Shown piece by piece: positions 1 through 64,000 of a stretch of DNA of 64,000 nt. The notes beneath the pieces were generated by a model that did not search any database, was not told where the DNA came from, and worked only from the letters and a program-made list of their open reading frames with translations. Position 1 is the first letter of the stretch. Each line of letters opens with the position of its first letter. The stretch is from Elusimicrobia bacterium GWC2_64_44 (GTDB taxonomy: Bacteria; Elusimicrobiota; Elusimicrobia; Elusimicrobiales; UBA9959). Location of the stretch: contig MGUG01000040.1 in assembly GCA_001799845.1 (NCBI GenBank), positions 5,499-69,498 on the forward strand. Direction: 5' to 3'. The position numbers and the translations under genes were made by a program.

Positions 1-645
1 GAACAGGATCACGCCCCAGCCGTTGACGGTGGCCACCGCCAGCGACGAGCCCCGCAGCAGCGCGATGCCGAAGGAGACGGCCGCCACCATCCAGAACTGG
101 TGGAAGGCCAGCAGCACCGTGTCCGCCTCGGCCTTCACGTATTTGTCGGTCACTATCAGGTGGGCGGAATAAGCCGCGGCCGCCACCAGCGTCAGCGCGT
201 CGCCGATATTGAAGCCGCTGACGCCGCCGGTGAGCAGCCACATCCCGGCGAGGGCCAGCAGCGCGGAGGCGCCCTGCAGCCGGGTGGGCTTCTCCCGGCG
301 GAAGAAATACATGAACACCGGGATGAAGATGATGAACAGGCCCGTGATGAAGCCGGAGTTGGAGGCCGAGGTATAGAGCAGGCCGGTGGTCTGCGTCAGG
401 TAGAGCGTCGCCAGGAAGAGGGAGAGGTAGAAGCCCTCCTTCATGTGCCGCGTCTTGTCCCTGCGCTTGAGCACCCAGGGCAGCAGCAGGCCGGCCGAGA
501 CTATGAAGCGGATGGCTACCATCACCACCGGGTCCACGGCGTCCAGCGCGCCCTTGGTGACTATGAAGGTGGAGCCCCAGATGGCGGCGCAGTAGAAAAG
601 GCCGATATCCGACCAGAGTTTGGCGCGCGGGGCTGGCTTGACCAT
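1..645 (-). CDS. EamA/DMT-family transporter, 3' end cut by window edge
   Basis: Not in ORF track because it runs off the edge. Reverse translation from ATG (645-643) gives MVKPAPRAKLWSDIGLFYCAAIWGSTFIVTKGALDAVDPVVMVAIRF... with serial hydrophobic helices typical of EamA repeats. Track ORF 100..651(+) is its antisense shadow. Confidence 0.7.
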   Translation of the reverse strand, partial: MVKPAPRAKLWSDIGLFYCAAIWGSTFIVTKGALDAVDPVVMVAIRFIVSAGLLLPWVLKRRDKTRHMKEGFYLSLFLATLYLTQTTGLLYTSASNSGFITGLFIIFIPVFMYFFRREKPTRLQGASALLALAGMWLLTGGVSGFNIGDALTLVAAAAYSAHLIVTDKYVKAEADTVLLAFHQFWMVAAVSFGIALLRGSSLAVATVNGWGVILF

Positions 646-652
646 TACTGAA

Positions 653-658
653 ATTATA
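653..658 (-). promoter_or_regulatory. -10 box TATAAT, 7 nt upstream of the EamA ATG (leaderless geometry)
   Basis: Minus strand reads aaagTATAATttcagtaATG; no Shine-Dalgarno. Confidence 0.4.
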
Positions 659-738
659 CTTTGTTTGCCCGCGGGTGTTTCCGGCGCCGCTAATTTTTGT
701 ATAAACTTATGATAGCGGCGCGGACACGGAGCTAAAGC

Positions 739-1440
739 ATGACCCCCGAACAGTTCACCGAAACCTTGAAAACCTCCTGCGGCGGCAACCTTCTGTCCGT
801 AGTGCTCTACGGCTCGGCGGCCGCCGGCGACGGCGTGGAGGGCAAGTCCGACTTCAACGTCATGGCGGTGCTCAAAGAGGCCGGCCTGCCGGAGCTGAAG
901 ACCGTGGCCGCCGCCTCGAAGGACTGGCTGAAGGCCGGCAACCCGCCGCCGCTGCTCTTCTCCCTGGAGCGCCTGCTGGCCTCCGCCGACACCTTCCCCA
1001 TAGAGCTCTCCGACATGAAGGATTTCCACCGGATGCTGTACGGCGAGAACCCGCTGCCCGGCATACAGGTGGAGCCCTCGCATTTGCGCCTGGCGCTGGA
1101 GCGGGAATTCAAGGGCAAGCTCATCCTGCTGCGGGAATCCTATATAGCCTGCGGCGGCGACCGTAAATCCGTGGAGCGGCTGATAGCCGGCTCGCTCTCC
1201 CAGTTCCTGGTGCTGTGCCGCGCGGCGCTGCGCCTGCGCGAAGGCAAAGTGCCGGCCTCCAAGCTGGACTGCGCCGAGCGCCTGAAGGCCCACGCGCAGT
1301 TCGACCCGGCCGTGTTCCGCGAGGCGTACGACCTGCGCCGCGGCGCCCTCAAGAGCGGCGACACCGAGGCGCTGTTCGGCCGCTACCTGGCCGCCATCGA
1401 CGCGCTGTGCGCGGCGCTCGACGGGTGGGCCGCGCGATGA
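739..1440 (+). CDS. nucleotidyltransferase-domain protein with helical C-terminal domain
   Basis: N-terminal LSVVLYGSAAAGDGVEGKSDFNVMAVL matches the G-S...D-x-D pol-beta-type NTase motif; GGAG 8 nt upstream of ATG. Confidence 0.6.
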   Translation: MTPEQFTETLKTSCGGNLLSVVLYGSAAAGDGVEGKSDFNVMAVLKEAGLPELKTVAAASKDWLKAGNPPPLLFSLERLLASADTFPIELSDMKDFHRMLYGENPLPGIQVEPSHLRLALEREFKGKLILLRESYIACGGDRKSVERLIAGSLSQFLVLCRAALRLREGKVPASKLDCAERLKAHAQFDPAVFREAYDLRRGALKSGDTEALFGRYLAAIDALCAALDGWAAR

Positions 1441-1772
1441 GGCGGCTCAGGACTGCCGCTTTCGCCCTGGCGGCCGCCGCGCTGTGGCTGGCCCCGGCGG
1501 CGGCGCAGTTCAATTCCTGGGAAGGCGCGGGCGAGACCGTGGACACCCCGGCTCAGGACTTCCTGAGGCGCCACGGCAAGCTGGTGTTCGGCGGGCTGCC
1601 GGTGGTGATGTTCTTCGTCTATTTCCTGGTGATGGGCCCGGCGGACATGCTCGACGCCGCGCGCAGGACCGCCGCCATGCGGCGCCGCGGCCCGTTCGGC
1701 AACCGGGGCGGCTTCGGCAGCTCCGGCGGCTTCGGCGGGGATCCCACCACCCGCAAGAACCCCTGGCTGTGA
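1437..1772 (+). CDS. small exported/membrane protein with Gly-rich tail
   Basis: ATGA overlap with the upstream stop. MRRLRTAAFALAAAALWLAPAAAQ signal-like N-terminus, one TM segment (LPVVMFFVYFLVMG), GGFGSSGGFGG tail. This is the internal start of track ORF 1215..1772. Confidence 0.45.
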   Translation: MRRLRTAAFALAAAALWLAPAAAQFNSWEGAGETVDTPAQDFLRRHGKLVFGGLPVVMFFVYFLVMGPADMLDAARRTAAMRRRGPFGNRGGFGSSGGFGGDPTTRKNPWL

Positions 1773-1809
1773 CCCGTTCTGCTTTTTAAGTTCACCCACA
1801 AGGAGCCCT

Positions 1810-3045
1810 ATGAAAGACCAGTTACTCAAGAAGATAGAGACCTACGAGAATTACGCCATCGAGCTGCAGCGCGGCCTCACCGCCATCCCGGCGCTGGCCC
1901 CGTCCTCCGGCGGCGACGGCGAGTACGACAAGGCCAAGTGGCTGGAAGGCGAACTGAAGAAGCTGAAGTTCGACTCCATCGAGTGGATCAACGCCCCGCA
2001 GAAGGAAGCCAAGAACGGCATCCGCCCCAATATCATCGCCCGCTACAAGGGCAAAAGCAATAAGAAAACCATCTGGTTCATGGCCCACCTCGACATCGTC
2101 CCCCCCGGCGAGGCCAAGCTGTGGAAGTCAGACCCCTATAAGATGGAAGTGCAGGGCCGCAACCTGGTAGGCCGCGGCGTGGAAGACAACCAGCAGGCCA
2201 TAGCGTCGAGCATGATGGTGGTGAAGGCCATGATGGAGCTGGACTACCGGCCCGAGTACGACATAGCGCTGCTGTTCTGCGCCGACGAGGAGACCGGCTC
2301 CGGCTACGGCGCCGACTACATCTCCGACAACAGGCCCGACATCTTCGGCAAGGAAGACATGTTCTTCGTGCCCGACTCCGGCTGCGAGGACGGCTCGCTG
2401 ATAGAGGTGGCCGAGAAATCCATCATGTGGATGAAGGTCATAACGAAGGGCAAGCAATGCCACGCCAGCCGCCCGTCGCTGGGCATCAACGCCTTCAAGG
2501 CCGCCAGCGAACTGGTAGTGAAGTACCAGGGCCTCTACGAGAAGTTCCCCCACAAGGACGCGCTCTACGAGCCCCCGATCAGCACCTTCGAGCCCACCAA
2601 GAAAGAGGCCAATGTACCGAACGTCAACACCCTGCCCGGAGAGGACGTGTTCTACATGGACTGCCGCGTGATGCCGGTGTACCAGCTCACCGAGGTGAAA
2701 GCCGAGATGCGCCGCCTGGCCGACGAGGTTGAGGCCAAGCACGGCGTGAAGATCTCCTTCGAGCCGCAGCAGGAGGCGCAGGCCGCGCCCCCCACCGACC
2801 CGAACGCGGCCATAGTGGTGGAGCTGAAAAAGGCCATCAAGGAAATACTGAACGTGGAGCCCAAGGCCTACGGCATAGGCGGCGGCACGGTGGCGGCCTT
2901 CTTCCGCAGGCTCAACCTGCCGGTGGTGGTGTATTCCCGCCTCAACGAGACGGCCCACATGCCCAACGAGTCCTGCGTGATAGACCACATGATGGGCGAC
3001 GCCAAGGTGTTCACCGTCACCACGCTGAACCTCTGCGGGAAGTAA
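1810..3045 (+). CDS. M20-family metallopeptidase (ArgE/DapE/ACY1-like)
   Basis: HLDIVPPGE, GRGVEDNQQ and ADEETGS motifs; AAGGAG RBS. Confidence 0.85.
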   Translation: MKDQLLKKIETYENYAIELQRGLTAIPALAPSSGGDGEYDKAKWLEGELKKLKFDSIEWINAPQKEAKNGIRPNIIARYKGKSNKKTIWFMAHLDIVPPGEAKLWKSDPYKMEVQGRNLVGRGVEDNQQAIASSMMVVKAMMELDYRPEYDIALLFCADEETGSGYGADYISDNRPDIFGKEDMFFVPDSGCEDGSLIEVAEKSIMWMKVITKGKQCHASRPSLGINAFKAASELVVKYQGLYEKFPHKDALYEPPISTFEPTKKEANVPNVNTLPGEDVFYMDCRVMPVYQLTEVKAEMRRLADEVEAKHGVKISFEPQQEAQAAPPTDPNAAIVVELKKAIKEILNVEPKAYGIGGGTVAAFFRRLNLPVVVYSRLNETAHMPNESCVIDHMMGDAKVFTVTTLNLCGK

Positions 3046-3066
3046 AGGCTCCCGGGCAAAACTTAA

Positions 3067-3098
3067 AGAGGCGCGGGAATTATCCCGCGCCTCTTTTA
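3067..3098. terminator. rho-independent terminator, bidirectional
   Basis: agaggcgcggg-aattat-cccgcgcctct followed by tttt; lies between convergent genes. Confidence 0.7.
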
Positions 3099-3133
3099 TT
3101 ATCCCCCGCCGATCGGCTTAACTACTACCCGCC

Positions 3134-3643
3134 TTACCAGCTCATGCTTGACGTGCACGGCCTGTCATCGTGGGGAGTCATGCAGACAGCGCCGGAGGGA
3201 GGCGGCTTGGGCAGTGAGTTGTGAATACCATCCACCACATAGTCCACCACAGTATTCAAGTCGTCGGTCCAGCTGGAACCGCCTGCGCCCTTGGTCTGAG
3301 CGGCGACGGCGGTGATCTGCTTTACACTGGAGGCAAGCACCTTCCTGGCAGGCTTCGCGTTGATAAGCTGCTCCGCTGTCTGGCCATAGATGTTGCGTCC
3401 GGGCCCGGCCTTAGTGGAAGCGCCGCTCCCGGAGAGACCGAAGGCAGCGACGGAATTCTGTTTAGCCGCTGCGCCGCTGAAAAACCCGTCGAGGATGCTT
3501 CCCGCCTTGCCGAAATCTTTCTTCATATCCACGGCCGAAATCGCGTCCCCCGCGGAAGAAAGGCCCGCCATCGTATTTTCAGCCGCCAAGGCGGACGAAG
3601 CCGCCGCGAACACCGCTATTAACGCTATCATCACTTTTTTCAT
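3134..3643 (-). CDS. secreted hypothetical protein (Ala/Gly/Ser-rich)
   Basis: Internal start MKKVMIALIAVFAAASSALA (signal peptide) with AAGGGGA RBS; the track ORF start at 3694 is an upstream extension. Confidence 0.6.
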   Translation of the reverse strand: MKKVMIALIAVFAAASSALAAENTMAGLSSAGDAISAVDMKKDFGKAGSILDGFFSGAAAKQNSVAAFGLSGSGASTKAGPGRNIYGQTAEQLINAKPARKVLASSVKQITAVAAQTKGAGGSSWTDDLNTVVDYVVDGIHNSLPKPPPSGAVCMTPHDDRPCTSSMSW

Positions 3644-3688
3644 GATTCTCTTTTCCCCTTTTCTAGTTTTAGCGCCACACCCAATATG

Positions 3689-3705
3689 GAGCATTTTTTA
3701 TGCCA
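3689..3705 (-). promoter_or_regulatory. sigma-54-type -24/-12 promoter (copy 1 of exact 17-mer)
   Basis: Minus strand reads TGGCATAAAAAATGCTC. GG and GC are spaced exactly as in the consensus TGGCACG-N4-TTGCW. Sits 45 nt upstream of the ATG at 3643. Confidence 0.6.
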
Positions 3706-3872
3706 CACATGAAAACCGGCAAAAACCATCCTTCCCGCGCCTTCGGGATAATACCGCGGCCCATAGGGAGCATATCCTTGTTTAGGAATATGTTTCCCCA
3801 TAAAAGGAAAGCTGGCCTTTTGGGAGCCCGCCTTCGCACTGGAGCGGCAATTTATTTTTGGCCGGCGGCGGG

Positions 3873-4934
3873 TTACTCCGCGCCGCGCTCGCCGGAGGCG
3901 GCGAGGCGCAGGTCCTGGCGGTACTGGGCGACGGAGCGGCGCGACAGGTCCACGCCGTGGCGGGCCTTCAGCTCGCCGCGCAGCCCCTCGTCGCTGAGCT
4001 CCGGCTTTTCGGAGGCCAGGACATAGAGCCGCTCCAGGTTGACCTGCTTGGAGGTGGGCAGCAGCACGTCCATGGGCGCCTGCATCCCCCACGGCATCTC
4101 CAGGGATTTGTTGGATACCAGGCGGTTGATCACGCTGGGGTCCACTTCCAGGTTCTTGGCCAGCGTCTTCTGCGACAGCGGCCGGCGGCGGCCGGGCTCG
4201 CCGGTGGCGAGGTACTCGGCCTGCACGCTTATCAAAATTTCCAGCGCGCGGTAGAGAGTGGTCTTGCGCTTGTCGGCGAACTCCACCTTGCGCAGCAGCT
4301 TCTCTATGCGGTCCCGCTCTGCCAGGTCCACCCCCGGCAGCAGCTGGGCCAGCTTGTCGGGGTCCACTTTATAGCGGCCTTTCCAGATCTCGCGGTTGAA
4401 GAAGGCCAGCTCGGGCTCGCCGTCCTTCAGCGTTATCCCGGCGACCGCGCTGTACACGGCGGCGGCGGGCGCCTCGGCCTTGCCCTCGAACTCGGCCTGG
4501 ATGAAGGCCCGGTTGACGAAGTCGCGCAGGCGCTCCGCGTCCTTCACGGAAATGTCGCATTCCTCGGCGCGCTCCACGTCGCTCATGACCGCGTCTTTCA
4601 GGAAGCAGGCCTCGAACTTCTCCTGGCCCACGCCCTGGATCAGCGCCACCAGGTCTCCGGAACCGTCGGCCAGCTCGGGCAGGTCGCCGCCGGAGAGCTT
4701 GAGCCCGTAACCGGCGTACTTGCGCGCGGCGTAGCGGGCGGACGGGAACTCGCTCAGGGTCAGCGCGCCGGAAGTCTTGAGCAGGTCGAAGACCCGCCCG
4801 CTTTCCAGCTCCTTGAGCGTCTTCGCGAATTCCTCTTCGCTCATGGCCGCCATCTGCGCCATCTTCAGCGCGCCCAGCACGGACGCTGAAGTCCTGGCGC
4901 CGGCCCCCGCGTTAAGTTTAAAGCCGTGTTTCAT
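3873..4934 (-). CDS. rpoN: RpoN (sigma-54) family protein, unusually short (353 aa), atypical region I
   Basis: C-terminal SRRSVAQYRQDL resembles the RpoN box ARRTVAKYR. PLSQKTLAKNLEVDPSVINRLVSNKSLEMPWG parallels the sigma-54 HTH region. KRKTTLYRALEILISVQAEYL parallels the conserved R-x-x-TL...Q..F segment. Confidence 0.65.
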   Translation of the reverse strand: MKHGFKLNAGAGARTSASVLGALKMAQMAAMSEEEFAKTLKELESGRVFDLLKTSGALTLSEFPSARYAARKYAGYGLKLSGGDLPELADGSGDLVALIQGVGQEKFEACFLKDAVMSDVERAEECDISVKDAERLRDFVNRAFIQAEFEGKAEAPAAAVYSAVAGITLKDGEPELAFFNREIWKGRYKVDPDKLAQLLPGVDLAERDRIEKLLRKVEFADKRKTTLYRALEILISVQAEYLATGEPGRRRPLSQKTLAKNLEVDPSVINRLVSNKSLEMPWGMQAPMDVLLPTSKQVNLERLYVLASEKPELSDEGLRGELKARHGVDLSRRSVAQYRQDLRLAASGERGAE

Positions 4935-4975
4935 AATGAGATCCTTTTAACAAATCCCGCCTACCGCCTATAATA

Positions 4976-4992
4976 GAACAATTTTTATGCCA
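4976..4992 (-). promoter_or_regulatory. degenerate -24/-12-like element upstream of the rpoN-like gene
   Basis: Minus strand reads TGGCATAAAAATTGTTC. GG to TTG spacing is correct, but the -12 reads TTGT, not TTGC. Sits 41 nt upstream of the ATG at 4934. Confidence 0.4.
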
Positions 4993-5037
4993 CGACAAGC
5001 GGCGTACGCCCCGGCGCGCGGAGCCGGCCCCAACTTC

Positions 5038-5045
5038 TGTATAAT
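5038..5045 (+). promoter_or_regulatory. extended -10 (TGTATAAT) for the bEBP gene
   Basis: The TGTATAAT motif recurs upstream of several genes in this window. Confidence 0.4.
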
Positions 5046-5100
5046 AGGGAACGGGGTTAAATCTTTTCATTTGAAAATATAGTTTCTCAGCGGAGAACTT

Positions 5101-6441
5101 ATGGATAAACTCAATATCTTCGTGCTGGAAGACGATAAACTGGCCCAGAAGGTGATGTGCGCGCACCTGGCGGCCCATTGCGTGGACCTGGCCTCCGACC
5201 TGAAGACCGCGCTGAAAAAGCTGGAGACGGGCAAGTACGACATCGGCTTCTTCGACCTGCTGCTCGGCCCCGGCGACGACTATTCCGGCCTGAAAGCCAT
5301 AGAGGCGGCGGCGGCGCGGGGCATACACTGCGTGGTGGTCTCCAGCTCCGACTCCGACGAGACCATAGACCGCGCCTACGCGCTGGGCGCCTCCGACTTC
5401 TACGCCAAGGGCAACGAGGAGGCCAACGTCGGCGAGATCCTGCGCAAGTTCGTGCAGAACCGCAAGGCCGCGGCCGCCACGGACATCTTCGCCTCCGCCT
5501 TCATCACCTGCGACCCCGAGACGCGGGCGATGGCGGCCGAAGCGCTGAAATACGCGCCGACCGAACTGCCCATCCTGGTGCTCGGCCCCTCCGGCACCGG
5601 CAAGACCTCGCTTGCGAAGATCCTGCACGAGCATTCCGGCCGCGACGGCGCCTTCGTCTCCATCAACTGCTCGGCCTACACCGAGGACCTGCTGGAGGCC
5701 GAGCTGTTCGGCTACCGCAAGGGCGCCTTCACCGGCGCGGCCGAGACCCGCAAGGGCCGCCTGCTCGAGGCGCACCGCGGCACGCTGTTCCTCGACGAGA
5801 TAGGCACGATGAGCCTGAACATGCAGATGAAGCTGCTGAAGGCCATAGAGGAGCGCTCGTTCTACCCGCTGGGCTCGGAGCGGCCGGAGCGCTCCGAATT
5901 CCGCATCATCAGCGCCACGCTGGAGGACCCGCAGGCCCTGATAGCCAGCGGCAGGATGCGCTTTGACCTGTTCCAGCGCGTGCACGGCTACACCATCAAC
6001 CTCAAGCCGCTGTCGCGCCGGCCCTGCGACCTCGCCCCGCTGCTGCTGCACTTCACCAAGGGCAGGCGCCGCCTGTCCTTCTCGCCCGAGGCGAAGGAGT
6101 TTATGGAGAGCTACGCCTGGCCCGGCAACGTGCGCGAGCTCAAGAAATTCACGGACCTGGTCTCGGGCGGCGCGGCGGGCCGCGTGGACCTGGAAATGGC
6201 CAGGAAACACCTGAAGGGGACCGAGGGGCCGCGGCCAGCGGCGCAGGACGGCGAGCTGTACGCCTACGCCCTGGCCCACGGCCTTGAGGCGGCGCTGGAA
6301 AAAGTTTCGGGGGATATAGTAGCGCGCAGCCTGCGCGAGAACGGCGGCAAGAAGACCAGGACGATGACCGACCTGAAGATCTCCACCCGCCTGCTTTACG
6401 CCACGCTGAAAAAACTGGGACTTGATACGGAGGGCAAATGA
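5101..6441 (+). CDS. sigma-54-dependent response regulator (REC + AAA+ + Fis-type HTH; NtrC class bEBP)
   Basis: REC domain with FFDLLL Asp, Walker [15 protein letters not shown] loop (YRKGAFTGA), C-terminal HTH. Confidence 0.9.
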
Positions 6442-6617
6442 CCGGTACCGACCACAGCAAACTCCTGCACGACCTGCGCTCTAAATGCTCCAGCCTTAAG
6501 AGCGCCGCCGAGCTTTACAAAGACTGCTCTCCGGCCGAGAAGAAAGAGATGCTGGCGCTGATGAACGCCGCCGCCGCAGAGATAACCCGGCTCCTTTCCT
6601 CCCTGGCCGCGGCCTGA
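6438..6617 (+). CDS. small ORF (59 aa) with H-box/DHp-like helical hairpin
   Basis: Below the track size cutoff. ATGA overlap with the bEBP stop, GGAGGG RBS, GC-rich third positions. Translation: [59 protein letters not shown]. Confidence 0.45.
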   Translation: MTGTDHSKLLHDLRSKCSSLKSAAELYKDCSPAEKKEMLALMNAAAAEITRLLSSLAAA

Positions 6618-6625
6618 CGGCCCGC

Positions 6626-7177
6626 TCACACCACCAGCAGCATCGCGCCCGCCGGGAACAGCAGTATCAGGCCCACCACTATCGCTATCCCCAGCAGGCC
6701 GGCCATGCAGGCGCCGAACAAGGTGCCTTCGGCTTCGTCCTGCGAGTACTCCTGGGCCGAAGCGCCGGCCTCGGCCGCCTCCCCCTCTACCGCCTCGGCC
6801 TTGATCTCTTCGCCTTTAGCCTCCGCCGCTACCCCCAGCTCATCGGACGCCGACTTGGAAAACCCGGCCCTGGCGGGAAGCTCCGGCATGGGAGCCGCTT
6901 TCAGCCCCGCGGCGCGGGGCGCGGCAGCGCGGGCGGGTTCGTAAACCGCCGCTCCGGAAAATCTCACGGGCTCCGCCGACGCGGCGGCAGCTTCGCCGCC
7001 GAACAGGCCAGCCAGCAGGGCCTCCGCCCCGGCCGTATCCCCGGAATCGGCCGCGTAAGCTATGCCGGCGGCCGCCGCTTCAAGACCGGCCGGCAGAGCA
7101 GCATGGGCCGCGCCGCCCGCCAATACCGGGCCCAGGGCCAGGACCGCCGCAAATACCGCTTTTATCTCTATCTTCAT
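6626..7177 (-). CDS. Ala-rich exported protein with C-terminal hydrophobic anchor
   Basis: Signal-like MKIEIKAVFAAVLALGPVLAGGAAHA; C-terminal LLGIAIVVGLILLFPAGAMLLVV. Confidence 0.6.
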   Translation of the reverse strand: MKIEIKAVFAAVLALGPVLAGGAAHAALPAGLEAAAAGIAYAADSGDTAGAEALLAGLFGGEAAAASAEPVRFSGAAVYEPARAAAPRAAGLKAAPMPELPARAGFSKSASDELGVAAEAKGEEIKAEAVEGEAAEAGASAQEYSQDEAEGTLFGACMAGLLGIAIVVGLILLFPAGAMLLVV

Positions 7178-7253
7178 GTTTTAGTGTTCCTTTTCTCTAA
7201 ATCCGGAGCGGGCCGCCCTACCCCATCACTTCGGCCCGCTCACGACCAATACA

Positions 7254-7270
7254 GAGCATTTTTTATGCCA
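7254..7270 (-). promoter_or_regulatory. sigma-54-type -24/-12 promoter (copy 2 of exact 17-mer)
   Basis: Minus strand reads TGGCATAAAAAATGCTC, 76 nt upstream of the ATG at 7177. Confidence 0.6.
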
Positions 7271-7313
7271 GCGGCTAAGCTGGCACGGCGCCGCCCCTTT
7301 GAGGAGGTCTTTA

Positions 7314-7321
7314 TGTATAAT
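7314..7321 (+). promoter_or_regulatory. extended -10 (TGTATAAT) for the M16 peptidase operon
   Basis: Located 35 nt upstream of the ATG at 7356. Confidence 0.4.
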
Positions 7322-7355
7322 ATTCTGCGGCTACCCGCTTTTTATGGAGGACATA

Positions 7356-8918
7356 ATGAAATCAATGGCGTTGATACCCCTGCTGCTGCTTTGCTGCGCC
7401 CCGCTTTACGCGGCTGACGGCAAACCGGCGGACGAACTGCCCCCGGGCGCCGCTCGCGAAACCGACGCGAAATACCCCCCCGTCATAAGCTACACCCTTA
7501 AGAACGGCCTGAAGCTGCTGATCCTCGAGAAAAAATTCGTTCCCACGGTCTCCTTCTCGATGACCTTCAAGGTAGGCAACGTGGACTGCCCCTCCGGCAA
7601 GACCGGCCTGGCCCACGTTTTCGAGCACATGGCTTTCAAGGGCACCAAGGTCATGAACACCAAGGATTACCCCAAAGAAAAGGCCCTGTTGGACCAGATA
7701 GAGACGGCCGGCAAGAACCTGATAGCCGAAGAAAGTCTCGGGGCCAAGGCCGACCCTCAGAAGGTCAAAGACCTGAAACAGAAACTTTCCGACCTGGAAA
7801 AGGCCGCCGACGCCTACTCGGTGAACGCGGAATTCGTCAGCACGCTGGAAAAGCTGGGAGCCAACGGCCTGAACGCCTACACCTCGGTGGACGAGACCGT
7901 CTACCATATGTCCATGCCCGCCGACAGGCTGGAAGCCTGGATGATCCTCGAATCCGACCGCTTCAAGAACCCGGTGCTGCGCGAGTTCTACAAAGAGCGC
8001 AGCGTCATCATGGAAGAGCGCCGCATGGGCGAGGCGAACCCCGGCAACGTGCTGTTCGAGAATCTCTCGGCCACCGCCTTCTCCGCGCATCCCTACATGA
8101 ACCCGATAGTCGGCTGGATGGACGACCTGAAGAAGCTCAGCCGCACCGACGCCGAGGAGTTCTACGCCACCTATTACGTGCCCAACAACGCCACGCTGGC
8201 GGTGGTGGGCGACGTGAAGCCGGCCGAGGTCATCCGCCTGGCCGAGAAGTATTTCGCCGGCTGGCAGTCCAAACCGCTGCCCAGCATGAGCTACACCGCC
8301 GAGCCGGAACAGAAGTCGGAGAAGCGGGTGAACGTGTTCTTCAACGCCAAGCCGTCCTTCTACATGGGCTTCCATAACCCCGGCGACGACCACGCGGACG
8401 CGCCGGCGCTGATCATGCTCAGCGAGGTGCTCTCCAACGGCAAGACCGGCAGGTTCTACCGCAACCTCGTCGAGGGCAAGCAGCTGGCGCTCGGCGCCGG
8501 CACGCACCACGCCCTGCCCGGCAACCGCTATCCCTCGCTCTTCCTGGTGGCAGGCACCCCCAAGGCCCCGCACACCAACGAAGAGCTGGAGGCCGGCATC
8601 TGGGAAGAGATAGAGGCCGTCAAGAAGGCCCCGCCCACGCCCTGGGAGCTGGAGAAGATCCTCAACAACTACGAGGTGGAAATGATCCGCGGCCTGGAAA
8701 GCAACATGGACCTGGCCAAGGGCCTCGCCAGCAACGACCGCATCAAGGGCGACTGGAAATACAACTGGCGCCTCCTGGAAGACCTGAAGAAGGTCAAGCC
8801 CGAGGACGTGTCCGCCGCGGCGGCCAAATACCTCAAGCGCAGCAATTACACCATCATCACCATGACCCAGCCCGCGCCCGAGACCGCGGCGGCCGGGAAA
8901 GGGGCGGACAAGAAATGA
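7356..8918 (+). CDS. M16 (pitrilysin) family zinc peptidase, catalytic subunit
   Basis: HVFEHMAFKGT contains the HxxEH inverted zinc motif. Start moved to ATG 7356 (GGAGG RBS, signal peptide MKSMALIPLLLLCCAPLYA); the track start at 7299 is a TTG. Confidence 0.85.
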   Translation: MKSMALIPLLLLCCAPLYAADGKPADELPPGAARETDAKYPPVISYTLKNGLKLLILEKKFVPTVSFSMTFKVGNVDCPSGKTGLAHVFEHMAFKGTKVMNTKDYPKEKALLDQIETAGKNLIAEESLGAKADPQKVKDLKQKLSDLEKAADAYSVNAEFVSTLEKLGANGLNAYTSVDETVYHMSMPADRLEAWMILESDRFKNPVLREFYKERSVIMEERRMGEANPGNVLFENLSATAFSAHPYMNPIVGWMDDLKKLSRTDAEEFYATYYVPNNATLAVVGDVKPAEVIRLAEKYFAGWQSKPLPSMSYTAEPEQKSEKRVNVFFNAKPSFYMGFHNPGDDHADAPALIMLSEVLSNGKTGRFYRNLVEGKQLALGAGTHHALPGNRYPSLFLVAGTPKAPHTNEELEAGIWEEIEAVKKAPPTPWELEKILNNYEVEMIRGLESNMDLAKGLASNDRIKGDWKYNWRLLEDLKKVKPEDVSAAAAKYLKRSNYTIITMTQPAPETAAAGKGADKK

Positions 8919-10321
8919 AAAAGAATATTTTTACGCTCGCGACCACAGGATTTATGATCAACCTTGCGGTTTCAACCGCGCTGGCAGCCCATCCCGAACT
9001 GGCCAAGTTCGGGCAGATAAAGTTCGACGCGCCCGACGCCCCGCGCTACGCGCTGGCCAACGGGCTGGTGGTCTACATAGTGAAGGACAACACCCTGCCG
9101 GTGGTGCACTTCTCCGCCTATATCAAGGCGGGCAGCGCCTACGACCCGGCCGCCAAGATAGGCCTGGCCCAGCTGACGGCCCCGCTGCTGCGCGACGGCG
9201 GCACGGCCAAATACAAGGCCGAAGACATAGACAAGACGCTGGAATACCTCGGCGCCACGCTGGACACCGGCGCGTACACCGAGGAGACGCAGGCCGAAAT
9301 GACCGCGCTGCGCAAAGACCTGGACAAGGCCCTGGACATCTACGCCGACGTGCTGCGCAACCCGGCCTTCGAGGAAGAGAAGGTCAAGATCGCGCGCGAC
9401 GAGGTGCTGGAACTCATCCGCCGCCGCAACGACTCCCCCGCCAAGGCCGCCGGCCGCGAGGCCCGGCGCCGGTTCTTCGGCCCCGCCAACCCTTACGGCT
9501 GGCGCAACGAGGAAGCCACTATCAACGCGATAACCCGCGCCGACCTGGCCGCCTTCCACGCGGCCCATTTCAGGCCCAATAACATGATCCTCGCCGTCAG
9601 CGGCGACTTCACCTCCGACGAGGAAGCCCTGGCGAAGATAAAAGAAAAATTCGGCGACTGGCAGCCGGCCGAGGTTATCAAACCCGCCGTGCCGGCACCG
9701 GACCACCAGGGCGGCCGCCAGATCTACCTGGTGGACAAGGACGTCGCCCAGGCCTCCATCGTCATCGTCCAGAAGGGCGTCAGGCGGACCGACCCGGCCA
9801 ACGACGCGATAACGGTCCTCTCCGATATCCTGGGCGGCGGCTTCCAGTCCCGGCTGTTCGCCGAGGTGCGCACCAAGCGCGGCCTGGCTTACTCGGTGGG
9901 CAGCTACGGCGCCAGCCTGCGGGAGGGCGGCTTCCTGATCACCTCCTGCGGCACCAAGAACGAGACCTACTCGCAGGCGCTCTCCGAGATGCTCAAACAG
10001 CTGGGCCTGGTGGGCTCCGCGCCGGTGACGCCGGAGGAGCTGGAGCGCAGCAAGGGCTCCACTATCAACCCGTTCGTCTTCAAGTTCTCCACGCCGCACA
10101 AGCTGGCGGTGGAGCGGGCCCTGGAGGAATACTACGGCTACGAAAAGGGCCACCTGGACAATTACGTGAAGGCGATCTCCGCCGTGGACGCGGCGGCGGC
10201 GCAGGCGGCCGGCAAGCTGTTCGACCCGTCCAGCGCGGTCATCTACGTCATCGGCAACTCCAAGAAGTTCGATCGTCCGCTGAGCGAGTTCGGCCCGGTA
10301 ACGGAGCTGAAGGAAGATTAG
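8915..10321 (+). CDS. M16 family peptidase-like subunit lacking HxxEH
   Basis: Same fold-level pattern as the upstream gene, but GLAQLTAPLLRDGGT replaces HxxEH. ATGA overlap with the upstream gene. Confidence 0.8.
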   Translation: MKKNIFTLATTGFMINLAVSTALAAHPELAKFGQIKFDAPDAPRYALANGLVVYIVKDNTLPVVHFSAYIKAGSAYDPAAKIGLAQLTAPLLRDGGTAKYKAEDIDKTLEYLGATLDTGAYTEETQAEMTALRKDLDKALDIYADVLRNPAFEEEKVKIARDEVLELIRRRNDSPAKAAGREARRRFFGPANPYGWRNEEATINAITRADLAAFHAAHFRPNNMILAVSGDFTSDEEALAKIKEKFGDWQPAEVIKPAVPAPDHQGGRQIYLVDKDVAQASIVIVQKGVRRTDPANDAITVLSDILGGGFQSRLFAEVRTKRGLAYSVGSYGASLREGGFLITSCGTKNETYSQALSEMLKQLGLVGSAPVTPEELERSKGSTINPFVFKFSTPHKLAVERALEEYYGYEKGHLDNYVKAISAVDAAAAQAAGKLFDPSSAVIYVIGNSKKFDRPLSEFGPVTELKED

Positions 10322-10335
10322 ACCGCAGACCCGCA

Positions 10336-10371
10336 AAAAGAAAGGCCCCGTAACAGGGGCCTTTTCTTTTT
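10336..10371. terminator. bidirectional rho-independent terminator
   Basis: aaaggcccc-gtaaca-ggggccttt flanked by A-run and T-run; between convergent genes. Confidence 0.7.
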
Positions 10372-10385
10372 ACGGCGGGCGGGGG

Positions 10386-11768
10386 CTACATCAGGATCCA
10401 GTGGTAGAAGCGCTTGGCCAGGTAGCCGAAGTGCTTGAGCGAGCGGATCTGCATTATGTTGCGCAGCATGATGCCGGGGCGCAGGTAGAACTTCAGGAAG
10501 GCCTCGCGCTGCAGGGCGCGCAGCTGCTCCCGCGTGACGCCCTTCGGCGCGTACGGCACCTTCTGGAAGATGAGGCCCTCCACGTCCATCTGCCCTATCT
10601 CGCCGCTCGCTATCAGCTTCAGCGTGACGGGCGTCATCGGCAGGGGCAGGAAGGTGAAGAAGTTGGCGCGCAGCAGCGGCAGCTCCAGCGAGAAGTCAAT
10701 GGTCTCGCGCATGTCCTCCACGCTCTCGTCGGGGAAGCCGAGGATGAAAAAGGCCGCGAGGTCTATCTTCATGCTCCGGATCAGCGCCACCTTTTCCCGG
10801 ATCAGCGCCACGCTGAGCTGCTTGTCCATGCGCTTGAGGGTTTTGTCCGAGCCGGACTCGATGCCGACCGAGATCAGGTAGGTGCCGGCCCTCTTCATCA
10901 GGTCCAGCAGTTCCTCGTCCAGGGTGCCGATGCGCACGCCGTTGGGGAACGCCAGCGAGATGGGCAGCTTGCTCGCGATAATGGCCTTCAGGATGCCCGC
11001 CGCGTGCGCCTTGTCCAGCGTGAAATTGTCGTCGACAATGTGGATCTCGCGGATGCCGAACTTGCTGTAGAGCAGCTCGATCTCCGCCATCACGGACGCG
11101 GCGCTGCGCTTGCGCATGTGCCGGCCGCTCAGGATGGGCGCGGTGCAGAAGCCGCAGGCGAACGGGCAGCCGCGCGTGGTCACTATCGGGGCGATAGGGA
11201 ACTGGTTGAAGAAGGCGCCGTGCTGGGCGGGCGGGTAATCCTGAGGGTTGATCAGGTCCCAGGCGGGCGGCGGTAGCGCGTCTATATCCTTTATCGGGCT
11301 GATCTCGTTGACCCGGAGCTTGCCGTCCTCGCGCCAGGCCAGGCCGGGCACGTCCGCGGGCGCCGCCTGGCCCGCGAGCATCTTTATGAAAAGCGGGAAG
11401 CTGTCCTCGGTCTCGCCGCGCAGCAGGTAATCGGCCTCGGGCGTCAGCTTGGCCATCGTCTCTTCGGGGCAGAGCGTCGGGTGCGGCCCGCCGGAAATGA
11501 TCACGGCCCTGGGCAGCGCGGCCCGCGTCATGGCGGCCAGGCGCTTCACCTCGCCTATCTCCGGCGAGTAGCACTGGAAACCGGCTATGTCCGGGGCGAA
11601 GTCCTTCACCGCGGCCAGGAACTTGCCGTCGTCGCGGCCCAGCATGCCGAAATCCAGCACGCGCACGTCGTTGCCGTCGCGCAGGCGGGCGGCCAGGAAG
11701 GCGATGCCGAGCGGCGGCTGGATGTGGTCGCCGTGGGCTATGCCGGGTTTAACGAGGAGGATCTTCAT
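10386..11768 (-). CDS. B12-binding-domain radical SAM protein (class B)
   Basis: N-terminal MKILLVKPG...PPLGIAFLAA B12-like domain; CPFACGFC (CX3CX2C). Confidence 0.85.
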   Translation of the reverse strand: MKILLVKPGIAHGDHIQPPLGIAFLAARLRDGNDVRVLDFGMLGRDDGKFLAAVKDFAPDIAGFQCYSPEIGEVKRLAAMTRAALPRAVIISGGPHPTLCPEETMAKLTPEADYLLRGETEDSFPLFIKMLAGQAAPADVPGLAWREDGKLRVNEISPIKDIDALPPPAWDLINPQDYPPAQHGAFFNQFPIAPIVTTRGCPFACGFCTAPILSGRHMRKRSAASVMAEIELLYSKFGIREIHIVDDNFTLDKAHAAGILKAIIASKLPISLAFPNGVRIGTLDEELLDLMKRAGTYLISVGIESGSDKTLKRMDKQLSVALIREKVALIRSMKIDLAAFFILGFPDESVEDMRETIDFSLELPLLRANFFTFLPLPMTPVTLKLIASGEIGQMDVEGLIFQKVPYAPKGVTREQLRALQREAFLKFYLRPGIMLRNIMQIRSLKHFGYLAKRFYHWILM

Positions 11769-11794
11769 AAAGCGCTAAATATAATAGCAAATGG

Positions 11795-12187
11795 TTAACG
11801 GCCCTTTTCCTTTTCCAGCTCGGCCTTTACCTCCGGCGGGATCTCCACCAGCTTCAGGTCGGGGCCGACGCAGACCAGGTCCGTCTCGGCCTTGCCGATG
11901 AGCTTGCCGTCCTGGTTGTGCAGGCTGTAGGCGAAGACGATGCGGTACGGCGTGAACTCCTTCACCCAGGTCTTGATCTCCAGCTCGTCGCCGTAGAGCG
12001 CCGGGGCCTTGTACTCCATCTCCTGCCGCCGCACGGCGAAGCCGACCCCGCGCTCGAGCAGGCCCTTCACGGTGAGCCCGCGCGCCTCCAGGTATTCCGA
12101 GCGCGCCTCCTCCAGGTATTTCAGGTAATTGGCGTGGTAGACCGCGCCGCTGGTGTCCGTGTCGTAGTAGTAGATGCGCCTTTTCAT
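11795..12187 (-). CDS. YbgC/4HBT-family acyl-CoA thioesterase
   Basis: YYYDTDTSGAVYHANYLKYLEEAR hotdog-fold signature. Confidence 0.8.
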   Translation of the reverse strand: MKRRIYYYDTDTSGAVYHANYLKYLEEARSEYLEARGLTVKGLLERGVGFAVRRQEMEYKAPALYGDELEIKTWVKEFTPYRIVFAYSLHNQDGKLIGKAETDLVCVGPDLKLVEIPPEVKAELEKEKGR

Positions 12188-12604
12188 TTATTCTCCGATT
12201 ATCTTTACCAGCACGCGTTTGTCGCGCTGCCCGTCGAACTCGCCGTAGAAGATCCTCTCCCACGGCCCGAAATCCAGCCGGCCCTTCGTGACGGCCACCA
12301 CCGCCTCGCGGCCCATGATGGTGCGCTTGAGGTGCGCGTCGCCGTTGTCCTCGCCCGTGAGGTTGTGCCGGTAGCCGCGGGCGTCGTAGGGCGCCAGCTT
12401 CTCCACCCACTGCAGGAAGTCCTGGTGCAGGCCGCCCTCGTTGTCGTTGATGAAGACGCTGGCGGTGATGTGCATGGCGTTCACCAGGCACAGGCCTTCC
12501 TTGATCCCGCTCTTCGCCAGCTCGGCCTCCACCTTGGGGGTGATATGCACGATGGCGCAGCGCTCGGGAGTGTTGAACGTAAGATAGGCGGTATGGGCTT
12601 TCAT
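12188..12604 (-). CDS. YjbQ/UPF0047 family (secondary thiamine-phosphate synthase-like)
   Basis: Internal ATG start [10 protein letters not shown]...[18 protein letters not shown]...GDAHLKR. The track ORF is extended upstream to 12985. Confidence 0.8.
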
Positions 12605-12670
12605 GGGTCCCCCGTAAAAACGGCTGAAAACGTGTAAATATTCTACAAACTTTGCGAGTTGCCGGGGATT

Positions 12671-12679
12671 TGCTATAAT
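12671..12679 (+). promoter_or_regulatory. extended -10 TGCTATAAT, 6 nt before the rpmB ATG (leaderless geometry)
   Basis: TTGCGA-N16-TATAAT-aagtcc-ATG; no SD. Confidence 0.5.
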
Positions 12680-12685
12680 AAGTCC

Positions 12686-12880
12686 ATGGCTTACAAATGC
12701 GAACTTTGCGGCAAAAAGGCCGTTTCCGGTAACTCCTACAGCCATTCTCACAGAGCTACCAAACGGACCTTCAAGCCCAACCTTCAGAAACAGAAGATAG
12801 TGCACGCCGGCAAGACCCAGTCCGTCTACGTCTGCACCATCTGCATCAAGAGCGGCAAAGCGGTGCGCCCGGCCAAGTAG
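12686..12880 (+). CDS. rpmB: 50S ribosomal protein L28 (Cys-containing form)
   Basis: [34 protein letters not shown] matches the L28 core. CxxC...CxxC present. Confidence 0.9.
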
Positions 12881-12915
12881 GCCGAGCCTCCCCTTCGCTG
12901 CCCTGTTAAGGTTAA

Positions 12916-12950
12916 GGCCGTCCGCCTCAGGCGGGCGGCCGTTGTTATTT
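12916..12950 (+). terminator. rho-independent terminator after rpmB
   Basis: ggccgtccgcc-tca-ggcgggcggcc, then gttgttattt. Confidence 0.6.
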
Positions 12951-13013
12951 GCCTGCCGGCGGCCCCCGGACCGCCGAATCAACAAGAATTTAATATTTTG
13001 TAAACAACCCTTT

Positions 13014-13021
13014 TGTATAAT
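13014..13021 (+). promoter_or_regulatory. candidate extended -10 (TGTATAAT) in the AT-rich region upstream of the coiled-coil genes
   Basis: AT-rich 12980-13075 in otherwise GC-rich DNA. A second TATAAT lies at 13045-13050. Confidence 0.35.
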
Positions 13022-13103
13022 TTTCCTGTATACAATAAGGGATTTATAATTATTCCCTTACTCTTTTTATTTTTTCGCAGCTGCAGGTCCCGGAGGACTC
13101 AAG

Positions 13104-16100
13104 ATGGAGCAGGAACCTAAACTAGACCCGTCCGCCATAACGGACGTGGAAACCGCGAAGCTCGCGCTCCGCTGGGCCGTGGAGAAGATCCACGGCCTGC
13201 AGGAGGAGCTTGGCCGTCTCCGCGAGGACAACCGCAGCAAGACCCATATCAACCGCTCCCTCACCGAACAGGTGGAGCAGAAGACCGAAGTCCTGAAGAA
13301 GTGGCAGGGCACCATCAAGACGTGGGAAGAGAACTGGAAGACGCAGACCGCGATGGAGGCGGACCTGAAGGCCAAGCTGCGCGAGCAGATCCTCAACGAG
13401 GAGGCCTCCAACTGGCGCGCCTCCCGCGCCCAGCTGGAAAAAGAGATCCAGGCCCTGAAGACCGAACTGGCCGGCCGGGAGGCCGAGATAGGCCGCATGA
13501 AGCTGCGCCTGATGGACGAGCTGCGCGCCGCCTCCGAGATGAAGGAGGCCGAGCTCTCCACGCTGCTCGGCAAGCACCAGGACAACCTGGCCGCCAGGGA
13601 GACCGCCCTGCGCGAAAATTACGAGCACCTCGAGGCCGAGCTGATAGCCTCGCAGCGCCTGCGCGCCGAGCAGGAGGAGCTTTCCCTCCGCGGCCGCTAC
13701 GAGGCCCGCCAGGACGAGCTCGCCAAGCTTTACGGGCAGAAAGAGGCCCAGCTGGAGACCTTCCGCAAGCAGCTGGAAGACGAGCGCTTCAACAAGCTGG
13801 AGGCCCTGAAGGCCGAAGCCGAAAAAGAGCTGGACGCCCGCAGGCAGGCCCTGCAGGAAGAGCACGCCAGGCTGACCGCCTCCCTCTCCGCCGCCGCCGA
13901 AAGCCGCGTGGAAGAGGCCCGCGCCGCCGCCGCCTCGCGCGAGGCCGAGCGCCAGCAGTCCTTCGCCGCGCTGCAGGCCGCGCTGGAAAAAGATTTCGCC
14001 GAGCGCTTCGCCCGCGCCGAAGAGGAAAAGAAGGCGGAGCTCGCCGCCTACAAGTCCGTGTCGCAGCAGGAGCTGGAAGCCCTGCGCGCCCGCGCGGCCG
14101 GCAACGCCGAGAAGCGGGAGCAGGAATACGTCAAGCTGCGCCTCGACATGGAAGCGCAGCTGGTGGAGCTGGTCAAGCGGCGCGAGGAGGAGATCCGCGC
14201 CCGCTACGAGAAGGCCGCCGAGGAGTCCCGCGCCCAATGGGCCAGGGCCGAGGCCGACAGCGCCGCGCGCGCCCGCGAGGAAGCCTCGCAGGAAGTCGCC
14301 CGCCTGGAAACGGAATTCAAGAAGCGAGAGGAGAGCCTGCGGGCCCTGCGCGAGCAGGAAGCCGCCGCCTACCGCGAGAAGACGGACGCGGAGCTGCGCG
14401 CGCGCGAGGAAGCGCTGCGCGCCGGGCTGCTCGAGGAGCAGAACGCCTGGACGGTGCGCCAGCAGGCCGCCGCCGACGAGGGCAGGAAGGCCATAGAGAA
14501 AGCCCACTCCGAGCGCCTGGAGAGCCTGAAGGCCGGCCTCGAAGAGGCCTACCTGATGAAGGAGAAGGCGCTGGAGACCCGCGTGGGCTCGGTGCAGCGC
14601 CGCATTAAAGCCGAGTGGCTCGCCCGCGAGGACGAGTGGCGCCTGGAGAAAGAGGCCGCCCTGCACGAGGAAAAGCAGAAGCTGAAGGCCGAATTCGAGA
14701 CCCACCGCGAGCTGCTGCACAGGAAGCTGTCGCAGTTCGAGGACGAGCTGAAGCTCAAGTACGCCCAGCGCGAGACGGAGCTGGAGGCCGCCCGCAAGGC
14801 CTCCCTGGACGCCGCCGAGGCCGAACTGAAGCGCGAGACCGACGCCGAGAAGGAGCGCCTGCGCGCCCAGGCCGAAACCCGCCGCCGCGAGCTGGAGGAG
14901 CGCGAAGCCGCCCTCCGCGCCGAGGGAGAGCAGGCCGCCAAAAAACTGGAAGAGAGACTTTACAAGCGCGAGACGGAACTCAAGGACGCGCTGCGCCGCA
15001 AGACCGAGGAGCTGGAGTCGGCCTTCAACAGCCGCCTGGAGGCCGAGAAGACCCGCATCGCCTCGGAGTTCGCCGCCAAGGCCGGCGCCGCCGAACGCGA
15101 GCGCCTGAAGATCCTGGAGGAGAAGACCGCCCTCGAGGAAGCCCACGCCGCCAAGGTCCGCGAGCTGGAGGGCGCCATCGGCGCCGCCGCCCGCACCGAG
15201 CGCGCCAAGGCCGAGGAAGCTTTCCGCTCCCGCGAGCTGCACCTGCAGGGACGCGAGGCGGAGCTGGACAAATTCAAGGTCTCGCTGGAGCAGCAGCACT
15301 CCGAGCTGAAGGTCAAACTTTACCAGGACCTGCAGCAGAAAGAGCACGAGCTGTTCGGCAAGCTGGCCTCCGCCAAGGAGGAGATGTACCAGGCGCTCAA
15401 CGCCCACCGCGAGGTGCTCGACGGAGAGCACGCCGCGCGCATCACCGCGCTGCTGCAGAAGGAAGGGCAGCTGCAGGAGCGCTTCGAGGAAAAATTCCGG
15501 GCCGCCGACGCCGCCATGAAGCAGCGCCTCCAGGACGAGGCCGAGAAAGCCGCCGTGGAGCTCGAGGGCCGCAAGGCCGAGCTCGAGGCCCGCTACCGGG
15601 GCCGCGAGCAGGCGCTGGCCGCCTCCGCCGCCGAGCGGCAGACCCGCCTGGAAGCCGAGTCGGCCGTGCGGGAGAAGACCCTGCTGGCCGCGCTGGAAAA
15701 AGCTTTCGAGAAGAAGCGCCAGGAGCTGGATAATTCCATCGCCCGCCGCGAGAAGGAGCTGGACAAGAAATACTCCGAACTCGCCGAGCGCCAGCAGGCC
15801 CAGTTCCAGAGCGAGAAAGCCGTCTGGGAAGCCAAGAAGATAGACTCACTCAACTCCGAGCGCCAGCTGCTGCGGTCCGAGTTCGAAAAGAAAGAGGCCG
15901 TGCTCAACCAGAAGCTCGACGAGGAGCTGGCCCGCAACCGCGCCGACCGCGTCCGCCGCGAGGAAGAGCTGTCGGCCAAGAAAGACGAGCTGGAAAAGGC
16001 CTACTACGCCGAGCTGGAGCGCAACAGGACGGCCGCCGATGCCGCCCGCAGGGAGCAGGAAGCCGCCCTGGAGGAGCGCTCCCGGGAGATAGAGGGTGAG

Positions 16101-16268
16101 CAGAGCCGCCTTACCCAGTGGGCCCTGCACAAAGAGGAAGAGCTGGGCAGGAAATACAAAGAGCGCGAGCGCGAACTGCTCGCCCTCTGCGAGAAGCAGC
16201 GCGAGGAACTGGAACAGGCCAGCGCCGCCGAGGTAAAAGCCCTGAAGGACAGCTTCGGGAAAAAATAG
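13104..16268 (+). CDS. giant coiled-coil protein 1 (1054 aa, E/A/R/K/L/Q-rich)
   Basis: GGAGGA RBS. No Pro after residue 9, no TM, no NTPase motif. Recurrent [RK]E-x-[EA]L...[YFW] modules. Confidence 0.85.
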   Translation: MEQEPKLDPSAITDVETAKLALRWAVEKIHGLQEELGRLREDNRSKTHINRSLTEQVEQKTEVLKKWQGTIKTWEENWKTQTAMEADLKAKLREQILNEEASNWRASRAQLEKEIQALKTELAGREAEIGRMKLRLMDELRAASEMKEAELSTLLGKHQDNLAARETALRENYEHLEAELIASQRLRAEQEELSLRGRYEARQDELAKLYGQKEAQLETFRKQLEDERFNKLEALKAEAEKELDARRQALQEEHARLTASLSAAAESRVEEARAAAASREAERQQSFAALQAALEKDFAERFARAEEEKKAELAAYKSVSQQELEALRARAAGNAEKREQEYVKLRLDMEAQLVELVKRREEEIRARYEKAAEESRAQWARAEADSAARAREEASQEVARLETEFKKREESLRALREQEAAAYREKTDAELRAREEALRAGLLEEQNAWTVRQQAAADEGRKAIEKAHSERLESLKAGLEEAYLMKEKALETRVGSVQRRIKAEWLAREDEWRLEKEAALHEEKQKLKAEFETHRELLHRKLSQFEDELKLKYAQRETELEAARKASLDAAEAELKRETDAEKERLRAQAETRRRELEEREAALRAEGEQAAKKLEERLYKRETELKDALRRKTEELESAFNSRLEAEKTRIASEFAAKAGAAERERLKILEEKTALEEAHAAKVRELEGAIGAAARTERAKAEEAFRSRELHLQGREAELDKFKVSLEQQHSELKVKLYQDLQQKEHELFGKLASAKEEMYQALNAHREVLDGEHAARITALLQKEGQLQERFEEKFRAADAAMKQRLQDEAEKAAVELEGRKAELEARYRGREQALAASAAERQTRLEAESAVREKTLLAALEKAFEKKRQELDNSIARREKELDKKYSELAERQQAQFQSEKAVWEAKKIDSLNSERQLLRSEFEKKEAVLNQKLDEELARNRADRVRREEELSAKKDELEKAYYAELERNRTAADAARREQEAALEERSREIEGEQSRLTQWALHKEEELGRKYKERERELLALCEKQREELEQASAAEVKALKDSFGKK

Positions 16269-16274
16269 TTTTCT

Positions 16275-19184
16275 ATGGATACCGGGCATCTGCACGACTT
16301 CGAGGACATCCTGAAAGAGACCGAGCTGGACTCGGCCAAGATGGTCCTGCGCCTGACCTCCGAGCTCCGCGAGAAGGAGCTGGAGCTGGCGGCCTCGCGC
16401 TCGAAGAGCTTCGACGAGATCCAGCGCAGCAGCAAGGCCAAGGAGGCCGAGTTCGAGGCGCTGATGCGCGCGCAGGAAGACCGCATCGCCAGGCGCGAGC
16501 AGGAGCTGGCCCGCAGCCTGGTGGAGAAGGAATCCGCGCTGTGGCAGAAATACCAGGCCATGCTCGACGACGCCGTGGCGCTCCAGCGCTCTGAGTTCGA
16601 GAACGAACGGGCCCTGCTGAAGAGCGACATCGAAAAAAAAGAGGCCGAGCTGGCCGCGCAGAAAAAGAACCTGCGCCTGGAGATGGAGGGCCTCTTCAAG
16701 AAATGGGAGGCCGAGCGCGAAGCCGATTTCAAGACCGAGCGGGAAACCTTCATAGAGGAGCTGAAGCTGGGGCGCGAGACCGCCAAGAAAGAGGCGCTCG
16801 AGCGGGCCCGGCAGATGGAGGAACTCTGGCGCCAGAAGCTCTCCCAGCAGGAGGCCGACTACCACAGCCGCGAGGCGCTCTCCGCCGAGGAGATCCGCAG
16901 CCAGATGCGCCGCGAGCGCGTCGAGGAACTCAAGGCCGTCAACGACCGCCTGAACGCCGAGTATTCCAAGCGCGAGCAGGAGCTCTACGCCCACTACGCC
17001 TCCTGGCTCGAGGAGAACAAGCGGCTCATCGAAGACAAGTACGCCCGCCGCATGGAGGCCTCCGCCTCCGAGTACCGCGACCGGACCGCCCGCCTGGAAG
17101 ACGCGCTGGCCAAGACCCGGCAGGAGCTGGAGGCGCGCGAGCGCGCCTGGGAAGAGAAGTACGCCGAACTTAAGAAATTTTTCACGGACAAGGAAGCCGG
17201 CCTGGCCGTCGCCGAGAAGGACCTGCAGGCCCAATACCTCGGGCGCGAGCGCGAGCTGGGCGAGCGGCACGCGCTGCTGGAGCGCGAGCTGAAAGAAGAC
17301 GCCGCCCGGCGCCGCGACGCGCTGCTTAAGAAGGAGAAGGCGCTTGAGCAGCAGTTCGCCAACAACCTGGCCGAGTTCGCCGCGGAGACCGAGCGCCGCC
17401 TGCATACCATCGAGCAGCGCGAGGGAGAGCTGGCGCGCCAGCGCGAGGAGACCACCCGGCTCCGCTCCCAGATAGGCGAGCTGCTGGCCCAGAAGCAGCA
17501 GGAGCTGGAGCGCACCTTCGAGGAGCGCAGCTCGCTGCTGCGCCAGTCGCTCGAGGAATCCTACAAGATCAAAGAGCTCAGCCTCGCCAAGAAATACGAA
17601 GAGGTGGAGCAGCAGTACGCCCTGCTGAACGCCCAGAAGGACGCCGCGCTGGCCAAGGCGGAGTCGCTGGCCCAGGACGCGGCGCGCCTGCGCGAGGCGC
17701 TGGCCTCGCGCGACTCCGAGACCCGCGGCGCCATAGAGGCCGAACGCCTGCGCCTGGAGGCCGACCTGCGGCGCTCCGAGGAGCAGCTGCAGGCCCGCGC
17801 CGACAAGCTCAAGCAGGACGCCATCAACCGCGAGGAGGCGCTGCGCGCCGAATACGCCGACAGGGTGCAGGCCGAGGCGGGGCGCCTGGCCGCGCAGCTC
17901 AGGATCAAGGAAGAGGCGCTGGAAAAAGAGCGCACCGCCCTCAACGCCCGTGCCGCCGAGATGGAGGGCCGCTTCCTCGAGGCCCTGAAGGCCCGCGAAG
18001 ACGAGGTCACCGAGAATTTCCGCCGCCACACCGAGGCCCTCAAGGCCCAGGCCGAAGCGGCCAGGCGCGCGTGGGAGGAGGAGAAGGCCGCCCTGACCGC
18101 CGCCGCCGCCGAGAACTCCGAAAAGACCCGCGCCGAGGAGTACGGCACCGCCGCCCGGCGCGAAGAAGAGCTGAAGAACTTTTACGAGGCCCGCGAGAAA
18201 GAGCTGCGCGCCGCCGCCGCGGCTTCGGCCGCCGCCGCGGAGCGGATGCTGGCCGAAACCTACGCCGTCAAGGAGCAGGACCTCCAGGGGCGCGTCAAGG
18301 CCCTCTCTGAAAGCCTGGACCGCGCCAACGCCGAGCACGCCTCCTCCGCGGCCGGGCTCTCGGCCGTGAGGGACGAAATGAAGCTGATGGGCACCCGCCT
18401 GGAAGAGAGCGAGCGCGAGCGCCAGAAGCTGATCCAGGAGAACCTGACCAAGGCGCGCGACCTGCGGCAGACCCTGGAGAAAGAATTCCTGGAGAAGATC
18501 AAGGATATCGAGCAGAACTACCTGGCCCAGCTCACCGACCTCTCCAAGCGCTCCGACGAGGCGCGCCGCGCGGACCAGGACGAGTATTTCCGCAAGCTGC
18601 AGTACGTCAAGGACGACTTCGGCGCGCGGCTGGCCGCGCAGTCCAAGGAGATCGAGGCCTCCTACCTCGGGCGGGAACGGTCCATGTCGGCCGCGCTCGA
18701 CAGCGCCTATAAGCTCAAGGAGAAAGCGCTGGAGGCCCGACAGGCCCAGCTGGAGAACAGCTACCAGGCGATGCTCTCGGAGAAGTCCGCGACCATCGAC
18801 ACCGACCGCGAGCTGGCCTCCAGCGTGGGCCGGCTGCGCGACGAGCTGGAGCAGAAGAACCGCCAGCTCAAGGAGACCATCGCCTCCTACAACTCCCGGC
18901 TGGAAGAGCTGGAGGGCAAGCTGCGCTCCGACCACGAAGCCCGCAAGAAGGACCTGGAGGACGGCCACCGCATGCGCGCCGCCCAGCTGGAGGCCGAGCG
19001 GAGCAAGCTCAAGGGCCTGCTCGAGCAGGAGCAGCGCCTTGTCACCGACCTGCAGAAGCGCGAAGCGGCGCTGCAGGAGGGCTACGCCGCGCGCGAGGCG
19101 GAGCTGGCCCGCCGCTTCAAAGAGGCGCGCGAGCGCCTGGAAAAAGATTACCAGGACAAGCTCAAAGACCAGAAGGGCAAATAG
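16275..19184 (+). CDS. giant coiled-coil protein 2 (969 aa), same composition
   Basis: Starts 6 nt after the upstream stop. No Pro seen in the translation. Same [RK]E-x-[EA]L...[YFW] module. Confidence 0.85.
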   Translation: MDTGHLHDFEDILKETELDSAKMVLRLTSELREKELELAASRSKSFDEIQRSSKAKEAEFEALMRAQEDRIARREQELARSLVEKESALWQKYQAMLDDAVALQRSEFENERALLKSDIEKKEAELAAQKKNLRLEMEGLFKKWEAEREADFKTERETFIEELKLGRETAKKEALERARQMEELWRQKLSQQEADYHSREALSAEEIRSQMRRERVEELKAVNDRLNAEYSKREQELYAHYASWLEENKRLIEDKYARRMEASASEYRDRTARLEDALAKTRQELEARERAWEEKYAELKKFFTDKEAGLAVAEKDLQAQYLGRERELGERHALLERELKEDAARRRDALLKKEKALEQQFANNLAEFAAETERRLHTIEQREGELARQREETTRLRSQIGELLAQKQQELERTFEERSSLLRQSLEESYKIKELSLAKKYEEVEQQYALLNAQKDAALAKAESLAQDAARLREALASRDSETRGAIEAERLRLEADLRRSEEQLQARADKLKQDAINREEALRAEYADRVQAEAGRLAAQLRIKEEALEKERTALNARAAEMEGRFLEALKAREDEVTENFRRHTEALKAQAEAARRAWEEEKAALTAAAAENSEKTRAEEYGTAARREEELKNFYEAREKELRAAAAASAAAAERMLAETYAVKEQDLQGRVKALSESLDRANAEHASSAAGLSAVRDEMKLMGTRLEESERERQKLIQENLTKARDLRQTLEKEFLEKIKDIEQNYLAQLTDLSKRSDEARRADQDEYFRKLQYVKDDFGARLAAQSKEIEASYLGRERSMSAALDSAYKLKEKALEARQAQLENSYQAMLSEKSATIDTDRELASSVGRLRDELEQKNRQLKETIASYNSRLEELEGKLRSDHEARKKDLEDGHRMRAAQLEAERSKLKGLLEQEQRLVTDLQKREAALQEGYAAREAELARRFKEARERLEKDYQDKLKDQKGK

Positions 19185-19213
19185 CCCCACCTCCCCGCGC
19201 GCGGGGCCCGGAG

Positions 19214-19258
19214 AAAAATCACGGCGGCAGGCAGTAAGTTTCCCGTCGTGATTTTTTT
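19214..19258 (+). terminator. candidate terminator after the coiled-coil operon
   Basis: aaaaatcacg...cgtgattttt stem with a long loop, then a T-run. Confidence 0.5.
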
Positions 19259-19334
19259 ATTTCCCGAAATATTTGTATATAATTTTACTGCGCAGATTTG
19301 CGCGGTGTTTTATTACTATAAGGCGGTGCGACCA

Positions 19335-20795
19335 ATGATGAAAAAATTCGACAAAAAGATACTCTTCGTAGGCTACGGTTCGGTGGCGCAGTGCGCCCTG
19401 CCGATGCTCTTCAAGCTGATCAAGGTGCCCGCGAAGAACATCACCGTTATGGATTTCGAGGACAAGCGCGAAGCGCTCAAGCCCATGCTGGCCAAGGGCG
19501 TGAAGTACGTGCGCGAGCAGGTGACGCAGAAGAACATGGGCGCGCTCCTGGGCAAATACCTGAAGGCCGGCGACATGCTGATAGACCTGGCCTGGAACAT
19601 AGACGCCTGCGAGATCCTGCAGTGGTGCCACGACCGCGGTGTGCTCTACATCAACACCTCCACCGAGCTGTGGGACCCCTACGCCGGCGCCGAGGACAAG
19701 CACCCCACCGAACGCACCCTGTACGTGCGCCACATGGCGATGCGCAAGATGATAGCCAAGTGGAAGACCCCCGGCCCGACCGCCGTCATCGAGCACGGCG
19801 CCAACCCCGGCCTGATCTCCCACTTCGCCAAGAAGGGCCTGCTCGACATCGCCGAGAACCTGCTCGCCGACCGTAAGGTGAAGGGCGCCAAGGCGGAAAA
19901 ACTGCGCCAGCTGGTCAAGGACCAGACTTTCAACGAGCTGTCCCAGGCCGTGGGCGTGAAGGTCATCCACGTCAGCGAGCGCGACACCCAGATCACCAAC
20001 AAGCCGAAGCTCGTCAACGAGTTCGTCAACACCTGGAGCGTGGAAGGCTTCCGCGAGGAGGGCGTGGCGCCGGCCGAGCTGGGCTGGGGCACGCACGAAA
20101 AGACCCTCCCCCCGTTCGCCTGCGAGCACAAGAGCGGCCCGAAGAACCAGATCTGCATCGCCCGCATGGGCATGAACACCTGGATCAGCACCTGGGTGCC
20201 CGACTACTGCATCCACGGCATGCTGGTGCGCCACGGCGAGGCCTTCACCCTCAGCGACAAGCTGACCGTGTGGAAGAACGGCAAAGCCGCCTACCGGCCC
20301 ACCGTGCACTACGCCTACTGCCCGTCGGACTCCGCCATCGCCTCCCTCAACGAGCTGCGCGGCTACGACTTCAAGCTGCAGCCCAAGCTCCGCATCCTCG
20401 GCGACGAGATCATCAGCGGCTACGACACCCTCGGCACCCTGCTGATGGGCCACGACTACAACGCCTGGTGGACCGGCACCATCCTGGACATCCACGAGAG
20501 CCGCAAGCTCATCCCGCACCAGAACGCCACCACTATCCAGGTGGCCATAGGCGTGCTGTCGGCCGCCATGTGGATGATGGACAACCAGGGCGAGGGCGTC
20601 TGCGTGCCCGACGACCTGCCGCACGAGTATGTCCTCAAGATCGCCAAGCCCTGGCTGGGCAAGCTGCACTCGGCGAAGTCCGACTGGACGCCGCTGAAGC
20701 ATTACACCAACGCCTTCAAGGGCTTCAACAACCCCCAGGTGGACAGGAAGGACCCGTGGCAGTTCAAGAACTTCCTGATCACGGACGGCGATTAA
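19335..20795 (+). CDS. hss: homospermidine synthase
   Basis: Start at MMKKFDKKILFVGYGSVAQ (Rossmann). ERDTQ, FVNTWSVEGF, PAELGWGTHE, DWTPL and DPWQFKNF match bacterial Hss as recalled. Confidence 0.85.
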   Translation: MMKKFDKKILFVGYGSVAQCALPMLFKLIKVPAKNITVMDFEDKREALKPMLAKGVKYVREQVTQKNMGALLGKYLKAGDMLIDLAWNIDACEILQWCHDRGVLYINTSTELWDPYAGAEDKHPTERTLYVRHMAMRKMIAKWKTPGPTAVIEHGANPGLISHFAKKGLLDIAENLLADRKVKGAKAEKLRQLVKDQTFNELSQAVGVKVIHVSERDTQITNKPKLVNEFVNTWSVEGFREEGVAPAELGWGTHEKTLPPFACEHKSGPKNQICIARMGMNTWISTWVPDYCIHGMLVRHGEAFTLSDKLTVWKNGKAAYRPTVHYAYCPSDSAIASLNELRGYDFKLQPKLRILGDEIISGYDTLGTLLMGHDYNAWWTGTILDIHESRKLIPHQNATTIQVAIGVLSAAMWMMDNQGEGVCVPDDLPHEYVLKIAKPWLGKLHSAKSDWTPLKHYTNAFKGFNNPQVDRKDPWQFKNFLITDGD

Positions 20796-20843
20796 CGATT
20801 CGGCAAACTAAAAAATCGGTACGGAGGAAGACCAGACAAAAGT

Positions 20844-21992
20844 ATGATCACAAAGAAACAGATGCAGGACCTAGCCAAGAAGCACGGTACGCCGCTCTTC
20901 ATCGTGGACCACGATGAGATCCGCAAGAACTACGCGAAGTTCAGGAAGTACCTGCCGCGCGTCCAGGCCTATTACGCGGTCAAGTGCGAGCCGATGCCGG
21001 AAATAGTCCGGACGCTCTACAAGGCCGGCGCCAGCTTCGACGTGGCTTCCATGCCCGAGTTCAAGATAGTTCACGAGAACATCAAGGGCATGCCGGACAA
21101 GAAGCGCCAGGACTGGATCTGGGACAAGATCATCTACGCCAACCCGATAAAGCCGCACGAGACGCTGGTGGAGCTGGACAAGTACCGCCCGCTGGTCACG
21201 TTCGACAACCTCGAAGAGATCAAAAAGATAAAGAAGTACGCCCCGCACGCCGGCCTGTGCCTGCGCATCCGCGTGTCCAACACCGGCGCCCAGGTGGAGC
21301 TCTCCTCCAAGTTCGGCGCCTCGCCCGGCGAGGCCGTGGACCTCATCCTCGAGGCCGTCAGGCAGGGCCTCGGCGTGGAGGGCCTGAGCTTCCACGTGGG
21401 CAGCCAGACCACCAACTTCGAGAACTTCGTACAGGCCATCAACACGGCCGCCGACATCTTCGCCGAGGCCAAGAGCCGCGGCTACGACAAGATGAACGTG
21501 CTCGATATCGGCGGCGGCTTCCCGGCCCCGTACGACGCCTCCGTGAAGCCCTTCGAGGAGCTGGCCCGCAAGATCAACGCGGAGCTGGACCGCCTGTTCC
21601 CGGACCCTTCGATCGAGATCCTGGCCGAGCCGGGCCGCTTCATGATCGCCACCGCCGGCACCTCGGTGGTGCGCATCAACGGCAAGGCCGTGCGCGACGG
21701 CAAGACCTGCTACTACGTCAACGACGGCGCCTACCACAGCTACTCGGGCATCATCTTCGACCACCAGCACTGCCACATGCACGCCTTCCGCAAGGGCAAG
21801 AAGACGGAGATCTGCGGCGTGTTCGGCCCCACCTGCGACGCGCTGGACGTGATCTCGATGTCCGAGAACCTGCCCACGGACCTGCAGCTGGGCGAGCTGA
21901 TGTACAGCGTCAACATGGGCGCGTACAGCCACGCGTCCTCCACCTGGTTCAACGGCTTCCCGCCCGCGAAAGTGGTGCACGTGAACAAGTAA
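20844..21992 (+). CDS. PLP-dependent ornithine (or Lys/Orn) decarboxylase, alanine-racemase fold
   Basis: YAVKCEP Lys motif; GAYSHASSTWFNGF C-terminal motif typical of eukaryote-type ODC. Confidence 0.85.
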   Translation: MITKKQMQDLAKKHGTPLFIVDHDEIRKNYAKFRKYLPRVQAYYAVKCEPMPEIVRTLYKAGASFDVASMPEFKIVHENIKGMPDKKRQDWIWDKIIYANPIKPHETLVELDKYRPLVTFDNLEEIKKIKKYAPHAGLCLRIRVSNTGAQVELSSKFGASPGEAVDLILEAVRQGLGVEGLSFHVGSQTTNFENFVQAINTAADIFAEAKSRGYDKMNVLDIGGGFPAPYDASVKPFEELARKINAELDRLFPDPSIEILAEPGRFMIATAGTSVVRINGKAVRDGKTCYYVNDGAYHSYSGIIFDHQHCHMHAFRKGKKTEICGVFGPTCDALDVISMSENLPTDLQLGELMYSVNMGAYSHASSTWFNGFPPAKVVHVNK

Positions 21993-22016
21993 CCCGGGCC
22001 GCAGGGCCCCAAAAAA

Positions 22017-22049
22017 TACCGCGGCCCGCAAGGTCCGCGGTATTTTTTT
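22017..22049 (+). terminator. rho-independent terminator
   Basis: taccgcgg-N10-ccgcggta followed by T7. Confidence 0.75.
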
Positions 22050-22065
22050 ATCGCTCCTTAAGTCC

Positions 22066-22194
22066 AGGCTGGCGGGGGGATACCTTCTCCGGGTACGCTC
22101 GGGCACACCGTGCCCTCGCTCTGTCAGCTCGGCCCTCGCGCTACGCAAGCTCGGGCCTCGTGAGGCCCCTGCGAAGGCACCCCCCCGCCAGCCT
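22066..22194. other. structured intergenic element closed by a 14-bp perfect inverted repeat
   Basis: AGGCTGGCGGGGGG (22066-22079) pairs with CCCCCCGCCAGCCT (22181-22194). Internal hairpins gggcac-acc-gtgccc and gggcct-cgtg-aggccc. Confidence 0.4.
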
Positions 22195-22221
22195 CGAGGC
22201 TTAGCTAAGCGCCAGATTTAA

Positions 22222-22227
22222 TATAAT
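22222..22227 (+). promoter_or_regulatory. -10 TATAAT, 6 nt before the pdaD ATG (leaderless geometry)
   Basis: TATAAT-ttaact-ATG; no SD. Confidence 0.45.
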
Positions 22228-22233
22228 TTAACT

Positions 22234-22785
22234 ATGTCCTTTAACCTCGTACCCAAAGAAGTTTTTTTGACCAAGGGCCTCGGCCGCCACAAAGAAAAAC
22301 TGGCGAGCTTCGAGGAGGCCCTGCGGGACGCCAAGATAGCCAAGTATAATCTTGTGCACGTCTCCAGCATCTTCCCCCCCTACTGCAAGGTCATCCCCGC
22401 CAAGAAGGGCATAGAGAAGCTGCATGACGGCCAGATAGTGCACTGCGTCCTGAGCCGCAACGCCATCAACGAGAACCACCGGCTGATAGCCTCCTCGGTG
22501 GGGCTGGCCGTGCCCAAGGACAAGTCCCATTACGGCTACATCTCCGAGCACCACACTTTCGGCGAGACCGACGAGAAGACCGGCGACTACGCCGAAGACC
22601 TGGCGGCCATGATGTTATCAACCATCCAGGGCGTGGAGTTCGGCAGCGACACCACCTGGGACCAGAAGGAAGAGCTCTGGAAGCTCAGCGGCAAGATCGT
22701 GCGCGCCGCCAACGTCACCCAGTCCGCGATAGGCACCGAGGGCGTCTGGACCACCACCGTGGCCGCCGCCGTCTTCCTGTTCTAA
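22234..22785 (+). CDS. pdaD: pyruvoyl-dependent arginine decarboxylase
   Basis: VPKEVFLTKGLGRHKEKLASFEEALRDAKIAKYNLVHVSSI, including the self-cleaving Ser-Ser site. Confidence 0.85.
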   Translation: MSFNLVPKEVFLTKGLGRHKEKLASFEEALRDAKIAKYNLVHVSSIFPPYCKVIPAKKGIEKLHDGQIVHCVLSRNAINENHRLIASSVGLAVPKDKSHYGYISEHHTFGETDEKTGDYAEDLAAMMLSTIQGVEFGSDTTWDQKEELWKLSGKIVRAANVTQSAIGTEGVWTTTVAAAVFLF

Positions 22786-22844
22786 CCCGGGCCGCTACGC
22801 GACGGGGCCCCGCGGGGCCCGCTTACCGCCAGGAAGAGGCGCAT

Positions 22845-23705
22845 ATGAAATTCAAACCGGCTAAAAAGCAATTCATGTTCGGCGAACTGTCCGGCCCCGA
22901 AGGGGCGGCCTTCGTCATCCTGCCCGTGCCGTACGAGAGGACCGTCTCCTACGGCAAGGGCACAGGCCGCGGCCCGGGCGCGATCATAGACGCCTCCTGG
23001 CAGCTCGAGCTCTGGGACGAGGAGCTCAAGACCGAGACCTGCCGCCGCGGCATCTTTACCGCGGCGCCGGTGAACTGCGCGCTGCCGGAAGGAAAATTCT
23101 TCCCGCACCTGGAGAAGACCGTGGAGGGGCTGCTCTCCTCAACCAAGGCCCTGCCTTTCTTCATAGGCGGCGAGCACAGCGTGACGCAGGCCCTGCTGCC
23201 GCCCTTCATCCGCCGTCACAAGGACCTTTCCATCCTGCACTTCGACGCGCACGCCGACCTGCGCGTGTCCTACCACGGCAACCGCCGCAGCCACGCCTGC
23301 GCCGTGTACCCCGCCTCCCGCACCAACCGCGTGGTGCAGGTGGGCATCCGCAGCGTGGGCCACGACGAGAAACAGTTCCATAACGCCGGCAACGTGATCA
23401 CCCACCTGATGCACGAGAACCTGGACCTCAAAAAACTGGAGCGCCAGGTCTTGCGGGAGCTGACGGACACCGTCTACCTTACCATCGACGTGGACGGCTT
23501 TGACCCGTCGGTCATGCCGGGCACGGGCACGCCGCAGCCCGGAGGCTTCGGCTGGTACGAGGCCCTGCGCCTCTTCAAGGCCGTCTGCGCGGCCAAGAAA
23601 GTGGTGGGAGTGGACGTGGTAGAGACCGCCCCGGTCAAGGGCTCCAACGTCTCCGAGCTGACCGCGGCCAAGCTGGTCTACCGCCTGATGGGCTACCTGG
23701 CCTGA
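22845..23705 (+). CDS. speB: agmatinase (arginase fold)
   Basis: GGEHS, HFDAHADLR, DVDGFDPSVMPGTGTP metal-ligand motifs. Confidence 0.85.
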   Translation: MKFKPAKKQFMFGELSGPEGAAFVILPVPYERTVSYGKGTGRGPGAIIDASWQLELWDEELKTETCRRGIFTAAPVNCALPEGKFFPHLEKTVEGLLSSTKALPFFIGGEHSVTQALLPPFIRRHKDLSILHFDAHADLRVSYHGNRRSHACAVYPASRTNRVVQVGIRSVGHDEKQFHNAGNVITHLMHENLDLKKLERQVLRELTDTVYLTIDVDGFDPSVMPGTGTPQPGGFGWYEALRLFKAVCAAKKVVGVDVVETAPVKGSNVSELTAAKLVYRLMGYLA

Positions 23706-23722
23706 GCCGGCCGGCCAAAAAG

Positions 23723-23757
23723 AAAAACCGCGGAGCGATCCGCGGTTTTTCTGTTTT
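23723..23757. terminator. bidirectional rho-independent terminator
   Basis: aaaaaccgcgga-gcga-tccgcggttttt. Confidence 0.7.
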
Positions 23758-23767
23758 CCCCCGGCGT

Positions 23768-24058
23768 TCAGAGCGCGCCGTGGAGCCAGGGCACCTCGGC
23801 CCGGGCGGCGGCGATGGCCGCGTCCATGGAAGGGTATTCCTCCACGTGGCCGTGCTTCATGGGGATCCAGCACTCCTCCACGCCCTTGTTGTCATAGACC
23901 TCCTCGCGGAAGCCGTAGACGCCGTCCTCCTGACGGTGAAAAAAACAGACGCGATGCTTGCCGTCCGGCGCGTGCACGGTCCTCGCCAGCACCACGGTGC
24001 CGCCTCCGGGAGTGCCGGCGAACATCTCTGTAAGGAATTTCAGTATCTTTTCAAGCAT
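23768..24058 (-). CDS. hypothetical small protein (96 aa)
   Basis: ORF with GGGAGG RBS; no recognisable motif. Confidence 0.5.
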   Translation of the reverse strand: MLEKILKFLTEMFAGTPGGGTVVLARTVHAPDGKHRVCFFHRQEDGVYGFREEVYDNKGVEECWIPMKHGHVEEYPSMDAAIAAARAEVPWLHGAL

Positions 24059-24115
24059 CGGGGCCTCCCGAATTTGACAATTCCACGCCCCCGGGAAAGT
24101 GCGCGTGAACCCACA

Positions 24116-25225
24116 CTAGAAAGTATCGAGTTTGTCGAACTCCGACACTTTTTTCTTTTCCAGCAAATGCGCCAGGTCGCGGCTGTAGGCGAACGGCCCC
24201 TTGGGCCAGCCCAGCCCCAGCTTCACCGCCGTCTCGATATCGTACTCGGAGGCCATGATCTCCGCGGCCAGCAGCTTCGCCTCCTCCACCACCGGCCGCA
24301 TCAGGTCCCCGAAGAGCTCCTCTTTGAAGGTCTTCTTCAGGCCCAGGTACTTGACCAGGTTCGGCAGTATCGGGTTCTCCCCCACTATGCGCCCGTCCTC
24401 GTAAATATAGAAGCCTATGGTGGCCTTGCGGCCCAGCTGGCCGTACTGCACCAGGCGCAGCTGCGTGGCCGAGGGGGCCAGCCGCTCCGGCGAGCCCAGC
24501 GCGGCGTGGATGGCCTCGGTGGCCGCGCAGTCGGTGTCGAGGCCGGAGAAGTCGGCCATCTCGAACGGGCCCATCGCCGCGCCCGAGACCTCTTTGAAGG
24601 CGGCGTCTATCTCGTGCGGGTAGCCCTTGCCCGCGTCCAGCAGGCGCAGCGCCGCCAGGATAAAGGGCCGGCTCAGGCGCTCCACTATCTGGCCCGGGTT
24701 ATCCTTGGTGATGACCGGCGTCTTGCCGATCTTGCGCAGCAGGCCGGCCGCGGCCTCCAGGTACTCGTCCGACGTGTGGTCGGTGCGCACCACCTCCACC
24801 AGCTGGTTGGAGCGCACCGGATCTATGAAATGGAAGCCCAGCGTCCTGTCTTTGGGCAGCTCGGCGTACTCTATCAGCTCCGACAACGGCGCCACCGAGC
24901 AGCGCGCGGCTACCACGCAGCGGGAGTCCAGGTGGGGGCGCAGCTTGGCGAAGAAGAGCTTGCGCTCGTCGGCCGATCTGGCGGAGGCCTCTATCACGAT
25001 GTCGGCCCCGTTGAACTTGGAGAGGTCCTGCACCCCCTCGATATTGGCCAGCAGCTCTTCCCTGCCGGCCAGCTTGAGCGACCAGGAGATCTTGGCCAGC
25101 GCCACGCCGAGGCTGTCCTTGAAGTCGTCGTAGAGGCGCACCTGGAAGCCGTTCTTCACGAACAGCTCCGCCGCCCCCGCCCCGGTGGTGTCGGAGCCCA
25201 TGATGCCCACAGCGTTGATTTCCAT
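24116..25225 (-). CDS. 3-hydroxyacyl-CoA dehydrogenase family protein
   Basis: N-terminal Rossmann-like VGIMGSDTTGAGAAELFVKNGFQVRLYDD; HFIDPVRSNQLVEVV and C-terminal dimerisation-domain pattern. Confidence 0.7.
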   Translation of the reverse strand: MEINAVGIMGSDTTGAGAAELFVKNGFQVRLYDDFKDSLGVALAKISWSLKLAGREELLANIEGVQDLSKFNGADIVIEASARSADERKLFFAKLRPHLDSRCVVAARCSVAPLSELIEYAELPKDRTLGFHFIDPVRSNQLVEVVRTDHTSDEYLEAAAGLLRKIGKTPVITKDNPGQIVERLSRPFILAALRLLDAGKGYPHEIDAAFKEVSGAAMGPFEMADFSGLDTDCAATEAIHAALGSPERLAPSATQLRLVQYGQLGRKATIGFYIYEDGRIVGENPILPNLVKYLGLKKTFKEELFGDLMRPVVEEAKLLAAEIMASEYDIETAVKLGLGWPKGPFAYSRDLAHLLEKKKVSEFDKLDTF

Positions 25226-25241
25226 CGTTAAGTCCCCGGCG

Positions 25242-26795
25242 CTAGGCCACCCGCACTTCCTCCAGGCGCACGATCCCTTCCTTGTTGAGGACGATCCGGA
25301 TGCGCTCGTAGTGGAGATTCAGCTGCCCTTCCCGGCTGTAATAGGTGTACTTCAGCACCAGGTTCATGTGGTAGACGCGCGCGCAGGAGGCCGAGCGCAC
25401 GGCGCCGTCGGCCGGGTCCACGTAGGGATAGTCCACCTCGGCGTCGTCGGCCTGCTCCACCACCTCGCGGATGTTGAAGCGCATGATATCGTTGAGGTCG
25501 CGGCGCCGCTCGTGGCGCTTCATGATGACCTCGGGGAACAGGAAGATCTCCTTCTTGTACTTCAGCACGCGCTCGGGCTTGCCCTCCTCGTCGACGGAGG
25601 TGATATTGTCTATCCGGCGCAGCCGCGTGATGTCGGGCGGCACGTCGCGCCCGGGGATGAAGGTGACCGCCTCTTTCAGCACGCCGATGCGCGCGCTGCC
25701 CTCGGCCGAGTCCAGGATGTCTATCTTGCGGTCGGAGATCCAGCGCGTGAGGCTCCGGGAGAAGAGCAGCTTCAGCCAGTCCTTGATGCGGTCCTTGAAG
25801 ATGTAGCTGATCACCACGGCCAGCACGAAGGGCATGCTGTCCATGGCGTAGCGCCGCTGGAAGAACAGCGTGACCAGCACGGCGAACAGCATGGCCCCGC
25901 CGGCCGCCAGGCCGAAGAAGACCTGCGTCAGGCTCTCCCACTCTGAGAACTCGGCCTTGAGGTAGAGCACGCCTGACATGAATTTCTTGAGGACGCCGCG
26001 GCGGTAAATGATGGTCTCGTTGGAGGAGCCGGGCACCAGCACCGAAGGGTATTTCATCGCCTGCCGGTAGCGGTTCTGCGCGGTGACGATGGCCAGCACG
26101 CCGGTCTCGACGTCCTTGAACCGCGCCAGGGCCTCGGGGCTCGCGCGCAGCGCCTCTATCAGCGAGGTCAGGTACTCCTCGAGGATGAGGCTTACGTACT
26201 CGTCGAAGAACGCCATGGTCTCGCGCACCTTCACCGGCACGGCCGGGTCCGAGATCTCGGCCTTCAGCGAGGAGAGGGCGGTCTCGAGCCCCTTCAGGTC
26301 GCCCAGGAAATTGCCCAGGCCTTCGCCGACGAACAGCTTGCGCTGCGCGGCGGGCACCGCGTGGCTGTAAGTGGCCAGCCCGTCCACGAAGACCTTCACG
26401 TAGTCGCGGATCTCGCCGCGGATGATGCAGCCCAGCAGGCGCAGCTCGTCGCAGATCTTGTCGGCCAGCTCCGGATCGCCGGCGCCGGCCAGTACCTTGC
26501 CCAGGTCCTCTCGCACGCGGTTGAGCGGCGAGGTGGACAGCGACGGGTCGCACAGCTTGCCTATGCTGATCTTGGGGATGCGCCAGCGGATGTAGCGCTG
26601 GCTGGCGTTGTAGAACTTTTCCTTGCCGTAATTGTGGGGGCCGATGTTGAGGGAGCGCGGTATGAAGAAGTAGGTCTCCACCTCGTAGGAGCTGCGGGCC
26701 GAGGCGTCGAGGTCGATGTCGAGCTTCACCTCGAAGCGGTGCCGGTCGTGCAGCTTTATCCGCGAGTCCAAAATATCGTTCTGGTCTTCTATCAT
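25242..26795 (-). CDS. hypothetical membrane protein (517 aa)
   Basis: Long ORF with central TM pair (FFGLAAGGAMLFAVLVTLFF, MPFVLAVVISYIF); no family recognised. Confidence 0.6.
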   Translation of the reverse strand: MIEDQNDILDSRIKLHDRHRFEVKLDIDLDASARSSYEVETYFFIPRSLNIGPHNYGKEKFYNASQRYIRWRIPKISIGKLCDPSLSTSPLNRVREDLGKVLAGAGDPELADKICDELRLLGCIIRGEIRDYVKVFVDGLATYSHAVPAAQRKLFVGEGLGNFLGDLKGLETALSSLKAEISDPAVPVKVRETMAFFDEYVSLILEEYLTSLIEALRASPEALARFKDVETGVLAIVTAQNRYRQAMKYPSVLVPGSSNETIIYRRGVLKKFMSGVLYLKAEFSEWESLTQVFFGLAAGGAMLFAVLVTLFFQRRYAMDSMPFVLAVVISYIFKDRIKDWLKLLFSRSLTRWISDRKIDILDSAEGSARIGVLKEAVTFIPGRDVPPDITRLRRIDNITSVDEEGKPERVLKYKKEIFLFPEVIMKRHERRRDLNDIMRFNIREVVEQADDAEVDYPYVDPADGAVRSASCARVYHMNLVLKYTYYSREGQLNLHYERIRIVLNKEGIVRLEEVRVA

Positions 26796-26861
26796 AAGAA
26801 TACGGGTGCGCTTATCATTTTATATATATTAGGCCGCCGCCGCCATACTTCCAGGGCCCCG

Positions 26862-26898
26862 CGGGAAAAGCGAAGGACCCCGCTTTGAGGCGGGGCCC
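26862..26898 (-). terminator. rho-independent terminator after the S8 protease gene
   Basis: Minus strand reads gggccccgc-ctcaaa-gcggggtcc followed by ttcgcttttc. Confidence 0.6.
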
Positions 26899-26921
26899 TC
26901 TGCGCGGGAAGCCCGGTGCCC

Positions 26922-28166
26922 TTAAGGGAGCGCGGCCGCCAGGCGCGTAGCCATGGGGACGCCGGCGCCCTGGTGCTCGGACGGCAGGCCCAGGTCGACG
27001 GCCGCTTTGCGCAGCGCGGACATCAGCGCGCGCTCGCCCCTGGCGCCCATGCTCACGGCCAGCGCCGCCAGGCCGGAGATCTGCGGGGCGGCCTGCGAGG
27101 TGCCGGCGGCCGCCATGAACTTGCCGCCCGGATACGCCGAGAAGATCTTATGGCCGGGGGCGATGAAATCTACCTCGGGACCGCGGCAGGAGAAATTAGT
27201 TATCGCGCCGGCGAAGTCCATGGCGGAGACGGCCACGGCGTCCTCGAAGGCCGCCGGGTAATTCACCTTGCCTCCGTCGTTGCCGGCCGCGCAGACCACC
27301 AGCACCCCGGCTTTCCGCGCCGCCTTGACGGCCTTGCCCTGCGCCTCGGAGAAGTTAGGCGAGCCCAGGCTCATGTTGATGACGTCGGGCCGCTGCCTCA
27401 CGGCCCACTCCATGCCTTCTATGATCTGCGAAACCTTGCCGGTGCCGCTGCTGTTAAGCACCTTCACGGGGATGATCTTGGCCTCGGGGGCCAGGCCGGC
27501 CATGCCGCTCCAGTTCAGGGCGCCGGCTATGATGCCGGAGACATGCGTGCCGTGGCCCTTGTCGTCGGCGGGCTCGGCGCGCGGGGTAATTACGTTGTAG
27601 CCGGGCAGGCAGTTTGGCGCCAGGTCGGGATGCCGGCAGTCCACGCCGGTATCCAGCACGGCCACGCGGGCGCCGGCGCCTTTGGCCCGGTCCCAGACAC
27701 GCACCGCGCCCAGTTTCACCACGCTCCAGGGCAGGCGGTCCACCTTGCCTTCGGCGTTGGCGGTGCTGTAGAAGAAGGGGGCTTCGGCCGCGGCGGTGGA
27801 GACCGCCGGCGGCTGGGCGGGCGGCGGCTGAACGGCCGGCGGCTCGCCGGCCCGGAGCGAGGTCTGCGCGGCCTCGAGCGTCAGGGCCCCTTCAGAGGCC
27901 AGCCAGTTAAGCTCCAGGTCGTCTTCGGCGGAGTCCACCCCGCGGGCGCGGGACAGGTCGGCGGCAAGTTTGTCGTCGGGAAAATCGGCCAGCACGCCGT
28001 TGATGAAAGGGAATTCCTTTACTATCCGTCCGCCGCGGCCTTCTATTACTTCGGCGCGGGCGGCGGCGTCCAGGCCTTCGGCGAAGGTCACTATTTTCTG
28101 CCCGGCGGCGGCCGGCAGGGCGAAGGCGAGCGGGAGCAGGAGATTTGCGACTTTTAAGATTTTCAT
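26922..28166 (-). CDS. subtilisin-like serine protease (S8) with I9-type propeptide
   Basis: VAVLDTGVD, HGTHVSG and GTSQAAP catalytic triad motifs; signal peptide. Confidence 0.85.
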   Translation of the reverse strand: MKILKVANLLLPLAFALPAAAGQKIVTFAEGLDAAARAEVIEGRGGRIVKEFPFINGVLADFPDDKLAADLSRARGVDSAEDDLELNWLASEGALTLEAAQTSLRAGEPPAVQPPPAQPPAVSTAAAEAPFFYSTANAEGKVDRLPWSVVKLGAVRVWDRAKGAGARVAVLDTGVDCRHPDLAPNCLPGYNVITPRAEPADDKGHGTHVSGIIAGALNWSGMAGLAPEAKIIPVKVLNSSGTGKVSQIIEGMEWAVRQRPDVINMSLGSPNFSEAQGKAVKAARKAGVLVVCAAGNDGGKVNYPAAFEDAVAVSAMDFAGAITNFSCRGPEVDFIAPGHKIFSAYPGGKFMAAAGTSQAAPQISGLAALAVSMGARGERALMSALRKAAVDLGLPSEHQGAGVPMATRLAAALP

Positions 28167-28174
28167 GAGAGTCT

Positions 28175-28183
28175 ATTTTAGCA
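28175..28183 (-). promoter_or_regulatory. extended -10 TGCTAAAAT, 8 nt before the S8 ATG
   Basis: Minus strand reads cTGCTAAAATagactctcATG; no SD. Confidence 0.35.
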
Positions 28184-28223
28184 GTTTGCGCGGGGACAAA
28201 AACAGCCCGGCCGGCGCGGGACG

Positions 28224-30008
28224 TCAGTCCGCGGCAGGGCCCGGCTTGCCCAGGAAGGAGGTCCCTTTCAGCGGCAGGAAGACGCGCGGGTCTTTTTCCT
28301 TGCTGAAGCTGGTCCTGAAATCGTCCATGAAGAAGTTCAGGTTATACGGTTTGAACTTCACGGTCAGCACCCTGACCATCTTGCGGATCAGGTCTTTCTT
28401 GTCGTGGCCCAGCTTGTCGTAGAGGCAGGACAGCAGGTAGACGTGCTCGTTGCCGATGGCCCGGTAAGAGGCCACCGAGTCTATCTTTGCGGCCACGGCC
28501 CTCACGGACTCCACCACCTGCCGGTTCTTCTCCTCCCAGCCCAGCCCGCCGACCTCCGAGAACTTCATGGAATACTGCTCCACGATCCGGTAGAGGGGGT
28601 AGAAGAAATTCATGAACTGCAGCGGCGGGTAGGGCAGCACTTTCACGCCGAATTTTTTCTGCTCGCGGAAGAAGCGGGAATTGGGGTAGAGGTAGAAGGG
28701 GTTGAGGGTGTAGACGTCGACGAACTCCTTGATGTCGTCTATCAGCGCCAGGTTGGCCGCCACGTCCCGCTGCGTCTCGGTGGGGAAGCCGGCTATCAGC
28801 TCGATGTGGTTCCAGATGCCTATCTTATGCGAGTATTCCAGGAACTTGCGCGCCCGCTCAACGGTGATGCCCTTGTTGATGTAGGCCAGCAGGCGGTCAC
28901 TGCCGCTCTCCACGCCGTAGGTCAGCTTGATGGCGCCGGCGGCGCGCATCTTGTCCAGCAGCCGCTCGTCTAGGACCCGCAGGTTGGCGCAGTCGAACCA
29001 TTTAAGGCCCAGCTTGTACTTCACCAGCTTGTCGCAGAGCTCTTCGGCCCGCTTGTAATAATTGTTGAAGGAGGAATTGACGAAGTAAACGGCGGTGACG
29101 CCCTTCTCTTTGAGCGCCTGCAGCTCGTCTACGACCTGGTCCACGGACTTGATATCCGAGGGCAGCTTGTTGTTGTTCTCGCAGAAGGCGCAGGCGCCGG
29201 GGCAGGTGAGCTCGAAGGCGTAAGAGGCGACCAGGTGCCGCTTGTCGTTAGTTACGAGCTTCTTGATGAAAGGGAAATCGGAATTGTACTTGGAGAAGAT
29301 CTCGGAGTCGTAAGCCTTGTACTTCTCCAGGATGCGGTCGTCGTAGCGCGGCCTGGGCGCGTAGGGCCGGCGCCCTTCGAGCGCGGGATAGTTGCGCAGG
29401 CGCGCGCCGCGGCGCACCACGGTGCCGGTGAAGGCGGCCTTCTGCCCGGCCACGTCCTTCATGATCTCCAGCAGGGCCTTCTCCCCCCAGTCGGCGTAGG
29501 CCCCGTAGTCGAAGCAGGGGTAGCGCCGCATCAGGTAGAAGAAAGCCTCTTTGGGCATGCCCCGGTAGCCGATGACGGTTTTGGCCCCGAACCTGTCGCG
29601 GGCCGCGCGCGCGAGCAGGGCGCAGAAATTTATGATCAGCGGCTCGGCCCGGATGTCCACCAGCGTGACGCCCACCAGGTCGGGCCGGCCCAGGTCCAGC
29701 CCGGCCAGGAGCAGGGCGGCCATGCGGTCCAGCTGCGCCTTCAGCTTGGCCGGCGCGCGGCCGTTGACGTAGGACCAGACCGCGTCCCGGTCGTACATCA
29801 GCGCCAGCTGCGCCTTGGAAAATTTGTATTGGAGCCTGTCGAACCACTCTTTTTCGGCGTCCACCTGCGTAGCCACGCTCCCGGCGCCCATCACGGCGTC
29901 GGCCAGCACCGCTATGGTCATGTTGGGGGGCGGGATGGGTTCGGAGATCTTCTGGTCTCCCGGAGGGTAGACCAGCGCCACGCGCAATTTTTTTTGTGTA
30001 GGCTCCAT
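28224..30008 (-). CDS. B12-binding-domain radical SAM protein
   Basis: Start moved to MEPTQKKLRVALVYPP. CPGACAFC (CX3CX2C). B12-like N-terminal domain layout. Confidence 0.8.
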   Translation of the reverse strand: MEPTQKKLRVALVYPPGDQKISEPIPPPNMTIAVLADAVMGAGSVATQVDAEKEWFDRLQYKFSKAQLALMYDRDAVWSYVNGRAPAKLKAQLDRMAALLLAGLDLGRPDLVGVTLVDIRAEPLIINFCALLARAARDRFGAKTVIGYRGMPKEAFFYLMRRYPCFDYGAYADWGEKALLEIMKDVAGQKAAFTGTVVRRGARLRNYPALEGRRPYAPRPRYDDRILEKYKAYDSEIFSKYNSDFPFIKKLVTNDKRHLVASYAFELTCPGACAFCENNNKLPSDIKSVDQVVDELQALKEKGVTAVYFVNSSFNNYYKRAEELCDKLVKYKLGLKWFDCANLRVLDERLLDKMRAAGAIKLTYGVESGSDRLLAYINKGITVERARKFLEYSHKIGIWNHIELIAGFPTETQRDVAANLALIDDIKEFVDVYTLNPFYLYPNSRFFREQKKFGVKVLPYPPLQFMNFFYPLYRIVEQYSMKFSEVGGLGWEEKNRQVVESVRAVAAKIDSVASYRAIGNEHVYLLSCLYDKLGHDKKDLIRKMVRVLTVKFKPYNLNFFMDDFRTSFSKEKDPRVFLPLKGTSFLGKPGPAAD

Positions 30009-30068
30009 AAGCAGGCCGCGGCGCGGCGCTTTTACCGCCGACCCGACTGGTATGATATAATTTAGTAT

Positions 30069-30096
30069 CCCGCCGCGGCAACAGCGCCACGGCGGG
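30069..30096 (+). promoter_or_regulatory. 5' leader hairpin of the U32 operon
   Basis: cccgccg-N14-cggcggg. The 3' arm abuts GGGAGAG, a possible SD. TATAAT at 30056-30061. Confidence 0.35.
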
Positions 30097-30112
30097 AGAG
30101 CGGCCCATTCCA

Positions 30113-31009
30113 ATGCGCATAACCGTAGGCATAAAATCCTTCAAAGAAGCCGAATATTTCCTCAACCGCGGGGCTGACGAGATCTACTTCAGCCTGAAGT
30201 CGGTGCCGGGCCACCGGCAGGCCGCTTTCGCGAGCGAAAAAGAGCTGCTGGACTCGGTGCGGTTGGCGCGCAAACTCCGCAAGAAGAGCCTGCTCGGCAT
30301 GAACGCCGTCTACCCGCGCGAAAAATACCCGGTGCTGCTGCGGCACGCGCGCAAAATGGTGGACAGCGGCATGGACGGGCTCATCGTGCGCGACCCGGCG
30401 CTGCTCGAGTATTTCAACGCCAAGAATTTCCGCCCTTTCTTCGTGGCCAGCATCCTGTGCGCCTGCTTCAATTCCCAGACCATGGCCTTCTACCAGGCGC
30501 TCGGCGTGCGCCGCTTCGCCTTCCACAGCCAGCTGCTGCCGGCGGACCTTAAGCTGATGCTGGCTAACGCCCCCAAGACCGAGGCCGAGGTCTTCCCACC
30601 CTGCATCTTCCTCGCCGCGAACATTGTGCCCTACTGCCTGTGCCCCTACCCGGAGTCCAGGGACCCGGGCGGCGCCAAGCTGCCCGACCACGCCTGCACC
30701 CTGAAGTACAAATGCGGCGGCCAGGATTTCCGCATGCTCGACTCGGACCTCTATTTCCAGGCCGGCATGTTCTACGATTTCCACAAGATGGGCGTGCAGT
30801 GGCTCAAGGTCCCCCGCCAGCAGAACACGCCCAAGCTGATAGCCGATTTCGAGATAACCCGCTACTTGAACGAGCTGCTGGACAAGGGCACTGACCGGAA
30901 AACTTTCTCGGTGGCGGTGGCGGAGCTGGTGAAGCGCGTGGACATGAACAAATATGGAAAAAGCTATCATTTTAAGCCCTTCCCGGCTGCGCCTGCCCGG
31001 GGCGCTTGA
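30113..31009 (+). CDS. U32-family protein, UbiU-like (copy A1)
   Basis: N-terminal TIM-barrel-like ITVGIKSFKEAEYFLNRGADEIYF; Cys cluster PPC-x10-CLC-x17-C; LKVPRQQNTP resembles U32 KIEGRQRS. Confidence 0.65.
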   Translation: MRITVGIKSFKEAEYFLNRGADEIYFSLKSVPGHRQAAFASEKELLDSVRLARKLRKKSLLGMNAVYPREKYPVLLRHARKMVDSGMDGLIVRDPALLEYFNAKNFRPFFVASILCACFNSQTMAFYQALGVRRFAFHSQLLPADLKLMLANAPKTEAEVFPPCIFLAANIVPYCLCPYPESRDPGGAKLPDHACTLKYKCGGQDFRMLDSDLYFQAGMFYDFHKMGVQWLKVPRQQNTPKLIADFEITRYLNELLDKGTDRKTFSVAVAELVKRVDMNKYGKSYHFKPFPAAPARGA

Positions 31010-31772
31010 GCTGATAAACGGCGCCCGGCTCTACCTCGGCGACGAATTCTGCTTTCACAAACAGCCGACCTACGCCGACTTCGAGGCCGCCCGCGAGCTC
31101 ACGGGCAAAGCCCCGGCGCTGGTCAGCACCCTCCTCACTGAAACCGCCCTGCAGGCCTACGCCGCGCTGCTGGCCAAGTGCGCAAAAAAGGCGCCGGGCA
31201 CCGAGCTGGTGGTCAACGACCTGGGCCTGCTGAATTTCATAGACAAGAATTACCGCGGGCGCTTCAGCGTGACGCTGGGCCGCCTGCTCACCTACCTCTT
31301 CGACCCCAAGAACACGCGCGTGCTGGGCTCCAGGTCCGACGAGGGCCTCACGGGCAGGAAGATGAAGCTCTGGGAGAAAAGCCTGGAAGCCACGCCCACG
31401 CCCTATATCAAGCGCTTCCTGAAGCGCTACGCCGTGGAGCGCGTGGAGACCGACAGCGAGCGCATCTTCCGCAAATACGCGCTGAACACGAAAGTTAAGC
31501 TCTCCTTCTACTCGCCCATGCGCCTGATGGCCATCACCAGGTTCTGCCCGTTCCGCGGCGGCATCTCGCTCGAGTGCAAACAGCCCTGCGGCTCGCGCAG
31601 CCTGGAGATCAAGACCCCGCATTTGGACTACCCGCTTTTCTCCAAGGGCAACGCCTACTTCGTCAAGAACCGGCCTATCTCTCACCCGCGGCTCGACCGC
31701 ACGGTCACCGTGCCCTTCGTGAAGAGCTCCGGGCTCAAGGTCCACATCAACGAGGGCTCCCTCCGGGGCTAG
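30954..31772 (+). CDS. U32-family protein, UbiV-like (copy B1)
   Basis: YLGDEFCFHK resembles UbiV YLGEAVCSKR. C-x9-C-x3-C (CPFRGGISLECKQPC). 56-nt overlap with A1. Confidence 0.6.
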   Translation: MEKAIILSPSRLRLPGALELINGARLYLGDEFCFHKQPTYADFEAARELTGKAPALVSTLLTETALQAYAALLAKCAKKAPGTELVVNDLGLLNFIDKNYRGRFSVTLGRLLTYLFDPKNTRVLGSRSDEGLTGRKMKLWEKSLEATPTPYIKRFLKRYAVERVETDSERIFRKYALNTKVKLSFYSPMRLMAITRFCPFRGGISLECKQPCGSRSLEIKTPHLDYPLFSKGNAYFVKNRPISHPRLDRTVTVPFVKSSGLKVHINEGSLRG

Positions 31773-31775
31773 CGC

Positions 31776-32651
31776 ATGCTGATAACCATCGGTATAAAAT
31801 CCGCCGACGAGGCCGAGTATTTCCTGCGCAACGGCGCGGACGAGATCTACTTCGGTCCCGCCGTACCCAGCCACCGCGCCTCCTTCTCGCAGGAGGCGGA
31901 GGTGCTGGGCGCCATAGCGCTGGCCAAAAAAATGGGTAAGCAGAGCCTGCTGGCCCTCAACGAGATCTACTCGCGCGAGCAGTACGATTTCCTGCTCGAC
32001 CACGCGCGGCGCCTGCAGGCGGCCGGCCTGGGCGGCATAGTGGTACGCGACGTGGCCCTGCTGGAGTTCTTCAACAAGCACCGGCTGCGCACCAACTACG
32101 TGGCCAGCATCATGTGCGCCTCGTTCAACGCGCAGGCCATGGAGTTCTACCGGGACCTGGGCGTGAAGCGCTTCACGCTGCACAGCCAGGTCATGCCCGA
32201 GGACGCGGTCAAAATGGTCAAGCTCGGAGAGACCATCATGTTCGTGCCCTGCCTCTTCCTCGAAGAGAACATCGTGCCCTTCTGCTTCTTCACCTACCCG
32301 GGCGGCGAGGGCGCGTCCAAGGGCAAGGTGCGGCCCTGCAAGATCAGGTTCAAGGCCGGCGGCAAAGATTACCGCATGGTGGAATCCAACCTCTATTTCC
32401 AGGCCGGCCTGCTCTACGATTTCCACAAGCTGGGCGTGAAATGGCTGAAGATACCGCGGCAGCTCAATACCGGCAAGCTGGTGGCCGAGTTCGAGATCAC
32501 GCGCTTCCTGAACCTCCTGCTCGAGAAGGGGCTCGACAGGAAAACCTTTATCATCGCGGTGGCTGAGCTGATGACGAGAACGGATTTGAATAAATATGGA
32601 TCGAGCTATCTTATTAAGCCCGGCGCTGCTCTGCGGGCCCCGAGCGCCTGA
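31776..32651 (+). CDS. U32-family protein, UbiU-like (copy A2, paralog of A1)
   Basis: Collinear with A1 along its whole length, roughly half the residues identical by eye; 3-nt gap after B1. Confidence 0.65.
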   Translation: MLITIGIKSADEAEYFLRNGADEIYFGPAVPSHRASFSQEAEVLGAIALAKKMGKQSLLALNEIYSREQYDFLLDHARRLQAAGLGGIVVRDVALLEFFNKHRLRTNYVASIMCASFNAQAMEFYRDLGVKRFTLHSQVMPEDAVKMVKLGETIMFVPCLFLEENIVPFCFFTYPGGEGASKGKVRPCKIRFKAGGKDYRMVESNLYFQAGLLYDFHKLGVKWLKIPRQLNTGKLVAEFEITRFLNLLLEKGLDRKTFIIAVAELMTRTDLNKYGSSYLIKPGAALRAPSA

Positions 32652-33465
32652 GCTGAAAAAAGGCGCCACGGTCTACCTGGGCGACGAATTCTGCATACAC
32701 AAGCAGGCGTCTTTCGCCGACTTCGCCGCCGCGCGGGAGAAGACCGGCAAGAACCCCGTGCTGGTCAGCACCCTGCTGACCGAGCCCGCCTTCGAAAAAT
32801 ACGCCGCGCTGCTGGCCGAGTGCGCAAAAAAAGCCCCGGGGACCGAGATAGTGGTCAACGACGCCGGGCTGCTGCGCTACATAGACAAGAAGTACCGCGG
32901 CCGCTTCAGCGTGACGCTGGGGCGCCTGATGACCTATTTCTTCGACACCAAGCATACCCGGCTGCCGGGCTGCACCCGCCCCCTGGTCTGGTCGGAAGGT
33001 AAAGGCTGCGCCGGCTGCGCCGGGCTGCGCCCCGGCGAGAAGCGCGGCAAGATCTGGGAGACGGAGCTTGACGCCACGCCGCTCGAGTATATCCGGGAAT
33101 TCCTGAAGCGCTACGGCGTGACCAGGGTAGAGACCGACAGTTCCTATATCTTCAAAAAGTACGCGGCGATAAAGGGCGTGAAGCTCTCCTACTACTACCC
33201 GCTGCGCCTGATGGCCATGACCAGGTTCTGCCCTTTCATGGGCGGCATAGCCCAGCGCTGCGGCGCGCCCTGCGCGGACAGCCTGGTGAAGCTGGAGACC
33301 TGCGAGCTGGACTACAAGCTCTACTCCAAGGGCAACGCCTACTTCGCCAAGAACAGGCTTTTAAAGCATCCCCGGCTGGACCGGCTGGTGACGCTGCCGT
33401 CTACGCCGCTGGCCGGCTTCAAGCCGGCGGTCAACAAGTACTCAAGCCCCGACAAGCCGGTCTGA
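32596..33465 (+). CDS. U32-family protein, UbiV-like (copy B2, paralog of B1)
   Basis: YLGDEFCIHK; CPFMGGIAQRCGAPC; the same 56-nt overlap with A2. Confidence 0.6.
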   Translation: MDRAILLSPALLCGPRAPELKKGATVYLGDEFCIHKQASFADFAAAREKTGKNPVLVSTLLTEPAFEKYAALLAECAKKAPGTEIVVNDAGLLRYIDKKYRGRFSVTLGRLMTYFFDTKHTRLPGCTRPLVWSEGKGCAGCAGLRPGEKRGKIWETELDATPLEYIREFLKRYGVTRVETDSSYIFKKYAAIKGVKLSYYYPLRLMAMTRFCPFMGGIAQRCGAPCADSLVKLETCELDYKLYSKGNAYFAKNRLLKHPRLDRLVTLPSTPLAGFKPAVNKYSSPDKPV

Positions 33466-33517
33466 CCGGACCGGCGGAGTTCCAACGATATATTATTGAT
33501 AGAGGCCGGCGGCGGCC

Positions 33518-34495
33518 TCAGGCTTTGTTGCGGTGGTACTGCAGCGCGGCGCCGAACAGCGGGGCCAGGCCCAGCATGTTGATGTCTTCTTTGTATTTGG
33601 AGGCGGCGTAGGCGGCTTCCACCCCTTTCTTCAGGGCGAGCACCCGCCGCACGTCGCCGAACAGGTATTTCACCGAGTCCTCGGAGTGGCTGAAGCAGGC
33701 GCGGTCGAAACCCAGCTTCTTGAAGTTCCTGATAAAAAGCGCGACCTCGTGTATGTTCTCGGGCACTATGGTCATGTGCCCCTTCATCAGCACGCTGCGG
33801 CCCAGGGCCTTGCTGTATTTCCTGACGTTCTTTATCCCGCGCATCACCCGCTCCCAGCTAGACCCGACGTTCACCGTCTCATGGGCCTTTTTGGTCGCTC
33901 CGTTGAGCGAGATGTAGAGGAACAAAGAATGCCTGGCTATCTTGCGGGCCCACTCGTCGGTGATCAGGGTGCCGTTGGAGATGAAGGAAACTTTTTTTCC
34001 CTGCGCGACCGCGTAGTCGAAGAACTCCCGCCCCTCTTTGATGAACAGCGGCTCACCGCCCACCAGCTCGATGCCCTCGAAAGGAGCCAAGTCCAGCTTC
34101 TTCAGCAGCGCCAGGTCCAGCACCTTCATGTTGCGGTGGTCCTGCACGCACATCACGCATTTTATATTGCACGGCTCGCCCAGGCGCACCGTCAGGATCT
34201 TTACGCCCTCGTACGGGGCGGTCAGCGGGCGGGGCGGCGGAGGAGGGAGGGCGGCTTTATGCAGCAGGTGGCAGCGCGCATAACAGCTCAGTGCGCCGTT
34301 AAGGGATTCTTTGCGCATTTTCCGCACCGGGGCCGCGTTCCAGATCTTGCGCAGCGGCGCGTCGTGGATATTGCCGAAGGACTGCGCGCACGCGCAGCAG
34401 CAGGCGTAAACCTTGCCGTGCTGGTCTATGCCTATCTCGTCCCAGAGCTTGGGGCAATAGGTGCTGCCTGGTACCGGTCCTTGCGCGCGCTTCAT
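33518..34495 (-). CDS. radical SAM protein with N-terminal SPASM/twitch-like Cys cluster
   Basis: ATG start MKRAQGP (track start 34513 is TTG). Cys at 14, 32, 33, 34, 36, 71 and 75 with GNI and IWN motifs. CNIKCVMC (CX3CX2C) at residues 109-116. Confidence 0.75.
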   Translation of the reverse strand: MKRAQGPVPGSTYCPKLWDEIGIDQHGKVYACCCACAQSFGNIHDAPLRKIWNAAPVRKMRKESLNGALSCYARCHLLHKAALPPPPPRPLTAPYEGVKILTVRLGEPCNIKCVMCVQDHRNMKVLDLALLKKLDLAPFEGIELVGGEPLFIKEGREFFDYAVAQGKKVSFISNGTLITDEWARKIARHSLFLYISLNGATKKAHETVNVGSSWERVMRGIKNVRKYSKALGRSVLMKGHMTIVPENIHEVALFIRNFKKLGFDRACFSHSEDSVKYLFGDVRRVLALKKGVEAAYAASKYKEDINMLGLAPLFGAALQYHRNKA

Positions 34496-34552
34496 TCGTA
34501 TAAATAATATCAAAAAGCCGGACGGTAGCGGCAGCCTGGCGCCTTTTGGGGG

Positions 34553-34750
34553 TCAGTCGCCGTTGCCGGCGCCGCGGCCCACGGTGTTTACCGTTTGCGT
34601 GATCTTGGCTGAAATCTGGTCGAACAATGCGGGCATGTACCGTTTGAGGGCCACGCCGGCTACCAGGACCACGCCCACCACCACCGCCAGCATCAGCAGG
34701 TACTCCACCGTGTTCTGGCCGGCGCGCTTGCGATAAGATACGGTTTTCAT
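34553..34750 (-). CDS. Flp/Fap-like prepilin-type small protein (65 aa)
   Basis: RKRAG-QNTVEY-LLMLAVVVGVVLVAG fits the Flp G/xxxxEY processing motif plus hydrophobic helix. Perfect AAGGAGG RBS. Confidence 0.6.
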   Translation of the reverse strand: MKTVSYRKRAGQNTVEYLLMLAVVVGVVLVAGVALKRYMPALFDQISAKITQTVNTVGRGAGNGD

Positions 34751-34776
34751 AAAGCCTCCTTATGCTGCTTACATAA

Positions 34777-34804
34777 AGAGACACGGAAACCGCTAAAAAG
34801 TTCC
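34777..34804 (-). promoter_or_regulatory. ECF-type promoter candidate upstream of the Flp-like gene
   Basis: Minus strand reads GGAACTT-N16-TCTCT (spacer tttagcggtttccgtg), directly after the anti-sigma stop codon and about 27 nt upstream of the ATG at 34750. Confidence 0.4.
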
Positions 34805-35197
34805 CTATTTGTTGCCGCTGGAAACGCCAAGGCTGGAAGCCGCGCCGTTTATCATACCCTGGACGCTGGCGAACATGGTGGGCATGTATTTTTTGGCGAC
34901 TATGCCGCTCAGCAAAGCTACGACCAGTGCCGCAAAGGCAAGGGCCAGCGCCAGCGGGACCCGGCTGCGGCGCTCCTGCCCCGCGCGCGCGCGGGCCAGC
35001 GCGCGCCCGGCCAGGCCCGCGGGCGCTTTCACGGCCAGCTCCTCTTTGACGCCGGCGGACAGCGCCTTGAAACTGTCCAGCGTGTCGCGGCATTCCCGGC
35101 AGGCGGCGACATGCGCCGTTATTTCAGCGGCCTGTTCCAGGCCGGCCTGGCCGTCGAAGTAGGCCGAAAGCGCCGCTCTTATCTCGTCGTGCGTCAT
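34805..35197 (-). CDS. anti-sigma factor (zf-HC2 type) with one TM
   Basis: HVAACRECR HxxxCxxC motif; TM LALALAFAALVVALLSGIV; ATGA overlap with the sigma gene. Confidence 0.75.
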   Translation of the reverse strand: MTHDEIRAALSAYFDGQAGLEQAAEITAHVAACRECRDTLDSFKALSAGVKEELAVKAPAGLAGRALARARAGQERRSRVPLALALAFAALVVALLSGIVAKKYMPTMFASVQGMINGAASSLGVSSGNK

Positions 35198-35727
35198 CTG
35201 TCCTCCAGGAATTTGCCCAGCAGGCCCCGCATTTTCTCACGGGCCCGCGACAGCCGGGACCGCACCGTGCCCCCGGGTATGGAAAGCGTATCGGCGATAT
35301 CGGTATAGCTGCGGCCGTCCAGCTCGCGCAGGATGAGTATGGCGCGGTCCTCGGGCGCCAGCGCGGCCAGTGCCCGCTCGAACGCCTCATGGCGCGCGCC
35401 AGCTTCCAGCTGCTGCGCCGGACCGGGCGCGGGATCGGGCGGCTCGCCCAGCTCCCCGTCCTCGTTCTCGGTGAAGCCCTTCAGCCGGCGCCAGAAAGCC
35501 AGCCTGGGCGAGCGCAGCTGGTTCTTCCAGCAGTTCACTGTAATGCGGTACAGCCAGACCCCGGGGTCGGTTTCGCCGCGGAAGGCGGCCAGGCCGCGCA
35601 AAGCTTTGAAGAGCGCCTCTTCGGCCAGGTCTTCGGCCTCGGCCGCGTTGCCGGTGAGGCGCAGCGCCACGGCGTAGACCATGTCCGAGTATCTGGCGAG
35701 CAGTTCTTCAGGGGTTATGGGAGGCAT
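35194..35727 (-). CDS. ECF (group 4) sigma-70 factor
   Basis: Region 2 (VYAVALRLTGNAAEAEDLAEEALFKA...WLYRITVN) and region 4 (SYTDIADTLSIPGGTVRSRLSRAREKM). Confidence 0.85.
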   Translation of the reverse strand: MPPITPEELLARYSDMVYAVALRLTGNAAEAEDLAEEALFKALRGLAAFRGETDPGVWLYRITVNCWKNQLRSPRLAFWRRLKGFTENEDGELGEPPDPAPGPAQQLEAGARHEAFERALAALAPEDRAILILRELDGRSYTDIADTLSIPGGTVRSRLSRAREKMRGLLGKFLEDR

Positions 35728-35801
35728 TCTATCCGCCGTCGGCTATACGGTAATTCTAGCAAGTCTGGCGGCCAGATCAGGAAGTCAGGAAGCGGCCCCC
35801 C

Positions 35802-36479
35802 CTATCCCAGGGAGGCGGCGGCGGCTTTGGCTTCTTCGATGAAGGCGGGGTAGGACTTGGCGTCCACGCTGACGGCGAAGCGGTAAAAGACCAGCCAGCG
35901 GCCGCCGGCCTCGGCGGTGCAGCGCCGCGGCAGCTTGAAGCCCGACGTGCGCGAAGAGGTCCAGAAGGCTTTCACCGCCTCCGCGTCCTTGCCGGAGAGG
36001 TGGTACTTGCCGGAGAACTCCTCAGCCCCGGGGATGTCTATATCCTCCCAGCCGAAGACTCCCGCCAGCTTGTCGAAAATGTGCTCCGGCCGCAGCGTGA
36101 AAGCCGGGAACCTCGGCTCCTTGAACTCGAACAGGGCCGCCGTTAACAGGTACTTGTAGCGCTTGCCGGCCTGGTAGGCATAGAACTGGTAATCGAAGAA
36201 TGTTGCCGCGGCCCCGGAGACGCTGAGACCGGAAATCTGATTGGTCACGGTCGGTTCGGCGCCTTTAGTGAAAAGTTCCAGCCCGGTCTTTTCCAGGTCG
36301 CAAGGCGCGCGCCAGGCGAAGGCGAGGCCCAGGGCGTCGGCCACGCTCTCCACGCTCCGGCTCTTGCGCCACCAGAGAAAAGAGTAGGCCAGCAGCGTCA
36401 GCGCGCCGGCCGCGGCGGGGATGGCCCACAGCGCGGTTTTCACCGCGTTCTCGTCGATATTTGCCAGAGTTTCTATCAT
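35802..36479 (-). CDS. hypothetical membrane-anchored protein
   Basis: N-terminal TM (ALWAIPAAAGALTLLAYSFLWW); no family recognised. Confidence 0.55.
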   Translation of the reverse strand: MIETLANIDENAVKTALWAIPAAAGALTLLAYSFLWWRKSRSVESVADALGLAFAWRAPCDLEKTGLELFTKGAEPTVTNQISGLSVSGAAATFFDYQFYAYQAGKRYKYLLTAALFEFKEPRFPAFTLRPEHIFDKLAGVFGWEDIDIPGAEEFSGKYHLSGKDAEAVKAFWTSSRTSGFKLPRRCTAEAGGRWLVFYRFAVSVDAKSYPAFIEEAKAAAASLG

Positions 36480-36506
36480 GGTCAGGAAGATAGGAAGCAG
36501 CGTCCC

Positions 36507-37394
36507 CTATTTATCGGGGTGGAACTTGTCGTGGGCTTTCTTGATGTCGCCCTTGTCCACGTGGGCGTAGATCTGGGTGGTGTTCAGGCTCGCGTGGCCG
36601 AGCATCTCCTGCACGCTGCGCAGGTCGGCGCCGCCCTGCACCAGGTGGCTCGCGAAGGTGTGGCGGAACAGATGCGGGTGCGGCTTTATCTCCACCCCCG
36701 CGTCCCGGCCGAAGGTCACTATGTCCTTCCACATCTGCACACGGCTGAGCTTCTTGCCCGAGCGGTTGACGAACAGCTCGTCGTCCACGGCCTGCCCGCC
36801 GAACTTCAGTTGCCGCGAGGAGAGATATTCCTTCAGCCGGCCCAGCGCCGCGGCGTTGACCGGCACCAGGCGCTCTTTGGCGCCCTTGCCGAACACGCGC
36901 AGCCAGCCCTGCTGAAAATTCACCGACTCCAGCCGCAGGCCCAGCAGCTCGGACACGCGGATACCGCTGGCGTAGAGCAGTTCCACGGCGGCGGCGGCCC
37001 GCACCTTGGCGAAGGCGTCCCCGGCCGGATAGCTGAGCAGTTTTTCCATGTCCCGGCGGGCCAGGAAGCGCGGCACCTTGCGGGGCAGCCGCGGCGCGCG
37101 GAAGTTGGAGGTGGGGTCTTTCTGGGCTTTGCCCTCCAGCCGCAGGTAGCGGTAGAAGGCCCGCAGGGCCTCGGTCTTCCTGAAGATGGAAGCCGGGCCC
37201 AGGCCCTTGTCTTTTTTCAGGTGCCAGAGGTAGCCCTCTACGAAAGGCGGCTCCGCCAGCGCGGGGTCCGTCTTCCTGGCCTCGCAATAGGCCAGGAAGG
37301 CTTCGGTATCCCCGGCGTAGGCCAGGCAGGTGTTCTTTGCCAGGCCACGCTCCATGCCGAGATGGCGCGAGAAGTCGGCCGCTAGTGGGCGCAT
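36507..37394 (-). CDS. tyrosine recombinase, XerC/XerD family
   Basis: HLFRHTFASHLVQGGADLRSVQEMLGHASLNTTQIYAHV carries the R-H-R-Y catalytic motifs. Start codon abuts the recA stop. Confidence 0.85.
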   Translation of the reverse strand: MRPLAADFSRHLGMERGLAKNTCLAYAGDTEAFLAYCEARKTDPALAEPPFVEGYLWHLKKDKGLGPASIFRKTEALRAFYRYLRLEGKAQKDPTSNFRAPRLPRKVPRFLARRDMEKLLSYPAGDAFAKVRAAAAVELLYASGIRVSELLGLRLESVNFQQGWLRVFGKGAKERLVPVNAAALGRLKEYLSSRQLKFGGQAVDDELFVNRSGKKLSRVQMWKDIVTFGRDAGVEIKPHPHLFRHTFASHLVQGGADLRSVQEMLGHASLNTTQIYAHVDKGDIKKAHDKFHPDK

Positions 37395-38483
<1,089 letters not shown>

Positions 38484-38534
38484 TGTGTTTTTCCTCCGTG
38501 ATCTAAATTCTTCCCTTATAGTCTAGCAGGCCAT

Positions 38535-38554
38535 CCCGACAAGGGCGTGTCGGG
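38535..38554. promoter_or_regulatory. inverted repeat CCCGACA-N6-TGTCGGG overlapping the putative recA -35
   Basis: On the minus strand, TTGTCG-N16-TATAAG lies upstream of the recA RBS. Candidate operator. Confidence 0.3.
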
Positions 38555-38602
38555 AACTTTTCGGCCAGAAAATATTTTTTAAGGCCGCCCGGTGCTTTTG
38601 TT

Positions 38603-38612
38603 ATGTTAACAT
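38603..38612. promoter_or_regulatory. perfect 10-bp palindrome ATGTTAACAT in the recA-lexA intergenic region
   Basis: Seen directly; function unknown. Confidence 0.25.
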
Positions 38613-38723
38613 TTATTTCCCAATTTGCCGAGCTCCTGCCTGTTTAGTATAGATGATTAACGCCCATCTGTCAAGTATTAAGGAGGTATTGACTTTACCG
38701 GTTTAATATATTATCCTTAATAT

Positions 38724-39380
38724 ATGCACCCCATACAAGAGAAGCTGCTTAACCTCTCCAAAGAAACCAACCTGGCCCAGGTCAGCCTGCGCGAAATGGC
38801 CGCCGCCATCGGCCTGCCGGGCGAGTCCCCCCAGAAGATAAAGCACCACCTGCAGCAGCTCGAGAAGAAAGGCTTCTTCACCATAGACCGCTCCCATGGC
38901 CTGATGGAAAAAGCCTCGCTGCTGCCCGGGCTAGCGAGCGGCCTGCTCAAAGAGGCCTCCTCGTTATTCTCCATACCTATAATAGGCACGGCCAACTGCG
39001 GCCCCGCCACGCTTTACGCCGAGCAGAACTTCGAGGGCTTCCTGCGCGTCTCCGGGCGGCTGCTCGGCCGCGCCAGCCCGGCGGGCCTCTACGGCATAAA
39101 GACCAACGGCTCCTCCATGAACCGCGCCGAGATAGCCGGCAAGAAGATAGAGGACGGCGACTATGTGGTGATAGACAGCAATAAGCGCGTGCCCGCCAAC
39201 AACGACATAGTGCTGGCCATCATAGACAACAAGGCCACCATCAAGCGCTTCATTGACGACCGCGCCAACGGCCAGGTCATCCTGAAGGCCGACTCCTCCT
39301 ACGACTACGACCCCATCTACCTGCACCCCGACGACGACTTCCTCATCAACGGCAAAGCCATCGCCGTCATCAAGAAGTAG
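38724..39380 (+). CDS. lexA: LexA-like S24 repressor
   Basis: Winged-helix N-terminus (SPQKIKHHLQQLEKKGFF), GSSMN Ser and ATIKRF Lys dyad. Divergent from recA. Confidence 0.75.
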   Translation: MHPIQEKLLNLSKETNLAQVSLREMAAAIGLPGESPQKIKHHLQQLEKKGFFTIDRSHGLMEKASLLPGLASGLLKEASSLFSIPIIGTANCGPATLYAEQNFEGFLRVSGRLLGRASPAGLYGIKTNGSSMNRAEIAGKKIEDGDYVVIDSNKRVPANNDIVLAIIDNKATIKRFIDDRANGQVILKADSSYDYDPIYLHPDDDFLINGKAIAVIKK

Positions 39381-39448
39381 GGACGTTGTTGAGTTGTTGA
39401 CTTTTTAACCGGCATAGCCAACAACTCAACAACTCAACAACGTCCCCT
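39379..39448. repeat. 20-bp perfect inverted repeat built from CAACAAC units
   Basis: GGGACGTTGTTGAGTTGTTG ... CAACAACTCAACAACGTCCC. The right arm is preceded by an extra caacaact unit. Confidence 0.8.
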
Positions 39449-39455
39449 AGTTATT

Positions 39456-39758
39456 ATGAAGAACAATAAAACACATTACGGCAGCGGCTGGAGCAAGCTG
39501 GAATTTTTGACCAAAGTCCGCGACCTCCACAGGTCCAATCCCTCGGGCGTGACTTTCCGGATCACTACCCAGGGGCACAGTTCCCGGCCAAACCGGATCA
39601 GCCATTATGTGAGGGAAGCCGGCCTGGTGTCAATGAACAGCAAAGGCATCAGGCTGGGAAGCGCCGGGAATGATTCCGGCTTCGAGACCATCAACTACGC
39701 TGAAACGATGGGGATCTCCTACACCTTGCCGAACAATACGCATCACAGGCTATATTAG
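39456..39758 (+). CDS. hypothetical protein (100 aa) in the low-G+C insert
   Basis: ORF followed by a strong terminator; composition atypical for the window. Confidence 0.45.
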   Translation: MKNNKTHYGSGWSKLEFLTKVRDLHRSNPSGVTFRITTQGHSSRPNRISHYVREAGLVSMNSKGIRLGSAGNDSGFETINYAETMGISYTLPNNTHHRLY

Positions 39759-39771
39759 TTCCCCGTTAAAC

Positions 39772-39804
39772 AAAACCCCCCGGCCTTCCGGGGGTTTTTG
39801 TTTT
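39772..39804. terminator. bidirectional rho-independent terminator
   Basis: aaaacccccgg-cctt-ccgggggtttt. A second AT-rich palindrome, atacaacaa-aa-ttgttgtat, lies at 39817-39836. Confidence 0.75.
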
Positions 39805-39907
39805 AAACCGGCACCTATACAACAAAATTGTTGTATTTTCATAGCAACCCCGCCAGGCTCGCCGAGCGGCAGTCCCAAGCAAACAGTAAATCCATTTCTT
39901 TAATATC

Positions 39908-41332
39908 CTATTTTGATGAAATCTCGGTTACATACAGAAGCTTGTCATTTATCTCTTTGGCTTCCAGCGCAACCCCACTTAAGACAAGCTCTTTTTTCTC
40001 AAGCGCCATGCATTTTTGAGCATTTGGGCCTACCAAAGTATAGGGACCGCAACACGCGGCGCTGCCGCCCGGGCATCGCCCGACAATGCACGGGGGGTGC
40101 ACCGTCGCTAAAGCTTTTGAGTAATCGTCGACGCGCTTGAGGAATTCTTTAAGTTGGGATATTGAATCCTCGGCCTTTTTCGCGTATTCGCTGGCTGGAT
40201 AGTTTTGCACAACAGCTGAATACCTGGAAATAATCCCGGCGATAAAATCATCCGGGGAAGACGGAAGTCGCGCATAAATCCATGCCACCGCATTCTCTTC
40301 TTCGGGGACGTTCATCAAGTCGGGCACGAGTTTCCTGAGGAAGTCCGCTGATTCACACAAGATTTCTGGAGCGTGCTGACTATTAGGATACTTATCGACA
40401 TACTTCTGGTAAGTGTCTGACAGGTCCACCGCCCTGTCGGTATCACCGCCTTCAAAATAAATCCCAGGCAAATGCCAAATAAGAAGATAATCCGCCTCCG
40501 CTGCGTAGCTGCTCTTCGGATAGTCGAGGACTACTTTCCTAAAAATTTTATATGCAGGCTCACGCCAGATCGACACCTCCCCCTCTATCGCAAAGTCTGA
40601 CAAGAAATCATAGTACAGCTTACCCAACGCAAACAGGTTTTCTGCCTTAGCGTCGTCCCCGGAATTGCCAAGCTTTTCCTCTTGCGCGGTGATGCGCGCA
40701 ACCCAATCTATGTACCGCCTCGCATCCTTGCCATACTTACTACCCGGGAAAGAGGAGATGAGAACTTGGAATTCATCACTCGCACTCTGAAACGGATTGT
40801 TCCCTGTATGGGTATGGTAGTAGTAAGCTAAAGCATATTGCGCGTCAGGAAGCATCTTATGGTGCGGATTCTCAGAGATAAATTCCCGCAATTTCTCTAT
40901 AGGACATCCCGGCCAATTCCCTATTCTATGCAGGAACACACTGCGGAGAGCATAATCGGCAAAACCCCTCCCATATCGCGAGGCCGGGAAGGAACTGACA
41001 ACGCCCTCAAATTGAGACACAGCATTGCGATAGTCACATTCACGATAATAGGCTACGCCAGTTTCGTACATTGCCTGCGGCACATAGTCCGTGCCTGGAT
41101 ACATCGCGATAATTTTGCCGCAAATCTCCCGCGTGTCGGGCGGAGATAATTGTTGAATGCGCATCAGGGCCGCTTCCGGCTTGCTGGTATCGATCTGTTC
41201 TTTAGTTATCTCCCGACGCGGCGGCTGCATGAAGCGAGTCACGGGTTTACCAGAAGGCTGCCGAAAAAGAAAAAACCATACAATAATCGGCAGGATCGCC
41301 ACGCCGATTAAAAGATATATTTTATCTTTCAT
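39908..41332 (-). CDS. membrane-anchored TPR/BamD-YbgF-like repeat protein (474 aa), low G+C
   Basis: N-terminal TM IYLLIGVAILPIIVWFFLF. Six or more repeats of the [FY]P.S.Y...A.Y pattern. Cys-rich C-terminus. Confidence 0.65.
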   Translation of the reverse strand: MKDKIYLLIGVAILPIIVWFFLFRQPSGKPVTRFMQPPRREITKEQIDTSKPEAALMRIQQLSPPDTREICGKIIAMYPGTDYVPQAMYETGVAYYRECDYRNAVSQFEGVVSSFPASRYGRGFADYALRSVFLHRIGNWPGCPIEKLREFISENPHHKMLPDAQYALAYYYHTHTGNNPFQSASDEFQVLISSFPGSKYGKDARRYIDWVARITAQEEKLGNSGDDAKAENLFALGKLYYDFLSDFAIEGEVSIWREPAYKIFRKVVLDYPKSSYAAEADYLLIWHLPGIYFEGGDTDRAVDLSDTYQKYVDKYPNSQHAPEILCESADFLRKLVPDLMNVPEEENAVAWIYARLPSSPDDFIAGIISRYSAVVQNYPASEYAKKAEDSISQLKEFLKRVDDYSKALATVHPPCIVGRCPGGSAACCGPYTLVGPNAQKCMALEKKELVLSGVALEAKEINDKLLYVTEISSK

Positions 41333-41477
41333 TGATTACTTACCCGCCCCTGCATATCGTATCAAATATTCGAAGAATTCCAAGCGAAACCTGACCGGGC
41401 AGGCAGGGGTATAACTTAATGACCATTTATCCGCGTTCCACGCTGGTTTGAGCAAAGATACTCATTTGGAATTAGCG

Positions 41478-41519
41478 CCCCCCCCAAAAAAAACCAAAAC
41501 GACCGAATCACCCCCCCCC
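41478..41519. repeat. homopolymer tracts C8-A8 and C9 in a divergent promoter region
   Basis: C run 41478-41485, A run 41486-41493, C run 41511-41519. Confidence 0.9.
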
Positions 41520-41564
41520 GGCCGGAATATTTTACTTGCCTCCGCGGGCCGGAATAGGTTTAAT

Positions 41565-41583
41565 TTGACAGTAGTCAATTGAC
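41565..41583. promoter_or_regulatory. TTGAC-agta-GTCAA-TTGAC palindromic cluster just upstream of the S1 protease RBS
   Basis: GTCAATTGAC is a perfect 10-bp palindrome. A 10-bp direct repeat GGCCGGAATA occurs at 41520 and 41547. Confidence 0.3.
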
Positions 41584-41595
41584 CGGAGGCAACTC

Positions 41596-42558
41596 ATGAA
41601 GAAAACCACACTGTTCGCCGCGGCCCTCGCGCTCTGCGCTGGTTCCGCTTTCGCCAACGATAAAGTAATTTACGGCGCGGACGACCGCCTGGACATCTAT
41701 CAGGTCACCGACGCCAAGCTCCTGAAGCTGGCCGACTCCACCGTGGGCCTGTTCCAGGGCTCGGACGTCTATCTCAGCGGCGACAAAGCCCACCTGACCA
41801 CCGAATCCTACGCCGACGGCTACGGCCTCTGCAAGGAAGAGCCTTTCTACGAACAGAACACCGGCGCCTTCTGCTCCGGCTCCCTGGTGGCCCCGGACGT
41901 CATCATGACCGCCGGCCACTGCGTTAAGAGCGAGTCCGCCTGCACCACCACCAAGTTCGTTTTCGGCTTCGCCGTCACCCAGAAGGGCGTAACGCCCTCC
42001 CAGGTGCCCGCCTCGGAAGTCTACTCCTGCGCGCAGCTCATAGGCCGCGAGCAGGTGGGCACCGGCGCCGACTGGGCGCTGATCCGCCTGGACCGCAAAG
42101 TCACCGGCCATGAGCCGCTTAAATACGACGCCTCCGGCGCGGTCAAGAACGGCGACCAGCTGGTGGTTATCGGCCACCCGGCCGGCCTGCCCACTAAAGT
42201 GGCCGGCGGCGCCACCGTGCGCGACGCCTCGCCCAACGGCTACTTCGTGGCCAACCTCGACACCTACGGCGGCAACTCGGGCTCCGCCGTGTTCAGCGCC
42301 AAGACCGGCGTGATCGTGGGCATTTTGGTGCGCGGCGAGAACGACTACGTCTACAAGGACGACTGCCGCGTCTCCAACGTGTGCACCTCCGACGGCTGCC
42401 GCGGCGAGGACGTGACCAAGCTCTCCGCCGTCACTTCTCCCTTCAGCAAGGCCTCCGCCGAAGCCGTAGGCACCGCGGTGGAAACCGCCGCCGCCCCCAT
42501 GGCCAAGGCCTCACCGGCTTTCGAACTGCTCAAGACCGTGGCGCCCGAACTGAACTAG
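41596..42558 (+). CDS. secreted trypsin-fold serine protease (S1B/V8-like)
   Basis: MTAGHC, DWALIRLD and GGNSGSAVF triad motifs; signal peptide; GGAGG RBS. Confidence 0.8.
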   Translation: MKKTTLFAAALALCAGSAFANDKVIYGADDRLDIYQVTDAKLLKLADSTVGLFQGSDVYLSGDKAHLTTESYADGYGLCKEEPFYEQNTGAFCSGSLVAPDVIMTAGHCVKSESACTTTKFVFGFAVTQKGVTPSQVPASEVYSCAQLIGREQVGTGADWALIRLDRKVTGHEPLKYDASGAVKNGDQLVVIGHPAGLPTKVAGGATVRDASPNGYFVANLDTYGGNSGSAVFSAKTGVIVGILVRGENDYVYKDDCRVSNVCTSDGCRGEDVTKLSAVTSPFSKASAEAVGTAVETAAAPMAKASPAFELLKTVAPELN

Positions 42559-42574
42559 CGCATAACGCTCCAAT

Positions 42575-42608
42575 AAAAAAACCCCGGTTTCGGCCGGGGT
42601 TTTTTTAA
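42575..42608. terminator. bidirectional rho-independent terminator
   Basis: aaaaaaaccccgg-tttcgg-ccggggttttttt. Confidence 0.8.
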
Positions 42609-42625
42609 TTTATACACAGCGGCTC

Positions 42626-44722
42626 TTATTGGATCACGGTGAAGCGGGCTGTCCGGGAGGCGGCGCCGCGCGAGGCTTTGAAGGAAACCGTGTGGCGGCC
42701 GGGGGCCAGGGGCCAGGCCACCGAGGCGCCGCGCTCCGCGAGCTCGCGCCCGTCTACGGTCCAGACTATCTCCCCCGCAGCACCCGCGGCCTTGAAGAAC
42801 AGGGCCTGCGCCGCGCGCGGGGTCTGCGGGTCCAGGCGGAAGATGTCGCCGTCGGCCGGGAATTTAACCGCGAGCTTTTCGGCGGGCGGCAGGGCGGCTT
42901 TTTCAGCCGGCGGCAAATGCTCGGCGCATTGCCCGCGCGGCAAATTGGCCGCGGTATAGAGCTCGTCCATGCCGGACGGGCAGAACTGCGACGGCGGCAG
43001 GCCGGAGACCGGGCACACGCGCACCGTTCTTATGCCGGGCGGCCGGGCGAAGGCCGACGAGCCGTAAAGTTTTTTCAGCGCCAGCGCTATCTCTTTGAGC
43101 GCCGGGGCCGCGCCGCTGATGCCCGAGACCCGGCGCATGGGCGCCCCGTCGAAGTTGCCCACCCAGACCGCGGCGGTCCATTCCGGCGTGTAGCCGGCGG
43201 CCCAGTTGTCGCGGTAATCCTTGGTGGTGCCGGTCTTGGCGGCGAAGTCGAAAGGCAGGTTGAAGGGCGAGTTCAGGCCGAAGGCCGGCGCGCGCGCGGA
43301 GTTGTCGGCGAGCATGCTGGTCACCAGGTAGGCCTCGGCGCGGCCGCTGGCGCGGCGGGCGGCCGCGCCCGGGGCGCCGTCCTCCCAGCGCGCCGGCAGC
43401 CAGACGCCGCCGCGGGCCAGCGCCGCGTAGGCCGCGGCCAGCTCCAGCAGGCGCACCTCGCCGTTGCCCAGCGCCAGGCCCTCGCCGTAATGCTCCGCAG
43501 GCTTGTCCAGCGAGTCGAAACCGAAGTCCTTAAGCCTGGCCAGGAAGGCCTCCGGGCCCACCCGCTGCGCCAGCCGCACCGCCGGCACATTGTACGAGCA
43601 GGCCAGCGCCTCGCGCAGGCGCACGCGGCCGTGGTAGGTCTTGTCGTAATTCAGCGGCGCGTGGCCGCCGGCGGCGAAGATGGGAGAATCCTCTATGAGG
43701 TCCGAAGTCCGCGCTCCCTTGGAGAGCGCCAGCGCGTAGAGGAAGGGCTTCAGCGCCGAGCCCGGCTGGCGCAGCGCGGTGACGCCGTCCACCTGCCCGG
43801 CGTCGCGCTCGTCGAAGAAATCGTCGGACCCCACCCAGGCCAGGATATCCCCGGTGGCGTTGTCGAGCACCACAGCCGCGCCGTTGGTGACATGGTGGGA
43901 GCCCGACAGCGAGGCCAGGTGGTTCTTCAGCGCGCGCGCCGCCGCCTCCTGGGCGCGGCTGTCCAGCGTGGTCTTTATCTTGTCGCCCCGGGCGCGCGCC
44001 AGCGCGTAGCGCGCGAAATGCGGCGCTTCGAACGGCTCGGCCCGAGACCGCACGGTCACCGTCTCGCCCGCGGCCAGCCGGTAATTCTCCTCGTCGGCGA
44101 GCCCCAGGTCCAGCAGGCGCCGCAGTATGAGCCGCTGCCGCGCGAAAGCCGCCTTGGGGTTGCGGCGCGGGTCGTAATTCACCGGCGACTTGGGCAGCCC
44201 GGCCAGCAGCGCCGCCTGCGCCAGGCTCAGGTCGCGCGCCGGCAGGCCGAAATAGTCCCGCGCGGCCGCCTCGGCCCCGGTCAGCCGGGGGCCGTAGGAA
44301 ACGCCGTTGAAATAGCCTTCCAGGATCTCCTCTTTGCTGCGCCCGGCCTCCAGCCGCAGCGCGGAGAACATCTCCGAAATTTTCCCGGCGAAGCTGCGCG
44401 GGCGCGGCTGCAGCGCGCGCGCGAGCTGCTGCGTTATGGTGGAGGCGCCGGACACGGTGCGCCCGTTTTTGGAATTTTGCCACACGGCCCGCGCCACCGA
44501 CCGCAGGTCCACGCCGGAATGTGAGAAGAAGCGCTTGTCCTCGGCCGCCACCGTGGCCAGTATGAGCCAGGGCGAGATCTCCTGGAGTTTCACCGGGGAA
44601 GAGGCCGCCCCGGCGCTGCGCACGCGCAGGGGCAGGCCGTGCCGGTCCGTCAGCTCCGGCGCGGCCCCGGCCAGGGCCGGCAGCAGCAGGAGCAGCGTCA
44701 GCGGCGCGGCGGGGAGGGTCAT
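42626..44722 (-). CDS. pbpC: penicillin-binding protein 1C (GT51 + transpeptidase + C-terminal domain)
   Basis: AAEDKRFFSHSGVD, GASTITQQ, SALKPF and KTGTT motifs, plus a C-terminal Ig-like tail. Confidence 0.85.
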   Translation of the reverse strand: MTLPAAPLTLLLLLPALAGAAPELTDRHGLPLRVRSAGAASSPVKLQEISPWLILATVAAEDKRFFSHSGVDLRSVARAVWQNSKNGRTVSGASTITQQLARALQPRPRSFAGKISEMFSALRLEAGRSKEEILEGYFNGVSYGPRLTGAEAAARDYFGLPARDLSLAQAALLAGLPKSPVNYDPRRNPKAAFARQRLILRRLLDLGLADEENYRLAAGETVTVRSRAEPFEAPHFARYALARARGDKIKTTLDSRAQEAAARALKNHLASLSGSHHVTNGAAVVLDNATGDILAWVGSDDFFDERDAGQVDGVTALRQPGSALKPFLYALALSKGARTSDLIEDSPIFAAGGHAPLNYDKTYHGRVRLREALACSYNVPAVRLAQRVGPEAFLARLKDFGFDSLDKPAEHYGEGLALGNGEVRLLELAAAYAALARGGVWLPARWEDGAPGAAARRASGRAEAYLVTSMLADNSARAPAFGLNSPFNLPFDFAAKTGTTKDYRDNWAAGYTPEWTAAVWVGNFDGAPMRRVSGISGAAPALKEIALALKKLYGSSAFARPPGIRTVRVCPVSGLPPSQFCPSGMDELYTAANLPRGQCAEHLPPAEKAALPPAEKLAVKFPADGDIFRLDPQTPRAAQALFFKAAGAAGEIVWTVDGRELAERGASVAWPLAPGRHTVSFKASRGAASRTARFTVIQ

Positions 44723-45585
44723 CTGTGCACGCAGTAGAGGTCCTGCTCGGCGTAGCCGTTCAGGCGCACCCGGTAGCCGGGGGCCAGGGCTTTCACTACG
44801 GCCGGCAGGGAAGTTTTATCCGCCTCGCGGTGATAGGCGGCGAAGGACAGGACGGGCCTGCAGCGCTTTATCAGCCGCGCCGCGCCCAGGAGAACTTCTT
44901 TTTCATAGCCTTCCACGTCTATCTTCAAAAAATCCAGGCGCCCGTTCAACAGCGCGTCCAGCGGATATACTTTTACCCTGCGGCGCCCGGCATAGGTGAC
45001 GGGGGCGTTCACCGTATCCTCACCGCCTATCATGGCCGAGCCCTCGCCGCGGGTGTTGAACTTCAGCACGGCGCTGCCGGCGTCGGCGCCCAGCGCGGAG
45101 CAGCGCGCCTCTATGGCGGCCGGCGCGCCGTTGAGGCGCAGATTGCTCTGAAAAATTTTATAGGTTTCCCGCACCGCCTCGAAGGCGTGAACTTTTTTGG
45201 CGCCGCAGGCCAGCGCGTATAGCGAGAACAGGCCGATATTGGCCCCGCAGTCCGCGACTATGCCGCCCTTTACCCCGGCGGCGTTATACTGGTCTCGCAA
45301 AATTATCCCGTGCAGGTCGCTAAGGAAGCCGCCCAGGTCGGCCGGCACCGCCAATGTGAACCTCATGCCGCCCAGCCGCACCTCGGCCGTCTCCGGGGCC
45401 AGGCCCAGCAGGCGGCTGACTCCGGCGCGGCAGAGTTCGGCGCCGGCCGGCCCCTGCGCGCGGGCGGCCAGCTCGCGGCGCAGCCGCAGCGCGGCCCCGA
45501 ACTGCGCCTCGCCGGCCCGCCGGGCCAGGCCCTGGCCGGAGAAAATTATCTCCACTTTGCGGCCGTGACGGTCTTTAAGCCCCAC
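44719..45585 (-). CDS. FkbM-family methyltransferase
   Basis: DCGANIGLFSLYA and LKIDVEGYEKEVL motifs. GTG start. 4-nt overlap with pbpC. Confidence 0.75.
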   Translation of the reverse strand: MGLKDRHGRKVEIIFSGQGLARRAGEAQFGAALRLRRELAARAQGPAGAELCRAGVSRLLGLAPETAEVRLGGMRFTLAVPADLGGFLSDLHGIILRDQYNAAGVKGGIVADCGANIGLFSLYALACGAKKVHAFEAVRETYKIFQSNLRLNGAPAAIEARCSALGADAGSAVLKFNTRGEGSAMIGGEDTVNAPVTYAGRRRVKVYPLDALLNGRLDFLKIDVEGYEKEVLLGAARLIKRCRPVLSFAAYHREADKTSLPAVVKALAPGYRVRLNGYAEQDLYCVHR

Positions 45586-46072
45586 GCGCCCACCCCGCCA
45601 GCTTGGTATGGTCGGCTATGCCGCCGCCCGCGAAAGGGCTGAACCAGGCCAGGTAATCCTCTACCGTGGCGGCCGAAGCCCAGCGGGCGTACTCGTCCCG
45701 GGCCAGCTCGGCCTCCGCGTAGCAGGCGAACTCCAGGTAGCCGTCCGGCCGGCCCAGGTCCAGGGGCTCCAGGCCGGGCGTCTTGTAGGCCTTCACATGC
45801 AGTATGGTCTCGCCAGAGGGAGCGAAACGGAAGATCTTGGTGATATGCGGGAAGGCGGTAACAAAGCCCACTCCCTCTGGCGCCAGTTTGGCCAGCGCGG
45901 CCTCGAAATCCGGCTTTTTCAGCTGGGAATGCGCCCAGTCGCAGCGGCCGGGGTTGTCGCGGCCGGGGATGCTGACATAGTAGATCTTGAAGGCTGAAGG
46001 GCCCAACGGCAGGCGCAGCAGGGCGCGCCCGTCTACGCGGGAATTGTAGGGCTGGCAGGGTTTTATGTCCAC
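45575..46072 (-). CDS. hypothetical protein
   Basis: Start moved to the GTG preceded by AAGGAG (track TTG at 46099). Overlaps the FkbM start by 11 nt. Confidence 0.5.
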   Translation of the reverse strand: MDIKPCQPYNSRVDGRALLRLPLGPSAFKIYYVSIPGRDNPGRCDWAHSQLKKPDFEAALAKLAPEGVGFVTAFPHITKIFRFAPSGETILHVKAYKTPGLEPLDLGRPDGYLEFACYAEAELARDEYARWASAATVEDYLAWFSPFAGGGIADHTKLAGWARGA

Positions 46073-46179
46073 GGCGCTCTCCTTAAGTGTACAGTACAAA
46101 TATACAACTTTAAGGCGGTTTATATGCTAGTATCTAGGCATACCCCCTTAGAGAGGGCTAATTTTAAGGAGACATTAAC

Positions 46180-46428
46180 ATGGCAAACGAAAAATTCATG
46201 AAAACGATGCAGCCTGACGCCGAACTGGGCGCCGTGATAGGCAACGAGCCGGTCGCCCGCCCCACCGCGGTCAAGAAGATCTGGGACTACATCAAGAAGA
46301 ACAACCTTCAGGACAAGGTCAACAAGCGCAATATCAATGCCGACGAGAAGCTGCTGAAAGTCTTCGCCGGTAAAAAGCAGGTCACGATGTTCGAACTGGC
46401 CGGCATCCTGGGCAAGCACCTGAAATAA
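46180..46428 (+). CDS. SWIB/MDM2-domain protein (82 aa)
   Basis: AVKKIWDYIKKNNLQDKVNKRNINADEKLLKVF matches the SWIB core pattern; AAGGAG RBS. Confidence 0.8.
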   Translation: MANEKFMKTMQPDAELGAVIGNEPVARPTAVKKIWDYIKKNNLQDKVNKRNINADEKLLKVFAGKKQVTMFELAGILGKHLK

Positions 46429-46443
46429 GGCGCCTGACCACCG

Positions 46444-46474
46444 AAAAAGGCCGCCTCTACGGCGGCCTTTTTTT
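46444..46474 (+). terminator. rho-independent terminator
   Basis: aaaaaggccgcc-tctac-ggcggccttttttt. Confidence 0.8.
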
Positions 46475-46492
46475 CACCCCGCAAAGGCAATT

Positions 46493-46801
46493 ATGATAGA
46501 TCTAAAGCCCATCTTCCTGAAGAAAGTCAAAAAGATACTGGCCGGCAACGTGCCGGAGTACGAAGTGCTGGTTTACGGGGCCCGGGCCGGGAGCAAGGGT
46601 AAAACCTACTCCTACCTGGACCTGGCCATCATGACCGACAAGCCCCTGGCCGCCGCGCGCCTGGAGAAGCTGACCGCCGCCTTCCAGGCCGCCGACCTGC
46701 CGTTCCGCGTTGAGACGGTGGACTGGGCCGGCACCGGCCCCGGTTTCCGCAAAGAAATAAAGAAAACGGCCGTAGTACTGCAGCCGACCCCGAAAGCCTG
46801 A
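46493..46801 (+). CDS. minimal nucleotidyltransferase (MntA/pol-beta-like), no HEPN partner seen
   Basis: VLVYGARAGSKGKTYSYLDLAIMTD. Confidence 0.65.
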   Translation: MIDLKPIFLKKVKKILAGNVPEYEVLVYGARAGSKGKTYSYLDLAIMTDKPLAAARLEKLTAAFQAADLPFRVETVDWAGTGPGFRKEIKKTAVVLQPTPKA

Positions 46802-46814
46802 GCCGCCGGGACTA

Positions 46815-46845
46815 CAAAAAGGCCGCCAAGAGGCGGCCTTTTTCT
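46815..46845 (+). terminator. rho-independent terminator
   Basis: aaaaaggccgcc-aaga-ggcggcctttttc. Confidence 0.75.
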
Positions 46846-46869
46846 TTTGCTCCGTACACCGCTCCGCGA

Positions 46870-46886
46870 TGGCATAAAAAATGCTC
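46870..46886 (+). promoter_or_regulatory. sigma-54-type -24/-12 promoter (copy 3 of exact 17-mer)
   Basis: TGGCATAAAAAATGCTC on the plus strand, 43 nt upstream of the ATG at 46930. Confidence 0.6.
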
Positions 46887-46929
46887 CGGACAGGCCATAA
46901 CGACAAATAGAAAAAAGGGGCTCCTATAC

Positions 46930-47856
46930 ATGAAAAAGACAACTATCCTTACGGCGGTGTTCGCGGCGGTCCTGGCCTCGGCTTCTTTAGCCGGCGCCCA
47001 GGCAGTGAACCAGGATTTCGACGGGAAGGCAAGCCGCGATTTCGTCAGCCTTAAGCAGCTGGTGACAGAAAACGCGCCCGAAGTAAAACTGGACGGGCTC
47101 AAGGCCGACCGCCTGCCCGGCCATTACGAGCCGGAGACGGCCTGCCAGACGCTGCACCTCATCGACAGGGACGGCACCGCCCCCACCTGGCGGACCACCC
47201 TCTCCAGCGATTACATGATGCAATACTGGGAGACCGACCACTACGGCAACAGCCACTCCTACTGGGCTTCCGCCGCCAGCTACAACATCCAGGTACAGTT
47301 AAAGACCGGCTACCGCCAGCTGCGCGACAGGGAAACGGAGTACATAAAGGTCTGCTACGACTTTTACTACAAGCGCGAATCGTACAGCGTGACCAGCCCC
47401 TTCACCTATGAAGTCATAAAAAGGGCGCTACCCGGCAACGTCTCGGGCTTCTCCCTGGAGCTTATACCCCTCGGCAGGACGCCCCAGGCCCCGGAAGCCT
47501 CGGCGATGGAACTCTCGGAGTTCTCCTACGATCACGCCTCGAAGCAATTCACGCTGCTGGTGAAGAGCAACTTCTCCAGCGACTACTACGGGCACAAGGT
47601 GGAGTTCTCCGTAGAGCTGATGCGGGACGGTCTCTTCGATTCCTCAAAAGGCAAGCAGACCTACGAAGCGGAAATAAACGCCGCCTCCGGCAGCTACATC
47701 ATGAAGTTCAAAGAAGGAGACCTGCCCAAGAGCCTGGAGGCCGGCGAGTCCCGCGCCAAGGACAAGAAGTTCTTCGTGAAATGGGGCTTCTCTGTTAAAG
47801 GCACAGGCGCTTTCGTGGACAAAGGCCGTACCGACCCCGTTACCGTGCCCCAGTAA
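46930..47856 (+). CDS. secreted hypothetical protein (308 aa)
   Basis: Signal peptide MKKTTILTAVFAAVLASASLAGAQA; Tyr/Ser-rich, beta-rich-looking sequence. Confidence 0.6.
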   Translation: MKKTTILTAVFAAVLASASLAGAQAVNQDFDGKASRDFVSLKQLVTENAPEVKLDGLKADRLPGHYEPETACQTLHLIDRDGTAPTWRTTLSSDYMMQYWETDHYGNSHSYWASAASYNIQVQLKTGYRQLRDRETEYIKVCYDFYYKRESYSVTSPFTYEVIKRALPGNVSGFSLELIPLGRTPQAPEASAMELSEFSYDHASKQFTLLVKSNFSSDYYGHKVEFSVELMRDGLFDSSKGKQTYEAEINAASGSYIMKFKEGDLPKSLEAGESRAKDKKFFVKWGFSVKGTGAFVDKGRTDPVTVPQ

Positions 47857-47875
47857 AGGGCGAGCGGACAGAGGC

Positions 47876-47907
47876 GAGCCCCGGATGCAGGCCCGGGGCT
47901 CCTTTTT
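47876..47907. terminator. bidirectional terminator
   Basis: gagccccgg-N8-ccggggctc followed by ctttttat. Confidence 0.65.
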
Positions 47908-47963
47908 ATGTGAGAATTAATGTCCTGCACTCAGCCTGGAACGACGTGGCGCTGCTCGAGCGG

Positions 47964-50900
47964 TCAGGTCCGGGCGGCCGGGCCGGCGGGGCGGGCGCAG
48001 GGCAGGGTAACGCTGGCCGCGGTGCCCCTCCCGGGTTCGCTTTGCAGCTCTATGGTCCCGCCGTGGAAATCCACGATGTTCCGGCACACGGCGAGCCCCA
48101 GGCCGGTGCCCTTGGCCTTGGTGGTGAAGAAAGGGTCGAAGGCCCGGTCCAGGGTCTCTTTGTCTATCCCCTTGCCCGAGTCCCTTACGGTTATGCGGAC
48201 GGAGCCGTTCTCCCGCGCTCCGGAGACCTCTATTTTCCCAGGGCCGCCCTCCAGCGCGTCGGCGGCGTTATTGAGCAGGTTATTTAACACTTCCCGCACC
48301 TGTATCGGGTCGGCCTCTATGTAAACGCCCGCGAGGCCGCCCAGGTCGCGGCCAATGCTCAGACTCCCCTTGGAATTCTCCTCGGCGCCGCCCACCGACT
48401 CTTCCAGCAGGTCGAGGATAGCCACCCGCTCGTAATGCGGCGGCTTCAGGCGCGAATAGAAGAGCAGGTTGTTTATGATCTGGTTGCTCTCGAAAACTTT
48501 CTTGTCGATGTTGTCGAGGTGGCGCTGCAGGTCCGGATTTTTGGCCTTGCGCTTTATGTTCACGGCGGCTATGCCGATGGTGGCCAGCGGGTTGCGCAGC
48601 TCGTGGGCCACGGTGGCGGCCAGGGTGCCTATGTCCGACAGCCGCTTGGCCCGGGCCAACTCCGCCTGGGCGGCCAGCAGCCCGGCTTCGAAAGCCTTCT
48701 GCTCCGTCACGTCGTGCACGGTCCCCATCCGGCGCAGCTGGCCGCCGTCGGCGCCGTAAACCAGGGTAAGGCTCTCGTGCACACATTTTATCCGGCCGTC
48801 CTTCATCCGCAGCCTGTAGTCCAGCTCGCCGGCGGCCGGGCCGGCGGCGCCGGCATAAGCGCCGCGCACCTTCTCCCTGTCTTCGGGGTGCACCAGCGCC
48901 AGGAAATTCTCGACGGAGGCGCTCACCGTCTCGGGATCCTGTTCCAGGATGCGGTAGAGCTCTTTGGACCAGGTCAGCTGGCCGGTGGGCAGGTCCAGTT
49001 CCCAGACGCCCACGCGGGCCATGCGCTGCACCTCTTCCTCGGAGAGCCGGTGGGCCGCGCGCAGCCGCATGGTGCGCAGGCCGTAGGCCAGGTCGTCGGC
49101 CAGCCGCGAAAGCAGGGCCACTTCCTCCCCGGCCTGCAGGCTGCCCGGGGTTTTAGAATAGATGTTCAGCGCCCCGAAAGCCTTACCGCCGGCCAGCAGC
49201 GGCAGGGCCAGCGTGGACGCGTAGCCCCGGGCCAGGGCTTCGCCGCGCCAGGGGGCGAAAGCCGGGTCGGTATGAATGTCGCCGCAGCCCACTGGCTTGC
49301 CCGTGCGTATGGCGGTGCCGGTGGGCCCGCGGCCGGTCGGTCCGTCCCCCCACGTGATATTAAGTTTCTTGAGATAGCCGGCCTCGAAGCCGGCCTGGGC
49401 CGCGGGCCGCACGGTCTTCGCCTCGTCCTGCTCGGCGAAGCCCACCCAGACGAAGGGATGGCCGCAGTCCTCCACGATTATCCGGCACATCATCTCCAGG
49501 TACTCCTGCTCGCTCTCGGCGTGCAGCATGGCCTGGTCGCTGTTCCCGCGCGCTCTCAGCGCCCGGTTCAGTTTGGCGTGCTCTATCTCCCTGTTCCTGC
49601 GCTCGGTAATGTCGTGAGACATTCCCACCGAACGGATTATCACCCCGGCGCCGTCGCGCACGTGGGTACAGCGCTCATGCACATAGCGCACCTCGCCGGT
49701 GCCGCGCCGCAGCACCCGGTGCTCCGTCTCGTAGGTATCCCGGCCTTCGCGCAGCGACCCTGTATACGCTTCGTTCACCAGTGCGCGGTCGTCCGGATGC
49801 ACCGCCTCCAGGAAGGTTTCATAGGTGGCGGCTATCTCTCCCGGCTCATAACCGAAGATCCGGTACGCCTCGTCGGACCAGGTCAAAACGTTCTTCACCA
49901 GGTCCAGCTCCCAGCTGCCGAGGTGGGCTATTTCCTGGGCCTTATTGAGACGCTGTTCGCTCTCCTTCAGAGAGCCGGTCAGCTCCTCGCGCTCCGCCAG
50001 GGTCCTGGCCAGGCTGATATTGCCGAAGCTGAGCCTGGAGATGATATGGGCCATCTTCAGGAAGAAGCCCATGGTGGTGTCCAGGGATTCCCGCCTGAGC
50101 CGCGGGATGCGCTCGAAGGCGGCCAGGTACGCGGCCTCGTCGAAGCCGTAGCGCCCGGCCTGCGCCCGGAAGAATTCCCGGTCCGGCGGGTCGTCCTGCA
50201 GGAAGAACTGGCCGATAAAGAGGTTCCCGGTATGCCTGCCGCCCAGCATGATGGGTGTGGCCACGTCCCAGAGGCCGTTCTTGCATTTGTAAAGCCGGAA
50301 CTCTCCGGGCGGCACGCCCGCGGTAAGCTGGGTGTCGCTCTCCACGCAGTTAGCGCAAGCTTGCGGATGCACCCGGTGGAATTTAGTGCAGAGGTCCTGC
50401 CAGCCCACGCCCACCAGCACCCGGCCCTTCAGGTCTATGATGGCCATGGGGATCTTCGCCAGGGCGTAAAAATCGTCCATCAGGCCCTGGAACTCTTTCG
50501 CGTCTATGATGTCAGAAAGCTCCAGTTTCCCTATATCCCCCTGCGGGGCCAATATGCTCTCGATCTTCAGCCTGACGCGGCTTTCGCTCTCCTTCAGGTC
50601 CGCCAGGTAAAGCTCCCTTTCCTGTTCGGCGCGCTTGCGCTCTATCACTTCGGCGTCCAGCATATCGCGGGACGCCGTGGTCTTTTTTAAATTCTCCGTC
50701 ATGGCGTCGAAAGCGCGCGACAGCGCTCCTATTTCGTCGCGCCGCGAGGTCCCAACCTTGTAATCCAGGTTCCCGCCGCCCACAGCGGCCGCGCCCTCGG
50801 CAAGTTTTTCCAGGGGCACCGAAACCGAGCGCGACAGGGAAAGCGCCGTAATCCCTGAGACCACAAAAATCAGGCCCAGTATCGCCAGCAGCAGGTTCCT

Positions 50901-51812
50901 CAGCCGGGTCAGGTCGGCAAAAGCCTCTGCGGCGTCTATCTTGGCCACCAGGCCCCAGCCCAGGGAGGGCAGGTACCGCCAGGCCGCCACCACGTCCTTG
51001 CCCCGGTAGTCGGGCGCCAGGCCAGTGCCCGTCTCCCCCTGCACCGCCTTCTGCAGGGGAAGGCCGTTTTTGCTTCCTATGGGCGTATACCGGGACAGGG
51101 CGGCCGTCGGGTCGTGCCTGAGAGGGTTAAGGAACAGCGCCCCGTCCCGCTCCAGCCTTCCCAGCAGCACTTCCCCCGACGCGCCCAGCCCTGTATAATC
51201 CCGCGTAAGTTTGTAGACCGGCTCCATGTCCAGTTCGAATACTATGACCCCGCTGAAGGCGCTGGCGAAGTCGGCGGCGGGGCCTACCAGCAGCATGCCT
51301 GGCCTGCCGCCTTCCACCTTATTGGGGAACACCTCGGAAACATACACCCCGCTCTTTCCGCCGGCGAAGGCTTTCCGCCCGGGCGCGGGGAGACTTTTCA
51401 GAAATTCTTTTTTTGAATGTTCTCCGTCGCTGGCGTAGACTATGGTGCCGTCGGGGCCGGCCAGCATGATATCGGCCAGGCCCAACCGGGCCTGCATGGG
51501 CCGCAGCTGGCCGTCCAGTATTTTCTTCGCGGCAAGGGCCTCCGGGTCGGCTGGGTTTCCGGCCAGGCGCAGGAGCGCGGGGAGGTTATTCTTTATCCTG
51601 TAGGAATCCCGGGCCGTCTCCAGGTTGGCCTTCAACTGGCCGAAATAGGTTTCCAGGATATTGGCGTTAAAGGCGGCCAGGTGTTCCAGCTCCGCCAGCC
51701 GGCCGGCCGTGTAGGAGCCCTTGTAATTATCGAACGTCAGCACGCCCACAAAGGCCGCCGGGACCAGCGCCACCGAGAGGTAGGTTATCAGGAGTTTGGA
51801 TCTGATAGACAT
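47964..51812 (-). CDS. multidomain sensor histidine kinase (Cache-like periplasmic, HAMP, PocR-like, PAS x3, GAF, HisKA, HATPase)
   Basis: Start moved to MSIRSKLLITYLSVALVPAAF. HAMP (DEIGALSRAFDAMTENL), PocR-like Cys motif (CTKFHRVHPQACANC...YKCKNGLWD), H box AHELRNPL, N/G boxes. Confidence 0.85.
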   Translation of the reverse strand: MSIRSKLLITYLSVALVPAAFVGVLTFDNYKGSYTAGRLAELEHLAAFNANILETYFGQLKANLETARDSYRIKNNLPALLRLAGNPADPEALAAKKILDGQLRPMQARLGLADIMLAGPDGTIVYASDGEHSKKEFLKSLPAPGRKAFAGGKSGVYVSEVFPNKVEGGRPGMLLVGPAADFASAFSGVIVFELDMEPVYKLTRDYTGLGASGEVLLGRLERDGALFLNPLRHDPTAALSRYTPIGSKNGLPLQKAVQGETGTGLAPDYRGKDVVAAWRYLPSLGWGLVAKIDAAEAFADLTRLRNLLLAILGLIFVVSGITALSLSRSVSVPLEKLAEGAAAVGGGNLDYKVGTSRRDEIGALSRAFDAMTENLKKTTASRDMLDAEVIERKRAEQERELYLADLKESESRVRLKIESILAPQGDIGKLELSDIIDAKEFQGLMDDFYALAKIPMAIIDLKGRVLVGVGWQDLCTKFHRVHPQACANCVESDTQLTAGVPPGEFRLYKCKNGLWDVATPIMLGGRHTGNLFIGQFFLQDDPPDREFFRAQAGRYGFDEAAYLAAFERIPRLRRESLDTTMGFFLKMAHIISRLSFGNISLARTLAEREELTGSLKESEQRLNKAQEIAHLGSWELDLVKNVLTWSDEAYRIFGYEPGEIAATYETFLEAVHPDDRALVNEAYTGSLREGRDTYETEHRVLRRGTGEVRYVHERCTHVRDGAGVIIRSVGMSHDITERRNREIEHAKLNRALRARGNSDQAMLHAESEQEYLEMMCRIIVEDCGHPFVWVGFAEQDEAKTVRPAAQAGFEAGYLKKLNITWGDGPTGRGPTGTAIRTGKPVGCGDIHTDPAFAPWRGEALARGYASTLALPLLAGGKAFGALNIYSKTPGSLQAGEEVALLSRLADDLAYGLRTMRLRAAHRLSEEEVQRMARVGVWELDLPTGQLTWSKELYRILEQDPETVSASVENFLALVHPEDREKVRGAYAGAAGPAAGELDYRLRMKDGRIKCVHESLTLVYGADGGQLRRMGTVHDVTEQKAFEAGLLAAQAELARAKRLSDIGTLAATVAHELRNPLATIGIAAVNIKRKAKNPDLQRHLDNIDKKVFESNQIINNLLFYSRLKPPHYERVAILDLLEESVGGAEENSKGSLSIGRDLGGLAGVYIEADPIQVREVLNNLLNNAADALEGGPGKIEVSGARENGSVRITVRDSGKGIDKETLDRAFDPFFTTKAKGTGLGLAVCRNIVDFHGGTIELQSEPGRGTAASVTLPCARPAGPAART

Positions 51813-52426
51813 AACAGTCCCGCGCCCAGCAGCACGAACAGCGCCGCCGTGACGAAAGCCATCGCCGAATTTGTTCCGGGCACGAAATAGTAGAGGCGCG
51901 GCGCGTCCGCGGCGTAGCCGGCCAGCGCCACCGCCCCCACGGCGGCCACCAGCCAGCCGGGAAGTTTGAGCCACCGGCGGGAGAGGAAGGGAATGTGCAT
52001 GGCAAGCAGGCCGGCCGCCGCGAACACCAGGAAATTCAGCGCCGTAGGCAGCGACGGCCGCCCGGGGACCACGGTCTTCACGCCGCCAGGGAGCTCCTTA
52101 ACGAACAGGTCCTCCAGCCCGGTATGCGCGCCCAAGAGGCTGGAGAAAAACAAGGTCCCCATTATGAGCAGCAGAGGCAAAGAGGTGAGATACAGCGCCA
52201 CCTGCGCCCTGTCTGCCTCCCCCTCGGCGGCCAGGGCCACGAAGTAAAGGGTTACGCCGCTCAGCGCGAAGGAGAGGGCGGTGATGAACTTCATGGAGAC
52301 CCAGCCGGGGAAAACGCTCTTCAGCGCGCCGATATCGAAGATCCAGCCCGCCATCACCAGGAGCCCGGCCGCGAACACCGCGCCGGCCAGTATCTTTGCC
52401 GCTTTTATTTTGGTCGCCTGTTCCAT
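51788..52426 (-). CDS. six-TM membrane protein resembling N-terminal sensor modules of kinases
   Basis: GWIFDIGALKSVFPGWVSMKFITALSFALSG motif. Stop overlaps the HK start by 25 nt. Confidence 0.6.
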   Translation of the reverse strand: MEQATKIKAAKILAGAVFAAGLLVMAGWIFDIGALKSVFPGWVSMKFITALSFALSGVTLYFVALAAEGEADRAQVALYLTSLPLLLIMGTLFFSSLLGAHTGLEDLFVKELPGGVKTVVPGRPSLPTALNFLVFAAAGLLAMHIPFLSRRWLKLPGWLVAAVGAVALAGYAADAPRLYYFVPGTNSAMAFVTAALFVLLGAGLLCLSDPNS

Positions 52427-52595
52427 AGCCTCTCTGCGGGCAAATAAAAGAGGACCCGCGCAAAGCGCAGGCCCCCCCCGTAAACCACCCGGGATATATT
52501 TTAGTATGAAGAAAGCGCGGGTATCAGCTCAGGTTTCCTCTTTTAATTGACATATTTCCGCATTACGGCGCCGCGCCCGGTCCATGCGCGGCGGT

Positions 52596-54494
52596 TCAGT
52601 CGCAGCACTTGAAGAACGAGACGGACAGCGGCGGCAGCGTGAGCGACAGGGAGTAGGGCCGGCCGTGCGACTGGTAGTCGCCCGCCTGCACCCCGCCCAG
52701 GTTGCCCTGGCCGCTGCCCCAGTAGGTTGTGGAGTCGCTGTTGAGCAGCTCCTTCCAGAAACCGCCGCGCGGCACGCCCACGCGGTAGCCGGCGCGCGTC
52801 ACCGGGGTGAAATTGCAGACCACCAGCACGGTGTCCTCGGCCTTCTCGCCCTTGCGCAGGAAGGCGGTCACGCTCTGCTGCGAGTCGTTGGCGTCCACCC
52901 AGTCGAAGCCGGCCGGATTGCAGTTCAGCTCGTGCAGCGCGGGCTCGGCCTTGTAGAGGGCGTTGAGGTCGCGCACCCAGTTCTGCATGCCGGCGTGCGG
53001 CGGGTGGCCGGCCTGGTGCCAGTCCAGCGAGCGGTCGTGGTTCCATTCCCCCCACTGGCCGAACTCGCCGCCCATGAACATCAGCTTCTGGCCGGGCTGC
53101 GCGTACATGCCGCCGTAGAGGAGGCGGAGGTTGGCGAACTTCTGCCAGTCGTCGCCGGCCATCTTGGCGAGCAGGGAGCCCTTGCCGTGCACTACCTCGT
53201 CGTGCGAGAGGGGCAGCACGAAGTTCTCGCCCCAGGCGTAGATCATGCGGAAGGTCAGGTCGTTGTGGTGGAATTTGCGGAACACCGAGTCGCGGGAGAA
53301 ATAGCGCAGCGTGTCGTGCATCCAGCCCATGTCCCACTTAAGGCCGAAGCCCAGCCCGCCTATGTAGGTGGGGCGCGAGACCATCGGCCACGCGGTGGAT
53401 TCCTCGGCGTAGGTCTGGGTGTCGCCGTAGTTCTCGTAGACCACGTGGTTGAACTGCTTCAGGAAGGCGATGGCCTCCAGGTTCTCGTTGCCGCCGTACT
53501 TGTTAGCCACCCACTGGCCGCCCTTGCGGGAATAATCGAGGTAGAGCATCGAGGCCACGGCGTCAACGCGCAGCCCGTCGATATGGAACTTGTCCAGCCA
53601 GAACAGCGCCGACGACAGCAGGAAGCTCTTCACCTCGTTGCGGCCGAAGTTGAAGATGGCGCTGCCCCAGTCGGGGTGGTAGCCCTGGCGCGGGTCGGCG
53701 TGCTCGTAGAGGCAGGTGCCGTCGAACCTGGCCAGGCCGTGCGCGTCGGAGGGGAAATGCGCGGGCACCCAGTCCAGTATGACGCCTATGCCGGCCTGGT
53801 GCAGGGAGTCCACCAGGAACATGAAATCCTGCGGTGTGCCGTAGCGTGAGGTCGGGGCGAAGTAGCCGGTGGTCTGGTAGCCCCACGAGCCGTAGAACGG
53901 GTGCTCGGTGACGGGCATCATCTCGACGTGGGAGAAGCCCATGTACTTCATATAGGCGGGCAGCTCGGCTGCCAGCTCGCGATAGCTCAGCGGCACATTG
54001 TCGCCGCGCCTGCGCCAGGAACCCAGGTGCAGTTCGTAGATGGAGACCGGGCTCTTCAGGCCCACTTTCGCGCCGCGCTCTTTCATCCAGGCGGCGTCGC
54101 CCCAGTCGTAATCGAGCGTCGCCACCACCGAGGCGGTCTTGGGCGCCTCTTCGGAAGAGAAGGCCATCGGGTCGGCCTTTTCGGCGCTGAAGTTGTCGAA
54201 GTTGGAAACGATGAAATACTTGTAGTTCTGGCCGGCCTTCACGCCGGGGATGAAGCCTTCCCAGATACCGGAGGCGCCGCGCTGGTGCAGCGGGTGGCGG
54301 GCTTTGTCCCAGCCGTTGAAGTCGCCCGTCACGAACACCTGGCGCGCGTTGGGCGCCCAGACCGCGAAATGGGTGCCGTCGACGCCGTCCACCGTGGCCA
54401 GGTGGGCGCCGAGCTTGTCGTAAAGCCGCAGGTGGTTGCCCTCGTTGAAGAGGTAGAGGTCCTGGTCGCTGAGCAGCTTGATGTTGTTGGCCAT
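52596..54494 (-). CDS. glgB: 1,4-alpha-glucan branching enzyme
   Basis: GH13 motifs [37 protein letters not shown] start MANNIKLL (track TTG at 54509). Confidence 0.9.
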
Positions 54495-54500
54495 ATTGTG

Positions 54501-54508
54501 ATGATACA
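54501..54508 (-). promoter_or_regulatory. extended -10 TGTATCAT, 6 nt before the glgB ATG (leaderless geometry)
   Basis: Minus strand reads atTGTATCATcacaatATG. Confidence 0.4.
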
Positions 54509-54542
54509 ATATTGGCCGCCCCGCGGGCCGTGGCGCGGCGCC

Positions 54543-55466
54543 TCAGTCCCCGGCGTCCGGGCAGGCCGGCATCTCCACGAAAAAGGTGGAGCCTTTTTTC
54601 TCTTCGGACTCGGCCCAGAGCCTGCCGGAGCAGGCTTCGGCGAGGTGCCGGGAGATAGACAAGCCCCCCTGTTCCACGCCGGGCGCGTCAGCGCCGCTGA
54701 ACAGCCGCCGGACCCTGAGCAGCTCGCTTTTCTTTATGCCGGGCCCGTTATCGGAGACGCTGTAGATCACCTTGGCGCCGCGCCGCTCGCCCCGTACCGT
54801 TATCTCCGGCCTGCGGCCGGCGGCCCGGTACTTCAGGGCGTTGCCTATCAAGTTCAGCAGGATGCGGCTCATCGCCTCCGGAGACGATTGGCAAGCCAGC
54901 AGGGCTTCGACTTTGATCACGGCGCCCGCCTCCTTGATCTGGCAGGCCAGGCCGAGCTGCACCTCTTTTACAAGAGCCGGCATATCCACCGGCCGGGGCC
55001 GGATCTTCAGGTGCCCGGCCTGCGGCACCACGGGCGCGGCCAGGTCCCGCTGCAGATGCACCATCATCGCGCTAAAGCGGCCCTCGCCGTCCACCACCGG
55101 GCAGACCACGGCCTCGTAGTTCCGGCCGCCCTCGCTGAACCGCAAGGTCTCGGTACCCTGCGTGCCCAGGGCCCGCTCGAAAGGGCAGTCCTCGATGGGG
55201 CGGCCGGAGGCGTGAACGAGCTCGTAACAGCACCGCCCTATCATATCCCACACAGAACGCCCCAGCAGCCGGGCGGCGGCCTCGTTGGCCGCCAGTATGC
55301 GGCGCTCACCGTTCATCACCCACGCCGCTTCGGTGAGGCCTTTGATCGTGGTTTCCAGCTCACGGAGCGTACCCCTGGCCGCGAGGCCGGCTTTTTTTTC
55401 AGGGCGCGCGGCGTCGTCCGCGCCCTTCTTACCGGGCTGGCCGTTCTTCTTGTCGTTATCGGACAT
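54543..55466 (-). CDS. PAS + HATPase_c protein lacking a recognisable H box
   Basis: PAS with CCYELVHASGRPIEDCPFERAL. N box LLNLIGNALKY, G1 DNGPGI. No H-E/D-L-R-x-P-L segment between them. Confidence 0.7.
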   Translation of the reverse strand: MSDNDKKNGQPGKKGADDAARPEKKAGLAARGTLRELETTIKGLTEAAWVMNGERRILAANEAAARLLGRSVWDMIGRCCYELVHASGRPIEDCPFERALGTQGTETLRFSEGGRNYEAVVCPVVDGEGRFSAMMVHLQRDLAAPVVPQAGHLKIRPRPVDMPALVKEVQLGLACQIKEAGAVIKVEALLACQSSPEAMSRILLNLIGNALKYRAAGRRPEITVRGERRGAKVIYSVSDNGPGIKKSELLRVRRLFSGADAPGVEQGGLSISRHLAEACSGRLWAESEEKKGSTFFVEMPACPDAGD

Positions 55467-55577
55467 CAATTACCCTCACCTGCTAATCTTATCTTTTGAG
55501 CTCCGGCCGCCGCATACCCTTTTAATGGTAAGGAAGGGACGGCCGCCCTCACCCCCCGGGGAGAACGGCCGCCGCCA

Positions 55578-55612
55578 ATACAAAAGGGGCCGCCGACTAC
55601 GGCAGGCCCCTC
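55578..55612 (-). terminator. rho-independent terminator after the NarL-type RR
   Basis: Minus strand reads aggggcc-N13-ggcccct followed by tttgtatt. Confidence 0.6.
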
Positions 55613-55677
55613 TAACCCGGGTAAAGATTACAACTTAAACCCGGGGGTGCAAATCCCCTTTAAGTGGTATACGACTT

Positions 55678-56316
55678 TTACGGCTTGGCCAGGCCCTCCC
55701 TTATGGCGTAGCGGACCAGGTCGGTCTGTTTGTGAATGTCGAGTTTGGACGAGATATTGCGCCGGTGCACATGCACCGTCTGCGGAGAGATAGAGAGTTT
55801 GGCGGCTATTTCCCTGTTCCCCAGGCCGCGGGCTATCAGCCTCACCACTTCTTTCTCCTTGCCGGTCAGGTCGGAGCAGGCCCGCCTGCGGTCGCGCTGT
55901 ACGCCGCTGATATGTTCGATGGAAGGGCTGAGGTAGCGGAGTCCGCCGAAGACGGAGCGCAGCGCCCGGGTTATCTCCCCGGCGGCGCTTTCCTTGACCA
56001 GGTAGCCGCTCGCGCCGGCGCGCAGGGCCCGCTCCACCGTGGGCCTGTCGTCGTGCATGCTCAGGATGATGACCTTGGCGGCGGGATCCCTGCCCAGCAG
56101 CTCCGCCATGGCCTCCAGGCCGTTGGGCGGCGGCATGGAAATGTCGTAGACGTAAACGTCGGCCGGGCTGCGCCGGGCCAGCTCCAGCGCCGCGCGGCCG
56201 CAGGCGGCTTCGCCGGTAACGGCGATGTCCGGCGCGGTGCGCTTTATCACGGCCTTGAGGCCCTCCACCACTATGGGGTGGTCGTCGGCGATATGGATAC
56301 GGATCTTGGTGCTCAT
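55678..56316 (-). CDS. NarL/FixJ-family response regulator (REC + LuxR HTH)
   Basis: RIHIADDHPIVVEGL, DISMPP, LTGKEKEVVRLIARGLGNREIAAKLSISPQTV. Confidence 0.9.
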   Translation of the reverse strand: MSTKIRIHIADDHPIVVEGLKAVIKRTAPDIAVTGEAACGRAALELARRSPADVYVYDISMPPPNGLEAMAELLGRDPAAKVIILSMHDDRPTVERALRAGASGYLVKESAAGEITRALRSVFGGLRYLSPSIEHISGVQRDRRRACSDLTGKEKEVVRLIARGLGNREIAAKLSISPQTVHVHRRNISSKLDIHKQTDLVRYAIREGLAKP

Positions 56317-57404
56317 AGTTCGACACCTTTAGGGCCCGGCGTGAGCGGCAGGTGGGCCTTTACCCGCGTTCCGCGGCCGGGCGCCGCGTAGACTGACAGC
56401 CGCCCCCCGGCGGCTTTGGCCGAATCGGCCATGATCTTGAGCCCGAGGCAGTCCCGCTCCGCGCCGCGGGCGGCTGGGTCGAACCCACCCCCGTCGTCGC
56501 TGACCTCCAGCGTCAGCCACTTGCCCTCGCGCGCCGCCGTCAGGCCGACGCGCCGCGCGCCGGAATGGCGCTCGGCGTTGGTGAGCGCTTCCTGCGCTAT
56601 CCGGTACAGCACTATCGCCGACGGGCTGACGGAGACGGCTTTCCCGCCCCTGAAGGATAATTTCCGGCTAACCTTGATGCCGGAGCGGCGCTCGAAGGCC
56701 GCGGCCAGCACCGACAGCGCGGCGCCCAGCCCGGAGACGGTCAGCGAGGGGGGCCAGCTCTCCACGCAGGACTGCTTGAGCCCGGAGGCGGATTCCCTGA
56801 GCAGTTTGCCGGCGCGGGCTATGCCGGCCAGCGCTTCTTCTTTATCGCCCCGCTGCACGCTCTCTTCCAGCAGCAGCAGTTCGGCCGACAGCCCCACCTG
56901 CATGGCGCCAAGCGCGTCGTGCAGGCCCGCGGCCAGGCGCTTTTTTTCGGCCTCCCGCTCCTGCATAAGGCGGCCCGAAAGCATGCGGCCCTCCTCCTCC
57001 AGCCCGCGGCGCCAGGTGACGTCGCGCTCCACCAAAATGCCGTAAAGTTTGCCGCCGTCGCGCACGTTGGTGGCCGTCACCTCCGTGACCAGGGGCGCGC
57101 CGCCGGGGCGGCTGTGGCTGACCTCGAAAGCTTCTTTCCCTCCCGGGGTTAGCGAGGCGCCCAGCACGGTGACCGGCTTGCCCGCCAGCCCGCCGCGCCC
57201 GAAGCCGTGCAGCGCGAGCGCCGCGGGGTTGGCGTAAAGTATCACGGGCGTGGCGCTCTCGGAGAGCTCCAGGAGCAGGACGGAATCCTTGGAATGCTCG
57301 AGCACCAGGCGGTAAAGCCCGTCCCCGTTGACCTTGTCCTTGTTACCGGCGCGCATAGCGACGATATTCTGGCATAAGTCGCCCCCGCTGTTCAACCGCG
57401 GCAC
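56313..57404 (-). CDS. cytoplasmic PAS sensor histidine kinase (HisKA_3 type)
   Basis: H box LAAGLHDALGAMQ, N box EALTNAERHS, DDGGGF. 4-nt overlap with the RR gene. GTG start. Confidence 0.8.
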   Translation of the reverse strand: MPRLNSGGDLCQNIVAMRAGNKDKVNGDGLYRLVLEHSKDSVLLLELSESATPVILYANPAALALHGFGRGGLAGKPVTVLGASLTPGGKEAFEVSHSRPGGAPLVTEVTATNVRDGGKLYGILVERDVTWRRGLEEEGRMLSGRLMQEREAEKKRLAAGLHDALGAMQVGLSAELLLLEESVQRGDKEEALAGIARAGKLLRESASGLKQSCVESWPPSLTVSGLGAALSVLAAAFERRSGIKVSRKLSFRGGKAVSVSPSAIVLYRIAQEALTNAERHSGARRVGLTAAREGKWLTLEVSDDGGGFDPAARGAERDCLGLKIMADSAKAAGGRLSVYAAPGRGTRVKAHLPLTPGPKGVEL

Positions 57405-57430
57405 GACGGGCGGCGCGCGCGGATTTAAAT

Positions 57431-57438
57431 TGTATAAT
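57431..57438 (+). promoter_or_regulatory. extended -10 (TGTATAAT) for the RR-TBDR-PBP-HK operon
   Basis: Located 60 nt upstream of the ATG at 57498. Confidence 0.4.
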
Positions 57439-57497
57439 CTGTGACATCGGGCCGGGATCGCGTGTAAGCCGGCCGCTCTATCTTAAGGAAGGCCGCC

Positions 57498-57962
57498 ATG
57501 AAGAACATCCAGGTACTGCTCATCGAAGACAATCCCGGGGACGCGGAACTGACCAGGCAGGCCCTGGCCTCTTCCAAGCTCTCCATTGACCTAAAAGTGC
57601 TCGACGACGGCGAGAAGGCGCTGAAGTACCTGCGCCGCGAGGACCCCTACCAGGACGCGGAGCGTCCCGACCTGCTGCTGCTGGACCTCAACCTGCCCAA
57701 GGTCTCCGGCGAGGAAGTGCTGCGCGCCGTGAAGGCCGACCGTGACCTGCGCGCCCTGCCCGTGGTGGTGCTGACCTCCTCCGAGGCCGAGACCGAGGTG
57801 TCGCGCTGCTACGCCGCCGGCGCCAACTGCTACGTGGTAAAGCCCGTGGATTTCGCCTCCTTCATTGAGATCGTGGCGTCGATAGAGCATTTCTGGTTCT
57901 CCGTGGTGAAGATGGACCCCAAGAGAAGAACGAAGAACCCCGAAAAGCCCTCCGCCAGGTGA
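57498..57962 (+). CDS. single-domain response regulator (Rcp1-like receiver)
   Basis: LLIEDNPGD, LLLLDLNLPKVSG, VVVLTSS, YVVKP, EHFW. Confidence 0.85.
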   Translation: MKNIQVLLIEDNPGDAELTRQALASSKLSIDLKVLDDGEKALKYLRREDPYQDAERPDLLLLDLNLPKVSGEEVLRAVKADRDLRALPVVVLTSSEAETEVSRCYAAGANCYVVKPVDFASFIEIVASIEHFWFSVVKMDPKRRTKNPEKPSAR

Positions 57963-57982
57963 GCGCCGTCATAAAGAACGAC

Positions 57983-59929
57983 ATGATAAAAGCCTCGCTG
58001 AAACTCGCGCTGCTCTGTCTGCTCCCCGCCGCCGCCTCCTCCCAGGAATCCGACCTGGACTTTTTCGATTTCGAACGGGCCTCGCTGGCCGACATCATAG
58101 ACCAGCGCACCGGCGTCACCTCCCGGCTGGAGTTCGCCGCCCGCCAGGCCCCCGGCCTGGTTACGGTGCTGAGCCGCGAGGAACTGCGCCACTCCGGGGC
58201 GCGCAGCCTGGCCGACGCGCTGCCGCTGGTGCCCGGCCTGGAGTTCGCCGTGGACGTGGAGGGCAATATCGGCCTCGGCATCCGGGGCAACTGGGCGCAC
58301 GAGGGCAAGGTGCTGGTACTCGTCGACGGCCAGCGCTACAACGAGGCCTTCTTCGGCACGGCGCAGCTGGAGAGGATCTCCATAGAGCAGGTGGAGAAGA
58401 TAGAGGTCATACGCGGCCCCGGCTCGGTAGTCTACGGCGGCAGCGCGGGCCTGGGCGTGGTCAAGATCACCACGCGCGGGGGCAAGTCCATCGACGGCTC
58501 TGCCGCGGCCGCCTCTTACGGCCTGATGACCCGCGGCGGAAAGGCCGGTTCCTTCAATTTCGCCTACGGCAGGCACGGCGCCGGCTCTGAACTGACGGCG
58601 CAGCTCTACCTGGCCGCGGCGGACCGCAGCGACCGCAGGTATACCGATTTCCAGGGCGGCTCCTACTCCATGCGCGGCAACTCCGACCTGGAGAGCCGCA
58701 ACGTCAACCTGGGCTACAGGAAGGGCGGTTACAGCGCCAGGCTGATAGCCGACCAGTACCGCACCACCCAGCGCGACCATTACGACGATTCCGTCCTGCC
58801 CCGCCCGATGGACAGGAACTTCGACGCCTACTTCGCAGAATTCAGCAGGGAATTTTCCCCGGCAGACGGCCTTACCTTTACGCCGTCGCTAAACTACAGC
58901 TACCAAGAACCCTATAAAGGCTACGACGCGACTTATTATCCACGCGATAAGCGCAGCCAGTACATCAAGGGCACGGTCAACGCCGTTTACGCCGTTTCTT
59001 CGCGCATGAAGCTCTCCGGGGGAGCGGAGTTATCGGCGGACTTCGCCGAGCTGATACCGCCCACGACAGCCTACTGGTTTTTCCCTGGCGGCAAGCGCTC
59101 GGTAGACTACGGGAACTCGGCTATTTTCGTGGAGGGCGTGGCCGAAACAGGCCTGGGCACTCTCTCGGCCGGCGCCAGGTACGACAAGCATGAGAAATTC
59201 GCGCCGGCCTTCTCGCCGCGCCTGGCCTGGACCAGGGTGCTGGAGATCTTCCACCTGAAGGCCATCTACAGCCGGGCCTTCAGGGCGCCCGGCATAGATA
59301 ACCTGGCCGCGAATCCTGCCCTCAAACCCGAAAGGACCTCGGTCGCGGAGCTGGAAGCCGGCTTCAAGCCCGGGGAGGACCTCTACCTTACGGCGGGCGT
59401 CTTCGACATCAGGATAGACGAGCCGATAGTTTTCTACGTGGAGGGCGGCACGCAGAAATACGGCAACTACGGCGAGACCGGCACGCGCGGCCTGGAGCTG
59501 ACCGGCCGCGTGAAGAAGGCCTGGGGCTACGCCACGCTCACCTACTCCCACTACGTCGCCTACGACAACGAGGTGAATTTCTATAATTCCGGCGGCAGCG
59601 GCGCGCTGCTGGGCTTCGCCCGCAACAAAGTGACGCTCAATTCCTCGTTCAAAGTAGCGGAGAACTTCTCCGTAAGCCCTTCCGGAGTGTTTTATTCCGG
59701 CCGGCGCGGCTATTACGCCTCCGGCGCCACCAAACGCTTCGACGACAAGCTGGTGGCCGGCGTGAACTTCCTGCGCGACGGCCTGGCCGGCGGCAGGCTC
59801 AGCCTGGGGCTGGCGGTGCACGATATCTTCAACTCGGGCTACTCCTATATACAGCCCTACAACGGCGCGCATTCCCCCCTGCCCGCCCCGTCCCGCGAAA
59901 TACGGGCAAAACTCGATTACAAGTTCTAA
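57983..59929 (+). CDS. TonB-dependent receptor-like outer-membrane beta-barrel
   Basis: Signal peptide MIKASLKLALLCLLPAAASS. Plug motifs (VTVLSREELRHSGARSLADALPLVPGL, IEVIRGPGSVVYG). C-terminal ...LDYKF. The alternative GTG start at 57959 overlaps the RR stop. Confidence 0.75.
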   Translation: MIKASLKLALLCLLPAAASSQESDLDFFDFERASLADIIDQRTGVTSRLEFAARQAPGLVTVLSREELRHSGARSLADALPLVPGLEFAVDVEGNIGLGIRGNWAHEGKVLVLVDGQRYNEAFFGTAQLERISIEQVEKIEVIRGPGSVVYGGSAGLGVVKITTRGGKSIDGSAAAASYGLMTRGGKAGSFNFAYGRHGAGSELTAQLYLAAADRSDRRYTDFQGGSYSMRGNSDLESRNVNLGYRKGGYSARLIADQYRTTQRDHYDDSVLPRPMDRNFDAYFAEFSREFSPADGLTFTPSLNYSYQEPYKGYDATYYPRDKRSQYIKGTVNAVYAVSSRMKLSGGAELSADFAELIPPTTAYWFFPGGKRSVDYGNSAIFVEGVAETGLGTLSAGARYDKHEKFAPAFSPRLAWTRVLEIFHLKAIYSRAFRAPGIDNLAANPALKPERTSVAELEAGFKPGEDLYLTAGVFDIRIDEPIVFYVEGGTQKYGNYGETGTRGLELTGRVKKAWGYATLTYSHYVAYDNEVNFYNSGGSGALLGFARNKVTLNSSFKVAENFSVSPSGVFYSGRRGYYASGATKRFDDKLVAGVNFLRDGLAGGRLSLGLAVHDIFNSGYSYIQPYNGAHSPLPAPSREIRAKLDYKF

Positions 59930-59939
59930 GGCGAAGCTA

Positions 59940-60806
59940 ATGAAAGCGGGAAAGTCATTTACCAAAGCGCTGAGCTGCGGCCTCCTGGCCGCGGCGGCGC
60001 TGGCCTGTCCCGCCCCGGCGGCCGCGCAGCGGGAGGCCGCCGTGCTGGCCAAAGGCTCGGGGCCTTATTTCGAAAGCTACCTCGCCTTCCAGAAAGCGCT
60101 GGGCCGGCCGGTGACGCCGTTCGATCTCTCAAGGGGCAAGCCGCGTCTCCCCGGGGACCTCAGGGCGGTGGCTGCTTTCGGCTCCAGGGCCGCCGACCTG
60201 AAATACCCGGAAGATGTCACCGTCGTCTACGCGCTGGCGCCGGGGTTCTTCCCCGACAAGCCGGGCCGCCTCATCCGCGTCTCTTCGCTTCCCGAGCCCG
60301 GCAAGGCGCTGGCCGCCTACAAGCAGCTGCAGCCGGGCCTCAAAAGGCTGACCGTCTTCCGCCTGAGGAATCTCTCCAAGATCTATCCGGAGAAACTTGC
60401 GGCGGCGGGCAAGGCCGCCGGGGTGGAGGTCTCGGAAGTGGCTCTTTCCTCCTCCACCGAATTCCCGGAGGCTCTGCGGGCCCTGAGCGGCAAGACCGAC
60501 GCGCTCTGGCTGTTCCCGGACCCGAACCTGATCAGCAAGACCTCGCTGGACGTGCTGGCCGAATTCGCCTGCGCCAACAAGATACCTTTCTACGCCCCGT
60601 CGGCCGGCCTGGTGGCCCTGGGGGCCACCGCGGCCTACGCGCCCGGCTTCGCCGAGACCGGGGCCGCGGCCGCCAGGGCGCTGCAGGCGGCCCTGGACGG
60701 CAGGGAACAGCCGTCCATGGTCTTCGCCGAAGCCTCGCTTACCGTCAACCGCAAAGCGGCGGCGGCCTGCGGCCTCTCCCTCGGCATGACGGGAGGCGGC
60801 CAGTGA
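59940..60806 (+). CDS. periplasmic ABC_sub_bind-like (PF04392-like) binding protein
   Basis: Signal peptide. TDALWLFPDPNLISKTSLDVLAEFACANKIPFYAPSAGLVALGATAAYAPGF resembles that family pattern as recalled. Confidence 0.55.
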   Translation: MKAGKSFTKALSCGLLAAAALACPAPAAAQREAAVLAKGSGPYFESYLAFQKALGRPVTPFDLSRGKPRLPGDLRAVAAFGSRAADLKYPEDVTVVYALAPGFFPDKPGRLIRVSSLPEPGKALAAYKQLQPGLKRLTVFRLRNLSKIYPEKLAAAGKAAGVEVSEVALSSSTEFPEALRALSGKTDALWLFPDPNLISKTSLDVLAEFACANKIPFYAPSAGLVALGATAAYAPGFAETGAAAARALQAALDGREQPSMVFAEASLTVNRKAAAACGLSLGMTGGGQ

Positions 60807-62596
60807 AAGTCCGCGCCAAACTTTTGCTTTTCCTGCTGCCGCCGCTGCTGGTCAGCGCTTTCCTGGTCAAATACCTGTCCGGCCGCGCGGTGCGCGGCGC
60901 CCTGCGCGAGCAGGCCGCCGCTTCCGCCAGGGCCGGCGTCTCCGGCGCTATCGAAAAAGACTCCGCCGCCTTCGCCTCCGGAGGAGAACCGGAACTGCTC
61001 CCGGTCCTTTACTCGCTGAAAGACGCCCTGACCGCTTCCGAGGTCTTCTTCGCCGGGCCCGACGGCGCCGTGCTAGCGCACACCGACGTGACCCGCAAAG
61101 GCGGCGCGCTCGCGGAGGAATGGCGGGAGAAGCTGCTGAGCCCCGAAGGCGGTTACGAGGCCTTCGGGGAGGGCGCGGGCTACCTGATGGTGTTCATCCC
61201 GGTACTGTCGCCTGCCCCCAAGGACCCGGAGGAGCTGGCCCTCGGCTCTTCGGGCGGGGAGCGGCTGGGCACCCTGGCCGCCGCGGTGCCGCTGGACGCG
61301 GCTTACGCCGCCGAGCGGGCCATCTCACGGCGCATCACCATCATCCTGCTGGCGGTCTACGCGGCCATACTGCTCGCGGCCTTCTTCGCCACGGGCCTCG
61401 CGCTGCGCCCGGTGCGCCTGCTCACCGAGGGGACCCAGCGCATCCGGCTGGGCGACTACGGCGGCGTTATCCCCGTCGCCTCGCAGGACGAGTTCGGCGA
61501 GCTGGCGCGCAGCTTCAACGAGATGTCGCGCACGCTCTCGGGCACCATAGTCTCCAAGAACTACCTGGACGCCGTGATCGACAACATCGTGGACATTCTG
61601 GTGGTGACCGGGCTCGACGGCAGGATCACCCGGGCCAACAAGGCCGCGCTGGCGGCCTTCGACAGGCCCGCCGGCGAGCTGCTCGGCGAGCCCGCCCAGG
61701 GCCTTTTTTCCGGCGAGGAGGGCCAAGCTGCGGCCTGGCTGCACCTGCTGGCCTCCGAAGGGCAGGTGCGCGATTACGAGACCAGGCTCAATATCCCTTC
61801 GCGCGCCCCGGCGCTGATCTCCGCCTCTTATATTCGCGACACCGACGGCACGCCCAGCGGTATCGCGGTGGTCATCCGCGATATCACGCTGCGCAAGAAA
61901 TACGAGGCCGAGCTGTCCCGGTCCAACGAGGACCTGCAGCGCTTCGCCTTCGTGGCCTCGCACGACCTGCAGGAGCCCCTGCGCACGGTGACCAATTACA
62001 TACAGCTCCTGGAAAATAAATACCGCTCCGCGCTGGGCCCCGACGCCGCCCGGAATGTGGATTTCATCACCGCCGCCGTGAAGCGCATGCGCGCCCTGGT
62101 GCGCGACCTGCTGGAATATTCCAAGCTCAACGCCGAGCTGAAGCTGGAGCAGGTGGACACCGGCGAGGCGGCGCGGTCGGTAGTGGAACTGATGCGCGAC
62201 ACGTTCGCCGCCGCCGGCGCAGAAGTGGCATTGGAGCAGCTGCCGGTCATCCGCGCTGACAGGGGACATATAGAGCGGCTGCTGCAGAACCTGCTCTCCA
62301 ACGCGGTCAAATTTGTCGACGGCCGCCCCCCCCGCGTCACGGTCGGCGCCAGGCGGACGCAGGAAGGCTGGGTGTTCAGCGTGGCCGACAACGGCGAGGG
62401 GATAGACGAGAAATACTCCGGCCAGCTGTTCAAGCTCTTCGGGCGCCTGCACGGCGCCGCAGTGCCCGGCGCGGGCATAGGCCTGGCTTCCTGCAAAAGG
62501 ATAATAGACGCCTACGGCGGCAGGATCTGGTTCGACTCCGAACCGGGCAAGGGCGCCACTTTCTTTTTTTCGATCCCGCAGCAGCCCGCCGCCTGA
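60803..62596 (+). CDS. membrane sensor histidine kinase (periplasmic domain, HAMP, PAS, HisKA, HATPase)
   Basis: GTG start overlapping the upstream stop. HAMP DEFGELARSFNEM. H box FVASHDLQEPLRTV. N/G boxes. Confidence 0.85.
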   Translation: MKVRAKLLLFLLPPLLVSAFLVKYLSGRAVRGALREQAAASARAGVSGAIEKDSAAFASGGEPELLPVLYSLKDALTASEVFFAGPDGAVLAHTDVTRKGGALAEEWREKLLSPEGGYEAFGEGAGYLMVFIPVLSPAPKDPEELALGSSGGERLGTLAAAVPLDAAYAAERAISRRITIILLAVYAAILLAAFFATGLALRPVRLLTEGTQRIRLGDYGGVIPVASQDEFGELARSFNEMSRTLSGTIVSKNYLDAVIDNIVDILVVTGLDGRITRANKAALAAFDRPAGELLGEPAQGLFSGEEGQAAAWLHLLASEGQVRDYETRLNIPSRAPALISASYIRDTDGTPSGIAVVIRDITLRKKYEAELSRSNEDLQRFAFVASHDLQEPLRTVTNYIQLLENKYRSALGPDAARNVDFITAAVKRMRALVRDLLEYSKLNAELKLEQVDTGEAARSVVELMRDTFAAAGAEVALEQLPVIRADRGHIERLLQNLLSNAVKFVDGRPPRVTVGARRTQEGWVFSVADNGEGIDEKYSGQLFKLFGRLHGAAVPGAGIGLASCKRIIDAYGGRIWFDSEPGKGATFFFSIPQQPAA

Positions 62597-62617
62597 GCGC
62601 CGCGCGCCCGCGATAGT

Positions 62618-62626
62618 TGCTATTAT
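62618..62626 (+). promoter_or_regulatory. extended -10 TGCTATTAT, 6 nt before the rsmH ATG (leaderless geometry)
   Basis: TGCTATTAT-ttaccc-ATG; no SD. Confidence 0.4.
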
Positions 62627-62632
62627 TTACCC

Positions 62633-63697
62633 ATGCCGGAAGAAGCCCCCAAGCCCCACAAGCGCCGCGTCCGCTACAGCGGCAAGCACCCGCGCAGTTT
62701 CGACCAGAAATACAAAGAGCTGGACCCCGCCAAGTACGCGGACCAGATAGCGCACATCATAGCCAAGGGCCTCACGCCCGCCGGCACGCACCGCCCCATC
62801 TGCGTGGACGAGATCCTGAAGATCCTGGACCCCAAACCAGGCGAGACCGCCTTCGACGCCACGCTGGGCTACGGCGGACACACGCGCCAACTGCTGCCGC
62901 GGCTGCTGCCCGGCGGCAGGCTGTTCGCTGTGGACGTGGATACGGTGGAAATGCCCAAAACCGAGGCGCGGCTGCGCGCCGAGGGCTTCGGCCCGGAGGC
63001 GCTCGTCATCAGGAAAATGAATTACGCGGGGATACAGGGGCTGCTGGGCGAAGCCGGCGGCGGCTTCGACTGCGTGCTGGCGGACCTCGGCGTGTCTTCC
63101 ATGCAGCTCGACAACCCGGAGCGCGGCTTCACCTTCAAGGCGGACGGCCCGCTGGACCTGCGGCTGAACCCGGAGCGGGGGCGGCCGGCTTCGGAATTCC
63201 TCAAGACCGTGCCGGCGGAGAAGCTGGCCGCGCTGCTCGCGGAGAACGCCGACGAGCCCCACGCCGCCGTCATCGCCGCCGCCATCAAGGCAAGCCCGGC
63301 GGCCATCCTGACCACGGCCCAGCTTGCCGCCGTGGTGCAGGGCGGGCTGAAAGCGGCCGGCCTGAAGCTCGGAGAGGACCTGGCCAAGAAATCCCTGCAG
63401 CGCGTCTTCATGGCCCTGCGCATAGAGGTCAACGACGAGTTCAGCGCGCTGGACCGCTTTCTGCAGGCCCTGCCCTGGTGCCTGAAGCCCGGCGGCCGCG
63501 CCGCCATCCTGACCTTCCACTCCGGCGAGGACCGCCGCGTGAAAAAAGCCTTCGCAGCCGGCGCCGACTCCGGCGTCTACTCTTCCGTCTCGCCCGGCCC
63601 GGCGCGGCCCTCCCCCGCGGAGCGGCGCTCCAACCCGCGCTCGGCCTGCGCCAAGCTGCGCTGGGCCGTGCGCTCCGCCGTACCGGCCGCCTTCTGA
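62633..63697 (+). CDS. rsmH: 16S rRNA (cytosine1402-N4)-methyltransferase with about 50-aa basic N-terminal extension
   Basis: HRPICVDEIL, DATLGYGGH, DLGVSSMQLD, ERGFTF, LTFHSGEDR. Confidence 0.85.
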   Translation: MPEEAPKPHKRRVRYSGKHPRSFDQKYKELDPAKYADQIAHIIAKGLTPAGTHRPICVDEILKILDPKPGETAFDATLGYGGHTRQLLPRLLPGGRLFAVDVDTVEMPKTEARLRAEGFGPEALVIRKMNYAGIQGLLGEAGGGFDCVLADLGVSSMQLDNPERGFTFKADGPLDLRLNPERGRPASEFLKTVPAEKLAALLAENADEPHAAVIAAAIKASPAAILTTAQLAAVVQGGLKAAGLKLGEDLAKKSLQRVFMALRIEVNDEFSALDRFLQALPWCLKPGGRAAILTFHSGEDRRVKKAFAAGADSGVYSSVSPGPARPSPAERRSNPRSACAKLRWAVRSAVPAAF

Positions 63698-63708
63698 CCT
63701 AAAAGAAA

Positions 63709-63730
63709 GACCGCCGGGCTTCCGGCGGTC
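63709..63730 (-). terminator. hairpin between convergent genes, U-tail on the minus strand
   Basis: gaccgccgg-gctt-ccggcggtc. The minus strand continues tttcttttagg. Confidence 0.5.
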
Positions 63731-63752
63731 CGTCGGCGGCGGGCGGCGGAGT

Positions 63753-64000
63753 TTATTTTATCCCGGCGGTCATCTTGTCCAGCGAGCCAGCCACGTTGGC
63801 GTAGCTGCCGTTGTAGTAGTGGCTCCAGTCCAGGCAGACCGTGTTGTTCATCTCCGACGCGGCCAGCTCGTGGAAGAACATCATGGTCGAGAAGGCCAGC
63901 AGCGGCAGGGAAGCCGCCCCTACGGCCGCCTCTGCGCCGTGCAAGGCCAGCCGCTCGAAGGCGAACTCCAGCACCTTCTCGGTGCCTATCATCCCGCCTT
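63753..64000 (-). CDS. hypothetical protein, C-terminal part (5' end beyond window)
   Basis: The frame stays open to the window edge upstream of the listed Met; no family recognised. Confidence 0.4.
   Translation of the reverse strand, partial: GGMIGTEKVLEFAFERLALHGAEAAVGAASLPLLAFSTMMFFHELAASEMNNTVCLDWSHYYNGSYANVAGSLDKMTAGIK

Follow-up and report, generated by a model that had tools for sequence, protein, structure and literature searches.

A putative minimal sigma-54-type sigma factor in a proposed self-activating module of Elusimicrobia

The open reading frame (ORF) at positions 3873-4934 of an Elusimicrobia contig encodes a protein of 353 residues that, as judged from its sequence, is a very short and deeply divergent relative of sigma-54. 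The protein is probably a functional sigma factor of minimal size (hereafter mini-sigma-54) that operates within a self-activating module. It represents a natural, widespread and strongly constrained form of sigma-54 that has lost region II and a core-binding subdomain but still has region I and the DNA-reading half, along with canonical promoters and a GAFTGA activator. In the window, by which we mean the whole 64,000-nucleotide stretch of DNA that was analysed, the gene and the segments of its product are located as follows.

3873..4934 (-): mini-sigma-54-like gene, 353 aa, intact ORF
4770..4934 (-): divergent, Gln-poor region I (activator-interacting region), residues 1-55, assigned by profile-profile match
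4584..4769 (-): family-specific constrained segment, residues 56-117, at the site of region II and the N-terminal core-binding subdomain
4335..4583 (-): C-terminal core-binding domain remnant, residues 118-200 (HTH-like helices and beta strands), assigned by hhalign
3876..4334 (-): extra-long helix, HTH and RpoN domain, residues 201-353, assigned by Pfam DBD, PDB sequence/profile matches and AF2
4116-4172 (-): HTH, residues 255-273, from AF2 secondary structure and sigma-54 matches
3918-3944 (-): RpoN box SRRSVAQYR, residues 331-339

Domain architecture of the 353-residue protein

A preliminary description of this DNA had recognized a short RpoN-family protein with a C-terminal sigma-54 DNA-binding region, and both points are borne out. 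Pfam assigns a single domain to the protein, Sigma54_DBD at residues 219-350 (57.9 bits; cutoff 22.8; E 1.4e-15), which is also seen in 125 of 125 family members. Profile-profile comparison (hhalign) aligns residues 118-353 with canonical sigma-54 over E. coli positions 231-477 (probability 99.7%, E 3e-26). The best 27 PDB matches to the AF2 model were all sigma-54 chains (Foldseek), and in a profile search of the PDB the best sequence match was the sigma-54 of Aquifex aeolicus (5ui5, E 2e-12). The DNA-contacting residues are retained, comprising R271 and K276 in the HTH, and R332, R333, Y338 and R339 in the RpoN box (RR..YR). Of the residues in the box the three arginines are near-invariant (A3) and Y338 is invariant (A1), while the motif as a whole differs from ARRTVAKYR by three substitutions, A to S, T to S and K to Q.

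Neither Sigma54_AID (PF00309) nor Sigma54_CBD matched the 353-residue protein, even at E<=1, and neither model is among the 25 Pfam families commonest in the 125 family members. Canonical sigma-54 controls scored 33-60 bits with AID, 144-217 bits with CBD and 136-237 bits with DBD, compared with 58 bits for the DBD of mini-sigma-54. The most divergent of these controls, the 407-residue Fusobacterium sigma-54, still reached 146 (CBD) and 33 (AID) bits. The rpoN equivalog TIGR02395 (NCBIfam) gave 59.1 bits, under its cutoff of 277.35. The three-model check proposed in the preliminary description thus returned the DBD alone and, as HMM coverage is not normal for region I or the core-binding domain, the protein remains unusual.

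As the AID and CBD models were silent, plain HMMs could not resolve what the N-terminus, which begins MKHGFKLNAGAGARTSASVLGALKMAQMAAMSEEEF, represents, and profile-profile comparison was therefore used. The canonical alignment consisted of ten sequences from plasmid-borne rpoN genes; a database search with E. coli RpoN listed 120 matches, all ∼100% identical E. coli proteins. Against the single E. coli sequence the family profile aligned back to residue 282 only, and the ten-sequence alignment was needed to extend the match back to E. coli residue 231. Residues 2-53 lie in register with canonical region I (hhalign score 26.3, P 1.2e-5, probability 81%), with MSEEEF of the family paired with LSTLEL, and ELESGRVF with LESNPLL. 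None of 200 column shuffles reached the real score, the shuffle maximum being 13.6. The in-register match, in combination with the shuffle control, indicates that these residues are a divergent region I, and the earlier suggestion of an N-terminus that replaces region I finds no support. The low glutamine content that had been remarked upon is real, at 2% compared with 6-26% in ten canonical sigma-54s; the canonical Fusobacterium protein is likewise Gln-poor (6%). AF2 predicts three helices in residues 1-55, with a pLDDT of 88-93.

The larger anomaly, missed by the preliminary description, is that region II has been lost together with the N-terminal half of the core-binding domain. Homology to canonical sigma-54 picks up again at E. 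coli residue 231, such that the counterpart of ∼57-230 is absent. Residues 118-200 pair with E. coli 231-310 (hhalign), and this equivalent is the only part of the core-binding domain that is detectable. Sigma-54 is considered to hold core polymerase through the region around E. coli 120-215, and the missing stretch includes the fragment reported to be sufficient for core binding (∼residues 120-215). A comparison of residues 60-120 with E. coli 100-235 gave no significant profile match, and an AF2 model of the N-terminal 170 residues found no significant fold match in the PDB (Foldseek). The weak top matches to this model were sigma-70-family factors and winged-helix proteins, with the sigma-54 core-binding domain 2k9l only 36th (E 5), and no fold-level homology is therefore claimed for residues 56-117. 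AF2 confidence is low for residues 64-92. An alignment of VGQEKFEACFL with GVGARDLRECLL was dropped, as 21 of 100 shuffles reached the same score.

The segment that occupies the site of the missing region is nevertheless under strong constraint. The dN/dS ratio is below 0.5 across all segments of the gene, and the constraint on the N-terminal segments (0.03-0.32) is at least equal to that on the DBD. Residues 56-117 (dN/dS likewise 0.03-0.32) are the most constrained stretch of the protein, in which A66, A70, A74, G75, P86, L88, D90, G91, G103 and F107 are invariant (A1).

Promoters, linked activator and proposed mechanism

Four near-identical TGGCAT-A5-(A/T)TG(C/T) sites occur in the window, each 5' of a gene, one of which encodes mini-sigma-54. 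The sequence TGGCATAAAAAATGC is present in three identical copies, at 3691-3705(-), 7256-7270(-) and 46870-46884(+).

4977..4992 (-): -24/-12-type promoter TGGCATAAAAATTGTT, the mini-sigma-54 gene's own, 29.9 bits; TGGCATAAAAATTG at 4979-4992, 58 nt upstream of the mini-sigma-54 ATG
3690..3705 (-): -24/-12-type promoter TGGCATAAAAAATGCT, ATG (3643) 62 nt downstream
7255..7270 (-): -24/-12-type promoter TGGCATAAAAAATGCT, ATG (7177) 93 nt downstream
46870..46885 (+): -24/-12-type promoter TGGCATAAAAAATGCT, ATG (46930) 60 nt downstream

No shuffle of the window equalled the real number of 14-mer matches (mean 0.24), and a weight matrix derived from related loci recovered exactly these four sites (27-35 bits), with no other above 12 bits. 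All four are intergenic, in the right orientation and 58-93 nt 5' of start codons. In 1.19 Mb of related DNA, from 78 related loci, there are 87 TGGCAY-N6-TGCN sites with the consensus TGGCAT-AWAAA-TTGCT, in which TTGCT is the canonical -12 element; ATGCT is a minority -12 variant and is found beside TTGCT within single genomes. A sigma-54-type promoter lies upstream of the orthologous sigma gene in about 36-40 related loci, and such promoters also adjoin sigma and bEBP (enhancer-binding protein) genes in distant lineages. The spacer is A/T-rich in a genome of 64% G+C, which is relevant to a published proposal that sigma-54 promoters are difficult to tell from background where G+C is high (PMC12316311).

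The gene divergent from that of mini-sigma-54 encodes a bEBP, and the remaining features of the putative module, with its predicted targets, are as follows.

5101..6441 (+): divergent bEBP (REC and sigma-54-interaction AAA+, GAFTGA); Pfam Sigma54_activat, 184 bits, and Response_reg
6438..6617 (+): 59-aa ORF overlapping the bEBP stop codon; weak HisKA match, E 0.015
5064..5077 (no strand): TTTTCATTTGAAAA, a perfect palindrome in the gap separating the bEBP and sigma genes; candidate activator site
3134..3643 (-): predicted target, 169 aa, signal-peptide-like N-terminus, no Pfam family
6626..7177 (-): predicted target, 183 aa, Ala-rich, signal-peptide-like N-terminus and hydrophobic C-terminus, no Pfam family
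46930..47856 (+): predicted target, 308 aa, signal-peptide-like N-terminus, DFDG family, no Pfam family

In most of the 78 Elusimicrobiota loci the sigma gene has a bEBP ortholog as its neighbour; near relatives have the two genes divergent, whereas distant ones have them in an operon. The linkage is also found on two distant, taxonomically unassigned contigs (L091/L092 and L093). GAFTGA is present in all 60 of 60 bEBP orthologs. The 59-aa ORF directly follows the bEBP gene in nearly all loci and, in operon-type loci, lies between the bEBP and sigma genes; it is possibly a stand-alone HisKA/DHp-like protein and a third member of the module. Many loci contain genes that resemble, by eye, the 183-aa target in size and N-terminus, and that have the same promoter type. 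Scans of the window for tRNA and Rfam families returned nothing.

The palindrome TTTTCATTTGAAAA is inferred to be a candidate activator-binding site. The motif TTTYCA-NN-TGRAAA precedes TGGCAT by 76-118 nt in 18 of 36 sigma-gene promoters; of 54 other promoters, 12 have it in the 250 nt upstream, and 1.25 Mb contains just 43 such sites. A second candidate activator site, TATTATAC, found upstream of three promoters, was dropped, as its reverse complement corresponds to a TATAAT -10 box of the divergent genes in two of the three cases.

These observations are consistent with the following mechanism. The conserved HTH and RpoN box, homologous to those of canonical sigma-54, would read the -24/-12 promoters TGGCAT-N5-(T/A)TGCT identified above, while the divergent region I and the long helix may hold the closed complex locked until it is remodelled by an activator. 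Remodelling would be performed by the GAFTGA loops of the neighbouring response-regulator-type AAA+ protein, a role suggested by homology and by the conserved gene linkage. Core RNA polymerase would presumably be contacted by residues 56-117 together with the C-terminal core-binding remnant, which is the weakest step of the scheme. With the mini-sigma-54 gene behind its own promoter type, and the candidate activator site ∼100 nt upstream, the phosphorylated activator would cause the sigma factor to amplify its own synthesis, and would switch on a small regulon of proteins with signal-peptide-like N-termini.

Family distribution and alternative explanations

The mini-sigma-54 family comprises at least 247 clusters (50% identity), all of about 340-390 aa and with full-length matches, from Elusimicrobiota, Aerophobetes and unclassified metagenome contigs, and its members are mostly annotated as 'hypothetical'. 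Carriers include the complete genomes CP096137.1 (Elusimicrobiota, 3.8 Mb) and CP070663.1 (Ca. Aerophobus, 1.38 Mb), as well as MAGs with large contigs (JAQTOU01, JAQTZB01). The 78 related loci all derive from MAGs or a single-cell genome, and Elusimicrobium minutum is absent from the titles of the family scan matches. We found no description of the family in the literature on Elusimicrobia sigma-54/rpoN, the DBD domain and sigma54-like proteins.

An unlikely but serious alternative is that the protein is a dedicated second sigma-54 paralogue, which insulates a small module in a genome that carries a canonical RpoN elsewhere. The location of the mini gene behind a sigma-54-type promoter points in this direction. 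In known cases a sigma-54 gene so placed implies a primary sigma-54 to start the loop, as in Rhizobium etli, where the sigma-54-dependent rpoN2 coexists with a primary rpoN1, and the need of such a promoter for a primer would thus fit a second copy. Several genomes contain two or three copies of the mini gene, some of which are directly upstream of radical-SAM/PqqD/ABC clusters and so resemble pathway-specific regulators, and the module, which is compact, reappears in distant lineages. In distant clades, however, the gene is co-oriented with and directly downstream of the bEBP gene, with no TGGCAY-N6-TGC site immediately upstream, which suggests sigma-54-independent expression. The promoter determinants and DNA-contact residues are, moreover, canonical, which would make insulation from a canonical sigma-54 hard to achieve. 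Searches with tblastn detected no canonical region I or core-binding domain in 1.25 Mb of Elusimicrobiota DNA, which is weak evidence as this DNA covers only the local neighbourhood of each locus; similarly, E. coli RpoN, LptB and Hpf had no match in the window or the 78 loci, a small part of each genome. Two surveys reported no RpoN in the two Elusimicrobia genomes, cultured or complete, that were available in 2011, and Francke et al. found that Elusimicrobium minutum is without EBPs as well (PMC3162934; PMC3372290).

A broader reading is that Elusimicrobiota, Aerophobetes and further uncultured lineages have the minimal clade (about 350-390 aa) as their sole source of enhancer-dependent sigma factors, that a new 60-aa segment serves for core binding where region II and the N-terminal core-binding subdomain are missing, and that sigma factor, activator and small DHp-like protein travel together as a self-contained, self-activating module. 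This reading is tentative, and on balance we lean somewhat against it in its entirety. Sigma-54 is handled as one uniform family whose definition rests on three domains. If mini-sigma-54 were the sole sigma-54 of its hosts, a definition based on three Pfam domains would have caused phyla to be mis-scored as lacking sigma-54. A natural form of this kind would in itself call for correction of surveys and pipelines that label these proteins 'hypothetical', or the phyla sigma-54-negative, and would show how small a sigma-54 can be and that core binding has an alternative solution.

The loss of the main core-binding subdomain also raises the view that the protein is not a sigma factor but a sigma-54-derived DNA-binding regulator, which as a repressor, decoy or anti-activator would occupy -24/-12 sites or titrate the activator. 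The absence of a counterpart of E. coli ∼57-230 and the intact DNA-binding half are compatible with such a role, which we nonetheless consider improbable. Purifying selection acts on region I, on the long helix and on the C-terminal core-binding remnant, none of which a simple occluder of DNA would need; the replacement segment is, in addition, the part of the protein under the greatest constraint. Linkage with a GAFTGA activator and target promoters is kept on the two distant contigs. A regulator of this kind would also require a canonical sigma-54, and none was seen in the local neighbourhoods searched in these genomes.

The preliminary description had favoured a different view, in which region I was replaced and the sigma factor and its promoters had co-evolved to an altered specificity (TGGCAT, A-tract, ATGC). 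Sites with these features are real in three of the four window promoters, which are identical and carry ATGC, and the RpoN box does depart from ARRTVAKYR. Relatives with the same recognition residues, however, mostly have TTGCT, and both variants occur within genomes. TGGCAT is a common natural variant of TGGCAC, the GG-N10-GC geometry of the window promoters is canonical, and the DNA-contact residues are kept. With relatives mostly showing TGGCAT-AWAAA-TTGCT, the promoters are essentially canonical, and co-evolution of sigma factor and promoter is unsupported; as region I is also homologous to the canonical one, we regard this explanation as very improbable. That the gene is a truncated remnant or pseudogene of rpoN, as its shortness and lack of Pfam AID and CBD might suggest, can be dismissed given the at least 247 clusters of the same length and architecture, a dN/dS well under 1, and conserved synteny and promoters.

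Comparison with known sigma-54 proteins

Canonical sigma-54, exemplified by the 477-residue E. coli protein (AID, CBD and DBD), is homologous to mini-sigma-54 from residue 231 to the C-terminus. The two share the C-terminal core-binding remnant, the extra-long helix, the HTH, the RpoN box and an in-register region I, together with GG-N10-GC promoters and a GAFTGA activator partner. They differ in that mini-sigma-54 has neither region II nor a counterpart of E. coli ∼120-230, its region I is Gln-poor, and its gene is linked to that of the activator and lies behind its own promoter type. A further precedent is the Aquifex aeolicus protein, which, at 398 aa, naturally lacks most of region II and, like mini-sigma-54, is short and without a long acidic region II. 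The Aquifex factor, however, keeps a complete core-binding domain of two subdomains (2k9l/2k9m), which the N-terminal 170 residues of mini-sigma-54 do not match.

Placement of a sigma-54 gene behind a sigma-54-type promoter is known for Rhizobium etli rpoN2 and for rpoN copies of Rhodobacter sphaeroides, where the copies have dedicated tasks. In contrast to mini-sigma-54, which has the DBD only, these proteins are full-length canonical RpoN, carry all three Pfam domains and coexist with a primary copy. The multiple rpoN genes of Rhodobacter have been cited alongside RpoN relatives of another type, a Neisseria RpoN-like sequence and partial-domain 'RpoN' matches in Actinomycetota, which were dismissed as non-functional (PMC12316311). 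Mini-sigma-54 likewise fails the three-domain definition, but its DNA-binding part is intact, the gap being internal and N-terminal, and its family is large, constrained and syntenic with an activator.

If our assignment is correct, mini-sigma-54, its activator and their promoters would provide a compact cassette for synthetic biology. A portable module of comparable layout is found on a Lacticaseibacillus plasmid (NZ_CP052066.1), where rpoN is divergent beside a gene for a sigma-54-interacting regulator and PTS target genes, although the sigma factor in that case, unlike mini-sigma-54, is canonical (AID 50, CBD 144 and DBD 162 bits).

Domain content and anatomy of the protein

Translation of the gene, an intact ORF, reproduces exactly both the N-terminus and the SRRSVAQYR motif quoted in the preliminary description.

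3873-4934, minus strand: gene of the probable mini-sigma-54, 353 aa

Sigma54_DBD is the single Pfam domain detected (residues 219-350, 57.9 bits against a cutoff of 22.8), in agreement with the earlier view of a short RpoN-family protein with a sigma-54 DNA-binding C-terminus. In the profile check that had been proposed, the region I (Sigma54_AID) and core-binding (Sigma54_CBD) models gave no match in the protein even at E<=1, and the NCBIfam rpoN equivalog TIGR02395 scored 59 bits, below its cutoff of 277; of the tests of sigma-54 membership applied, the protein thus falls short in three, the two Pfam models and the TIGR02395 threshold. Among PDB sequences the sigma-54 match is limited to residues about 200-350, the top match being Aquifex 5ui5 (1.4e-4 with the single sequence, 2e-12 with the family profile). 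Judged by its sequence, the protein is a homologue of sigma-54.

The family alignment A3 was compared, profile to profile, with a canonical alignment, A4 (E. coli RpoN plus nine plasmid-borne rpoN genes; taxa Alpha- and Betaproteobacteria, Bacteroidota, Bacillota and Fusobacteriota). Window residues 118-353 correspond to E. coli 231-477 (probability 99.7%, E 3e-26), a region that retains, from the Pfam core-binding model, its final HTH-like helices and beta strands, together with the extra-long helix, the HTH and the RpoN domain. Within the HTH, SVINRLVSNKS matches E. coli STISRVTTQKY, with R271 equivalent to R383 and K276 to K388. When the N-termini alone were compared, family residues 2-53 aligned in register with canonical region I (score 26.3, P 1.2e-5, probability 81%), above the best of 200 column shuffles (13.6), and region I is therefore present, though divergent. 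The N-terminus had been described as a Gln-poor sequence standing in place of region I; the Gln content is indeed low (2% vs 6-26% in the canonical set), but the in-register match argues against replacement.

Residues 56-117 are not significantly similar to E. coli 100-235: the same score is reached by 21 of 100 shuffles. This segment is no loose linker, as many of the invariant residues in the family alignment A1 fall within it and its dN/dS against six orthologues (0.03-0.32) does not exceed that of the DNA-binding half (0.16-0.48). In the net architecture, given below, region II is absent and nothing corresponds to E. coli residues about 120-230.

Residues 1-55: region I (profile-profile match over 2-53)
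Residues 56-117: family-specific segment, without significant match to E. coli 100-235
Residues 118-200: C-terminal core-binding remnant (A3 vs A4 alignment)
Residues 201-353: long helix, HTH and RpoN domain (A3 vs A4 alignment)

The top 27 PDB matches of the full-length AF2 model (pLDDT 71) are all sigma-54 chains, with E down to 1e-7, and the TM-scores are low, as expected with a multi-domain protein. A model of residues 1-170 (pLDDT 80) contains clear helices at 13-55 and 93-150 and has no significant match in the PDB, the best being sigma-32 (E 0.28); 2k9l, the core-binding domain of sigma-54, comes 36th (E 5). The closest solved relative, Aquifex sigma-54, shares with the window protein the lack of a long region II but keeps the full core-binding domain, in contrast to the C-terminal remnant seen here.

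Size and distribution of the family

The nearest relatives (50-93% identity), from Elusimicrobia/Elusimicrobiales MAGs, are all about 350 aa and DBD-only in Pfam, and are annotated mostly as 'hypothetical protein' and in a few cases as 'RNA polymerase sigma-54 factor'. In a scan covering one genome for each species, 78 family loci were identified, with titles mostly Elusimicrobiota and a few only 'bacterium'; several of these genomes carry two or three copies. A profile search run exhaustively over 1.84 billion representative proteins returned at least 247 clusters (50% identity) at E<=1e-30. Among the matches listed, all but fragments and two long fusions are 340-390 aa with full-length profile coverage, one such cluster deriving from Candidatus Aerophobetes. 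Sigma54_DBD was found in all 125 members scanned with Pfam, and the 25 Pfam families commonest across them include neither AID nor CBD, whereas the positive controls, the most divergent canonical sigma-54s obtainable, from Fusobacterium (407 aa), Lacticaseibacillus (431 aa) and Phocaeicola, still score 144-183 (CBD), 136-164 (DBD) and 33-50 bits (AID). These data show that the family is a distinct, deep and large branch rather than a sporadic truncation. A recent survey defined sigma-54 by the presence of all three Pfam domains and dismissed partial-domain proteins (PMC12316311), and would therefore miss the family, of which no description was found in the literature searched.

From gene calls, two members, P0121 (914 aa; distant contig L093, 8001-10745) and P0123 (839 aa), have an apparent C-terminal extension of ~500 aa past the RpoN domain, with no Pfam match in it. 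A portable module of the canonical type was seen on a 65-kb mobilizable Lacticaseibacillus paracasei plasmid (NZ_CP052066.1), where a canonical rpoN, adjoining PTS genes, is divergent from a sigma-54-interacting regulator.

Promoters, activator and neighbouring small ORF

3691-3705 (minus), 7256-7270 (minus) and 46870-46884 (plus): promoter TGGCATAAAAAATGC, three identical copies
4979-4992, minus strand: promoter TGGCATAAAAATTG
5064-5077: perfect palindrome TTTTCATTTGAAAA, between the bEBP and sigma genes
5101-6441, plus strand: response-regulator-type enhancer-binding protein, bEBP (Response_reg; Sigma54_activat, 184 bits; KGAFTGAA), divergent from the sigma-like gene
6438-6617, plus strand: 59-aa ORF overlapping the bEBP stop codon, with an H-box-like motif

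The uniform TGGCAT-type promoters noted from the sequence were recovered by a weight matrix from related loci, which scores the four sites at 27-35 bits and finds no other site above 12 bits in the 64 kb. All have canonical GG-GC spacing and are intergenic, 58-93 nt upstream of start codons, one of which is that of the sigma-like gene itself. The consensus of 87 TGGCAY-N6-TGCN sites in 1.19 Mb of related Elusimicrobiota DNA is TTGGCAT-AWAAA-TTGCTCT, i.e. with the canonical -12 TTGCT; the less frequent variant ATGCT is found alongside TTGCT in one and the same genome. In about 36-40 loci the sigma-like gene is itself preceded by a promoter of this type, at a distance of 58-66 nt or about 175 nt from its ATG. 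Beside the module in distant lineages are TTGGCATAATTTTTGCC and TTGGCATCCATTTTGCT, which precede ketoacyl-synthase operons. Other predicted targets that recur are small proteins with signal-peptide-like N-termini, falling by eye into two groups (window members 7177..6626 and 46930..47856, neither with a Pfam family) and, in some genomes, radical-SAM clusters.

The palindrome TTTTCATTTGAAAA is a candidate activator-binding site. The pattern TTTYCA-NN-TGRAAA is enriched ahead of sigma-54-type promoters in related loci: 18 of 36 sigma-gene promoters have it 76-118 nt before TGGCAT, and 12 of 54 others have it no more than 250 nt upstream. There are only 43 such sites in 1.25 Mb, 30 of them <=250 nt upstream of sigma-54-type promoters. 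Three of the four promoters in the window also share a CCGTRCNCCGCT-like element, 8-20 nt ahead of TGGCAT (about 4997-5012, 7275-7290 and 46850-46865).

Most of the 78 loci carry an orthologue of the bEBP beside the sigma-like gene. Near relatives have the two genes in divergent orientation; in more distant clades the bEBP gene shares the strand of the sigma-like gene and immediately precedes it. GAFTGA is present in 60/60 orthologues. The linkage extends to two distant contigs of unassigned taxonomy, one (29% G+C) with a sigma-then-bEBP operon in which the motif is GAFTDA, the other (63% G+C) with the order bEBP, small ORF, sigma. In almost every one of the 78 loci, a homologue of the 59-aa ORF comes directly after the bEBP gene; in operon-type loci it sits between the bEBP and sigma genes, as does a sequence-related small ORF at the distant locus L093. 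On the contig L090, an 85-aa ORF with an H-box-like motif takes this position. The 59-aa ORF has a weak HisKA match (E 0.015); a free-standing DHp-like partner for the REC domain, active in phosphotransfer or as a phosphatase, is one possible role.

On L090 (56% G+C) a gene for a REC-GAF-HisKA kinase and the 85-aa ORF precede the mini-sigma-54 gene (7143-8396). Convergent to the latter are a sigma-70-family (FliA-like) gene and a flagellar export operon (flhA, flhB, fliP, fliQ, fliR, fliM, fliN). In the window, a 1336-aa sensor kinase (47964-51974, minus strand; dCache-HAMP-PocR-PAS-GAF-HisKA-HATPase), convergent with the target gene 46930-47856, may serve as the sensor of the orphan REC-type bEBP.

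A probable minimal sigma-54 and the alternatives

We consider it probable that the window protein is a working minimal sigma-54. Direct support comes from the homology of the DNA-reading half and region I, purifying selection on all parts, promoters of canonical geometry before genes including its own, and the conserved linkage to a GAFTGA activator. In such a system residues 56-200 would bind core RNA polymerase, region I and the long helix would lock the closed complex, and the phosphorylated bEBP, at the upstream palindrome, would remodel it; the resulting loop would amplify the sigma factor and switch on a small regulon encoding proteins whose N-termini are signal-peptide-like. Core binding is the weakest step; the main core-binding determinant of E. 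coli sigma-54, a fragment around residues 120-215, is without counterpart in the window protein.

That the protein is a dedicated second sigma-54 beside a canonical RpoN is consistent with its sigma-54-type promoter and with the multiple paralogues, but appears unlikely, as in distant clades the bEBP and sigma genes are co-oriented and the promoter pattern is unmatched just upstream of sigma. In addition, according to two surveys the Elusimicrobia genomes available in 2011 lack RpoN (PMC3162934; PMC3372290) and, a weak point, no canonical region I or CBD was found in 1.25 Mb of related DNA. A non-sigma DNA-binding derivative, acting as decoy or repressor, would fit the missing core-binding subdomain; retention and constraint of region I, the replacement segment and the activator linkage make it more doubtful still. 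Co-evolution of sigma factor and promoters, as proposed in the preliminary description, is highly improbable given the canonical consensus in relatives. Family size, selection and synteny rule out a pseudogene.

No tRNA or Rfam element was detected anywhere in the 64-kb window. The stretch 38000-42000 has a G+C of 0.52-0.56, compared with about 0.64 elsewhere, and may be foreign DNA. An 82-aa SWIB/MDM2-domain protein (92 bits) is encoded at 46180-46428 (plus strand); among bacteria this domain is uncommon except in Chlamydiae and their relatives. On the contig L094, which also carries locus L029, two paralogous mini-sigma-54 genes (2447-3505 and 11842-12900), neither with an adjacent bEBP, are separated by 9 kb. 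Behind each come a tiny ORF (55 aa and 41 aa, respectively) and radical SAM, PqqD, ABC transporter and MFS genes, an arrangement that resembles RiPP-type clusters equipped with a sigma factor of their own.

Follow-up and report, generated by a model that had tools for sequence, protein, structure and literature searches.

To our knowledge, the cell biology of the phylum Elusimicrobia has hardly been studied, and our literature search for coiled-coil proteins of this phylum gave nothing relevant. Long non-heptad coiled coils are in general rare, poorly predicted and little studied, and the best bacterial example, Scy, organizes polar growth. A survey of hendecad coiled-coil families was reportedly published by Martinez-Goikoetxea and Lupas in J Struct Biol in 2023. 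Scy is a 1326 amino acid protein that comprises a 63 amino acid heptad domain and a 1226 amino acid coiled coil, the latter with 51 residues per 14 turns, i.e., a period of 3.643 (PMC3718342). In a DivIVA-like N-terminal domain, a heptad coiled coil comes after an RGYDxxEVD motif, and an Ala-rich hydrophobic core permits dimeric hendecads (PMC9858780). In Anabaena, ZicK and ZacK are encoded by neighboring coiled-coil genes that are not co-transcribed; each product has several separate coiled-coil segments, and the two depend on each other for polymerization (10.1101/553073). Intermediate filament (IF) proteins have non-helical head and tail domains around a rod (PMC6599971). In addition, there are surface proteins with hendecad stalks, such as tetrabrachion, and AlphaFold2 (AF2) is known to bend long (hendecad) coiled coils spuriously (PMC11676326).

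Identification and conservation of the P1-P2 gene pair

An earlier note on the 64-kb window (the whole stretch of DNA analyzed) had pointed to two adjacent ORFs encoding long coiled-coil proteins, here termed P1 and P2, and the coordinates, lengths and 6-nt gap that it gave are all exact. The P1 gene (ORF1; 13104-16268, + strand) encodes a 1054 amino acid protein of 122 kDa (pI 5.6), and the P2 gene (ORF2; 16275-19184, + strand) a 969 amino acid protein of 113 kDa (pI 5.5). As the note had claimed, E, A, R, K, L and Q dominate both proteins (together 74.6% of P1 and 70.8% of P2) and Pro is nearly absent, being found only at residues 5 and 9 of P1 and nowhere in P2, which also lacks Cys; across all homologues there are 0-5 Pro per protein. 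Both proteins are acidic and highly charged along their whole length. The loose repeated module that had been described was confirmed: P1 contains 15 copies of [RK][ED]x[EA]L and P2 contains 18, where shuffled sequences would give about 2. If an aromatic residue at most 8 positions away is also required, 4 copies are left in P1 and 8 in P2, where 0.7 and 0.5 would be expected. Neither a transmembrane segment nor a signal peptide was detected, the highest 19-residue Kyte-Doolittle mean being 0.37 in P1 and 0.72 in P2 with hydrophobic runs that are too short, and a motif scan revealed no Walker A motif in either protein. Searches of Pfam and NCBIfam returned no family above threshold for P1 or P2.

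To analyze codon-position bias and dN/dS, the closest relative, locus L004, was used as the reference. Substitutions at the first, second and third codon positions of the + frame numbered 44/33/182 in P1 and 41/24/179 in P2, a third-position excess, with dN/dS values of 0.12 and 0.10, respectively. This pattern indicates that P1 and P2 are genes under purifying selection and not chance ORFs of GC-rich DNA.

Searches spanning 5.8 billion and 1.84 billion proteins recovered only a few dozen relatives, most of them metagenomic, and none named from another phylum; for P2 there were 49 homologues, and all those with a source name come from Elusimicrobia. The phylogenetic survey located the tandem in 57 Elusimicrobia species genomes, at 34-94% identity, with P1 directly upstream of P2 in all that had sufficient upstream DNA. 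Judged from these homologues, the pair is conserved across one order (Elusimicrobiales) of uncultured Elusimicrobia; this spread and divergence, together with purifying selection, speak against a recent lineage-specific low-complexity expansion, one of the two cases in which the earlier note would have considered its proposal refuted. P2 has a length of 965-971 amino acids in 41 of 55 species, at identities down to 39%, P1 ranges from 959 to 1123 amino acids, and the two lengths are uncorrelated across species (r = 0.04). Conservation of the family peaks at the rod ends, where even surface positions are invariant, and is lowest in mid-rod. Several of the source MAGs derive from 0.1-0.2 μm filter fractions.

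Predicted expression signals and genomic neighborhood

Upstream of P1, we identified a promoter-like element, AATTTAATATTTTGTAAACAACCCTTTTGTATAAT, with TATAAT at its end (12987..13021, + strand), about 85 nt 5' of the P1 start codon and present once within the window. Of 63 loci, 38 contain one and only one copy of its core, TAAACANNCCTTTTGTATAAT; wherever its position was compared with the P1 coordinates, the core precedes the P1 homologue by about 70-360 nt, with about 100 nt being typical. This putative promoter is the sole strongly conserved block of an intergenic alignment that is otherwise divergent. A strong Shine-Dalgarno site, CCGGAGGA, can be read at 13090..13097 (+ strand), 6 nt before the P1 ATG, and its core CCGGAGG is kept in nearly all of 15 aligned loci. 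After P2, RNA folding and the sequence predict an intrinsic terminator (19212..19259, + strand) with a long stem, AAAAAUCACGGCGG...CCCGUCGUGAUUUUU, followed by 7 U; the fold of 19185-19262 has an energy of -34.1 kcal/mol (z = -4.0), a stability that no sequence among 200 shuffles reached. In most genomes, P1 and P2 lie 1-37 nt apart. On these signals, P1 and P2 are a two-gene operon with a promoter-like element of its own, and its Shine-Dalgarno site and terminator are both strong. The operon is flanked by rpmB and polyamine synthesis genes, and the conserved neighborhood contains neither genes hinting at cell shape or division nor secretion genes. Rfam and tRNA scans of the window were empty.

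Hendecad periodicity and helical phase

The earlier note had proposed deciding between a heptad and a hendecad register, and the answer is clear: the hydrophobic seam of both proteins follows 11 residues per 3 turns (11/3) and not the 3.5-residue heptad. At the family level the period is 3.675 for P1 and 3.625 for P2 (spectral power of 52 and 39), and the two window proteins alone reach a spectral power of 24 (P1) and 27 (P2) against a shuffle maximum of about 11. The local hydrophobic period is 3.66-3.68 (P1) and 3.64-3.66 (P2) in every family member, and the local period of P2 spans 3.54-3.73; the exceptions to the 3.64-3.68 period are residues 1-60 of P1 and a C-terminal region of about 130 residues in P2. 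Autocorrelation lags are 11, 26 and 37 for P1 and 11, 18 and 51 for P2. The P1 hendecad rod covers residues ~66-1050 (13299..16253, + strand; seam period of 3.675), and over its ~990 residues the seam stays within roughly 270 degrees of the exact 11/3 lattice, i.e., in phase. An AT-rich lineage in which only 5% of residues are Ala retains the periodicity of both proteins despite a complete change of composition.

In the hendecad register, positions a and e, which are 4 apart, are strongly hydrophobic, and d and h more weakly so. The seam is narrow (~120 degrees) with aromatics at its center, where the composition is 46-50% L/I/V/M, 18-22% aromatic and only 10-11% Ala; such a seam is more consistent with packing between helices than with lipid binding. 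In both proteins, basic residues are enriched on one side of the seam and acidic residues on the other (Fisher p = 0.003-0.004), which favors parallel pairing. Indels between nearest relatives keep the helical phase in 18 of 20 cases in P1 (p = 8e-6) and 11 of 12 in P2 (p = 4e-4), as expected only if the helix is continuous through the indel sites, and a hot spot at P1 residues 237-267 has in-phase lengths only (11, 18, 25, 29 and 40).

It should be noted that the hydrophobic content of the core (21-23%) is low for a coiled coil, and that intrahelical opposite-charge pairs at i/i+3 and i/i+4 are enriched (280 vs. 194 and 250 vs. 172), so that parts of the proteins could act as single stable helices. 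Despite this enrichment, an identity as single alpha-helix (ER/K) domains was rejected, as a strong phase-coherent hydrophobic seam is present. Ala lies mainly on the outer face of the helices; this Ala-rich face was considered as a second interface, but it is probably compositional, the AT-rich orthologue keeping its periodicity with so little Ala.

Predicted structure and relationship between P1 and P2

The AF2 model of P1 is all-helical, with helices at residues 15-241, 291-415, 426-849 and 860-1050, the longest of 424 residues, and that of P2 has five long helices. In both, the helices start at residue 11-15 and stop at most 5 residues from the C-terminus, with no globular region. The monomer models show four or three helix breaks and a low pTM (0.22-0.23), and the lowest confidence in P1 falls at residues 254-282. 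Only one of the four P2 breaks (201-214) coincides with a hydrophobic phase shift, which suggests that the breaks are probably fold-back artefacts of the modeling rather than domain boundaries, although real hinges may exist. Foldseek against the PDB and PDB sequence searches gave no meaningful fold or family for either protein.

P2 aligns collinearly with residues 113-1049 of P1 (hhalign scores of 187-194 vs. 72-79 for reversed controls), and by this profile comparison P1 and P2 are collinear paralogues. The match begins at P1 residue 113-115, leaving a P1-specific N-terminal region (residues 1-112; 13104..13439, + strand) with no P2 counterpart. This region holds a heptad stretch with a period of ~3.48 (roughly residues 10-60), followed by an almost invariant Trp-rich block (W24, W67, W74 and W78; ...KKWQGTIKTWEENWKTQTAME...), and is the sole part common to the distant single-gene relatives P0070, P0075 and P0112. 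A sub-threshold Pfam match to ZapB covers P1 residues 25-72. The P1 segment DVETAKLALRW resembles LDSAKMVLRL of P2; the profile alignment instead places the P2 N-terminus at P1 residue 113 onward.

Comparison with Scy/FilP, ZicK/ZacK and other coiled-coil proteins

The analogy in layout to Scy/FilP drawn by the earlier note stands in part. Like Scy, P1 and P2 are very long, almost domain-free rods with a non-heptad period; that of Scy is close to the 3.625-3.65 of P2, whose autocorrelation lag of 51 also recalls the Scy repeat, and P1 shares with Scy a layout in which a short heptad segment at the N-terminus precedes a very long non-heptad rod. What does not carry over is the DivIVA-like motif, the Ala-rich core and homology. 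The N-terminal heptad segment of P1 has a different conserved motif, DVETAKLALRW, in place of the DivIVA-like RGYDxxEVD of Scy/FilP; [RK]G[YF]D is absent from P1 and P2, and there is no DivIVA match in Pfam even at E <= 1. The core of P1 and P2 is bulky and aromatic, whereas that of Scy/FilP is Ala-rich. The searches of 5.8 billion and 1.84 billion proteins with P1 and P2 detected no homology to Scy/FilP. In addition, Scy/FilP are from Actinobacteria and P1/P2 from Elusimicrobia, and P1 and P2 are near-equal-sized paralogues, unlike Scy and FilP. On motif, core and homology, membership of P1 and P2 in the Scy/FilP family was rejected.

ZicK and ZacK resemble P1 and P2 in being products of conserved adjacent coiled-coil-rich genes, a likeness of description, neither being among the search matches. 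P1 and P2 differ from them in forming one operon and nearly continuous rods. By analogy, co-assembly into a heteropolymer would be a natural model for P1 and P2.

The crescentin-type likeness that had also been suggested was not borne out, as P1 and P2 have no solved-structure match and are set apart by their features, namely the lack of head and tail domains and the non-heptad period, which is unlike that expected for a classical rod of the heptad type. They share with crescentin and IF-like proteins a cofactor-free coiled-coil rod whose ends are more conserved than its middle. However, the three-part IF layout is absent, with helices running from residue 11-15 to the C-terminal end at a period of 3.64-3.68; the rod is three times longer than that of IF proteins, and no homology to IF-like proteins was detected.

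Finally, the described hendecad families and the tetrabrachion stalk are, like P1 and P2, predominantly hendecad and difficult AF2 targets (PMC11676326). P1 and P2 are not sequence-repetitive, and a hendecad survey based on tandem repeats may have missed them.

Proposed role of P1 and P2 and alternative explanations

P1 and P2 probably serve as an undescribed internal scaffold or filament. In the mechanism that we propose, each protein would fold as a very long, nearly unbroken alpha-helix with a seam of 11 residues per 3 turns, and such helices would pair side by side, in parallel and with almost no supercoil, into straight rods of roughly 145-155 nm. This is in line with the earlier estimate of about 150 nm, which the arithmetic confirms, one unbroken helix measuring 156-158 nm for P1 and 143-145 nm for P2. 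Through their strongly conserved ends, namely the N-terminal region of P1 with its Trp-rich block and the two ends of P2, these rods would in turn assemble together into an Elusimicrobiales-specific higher-order scaffold or filament, with a function that may resemble that of Scy of Streptomyces or ZicK/ZacK of cyanobacteria. We infer dimerization, parallel orientation, co-assembly, cytoplasmic location and a cytoskeletal role from the features described above; the complete reading, in which long non-canonical coiled-coil rods co-assemble into a cytoplasmic scaffold or filament, has in our estimate about an even chance of being right.

Co-assembly is favored by the paralogy and operon linkage of P1 and P2, while their uncorrelated lengths argue against a simple full-length, in-register heterodimer. 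Bulky or aromatic residues at hendecad core positions are said to disfavor dimers (PMC9858780), so that with the core observed here P1 and P2 may form higher or other oligomers. Should P1 and P2 assemble, Elusimicrobia would have a first candidate for a cytoskeletal or scaffold element, and Scy-like architecture would have a second, independent origin. With a near-1000-residue 11/3 register, indels in phase quanta and one length-fixed partner, the pair lends itself well to studying, in a natural system, how straight coiled-coil rods are constructed and how their register is maintained, and testable constructs are provided by the Trp-rich N-terminal P1 region and the conserved P2 ends.

Unlikely, yet deserving of weight, is a role of the rods as fixed-length tethers or rulers that link two cellular structures through their conserved ends and form no filament. 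The near-constant length of P2 despite deep divergence, the indels in helical-phase quanta and the invariance of the ends even at surface positions would all fit such a spacer, and a rod of ~150 nm would be comparable to the width of very small cells, cell size being inferred here from the filter-fraction MAGs. However, the variable length of P1 confines the constraint to one partner, Pfam, NCBIfam and structure searches found no recognizable binding domain in P1 or P2, and filament formers with a defined axial stagger also have a fixed rod length. A more specific version, which we consider improbable, is that P1 and P2 together make up a straight hetero-oligomeric rod without supercoil, which acts as an internal strut or ruler of selected length, with P2 fixed at ~145 nm, setting the cell width or pole geometry of very small Elusimicrobiales cells; if true, this would be a cytoskeletal principle built on a bulky-aromatic hendecad core that evolved independently of Scy/FilP and IF-like proteins.

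It is quite improbable that P1 and P2 instead belong with amphipathic helices such as those of apolipoproteins, alpha-synuclein or perilipins, and would lie along the surface of a membrane or lipid body, coating or shaping it. An 11/3 periodicity, with a hydrophobic face that stays straight, is a signature of that class, and the exchangeable apolipoproteins (ApoA-I, A-IV and E) share with P1 and P2 amphipathic helices with an 11-residue period that are rich in E, A, R, K, L and Q. The P1 profile also weakly matches apolipoproteins A-IV, A-I and E (E = 5e-5 to 7e-3; 17-24 bits), the sole PDB sequence matches obtained. However, the apoA-I match is nearly the same on the reversed sequence (21.1 vs. 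18.1 bits), so that it reflects composition and periodicity and not homology. Apolipoproteins are secreted eukaryotic proteins with Pro-punctuated 22-mers and a broader hydrophobic face, features in which P1 and P2 differ: their face is narrow (~120 degrees), core residues make up 21-23% against 29% in apoA-I, Pro punctuation is absent, and the charge pattern is not that of class A, with basic residues along one flank and acidic residues along the other, in place of two basic flanks.

Another alternative, which we regard as very improbable, is an extracellular or surface fiber exported by a non-classical route and resembling either the hendecad stalk of tetrabrachion or an M-protein fibril. 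Surface fibrils typically consist of rod-like proteins that lack Pro and have almost no Cys, and P1 and P2 are likewise rod-like and poor in both residues. Hendecad stalks are moreover known in tetrabrachion (PMC11676326). Against this, P1 and P2 have no signal peptide, transmembrane anchor or hydrophobic stretch, Pfam and NCBIfam reveal no cell-wall or S-layer anchoring domain, the conserved neighborhood is without secretion genes, and their sequences are acidic and rich in charge from end to end.

Lastly, SMC/Rad50/MukB-like proteins with overlooked ATPase heads, suggested by the long coiled coils typical of SMC-type proteins, and non-functional low-complexity ORFs, suggested by the long spurious ORFs that GC-rich DNA yields, have next to no chance of being correct and are refuted as far as sequence analysis goes: terminal heads, which the earlier note had already judged absent, were looked for as Walker A motifs, Pfam/NCBIfam matches and AF2 globular regions and none was found, the helices running nearly from end to end, while the low dN/dS, the third-position excess, the retention of the pair in 57 species genomes and the periodicity that survives the composition change in the AT-rich lineage all speak against artefacts. 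The long antisense ORFs that overlap P1 and P2 (13122-15431 and 15846-19190; 769 and 1114 amino acids) are by-products of codon composition.

Composition and coding status of P1 and P2

Our analysis placed the two tandem ORFs exactly where the earlier note had described them, P1 at 13104-16268 (+; 1054 aa) and P2 at 16275-19184 (+; 969 aa), separated by a gap of 6 nt. The composition counts agreed with its account of a make-up dominated by six residues and almost free of proline: E, A, R, K, L and Q account for 74.6% of P1 and 70.8% of P2, proline occurs in P1 at residues 5 and 9 only, and P2 has neither proline nor cysteine. The loose repeat module it had pointed out is statistically real, with [RK][ED]x[EA]L occurring 15 times in P1 and 18 times in P2, against about 2 expected.

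Compared with their closest relative, the L004 locus of an Elusimicrobiales MAG (93-94% amino-acid identity), P1 and P2 carry substitutions mostly in the third position of + frame codons, and their dN/dS values are 0.12 and 0.10, respectively; both are genuine genes. Very long ORFs also run antisense over both genes (13122-15431, minus strand, 769 aa; 15846-19190, minus strand, 1114 aa). The codon-position substitution patterns identify the + frame as the selected one over these stretches, and the antisense ORFs are by-products of codon composition.

Hydrophobicity, motif and domain searches likewise bore out the reported lack of membrane segments, signal peptides and Walker motifs: neither protein has a hydrophobic stretch that could serve as a membrane segment or signal peptide, no Walker A motif was found in either, and no Pfam or NCBIfam family matched above threshold, the sole sub-threshold entry being ZapB (P1 residues 25-72). 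An SMC-type identity, which the earlier note had already set aside, is excluded. A role as surface fibres is less likely for these proteins.

Hendecad periodicity and helix structure

Of the two repeat types that the earlier note had left to be distinguished, the periodicity of both proteins is hendecad, not heptad, with the exception of P1 residues 1-60, which are heptad-like (3.48). The Fourier peak of hydrophobic positions lies at 3.66-3.68 in P1 and 3.63 in P2 (spectral power 24-27; shuffle maximum about 11), and family-averaged profiles gave 3.675 (power 52) and 3.625 (power 39), respectively; the last ~130 residues of P2 drift to 3.54-3.59. Autocorrelation lags were 11, 26, 37, 55 and 66 for P1 and 11, 18, 7 and 51 for P2, and in hendecad register tables positions a and e, four apart, are strongly hydrophobic and d and h weaker. 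From residue 66 to its end, the hydrophobic stripe (seam) of P1 departs from an exact 11/3 lattice by no more than roughly 270 degrees, a drift of less than one turn across ~270 helical turns. One turn of an undistorted helix takes 3.63 residues (PMC9858780); the seam values of 3.64-3.68 are close to this and therefore imply almost no supercoil and straight rods, whose length by arithmetic is 143-158 nm.

The same periods are present in all 54 P1 and 55 P2 family members, and an AT-rich orthologue keeps its period despite a shift in composition from Ala/Arg to Lys/Ile/Asn; selection acts on structure, not composition. Indels between nearest relatives fall in helical phase in 18 of 20 cases for P1 (p = 8e-6) and 11 of 12 for P2 (p = 4e-4), with in-phase lengths of 4, 7, 11, 15, 18, 22, 26, 29, 33 and 40, as predicted by a helix continuous through the indel sites and unlike loops between helical bundles. 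AlphaFold2 monomer models are all helix (longest single helix, 424 residues), with moderate pLDDT (66-70) and low pTM (0.22-0.23). Just one of their few helix breaks coincides with a phase shift, and AlphaFold2 is reported to introduce spurious bends into long coiled coils (PMC11676326).

Paralogy and distribution

Profile-profile alignment revealed that P1 113-1049 is collinear with P2 22-968 (score 187-194, E ~1e-21 to 1e-22), while reversed-alignment controls, which preserve composition and periodicity, scored 72-79. Thus P1 is a P2-like rod with an extra N-terminal region of ~112 residues. No other part of either protein is as well conserved as this region, in which W24, W67, W74 and W78 are invariant.

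A search of 5.8 billion proteins returned 49 homologues of P2 and 14 of P1, the latter count being limited by word-candidate saturation; all source-named matches were from Elusimicrobia. An exhaustive HMM search with the P1 profile against 1.84 billion cluster representatives found only 53 proteins. Scanning one genome per GTDB species yielded 57 loci, titled Elusimicrobia (Elusimicrobiota/Elusimicrobiales/Elusimicrobiaceae) except for five that say only "bacterium". Wherever a locus extends far enough upstream, the P2 homologue is directly preceded by a P1 homologue, with a gap of mostly 1-37 nt, and all family members have 0-5 prolines. P1 and P2 form a new family, limited to Elusimicrobia as far as found.

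The distant relatives P0070, P0075 and P0112 resemble P1 over its N-terminal 60-180 residues only; P0070 and P0112 are single genes, with P2 absent downstream on their examined contigs. At L061 (1370-4885; 1171 aa) and L062/L063 (10001-12445; 814 aa), distant single-gene relatives without a P2 partner resemble P1 only in its N-terminal motif (DVETARLALRW...) and in having the same period of ~3.6-3.67. We infer that a single P1-like gene was ancestral and that a tandem duplication in one clade gave rise to P2. Opposite-strand neighbours in L062 and L063 are type IV pilin-like (N_methyl) genes. A P1-like protein of 826 aa, P0074, ends in ~170 unrelated residues that contain Pro and Gly and look, by eye, like an FtsQ/POTRA-type segment. 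Chimeric assembly or a frameshift is the probable cause; were the protein a genuine fusion with a division protein, that would be informative.

Operon structure and regulatory elements

A strongly conserved promoter-like block of ~35 nt, AATTTAATATTTTGTAAACAACCCTTTTGTATAAT, ending in TATAAT, lies upstream of P1 (12987-13021, +) as a single copy in the window. Of 63 related loci, 38 carry its 21-nt core exactly once; wherever positions were compared, the core is situated upstream of P1, and the block is specific to this operon. Any -35 hexamer would have unusual spacing, so the block could represent a regulator site or a type of promoter peculiar to this lineage. With a strong Shine-Dalgarno site, CCGGAGGA (13090-13097, +), 5' of the P1 ATG and a strong intrinsic terminator 3' of P2 (19212-19259, +; -34 kcal/mol, z = -4), P1 and P2 therefore constitute a self-contained two-gene operon. 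A small hairpin, AAGGGA...TCCCTT (13036-13061, +), lies 3' of the TATAAT box and is a candidate 5' UTR stem or operator; its stability does not exceed that of shuffles (z = -0.7), and its pairing appears kept with altered sequence in related loci, such as AGGAATC...GATTCCT in L010 and L014.

Assembly and comparison with known systems

P1 and P2 are extremely long, non-canonical coiled-coil rods; they are conserved, paralogous and linked in one operon, and belong among the bacterial coiled-coil-rich structural proteins, a known kind. The filament or scaffold proposal of the earlier note is supported in part; the putative scaffold or filament role itself is the best-supported reading. The main rival is that the rods would act as a fixed-length tether or ruler. 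P2 keeps to 965-971 aa in 41 of 55 species, even where identity has fallen to 39%; the length of P1 varies between 959 and 1123 aa. Since the lengths of the two are uncorrelated across species (r = 0.04), with P2 fixed and P1 variable, a strict full-length in-register P1:P2 heterodimer is unlikely. Homo-oligomeric rods co-assembling through conserved ends, or overlapping partially, would fit better, and conservation peaks at the rod ends.

Lipid binding is less likely. The seam is narrow (~120 degrees; centre 46-50% aliphatic and 18-22% aromatic), features more in keeping with a helix-helix core than with a lipid-binding face, and weak PDB matches to apolipoproteins are explained by a common 11-residue periodicity and composition, reversed apoA-I scoring almost equally. 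The seam is flanked in both proteins by one base-rich and one acid-rich side (Fisher p = 0.003-0.004), from which we infer that parallel pairing is favoured. Hendecad cores with bulky residues reportedly make simple dimers less favourable (PMC9858780).

The earlier note had likened the pair to Scy/FilP or crescentin. Scy, with a 63-aa heptad domain and a 1226-aa coiled coil in which 14 turns take up 51 residues (PMC3718342), is indeed the closest analogue in possible mode of working, but Scy/FilP membership fails, as P1 and P2 lack the DivIVA-like RGYDxxEVD motif, an Ala-rich core and detectable sequence homology. The intermediate filament-like layout is ruled out, since it has non-helical head and tail domains and P1 and P2 have neither. 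For heteropolymer formation, the closest analogue is the neighbouring pair ZicK/ZacK (10.1101/553073).

Neighbouring genes

P1 and P2 are flanked by genes for M16 peptidases, a B12-radical SAM enzyme, YjbQ and rpmB, with polyamine synthesis downstream, and these flanking genes gave no functional lead. Many related genomes show the same order, with rpmB followed by the coiled-coil pair and then the polyamine genes. Upstream, rpmB (ribosomal protein L28, 64 aa; 12687-12880, +) is served by a sigma-70-like promoter (12652-12679, +) and a terminator (12916-12940, +) of its own. The 265-aa minus-strand ORF overlapping it (12188-12985) is an over-extended YjbQ/UPF0047 gene; between this and the B12-radical SAM gene, a 238-aa ORF (11775-12491, minus strand) has no Pfam match and was detected in 7 of 57 related loci. 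Directly after the P2 terminator, a second TTTGTATATAAT box (19272-19283, +) precedes the polyamine cluster (19248-23705), which encodes saccharopine-dehydrogenase-like and Orn/DAP/Arg decarboxylase-like proteins, a pyruvoyl arginine decarboxylase (downstream of P2 in 44 of 57 loci) and an agmatinase (43 of 57). Elsewhere in the window, GC content falls to 0.52-0.56 at 38001-42000, compared with ~0.64 in the remainder, and this segment may have been horizontally acquired.

What the first reader, a model, noticed from the sequence alone, without database searches (positions are those of the whole stretch)
34553..34804. ECF-type promoter immediately after the anti-sigma stop drives a Flp-like peptide gene
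On the minus strand, GGAACTT (34804-34798) is followed by a 16-nt spacer and then TCTCT preceded by CGTG. This resembles RpoE-like ECF promoters (GGAACTT-N16-TCnnA, or a CGTC-type -10). It begins directly after the anti-sigma stop codon. A perfect AAGGAGG and the 65-aa ORF follow. The ORF's G-QNTV-EY motif fits the Flp prepilin G/xxxxEY cleavage site. No tad or cpa secretion genes occur in this window. An orphan Flp-like peptide under ECF control, followed after 57 nt by the radical SAM gene, is unusual.
Basis: partly seen in the sequence, partly recalled or inferred. Interest (0 to 1): 0.55.

Follow-up and report, generated by a model that had tools for sequence, protein, structure and literature searches.

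The report
Pilin-mimic anti-sigma controls alternative pilin
In Elusimicrobia, a conserved three-gene module (ECF sigma factor, an anti-sigma factor whose membrane and outer part copies the cell's own major Tad/Flp pilin, and a variant pilin gene behind an ECF-type promoter) looks like an undescribed way of linking pilus status to expression of an alternative pilin.

Summary
GGAACTT-N16-TCTCT, AAGGAGG and a 65-aa ORF with G/QNTVEY lie directly after the anti-sigma stop codon. One match in a window is not significant (0.14 expected), but the motif is conserved in all 27 distinct orthologous loci and absent from 61 tad-locus pilin upstream regions. In three divergent lineages it also precedes the sigma gene.

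The peptide is a paralogue of the Elusimicrobia major Flp/Tad pilin. The canonical pilin heads complete tad loci. The variant always follows an ECF sigma and a zf-HC2 anti-sigma, in otherwise unrelated contexts. Six MAGs carry both kinds of locus. The radical SAM neighbour is incidental (window and one syntenic relative only).

1. The anti-sigma C-terminus (TM helix plus 29-aa tail) copies the mature major pilin and tracks the lineage's own pilin (up to 27/29 residues identical, with synonymous differences).
2. The promoter spacer and -10 block are complementary to the SD/AUG region. Read-through mRNA would therefore be translationally silent, while ECF-initiated mRNA would not.

All evidence is computational. 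The signal that the anti-sigma senses is inferred, not shown. Verdict: new variant of a known kind, interest about 0.68.

The parts
35194..35727 (-). ECF (group IV) sigma factor gene, 177 aa
   Evidence: Pfam Sigma70_r2 and Sigma70_r4_2 above cut-off; NCBIfam TIGR02937 93.8 bits against a cut-off of 42.9, with best similarity to SigE/RpoE models but below their cut-offs. Its stop overlaps the anti-sigma start (ATGA).
35753..35761 (-). TGCTAGAAT box about 26 nt upstream of the sigma ATG; resembles an extended -10 of a housekeeping promoter
   Evidence: Conserved as TGCTA(G/A)AAT in the window, L001 and L007; L009 has TTGCTA-N17-CATAAT. There is no GAAC...GTCT motif upstream of sigma in this clade. 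Function is inferred from sequence only.
34988..35197 (-). Anti-sigma factor, cytoplasmic ZAS (zf-HC2) anti-sigma domain, residues 1-70
   Evidence: Pfam zf-HC2 35.8 bits against a cut-off of 22.2. H29, C33 and C36 (HxxxCxxC) are invariant in 19 homologues.
34808..34963 (-). Anti-sigma factor C-terminal module, residues about 79-130: a TM helix plus a 29-aa extracytoplasmic tail that copies the mature major Flp pilin (…KKYMPTMFASVQGMINGAASSLGVSSGNK)
   Evidence: BLASTP against the neighbouring peptide gives E 2e-5. The canonical-pilin HMM hits residues 93-129 with E 8.6e-13 in a database of 8,725 ORFs, better than the variant-pilin HMM at 1.5e-9. Collinear alignment; tail identities.
34798..34804 (-). 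-35 element GGAACTT of the ECF-type promoter
   Evidence: G-G-A-A-C-T-T-T-T is nearly invariant in 22 of 22 scored loci. It stays at a fixed distance from the ATG where the stop codon has moved (L004, L009, L012, L014, L016).
34777..34784 (-). -10 element GTGTCTCT (core GTCT/TCTCT); spacing from GAAC to GTCT is 17 nt
   Evidence: GTCT is invariant in 25/25 loci; spacing is 17 nt in 17 loci and 18 nt in 7. Divergent loci read GTGTCTGA, matching the RpoE/AlgU-type TCTGA.
34740..34793 (-). Fold-back hairpin in read-through RNA. The 5' arm is the promoter spacer plus the -10 block (GCGGUUU, CGU, GUCUCUUUAUGU; 34793-34771). The loop is 34770-34766, where the TSS is predicted. The 3' arm is the SD, AUG and codons 2-4 (GCAUAAGGAGGC, AUG, AAACCGU; 34765-34740).
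   Evidence: RNAalifold. MFE -29.7 kcal/mol, z -3.15, and z -1.9 to -3.9 in seven other clade loci. RNA starting after the -10 folds at only -4 kcal/mol, z 0.22. Cognate versus non-cognate outer-stem test: p 6e-4, or 5e-3 after de-replication. Different sequence solutions with the same architecture occur in L085, L042, L056, L149 and L088.
34755..34761 (-). Shine-Dalgarno AAGGAGG
   Evidence: CATAAGGAGGC is invariant in the clade.
34553..34750 (-). Variant Flp/Tad-type prepilin gene, 65 aa. Leader M1-G11 is 34750-34718; predicted mature pilin Q12-D65 is 34717-34556.
   Evidence: G11, Q12, N13, T14, V15, E16 and Y17 are invariant. The family has 561 clusters, named 'Flp pilus assembly pilin' or 'class III signal peptide-containing protein'. 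It is 60-65% identical to pilins that head tad loci. Pfam Flp1_like and Class_IIIsignal hits are below cut-off.

Best explanation
This is a conserved three-gene regulatory module of Elusimicrobia.

(1) An ECF sigma factor and its zf-HC2 anti-sigma are co-transcribed. In the window's clade the likely promoter is a housekeeping-type one.

(2) The anti-sigma is a chimera. It has a cytoplasmic sigma-binding ZAS domain. That domain is anchored in the membrane by a copy of the cell's own major Tad/Flp pilin: the C-terminal half of the TM helix plus the 29-residue exposed tail, in the same N-in/C-out topology. It lacks the G/xxxxEY processing and assembly motif.

(3) Directly after the anti-sigma stop codon lies an RpoE-like ECF promoter (GGAACTT-N16-TCTCT). 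It drives a paralogous prepilin that keeps the complete processing and assembly N-terminus but has a different, charged tail.

(4) The promoter spacer and the -10 block double as the 5' arm of a hairpin that sequesters the SD and AUG. Transcripts reading through from the sigma operon would therefore be translationally silent. Transcripts started by the ECF sigma begin in the hairpin loop and would be translatable.

Inferred logic: the pilin-mimic module lets the anti-sigma be 'read' by whatever reads the major pilin in the membrane or periplasm. That could be the pilin pool itself, the Tad assembly platform, or a pilin-directed protease. When that state changes, the sigma is released and the cell makes a pilin with a different surface tail, which the same Tad machine can assemble.

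What is shown by sequence and comparison: gene identities, synteny, promoter conservation, the pilin mimicry and its lineage tracking, and the hairpin potential. What is inferred: which sigma uses the promoter, the TSS, the nature of the signal, and the fate of the variant pilin.
For: Synteny: every variant pilin lies 54-88 nt downstream of the anti-sigma and sigma, in otherwise unrelated contexts. Canonical pilins head TadE-RcpC-secretin-CpaE/F-TadB-TadC loci. Six MAGs have both kinds of locus.

Promoter: 27/27 distinct loci have the motif against 0/61 tad-locus pilin upstream regions. The motif is duplicated upstream of sigma in L042, L056 and L149. Rfam finds nothing.

Mimicry: the canonical-pilin HMM hits all anti-sigma C-termini with E 2e-20 to 3e-7, always better than the variant-pilin HMM. 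Same-genome tail identity of anti-sigma versus tad pilin is 18-27 of 29, against 12-15 of 29 for the adjacent variant. Cross-lineage identity is only 3-6 of 29, while own-lineage identity reaches 27/29 with 8 of 25 conserved codons differing synonymously. That pattern points to protein-level selection rather than gene conversion. At least 36 of the 150 best 50%-identity representatives carry the pilin tail.

Hairpin.

Precedent for membrane sensors reading the pilin pool: PleC/PilA in Caulobacter and PilS/PilA in Pseudomonas (PMC7196804). The Tad pilin C-terminus is the outward-facing part of the filament and a phage contact (PMC11067988).
Against: There are no transcript, TSS or protein data; everything comes from uncultivated MAGs. 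In the window's clade the sigma gene has no copy of the motif, so assigning the promoter to this sigma rests on synteny and on the divergent clades. The inner hairpin arms are invariant in most loci, so they give no covariation, and they show 1-2 uncompensated changes in L004, L012, L014 and L016. The outer stem is weak in 5 of 21 loci, and its permutation p-value is inflated by relatedness. The anti-sigma lacks Glu5/Tyr6 in the window's clade, so co-assembly into the pilus is unlikely there. A tad locus in the window's own genome could not be demonstrated. No prepilin peptidase (A24) gene was seen in the tad loci examined. The AF2 model of the anti-sigma has low confidence (pLDDT 59.7).
Confidence: 0.6

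Rival explanations
1. There is no internal promoter. The peptide is simply the third gene of the sigma/anti-sigma operon, and the conserved intergenic block is an RNA element: a translational repressor hairpin opened by temperature, a protein or ribosome coupling. In this reading GGAAC/GTCT are conserved for RNA reasons.
For: The hairpin is strong and clade-wide, with some covariation. The gap is only 54 nt and holds no terminator. The window's clade has no autoregulatory copy of the motif. GGGAAC can pair weakly with GUUUCC.
Against: GGAAC-TTTT lies outside the conserved hairpin yet is invariant. The two blocks match the canonical ECF -35/-10 with the canonical 16-17-nt spacing in 27/27 loci. 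In L042, L056 and L149 the same two blocks recur upstream of the sigma gene, where spacers differ and there is no such hairpin context. The GGGAAC/GUUUCC pairing is broken in L004 and shows no covariation. The hairpin and the promoter are not mutually exclusive: the hairpin's loop coincides with the expected TSS.
Confidence: 0.15
2. The 65-aa peptide is a RiPP precursor matured by the downstream radical SAM/SPASM enzyme, and the ECF system regulates a natural-product cluster.
For: The radical SAM/SPASM gene lies 57 nt downstream on the same strand, with no convincing terminator between them. It has weak NCBIfam similarity to peptide maturases.
Against: The radical SAM gene follows the peptide only in the window and in its syntenic close relative L007. 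In all other contexts the downstream gene differs, and L001, L012 and L016 have strong terminators right after the peptide gene. The peptide's most conserved part is the prepilin motif and TM helix shared with bona fide tad-locus pilins. The radical SAM gene instead belongs with the convergent U32-like and radical SAM cluster that is conserved with it in L007.
Confidence: 0.04
3. The pilin-like C-terminus of the anti-sigma is merely a membrane anchor acquired by an ancient fusion with a pilin gene. It has no sensing role, and the sigma responds to some unrelated envelope or redox signal through the ZAS domain.
For: ZAS domains can sense redox on their own (established knowledge of RsrA-type anti-sigmas). 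TM helices are generic. In the window's clade the N-terminal half of the TM has diverged from the pilin.
Against: A mere anchor would not keep a 29-residue extracytoplasmic tail 62-93% identical to the genome's own major pilin, with synonymous divergence, across lineages whose pilin tails differ almost completely (27/29 own against 3-6/29 cross). The tail is the best-conserved part of the anti-sigma family outside the zinc motif (invariant Q113, G114, M115, I116, N117).
Confidence: 0.15
4. The promoter-like motif is a chance match with no function.
For: A single match in the window against 0.14 expected; 14% of shuffles have at least one.
Against: The motif is conserved in 27 of 27 orthologous loci at down to about 40% anti-sigma identity, at fixed spacing and fixed distance from the ATG. 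It is absent from 61 paralogue upstream regions.
Confidence: 0.02

Closest known systems
RpoE/RseA, AlgU/MucA and SigW/RsiW-type ECF sigma plus single-pass ZAS or class I anti-sigma pairs
   Same: A two-domain sigma (sigma2 + sigma4); a co-transcribed, overlapping anti-sigma gene with HxxxCxxC; one TM segment; a target promoter of the GGAACTT-N16-TCnnA type.
   Different: The extracytoplasmic/TM sensor part is a copy of a structural pilin rather than an RseB-, PDZ- or protease-recognised domain. The only conserved target seen is a pilin paralogue placed after the anti-sigma gene. The window's clade has no autoregulatory promoter. The promoter is embedded in a fold-back RNA structure.
Pilin-pool sensing by membrane histidine kinases (P. 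aeruginosa PilS-PilA; Caulobacter PleC-PilA, a Tad/type IVc pilin)
   Same: The state of the membrane pilin reservoir is converted into gene regulation through contacts in or near the membrane (PMC7196804; Kilmury & Burrows 2016, cited).
   Different: Those sensors are two-component kinases with unrelated TM domains that bind the pilin N-terminal helix. Here the sensor is an anti-sigma that itself looks like the pilin, mainly in its C-terminal tail, and the output is an ECF sigma. Direct interaction is untested here.
FlgM/sigma-28 flagellar checkpoint
   Same: An anti-sigma whose fate could be coupled to the filament-assembly machine, releasing a sigma that transcribes a filament subunit gene.
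   Different: FlgM is a soluble protein exported through the flagellar type III apparatus. Here the anti-sigma is membrane-anchored, lacks the pilin assembly motif in the window's clade, and extraction or cleavage is purely hypothetical. The resemblance comes from my own knowledge and was not tested.
IS10/Tn10 'fold-back inhibition' of read-through transcripts (Davis, Simons & Kleckner 1985; cited from my own knowledge, not found in the paper library)
   Same: Sequence upstream of the element's own TSS is complementary to the ribosome-binding site, so only transcripts started at the native promoter are translated.
   Different: Here it would insulate a regulated gene from its own upstream regulator operon, and the 5' arm is the promoter's spacer and -10 element. 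It is untested experimentally.
Flp/Tad (type IVc) pilins such as A. actinomycetemcomitans Flp1 and Caulobacter PilA
   Same: A 50-80-aa prepilin, the G/xxxxEY motif, a hydrophobic helix, and a short C-terminal tail that faces outward in the filament (PMC11067988). Close paralogues head complete tad loci.
   Different: This copy lies outside any tad locus and is under ECF control. It gives no Pfam Flp_Fap hit, and no PDB relative is detectable by sequence.

Membership tests
ECF (group IV) sigma-70 factors | Only sigma2 and sigma4 domains, about 170-200 aa | tested here: met
   Pfam r2 (residues 9-73) and r4_2 (114-166) are above cut-off; TIGR02937 scores 93.8 against a cut-off of 42.9.
ECF (group IV) sigma-70 factors | Assignment to a defined ECF group (ECF Hub classification) | not testable with these tools
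   No ECF-group HMM library was available. The SigE/RpoE equivalog models are all below their cut-offs. The re-classification paper does not mention pilins or Elusimicrobia.
ZAS / class I anti-sigma factors | N-terminal anti-sigma domain with HxxxCxxC, encoded next to the sigma gene | tested here: met
   zf-HC2 scores 35.8 bits against a cut-off of 22.2. H29, C33 and C36 are invariant. The gene overlaps the sigma stop codon.
ZAS / class I anti-sigma factors | Binds and inhibits its cognate sigma | not testable with these tools
   This requires biochemistry or genetics. The AF2 monomer is low confidence.
RpoE/AlgU-type ECF promoter | -35 GGAAC(TT), a 16-17-nt spacer, and a -10 of the TCnnA / (C)GTC type | tested here: met
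   The window has GGAACTT-N16-TCTCT. Divergent loci have GAACCT-N17-TCTGA. Consensus and spacing come from 25 loci.
RpoE/AlgU-type ECF promoter | A transcription start 5-8 nt downstream that depends on the sigma | not testable with these tools
   No transcript data are available.
Flp/Tad (type IVc) prepilins | Short prepilin with G/xxxxEY followed by a hydrophobic helix | tested here: met
   RAG/QNTVEYLLMLAVVVGVVLVAG. G11-Y17 are invariant in 20 family members.
Flp/Tad (type IVc) prepilins | Match to curated family models (Pfam Flp_Fap PF04964, Flp1_like PF16982, Class_IIIsignal PF04021) | tested here: inconclusive
   There is no PF04964 hit. PF16982 scores 19.2 against a cut-off of 33.5, and PF04021 scores 18.7 against 23.7. 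Many relatives have precomputed hits to both. NCBIfam gives no hit.
Flp/Tad (type IVc) prepilins | Encoded with the tad/cpa assembly genes | tested here: not met
   No tad genes are in the window, and orthologues are never in a tad locus. The 60-65%-identical paralogues are. I therefore file it as a paralogue of the Tad pilin, not as the structural pilin of a locus.
Flp/Tad (type IVc) prepilins | Cleaved by a TadV/CpaA prepilin peptidase and assembled into a pilus | not testable with these tools
   No A24 peptidase gene was seen in the tad loci inspected. Processing is inferred from the motif.
RiPP precursor plus radical SAM/SPASM maturase pair | Conserved co-occurrence of precursor and maturase | tested here: not met
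   The radical SAM gene is adjacent only in the window and in syntenic L007. It is absent in all other contexts, and three loci have terminators after the peptide gene.
Fold-back (read-through) translational insulation | A 5' arm upstream of the gene's own TSS that is complementary to its SD/AUG, with a structure more stable than chance | tested here: met
   z is -1.9 to -3.9 in 8 clade loci. RNA starting after the -10 is unstructured. Analogous but different arms occur in L085, L042, L056, L149 and L088. Cognate versus non-cognate test gives p 6e-4 and 5e-3.
Fold-back (read-through) translational insulation | Differential translation of the long and short transcripts | not testable with these tools
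   This needs reporter fusions and TSS mapping.

The most novel reading that the evidence does not exclude
The anti-sigma is a molecular decoy of the major Tad pilin. Whatever consumes or attacks the major pilin's membrane-proximal tail would also remove the anti-sigma. Candidates are extraction by the Tad platform during assembly, a pilin-directed protease, or depletion or overload of the pilin pool. Removal releases the sigma and switches the pilus to a subunit with a different surface tail. This would be the first sigma/anti-sigma checkpoint for a type IV filament, an analogue of FlgM/sigma-28. It would also be the first case of a structural subunit being copied into a signalling protein as its sensor domain, combined with a promoter that doubles as an anti-SD to silence read-through.
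Probability: 0.3. Interest if true: 0.85.

Novelty: new variant of a known kind. Interest (0 to 1): 0.68.

Why it matters
ECF sigma/anti-sigma pairs are among the commonest bacterial signalling devices, yet for most of them the sensed signal is unknown. Here the sensor domain names its own ligand class: it is a copy of the cell's major pilin, kept nearly identical to that pilin by selection. That makes the question 'what does this anti-sigma sense?' directly testable through tail swaps and through two-hybrid assays with the pilin and Tad components.

It also suggests a regulated switch between two pilins that share an assembly core but differ in the surface-exposed tail, which in Tad pili is the phage- and surface-contacting part. 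Such a switch would be relevant to adhesion and phage escape in a poorly known phylum.

The promoter-embedded anti-SD is a compact design for insulating a regulated gene from its upstream regulator operon, and could be reused in synthetic ECF circuits.

Tried and rejected
- **RiPP / radical SAM link:** rejected, because the adjacency is not conserved.
- **Terminator-like hit GGGAAC...GUUUCC:** rejected. It has no proper U-tract context, is broken in L004, shows no covariation, and is itself the -35 region.
- **Known RNA family:** Rfam finds nothing at E <= 1 over 33400-36000.
- **Prepilin-peptidase cleavage of the anti-sigma at 'RAG/Q':** rejected. The Gly is present in only 3 of 7 close homologues, and EY is absent in this clade.
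- **Recent gene conversion as the cause of the anti-sigma/pilin tail identity:** rejected. There are 8-10 synonymous codon differences among 24-25 conserved codons.
- **Autoregulation in the window's clade:** no ECF motif lies upstream of sigma. The two other relaxed matches in the window (7715-7738 and 39026-39051) lie inside ORFs and are taken as chance.
- **Structure route:** the AF2 model of the anti-sigma has pLDDT 59.7, too poor for a fold search. The pilin profile has no PDB sequence relatives; the only hits are spurious TM-helix matches to PsbY.
- **A tad locus in the window's own genome (GWC2_64_44):** the look-ups did not resolve this.
- **Fixed-column covariation counting on A5:** abandoned because the outer stem shifts register between loci. 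It was replaced by an alignment-free duplex test.
- **Literature:** no paper was found that links an anti-sigma to a pilin domain or an ECF group to Flp pilins.
Full report
**1. Observation**

On the minus strand the anti-sigma ORF ends with TAG at 34807-34805. It is followed at once by GGAACTT (34804-34798), a 16-nt spacer, and TCTCT (34781-34777, preceded by CGTG). Next come AAGGAGG (34761-34755) and an ATG at 34750 that opens a 65-aa ORF ending at 34553.

Pfam identifies the upstream genes as an ECF-type sigma (Sigma70_r2 + r4_2) and a zf-HC2 anti-sigma. It identifies the downstream gene as a radical SAM enzyme with an N-terminal SPASM domain. The pattern occurs once in the window against 0.14 expected by chance, which is not significant on its own. 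No sigma-70-type promoter or convincing terminator lies in the gap.

**2. What the peptide is**

The window comes from Elusimicrobia bacterium GWC2_64_44. The peptide belongs to a family of 561 clusters, almost all from Elusimicrobia, that sources name 'Flp pilus assembly pilin Flp' or 'class III signal peptide-containing protein'. G-QNTVEY and the following hydrophobic helix are invariant. The family splits into two groups.

- The majority have the tail …KKYMPTLFSSIQGMINGAASTLGASGGNN.
- A 64-65-aa minority, which includes the window's peptide, have RAGQNTVEY…KRYMP.LFDQVS.KI……GRG.GN.D.

I scanned GTDB genomes with the family alignment, which returned 80 loci, and classified them. 63 pilin genes sit directly upstream of TadE-RcpC-secretin-T2SSE-T2SSF; fuller views show pilin-TadE-RcpC-secretin-CpaE/CpaF fusion-TadB-TadC-TPR. 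By contrast, every variant pilin lies 54-88 nt downstream of a zf-HC2 anti-sigma and an ECF sigma.

The flanks of these triads are unrelated to one another. They include Peptidase_M54, PAP2, integrase, Rce1-like, SDF transporter and others. Six MAGs contain both a triad and a tad locus: L011/L020, L010/L047, L012/L024, L014/L033, L016/L022 and L150/L152.

The peptide is therefore a regulated paralogue of the major Tad pilin. It is not an isolated curiosity and not the structural gene of a tad locus. The window holds no tad genes. Whether its genome has a tad locus elsewhere could not be established.

**3. The promoter**

The alignment of the anti-sigma/peptide intergenic regions shows classic footprinting.

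- GGAAC-TTTT and (C)GTGTCTC are invariant.
- The spacer centre and the stretch before the SD vary.
- In L004, L009, L012, L014 and L016 the anti-sigma stop codon lies 8-14 nt further upstream, while the motif keeps its distance from the ATG.

The divergent triads L042, L056 and L085 read GAACCTTT…GTGTCTGA, a textbook GAACTT-N16/17-TCTGA. L149, L088 and L104 conform too. Over 25 scored promoters GTCT is invariant, and the GAAC-to-GTCT distance is 17 nt in 17 loci and 18 nt in 7.

None of 61 distinct upstream regions of tad-locus pilins has the motif; many carry TATAAT-like boxes instead.

In L042, L056 and L149 a second copy (GAGAAC-N17/18-GTC[T/C]) lies immediately upstream of the sigma start codon. 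This is the usual ECF autoregulation, and it ties the motif to this sigma. In the window's clade the sigma gene instead has a conserved TGCTA(G/A)AAT box. Rfam finds no known RNA in the region.

**4. The anti-sigma is a pilin mimic**

The anti-sigma C-terminus resembles the neighbouring peptide (BLASTP E 2e-5) and aligns collinearly with the mature pilin in all loci. It is closer still to the canonical pilin.

A profile built from tad-locus mature pilins hits every anti-sigma C-terminus with E 1.9e-20 to 2.8e-7 in a database of 8,725 ORFs, always better than the variant-pilin profile. In same-genome comparisons the 29-residue tail is 18-27/29 identical to the tad-locus pilin, against 12-15/29 for the adjacent variant.

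The most telling case is MAG GCA_003505215.1, whose pilins have a quite different tail type.

| Protein | Tail |
|---|---|
| Tad-locus pilin P0293 | GKMFKPQISQVFNQIMAMVSGAAQSVGSGN |
| Anti-sigma P0152 | GKLFKPQISQVFNQVMAMVSGAAQSVGSGN |

These are 27/29 identical. Identity to the other lineage's pilins is only 3-6/29. Eight of 25 conserved codons differ synonymously. The match is therefore maintained by selection on the protein, not by recent gene conversion.

Some divergent anti-sigmas even retain E-Y or E-W at the start of the TM helix (L056 and P0163: LEYV; L042: LEW). The G/xxxxEY motif as a whole is absent, and the Gly is not conserved.

An exhaustive phmmer search shows the architecture is widespread. 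At least 36 of the best 150 representatives (clusters at 50% identity) carry the pilin-type tail. A few of these have extra C-terminal domains or a second TM segment. Databases annotate these proteins only as 'zf-HC2 domain-containing', 'RsiW' or 'hypothetical'.

**5. A promoter-embedded fold-back hairpin**

RNAalifold showed that GUCUCUUUAUG, which contains the -10 element, is complementary to CAUAAGGAGGC, which contains the SD. In the read-through context each clade member folds into a two-part hairpin.

- **Inner stem:** the -10 block pairs with the SD.
- **Middle:** CGU pairs with AUG.
- **Outer stem:** the spacer pairs with codons 2-4.

The window folds at -29.7 kcal/mol with z -3.15, and seven other loci give z -1.9 to -3.9. 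An RNA starting just after the -10 is essentially unstructured (-4 kcal/mol, z 0.22).

The outer stem uses different sequences in different loci:

| Locus | Spacer arm | Coding arm |
|---|---|---|
| window | GCGGUUU | AAACCGU |
| L004 | AAGGGAUUUCA | UGAAAUCCCUU |
| L008 | AAACGGUU | ACCGUUU |
| L112 | UCCGGAU | AUUCCGG |
| L104 | CGGUUUUCC | GGAAACCG |

An alignment-free test shows that cognate spacer/start-codon duplexes are more stable than non-cognate ones: -8.39 against -7.02 kcal/mol, p = 12/20000, and 104/20000 after de-replication. Five loci have weak outer stems. The inner arms show a few uncompensated changes.

Divergent lineages reach the same architecture with other sequences.

- L085: GUGUCUGUAGGGC pairs with GCCCUAUGGAUAU.
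- L042: the spacer CCUCCC pairs with the SD GGGAGG.
- L149: the spacer GCGUCUUCCUG pairs with CAGGAGGCGC.
- L088: the spacer contains CCUCC.

In every case the 5' arm lies at or upstream of the -10. A transcript started by the ECF sigma would therefore lack that arm. The simplest reading is insulation: read-through from the sigma/anti-sigma operon cannot be translated into pilin, and only ECF-initiated mRNA can. This parallels IS10 fold-back inhibition (cited from my own knowledge; not found in the library).

**6. The radical SAM gene**

The radical SAM gene follows the peptide only in the window and in L007, an 80%-identical peptide locus with full synteny that includes the U32-like pairs. 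Elsewhere the downstream gene differs. L001, L012 and L016 have strong intrinsic terminators right after the peptide gene, while the window has none that is convincing. Co-transcription in this genome cannot be excluded, but a functional precursor/maturase relationship is not supported.

**7. Mechanism and comparison**

*Supported by sequence and comparison:* the gene identities; the obligate triad; the ECF-type promoter; the pilin mimicry and its lineage tracking; and the potential for fold-back.

*Inferred:*
- that this sigma uses the promoter;
- that the TSS lies in the hairpin loop;
- that the mimic domain senses the state of the major pilin or the Tad machine;
- that the variant pilin is processed and assembled by the same Tad system. 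It keeps the whole processing/assembly N-terminus but has a charged tail.

There is precedent for sensors reading the membrane pilin reservoir. PleC senses PilA in Caulobacter, which has a Tad pilus, and PilS senses PilA in Pseudomonas (PMC7196804). In Tad pili the C-terminal end of the pilin points outward and contacts a phage (PMC11067988). A tail switch would therefore change the pilus surface.

I found no description of an anti-sigma with a pilin-derived sensor, nor of an ECF group linked to Flp pilins.

**8. Verdict**

'Orphan' and the radical SAM emphasis need correcting.
- The real interest lies in the pilin-mimic anti-sigma and the promoter/anti-SD design.
- Novelty: a new variant of known kinds (ECF/anti-sigma signalling, pilin-pool sensing, fold-back insulation).
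- Confidence: about 0.85-0.9 for the promoter and pilin paralogue; about 0.6 for the module as described, including insulation; about 0.3-0.5 for any specific sensing mechanism.

Noticed in passing
window 33518-34513 (-), with 28224-33465: The radical SAM protein has its SPASM/twitch domain at the N-terminus (residues 20-81) and the CxxxCxxC core after it. Its best NCBIfam match is the 'N_Twi_rSAM' subfamily, below cut-off. It lies convergent to two tandem pairs of a U32-peptidase-like gene plus an unknown gene (30113-33465, +), and next to a 629-aa radical SAM gene (28224-30113, -). The whole block is syntenic in L007. Its function is unknown, and it is not linked to the pilin module elsewhere.
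   Followed up: partly
L008 2855-3640; L149/L150 2732-3460: An Rce1-like (CPBP/CAAX-type) intramembrane protease gene lies directly upstream of the sigma gene in two distantly related triads (anti-sigmas about 40% identical). It is a candidate protease for the anti-sigma. It is absent from that position in the window.
   Followed up: no
L094-L103 about 8755-8970; L005 5756-5986: A conserved 57-81-aa gene with no Pfam hit sits immediately upstream of the canonical pilin in the tad loci. Its product ends …GG.VI..MYKE.PW. It may be a second small Tad component or pilin-like protein.
   Followed up: no
L094-L103 (tad loci), e.g. L094 11433-13649: In Elusimicrobia tad loci CpaE/TadZ-like (CbiA) and CpaF/TadA (T2SSE) are fused into one protein of about 738 aa. 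No A24 prepilin peptidase gene was seen within 9 kb on either side. A GGDEF protein and large CHU_C/FlgD_ig-like proteins lie upstream.
   Followed up: no
P0176, P0177, P0181 (317-353 aa); P0179, P0196 (164-166 aa): Some ZAS anti-sigmas with the pilin-type TM and tail continue into a long Ala/Pro-rich region plus a C-terminal domain, or into a second TM segment ending in RRRR. These are architectural variants of the same sensor idea.
   Followed up: no
L068 9995-11590; L071 9857-10561; L080 9686-10213; L069 3626-4129: Longer ORFs (167-531 aa) contain a full pilin-profile match. L068 has the match at its N-terminus, followed by about 470 further residues. Some of these may be over-extended ORF calls, while others could be pilin fusions.
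   Followed up: no
L060, L061, L064, L081, L083, L084: Further Flp-like paralogues are linked to neither a tad locus nor a sigma/anti-sigma within the fetched flanks. Their tails read …WGQIQAKIGGAADALTASEGGK or …IPQLFSQIQALIGNAAQTLGSPTR. The pilin family has more regulated or orphan copies than the two classes studied here.
   Followed up: no
window 35775-35795 (-): A direct repeat CTTCCTGACTTCCTGA lies between the upstream gene's stop codon and the TGCTAGAAT box of the sigma gene. L007 has CTTCCTATCTTCCTAA at the same place. It may be an operator for regulating the sigma operon.
   Followed up: no
window 36507-39380: A XerD-like recombinase gene (36507-37394, -) and recA (37395-38483, -) lie upstream of the module, with a divergent LexA-like gene (38724-39380, +). 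L007 also has the integrase directly upstream of sigma. The XerD-like and LexA-like names were judged from the ORF translations (only L007's integrase has a Pfam hit); these looked like ordinary housekeeping genes.
   Followed up: no
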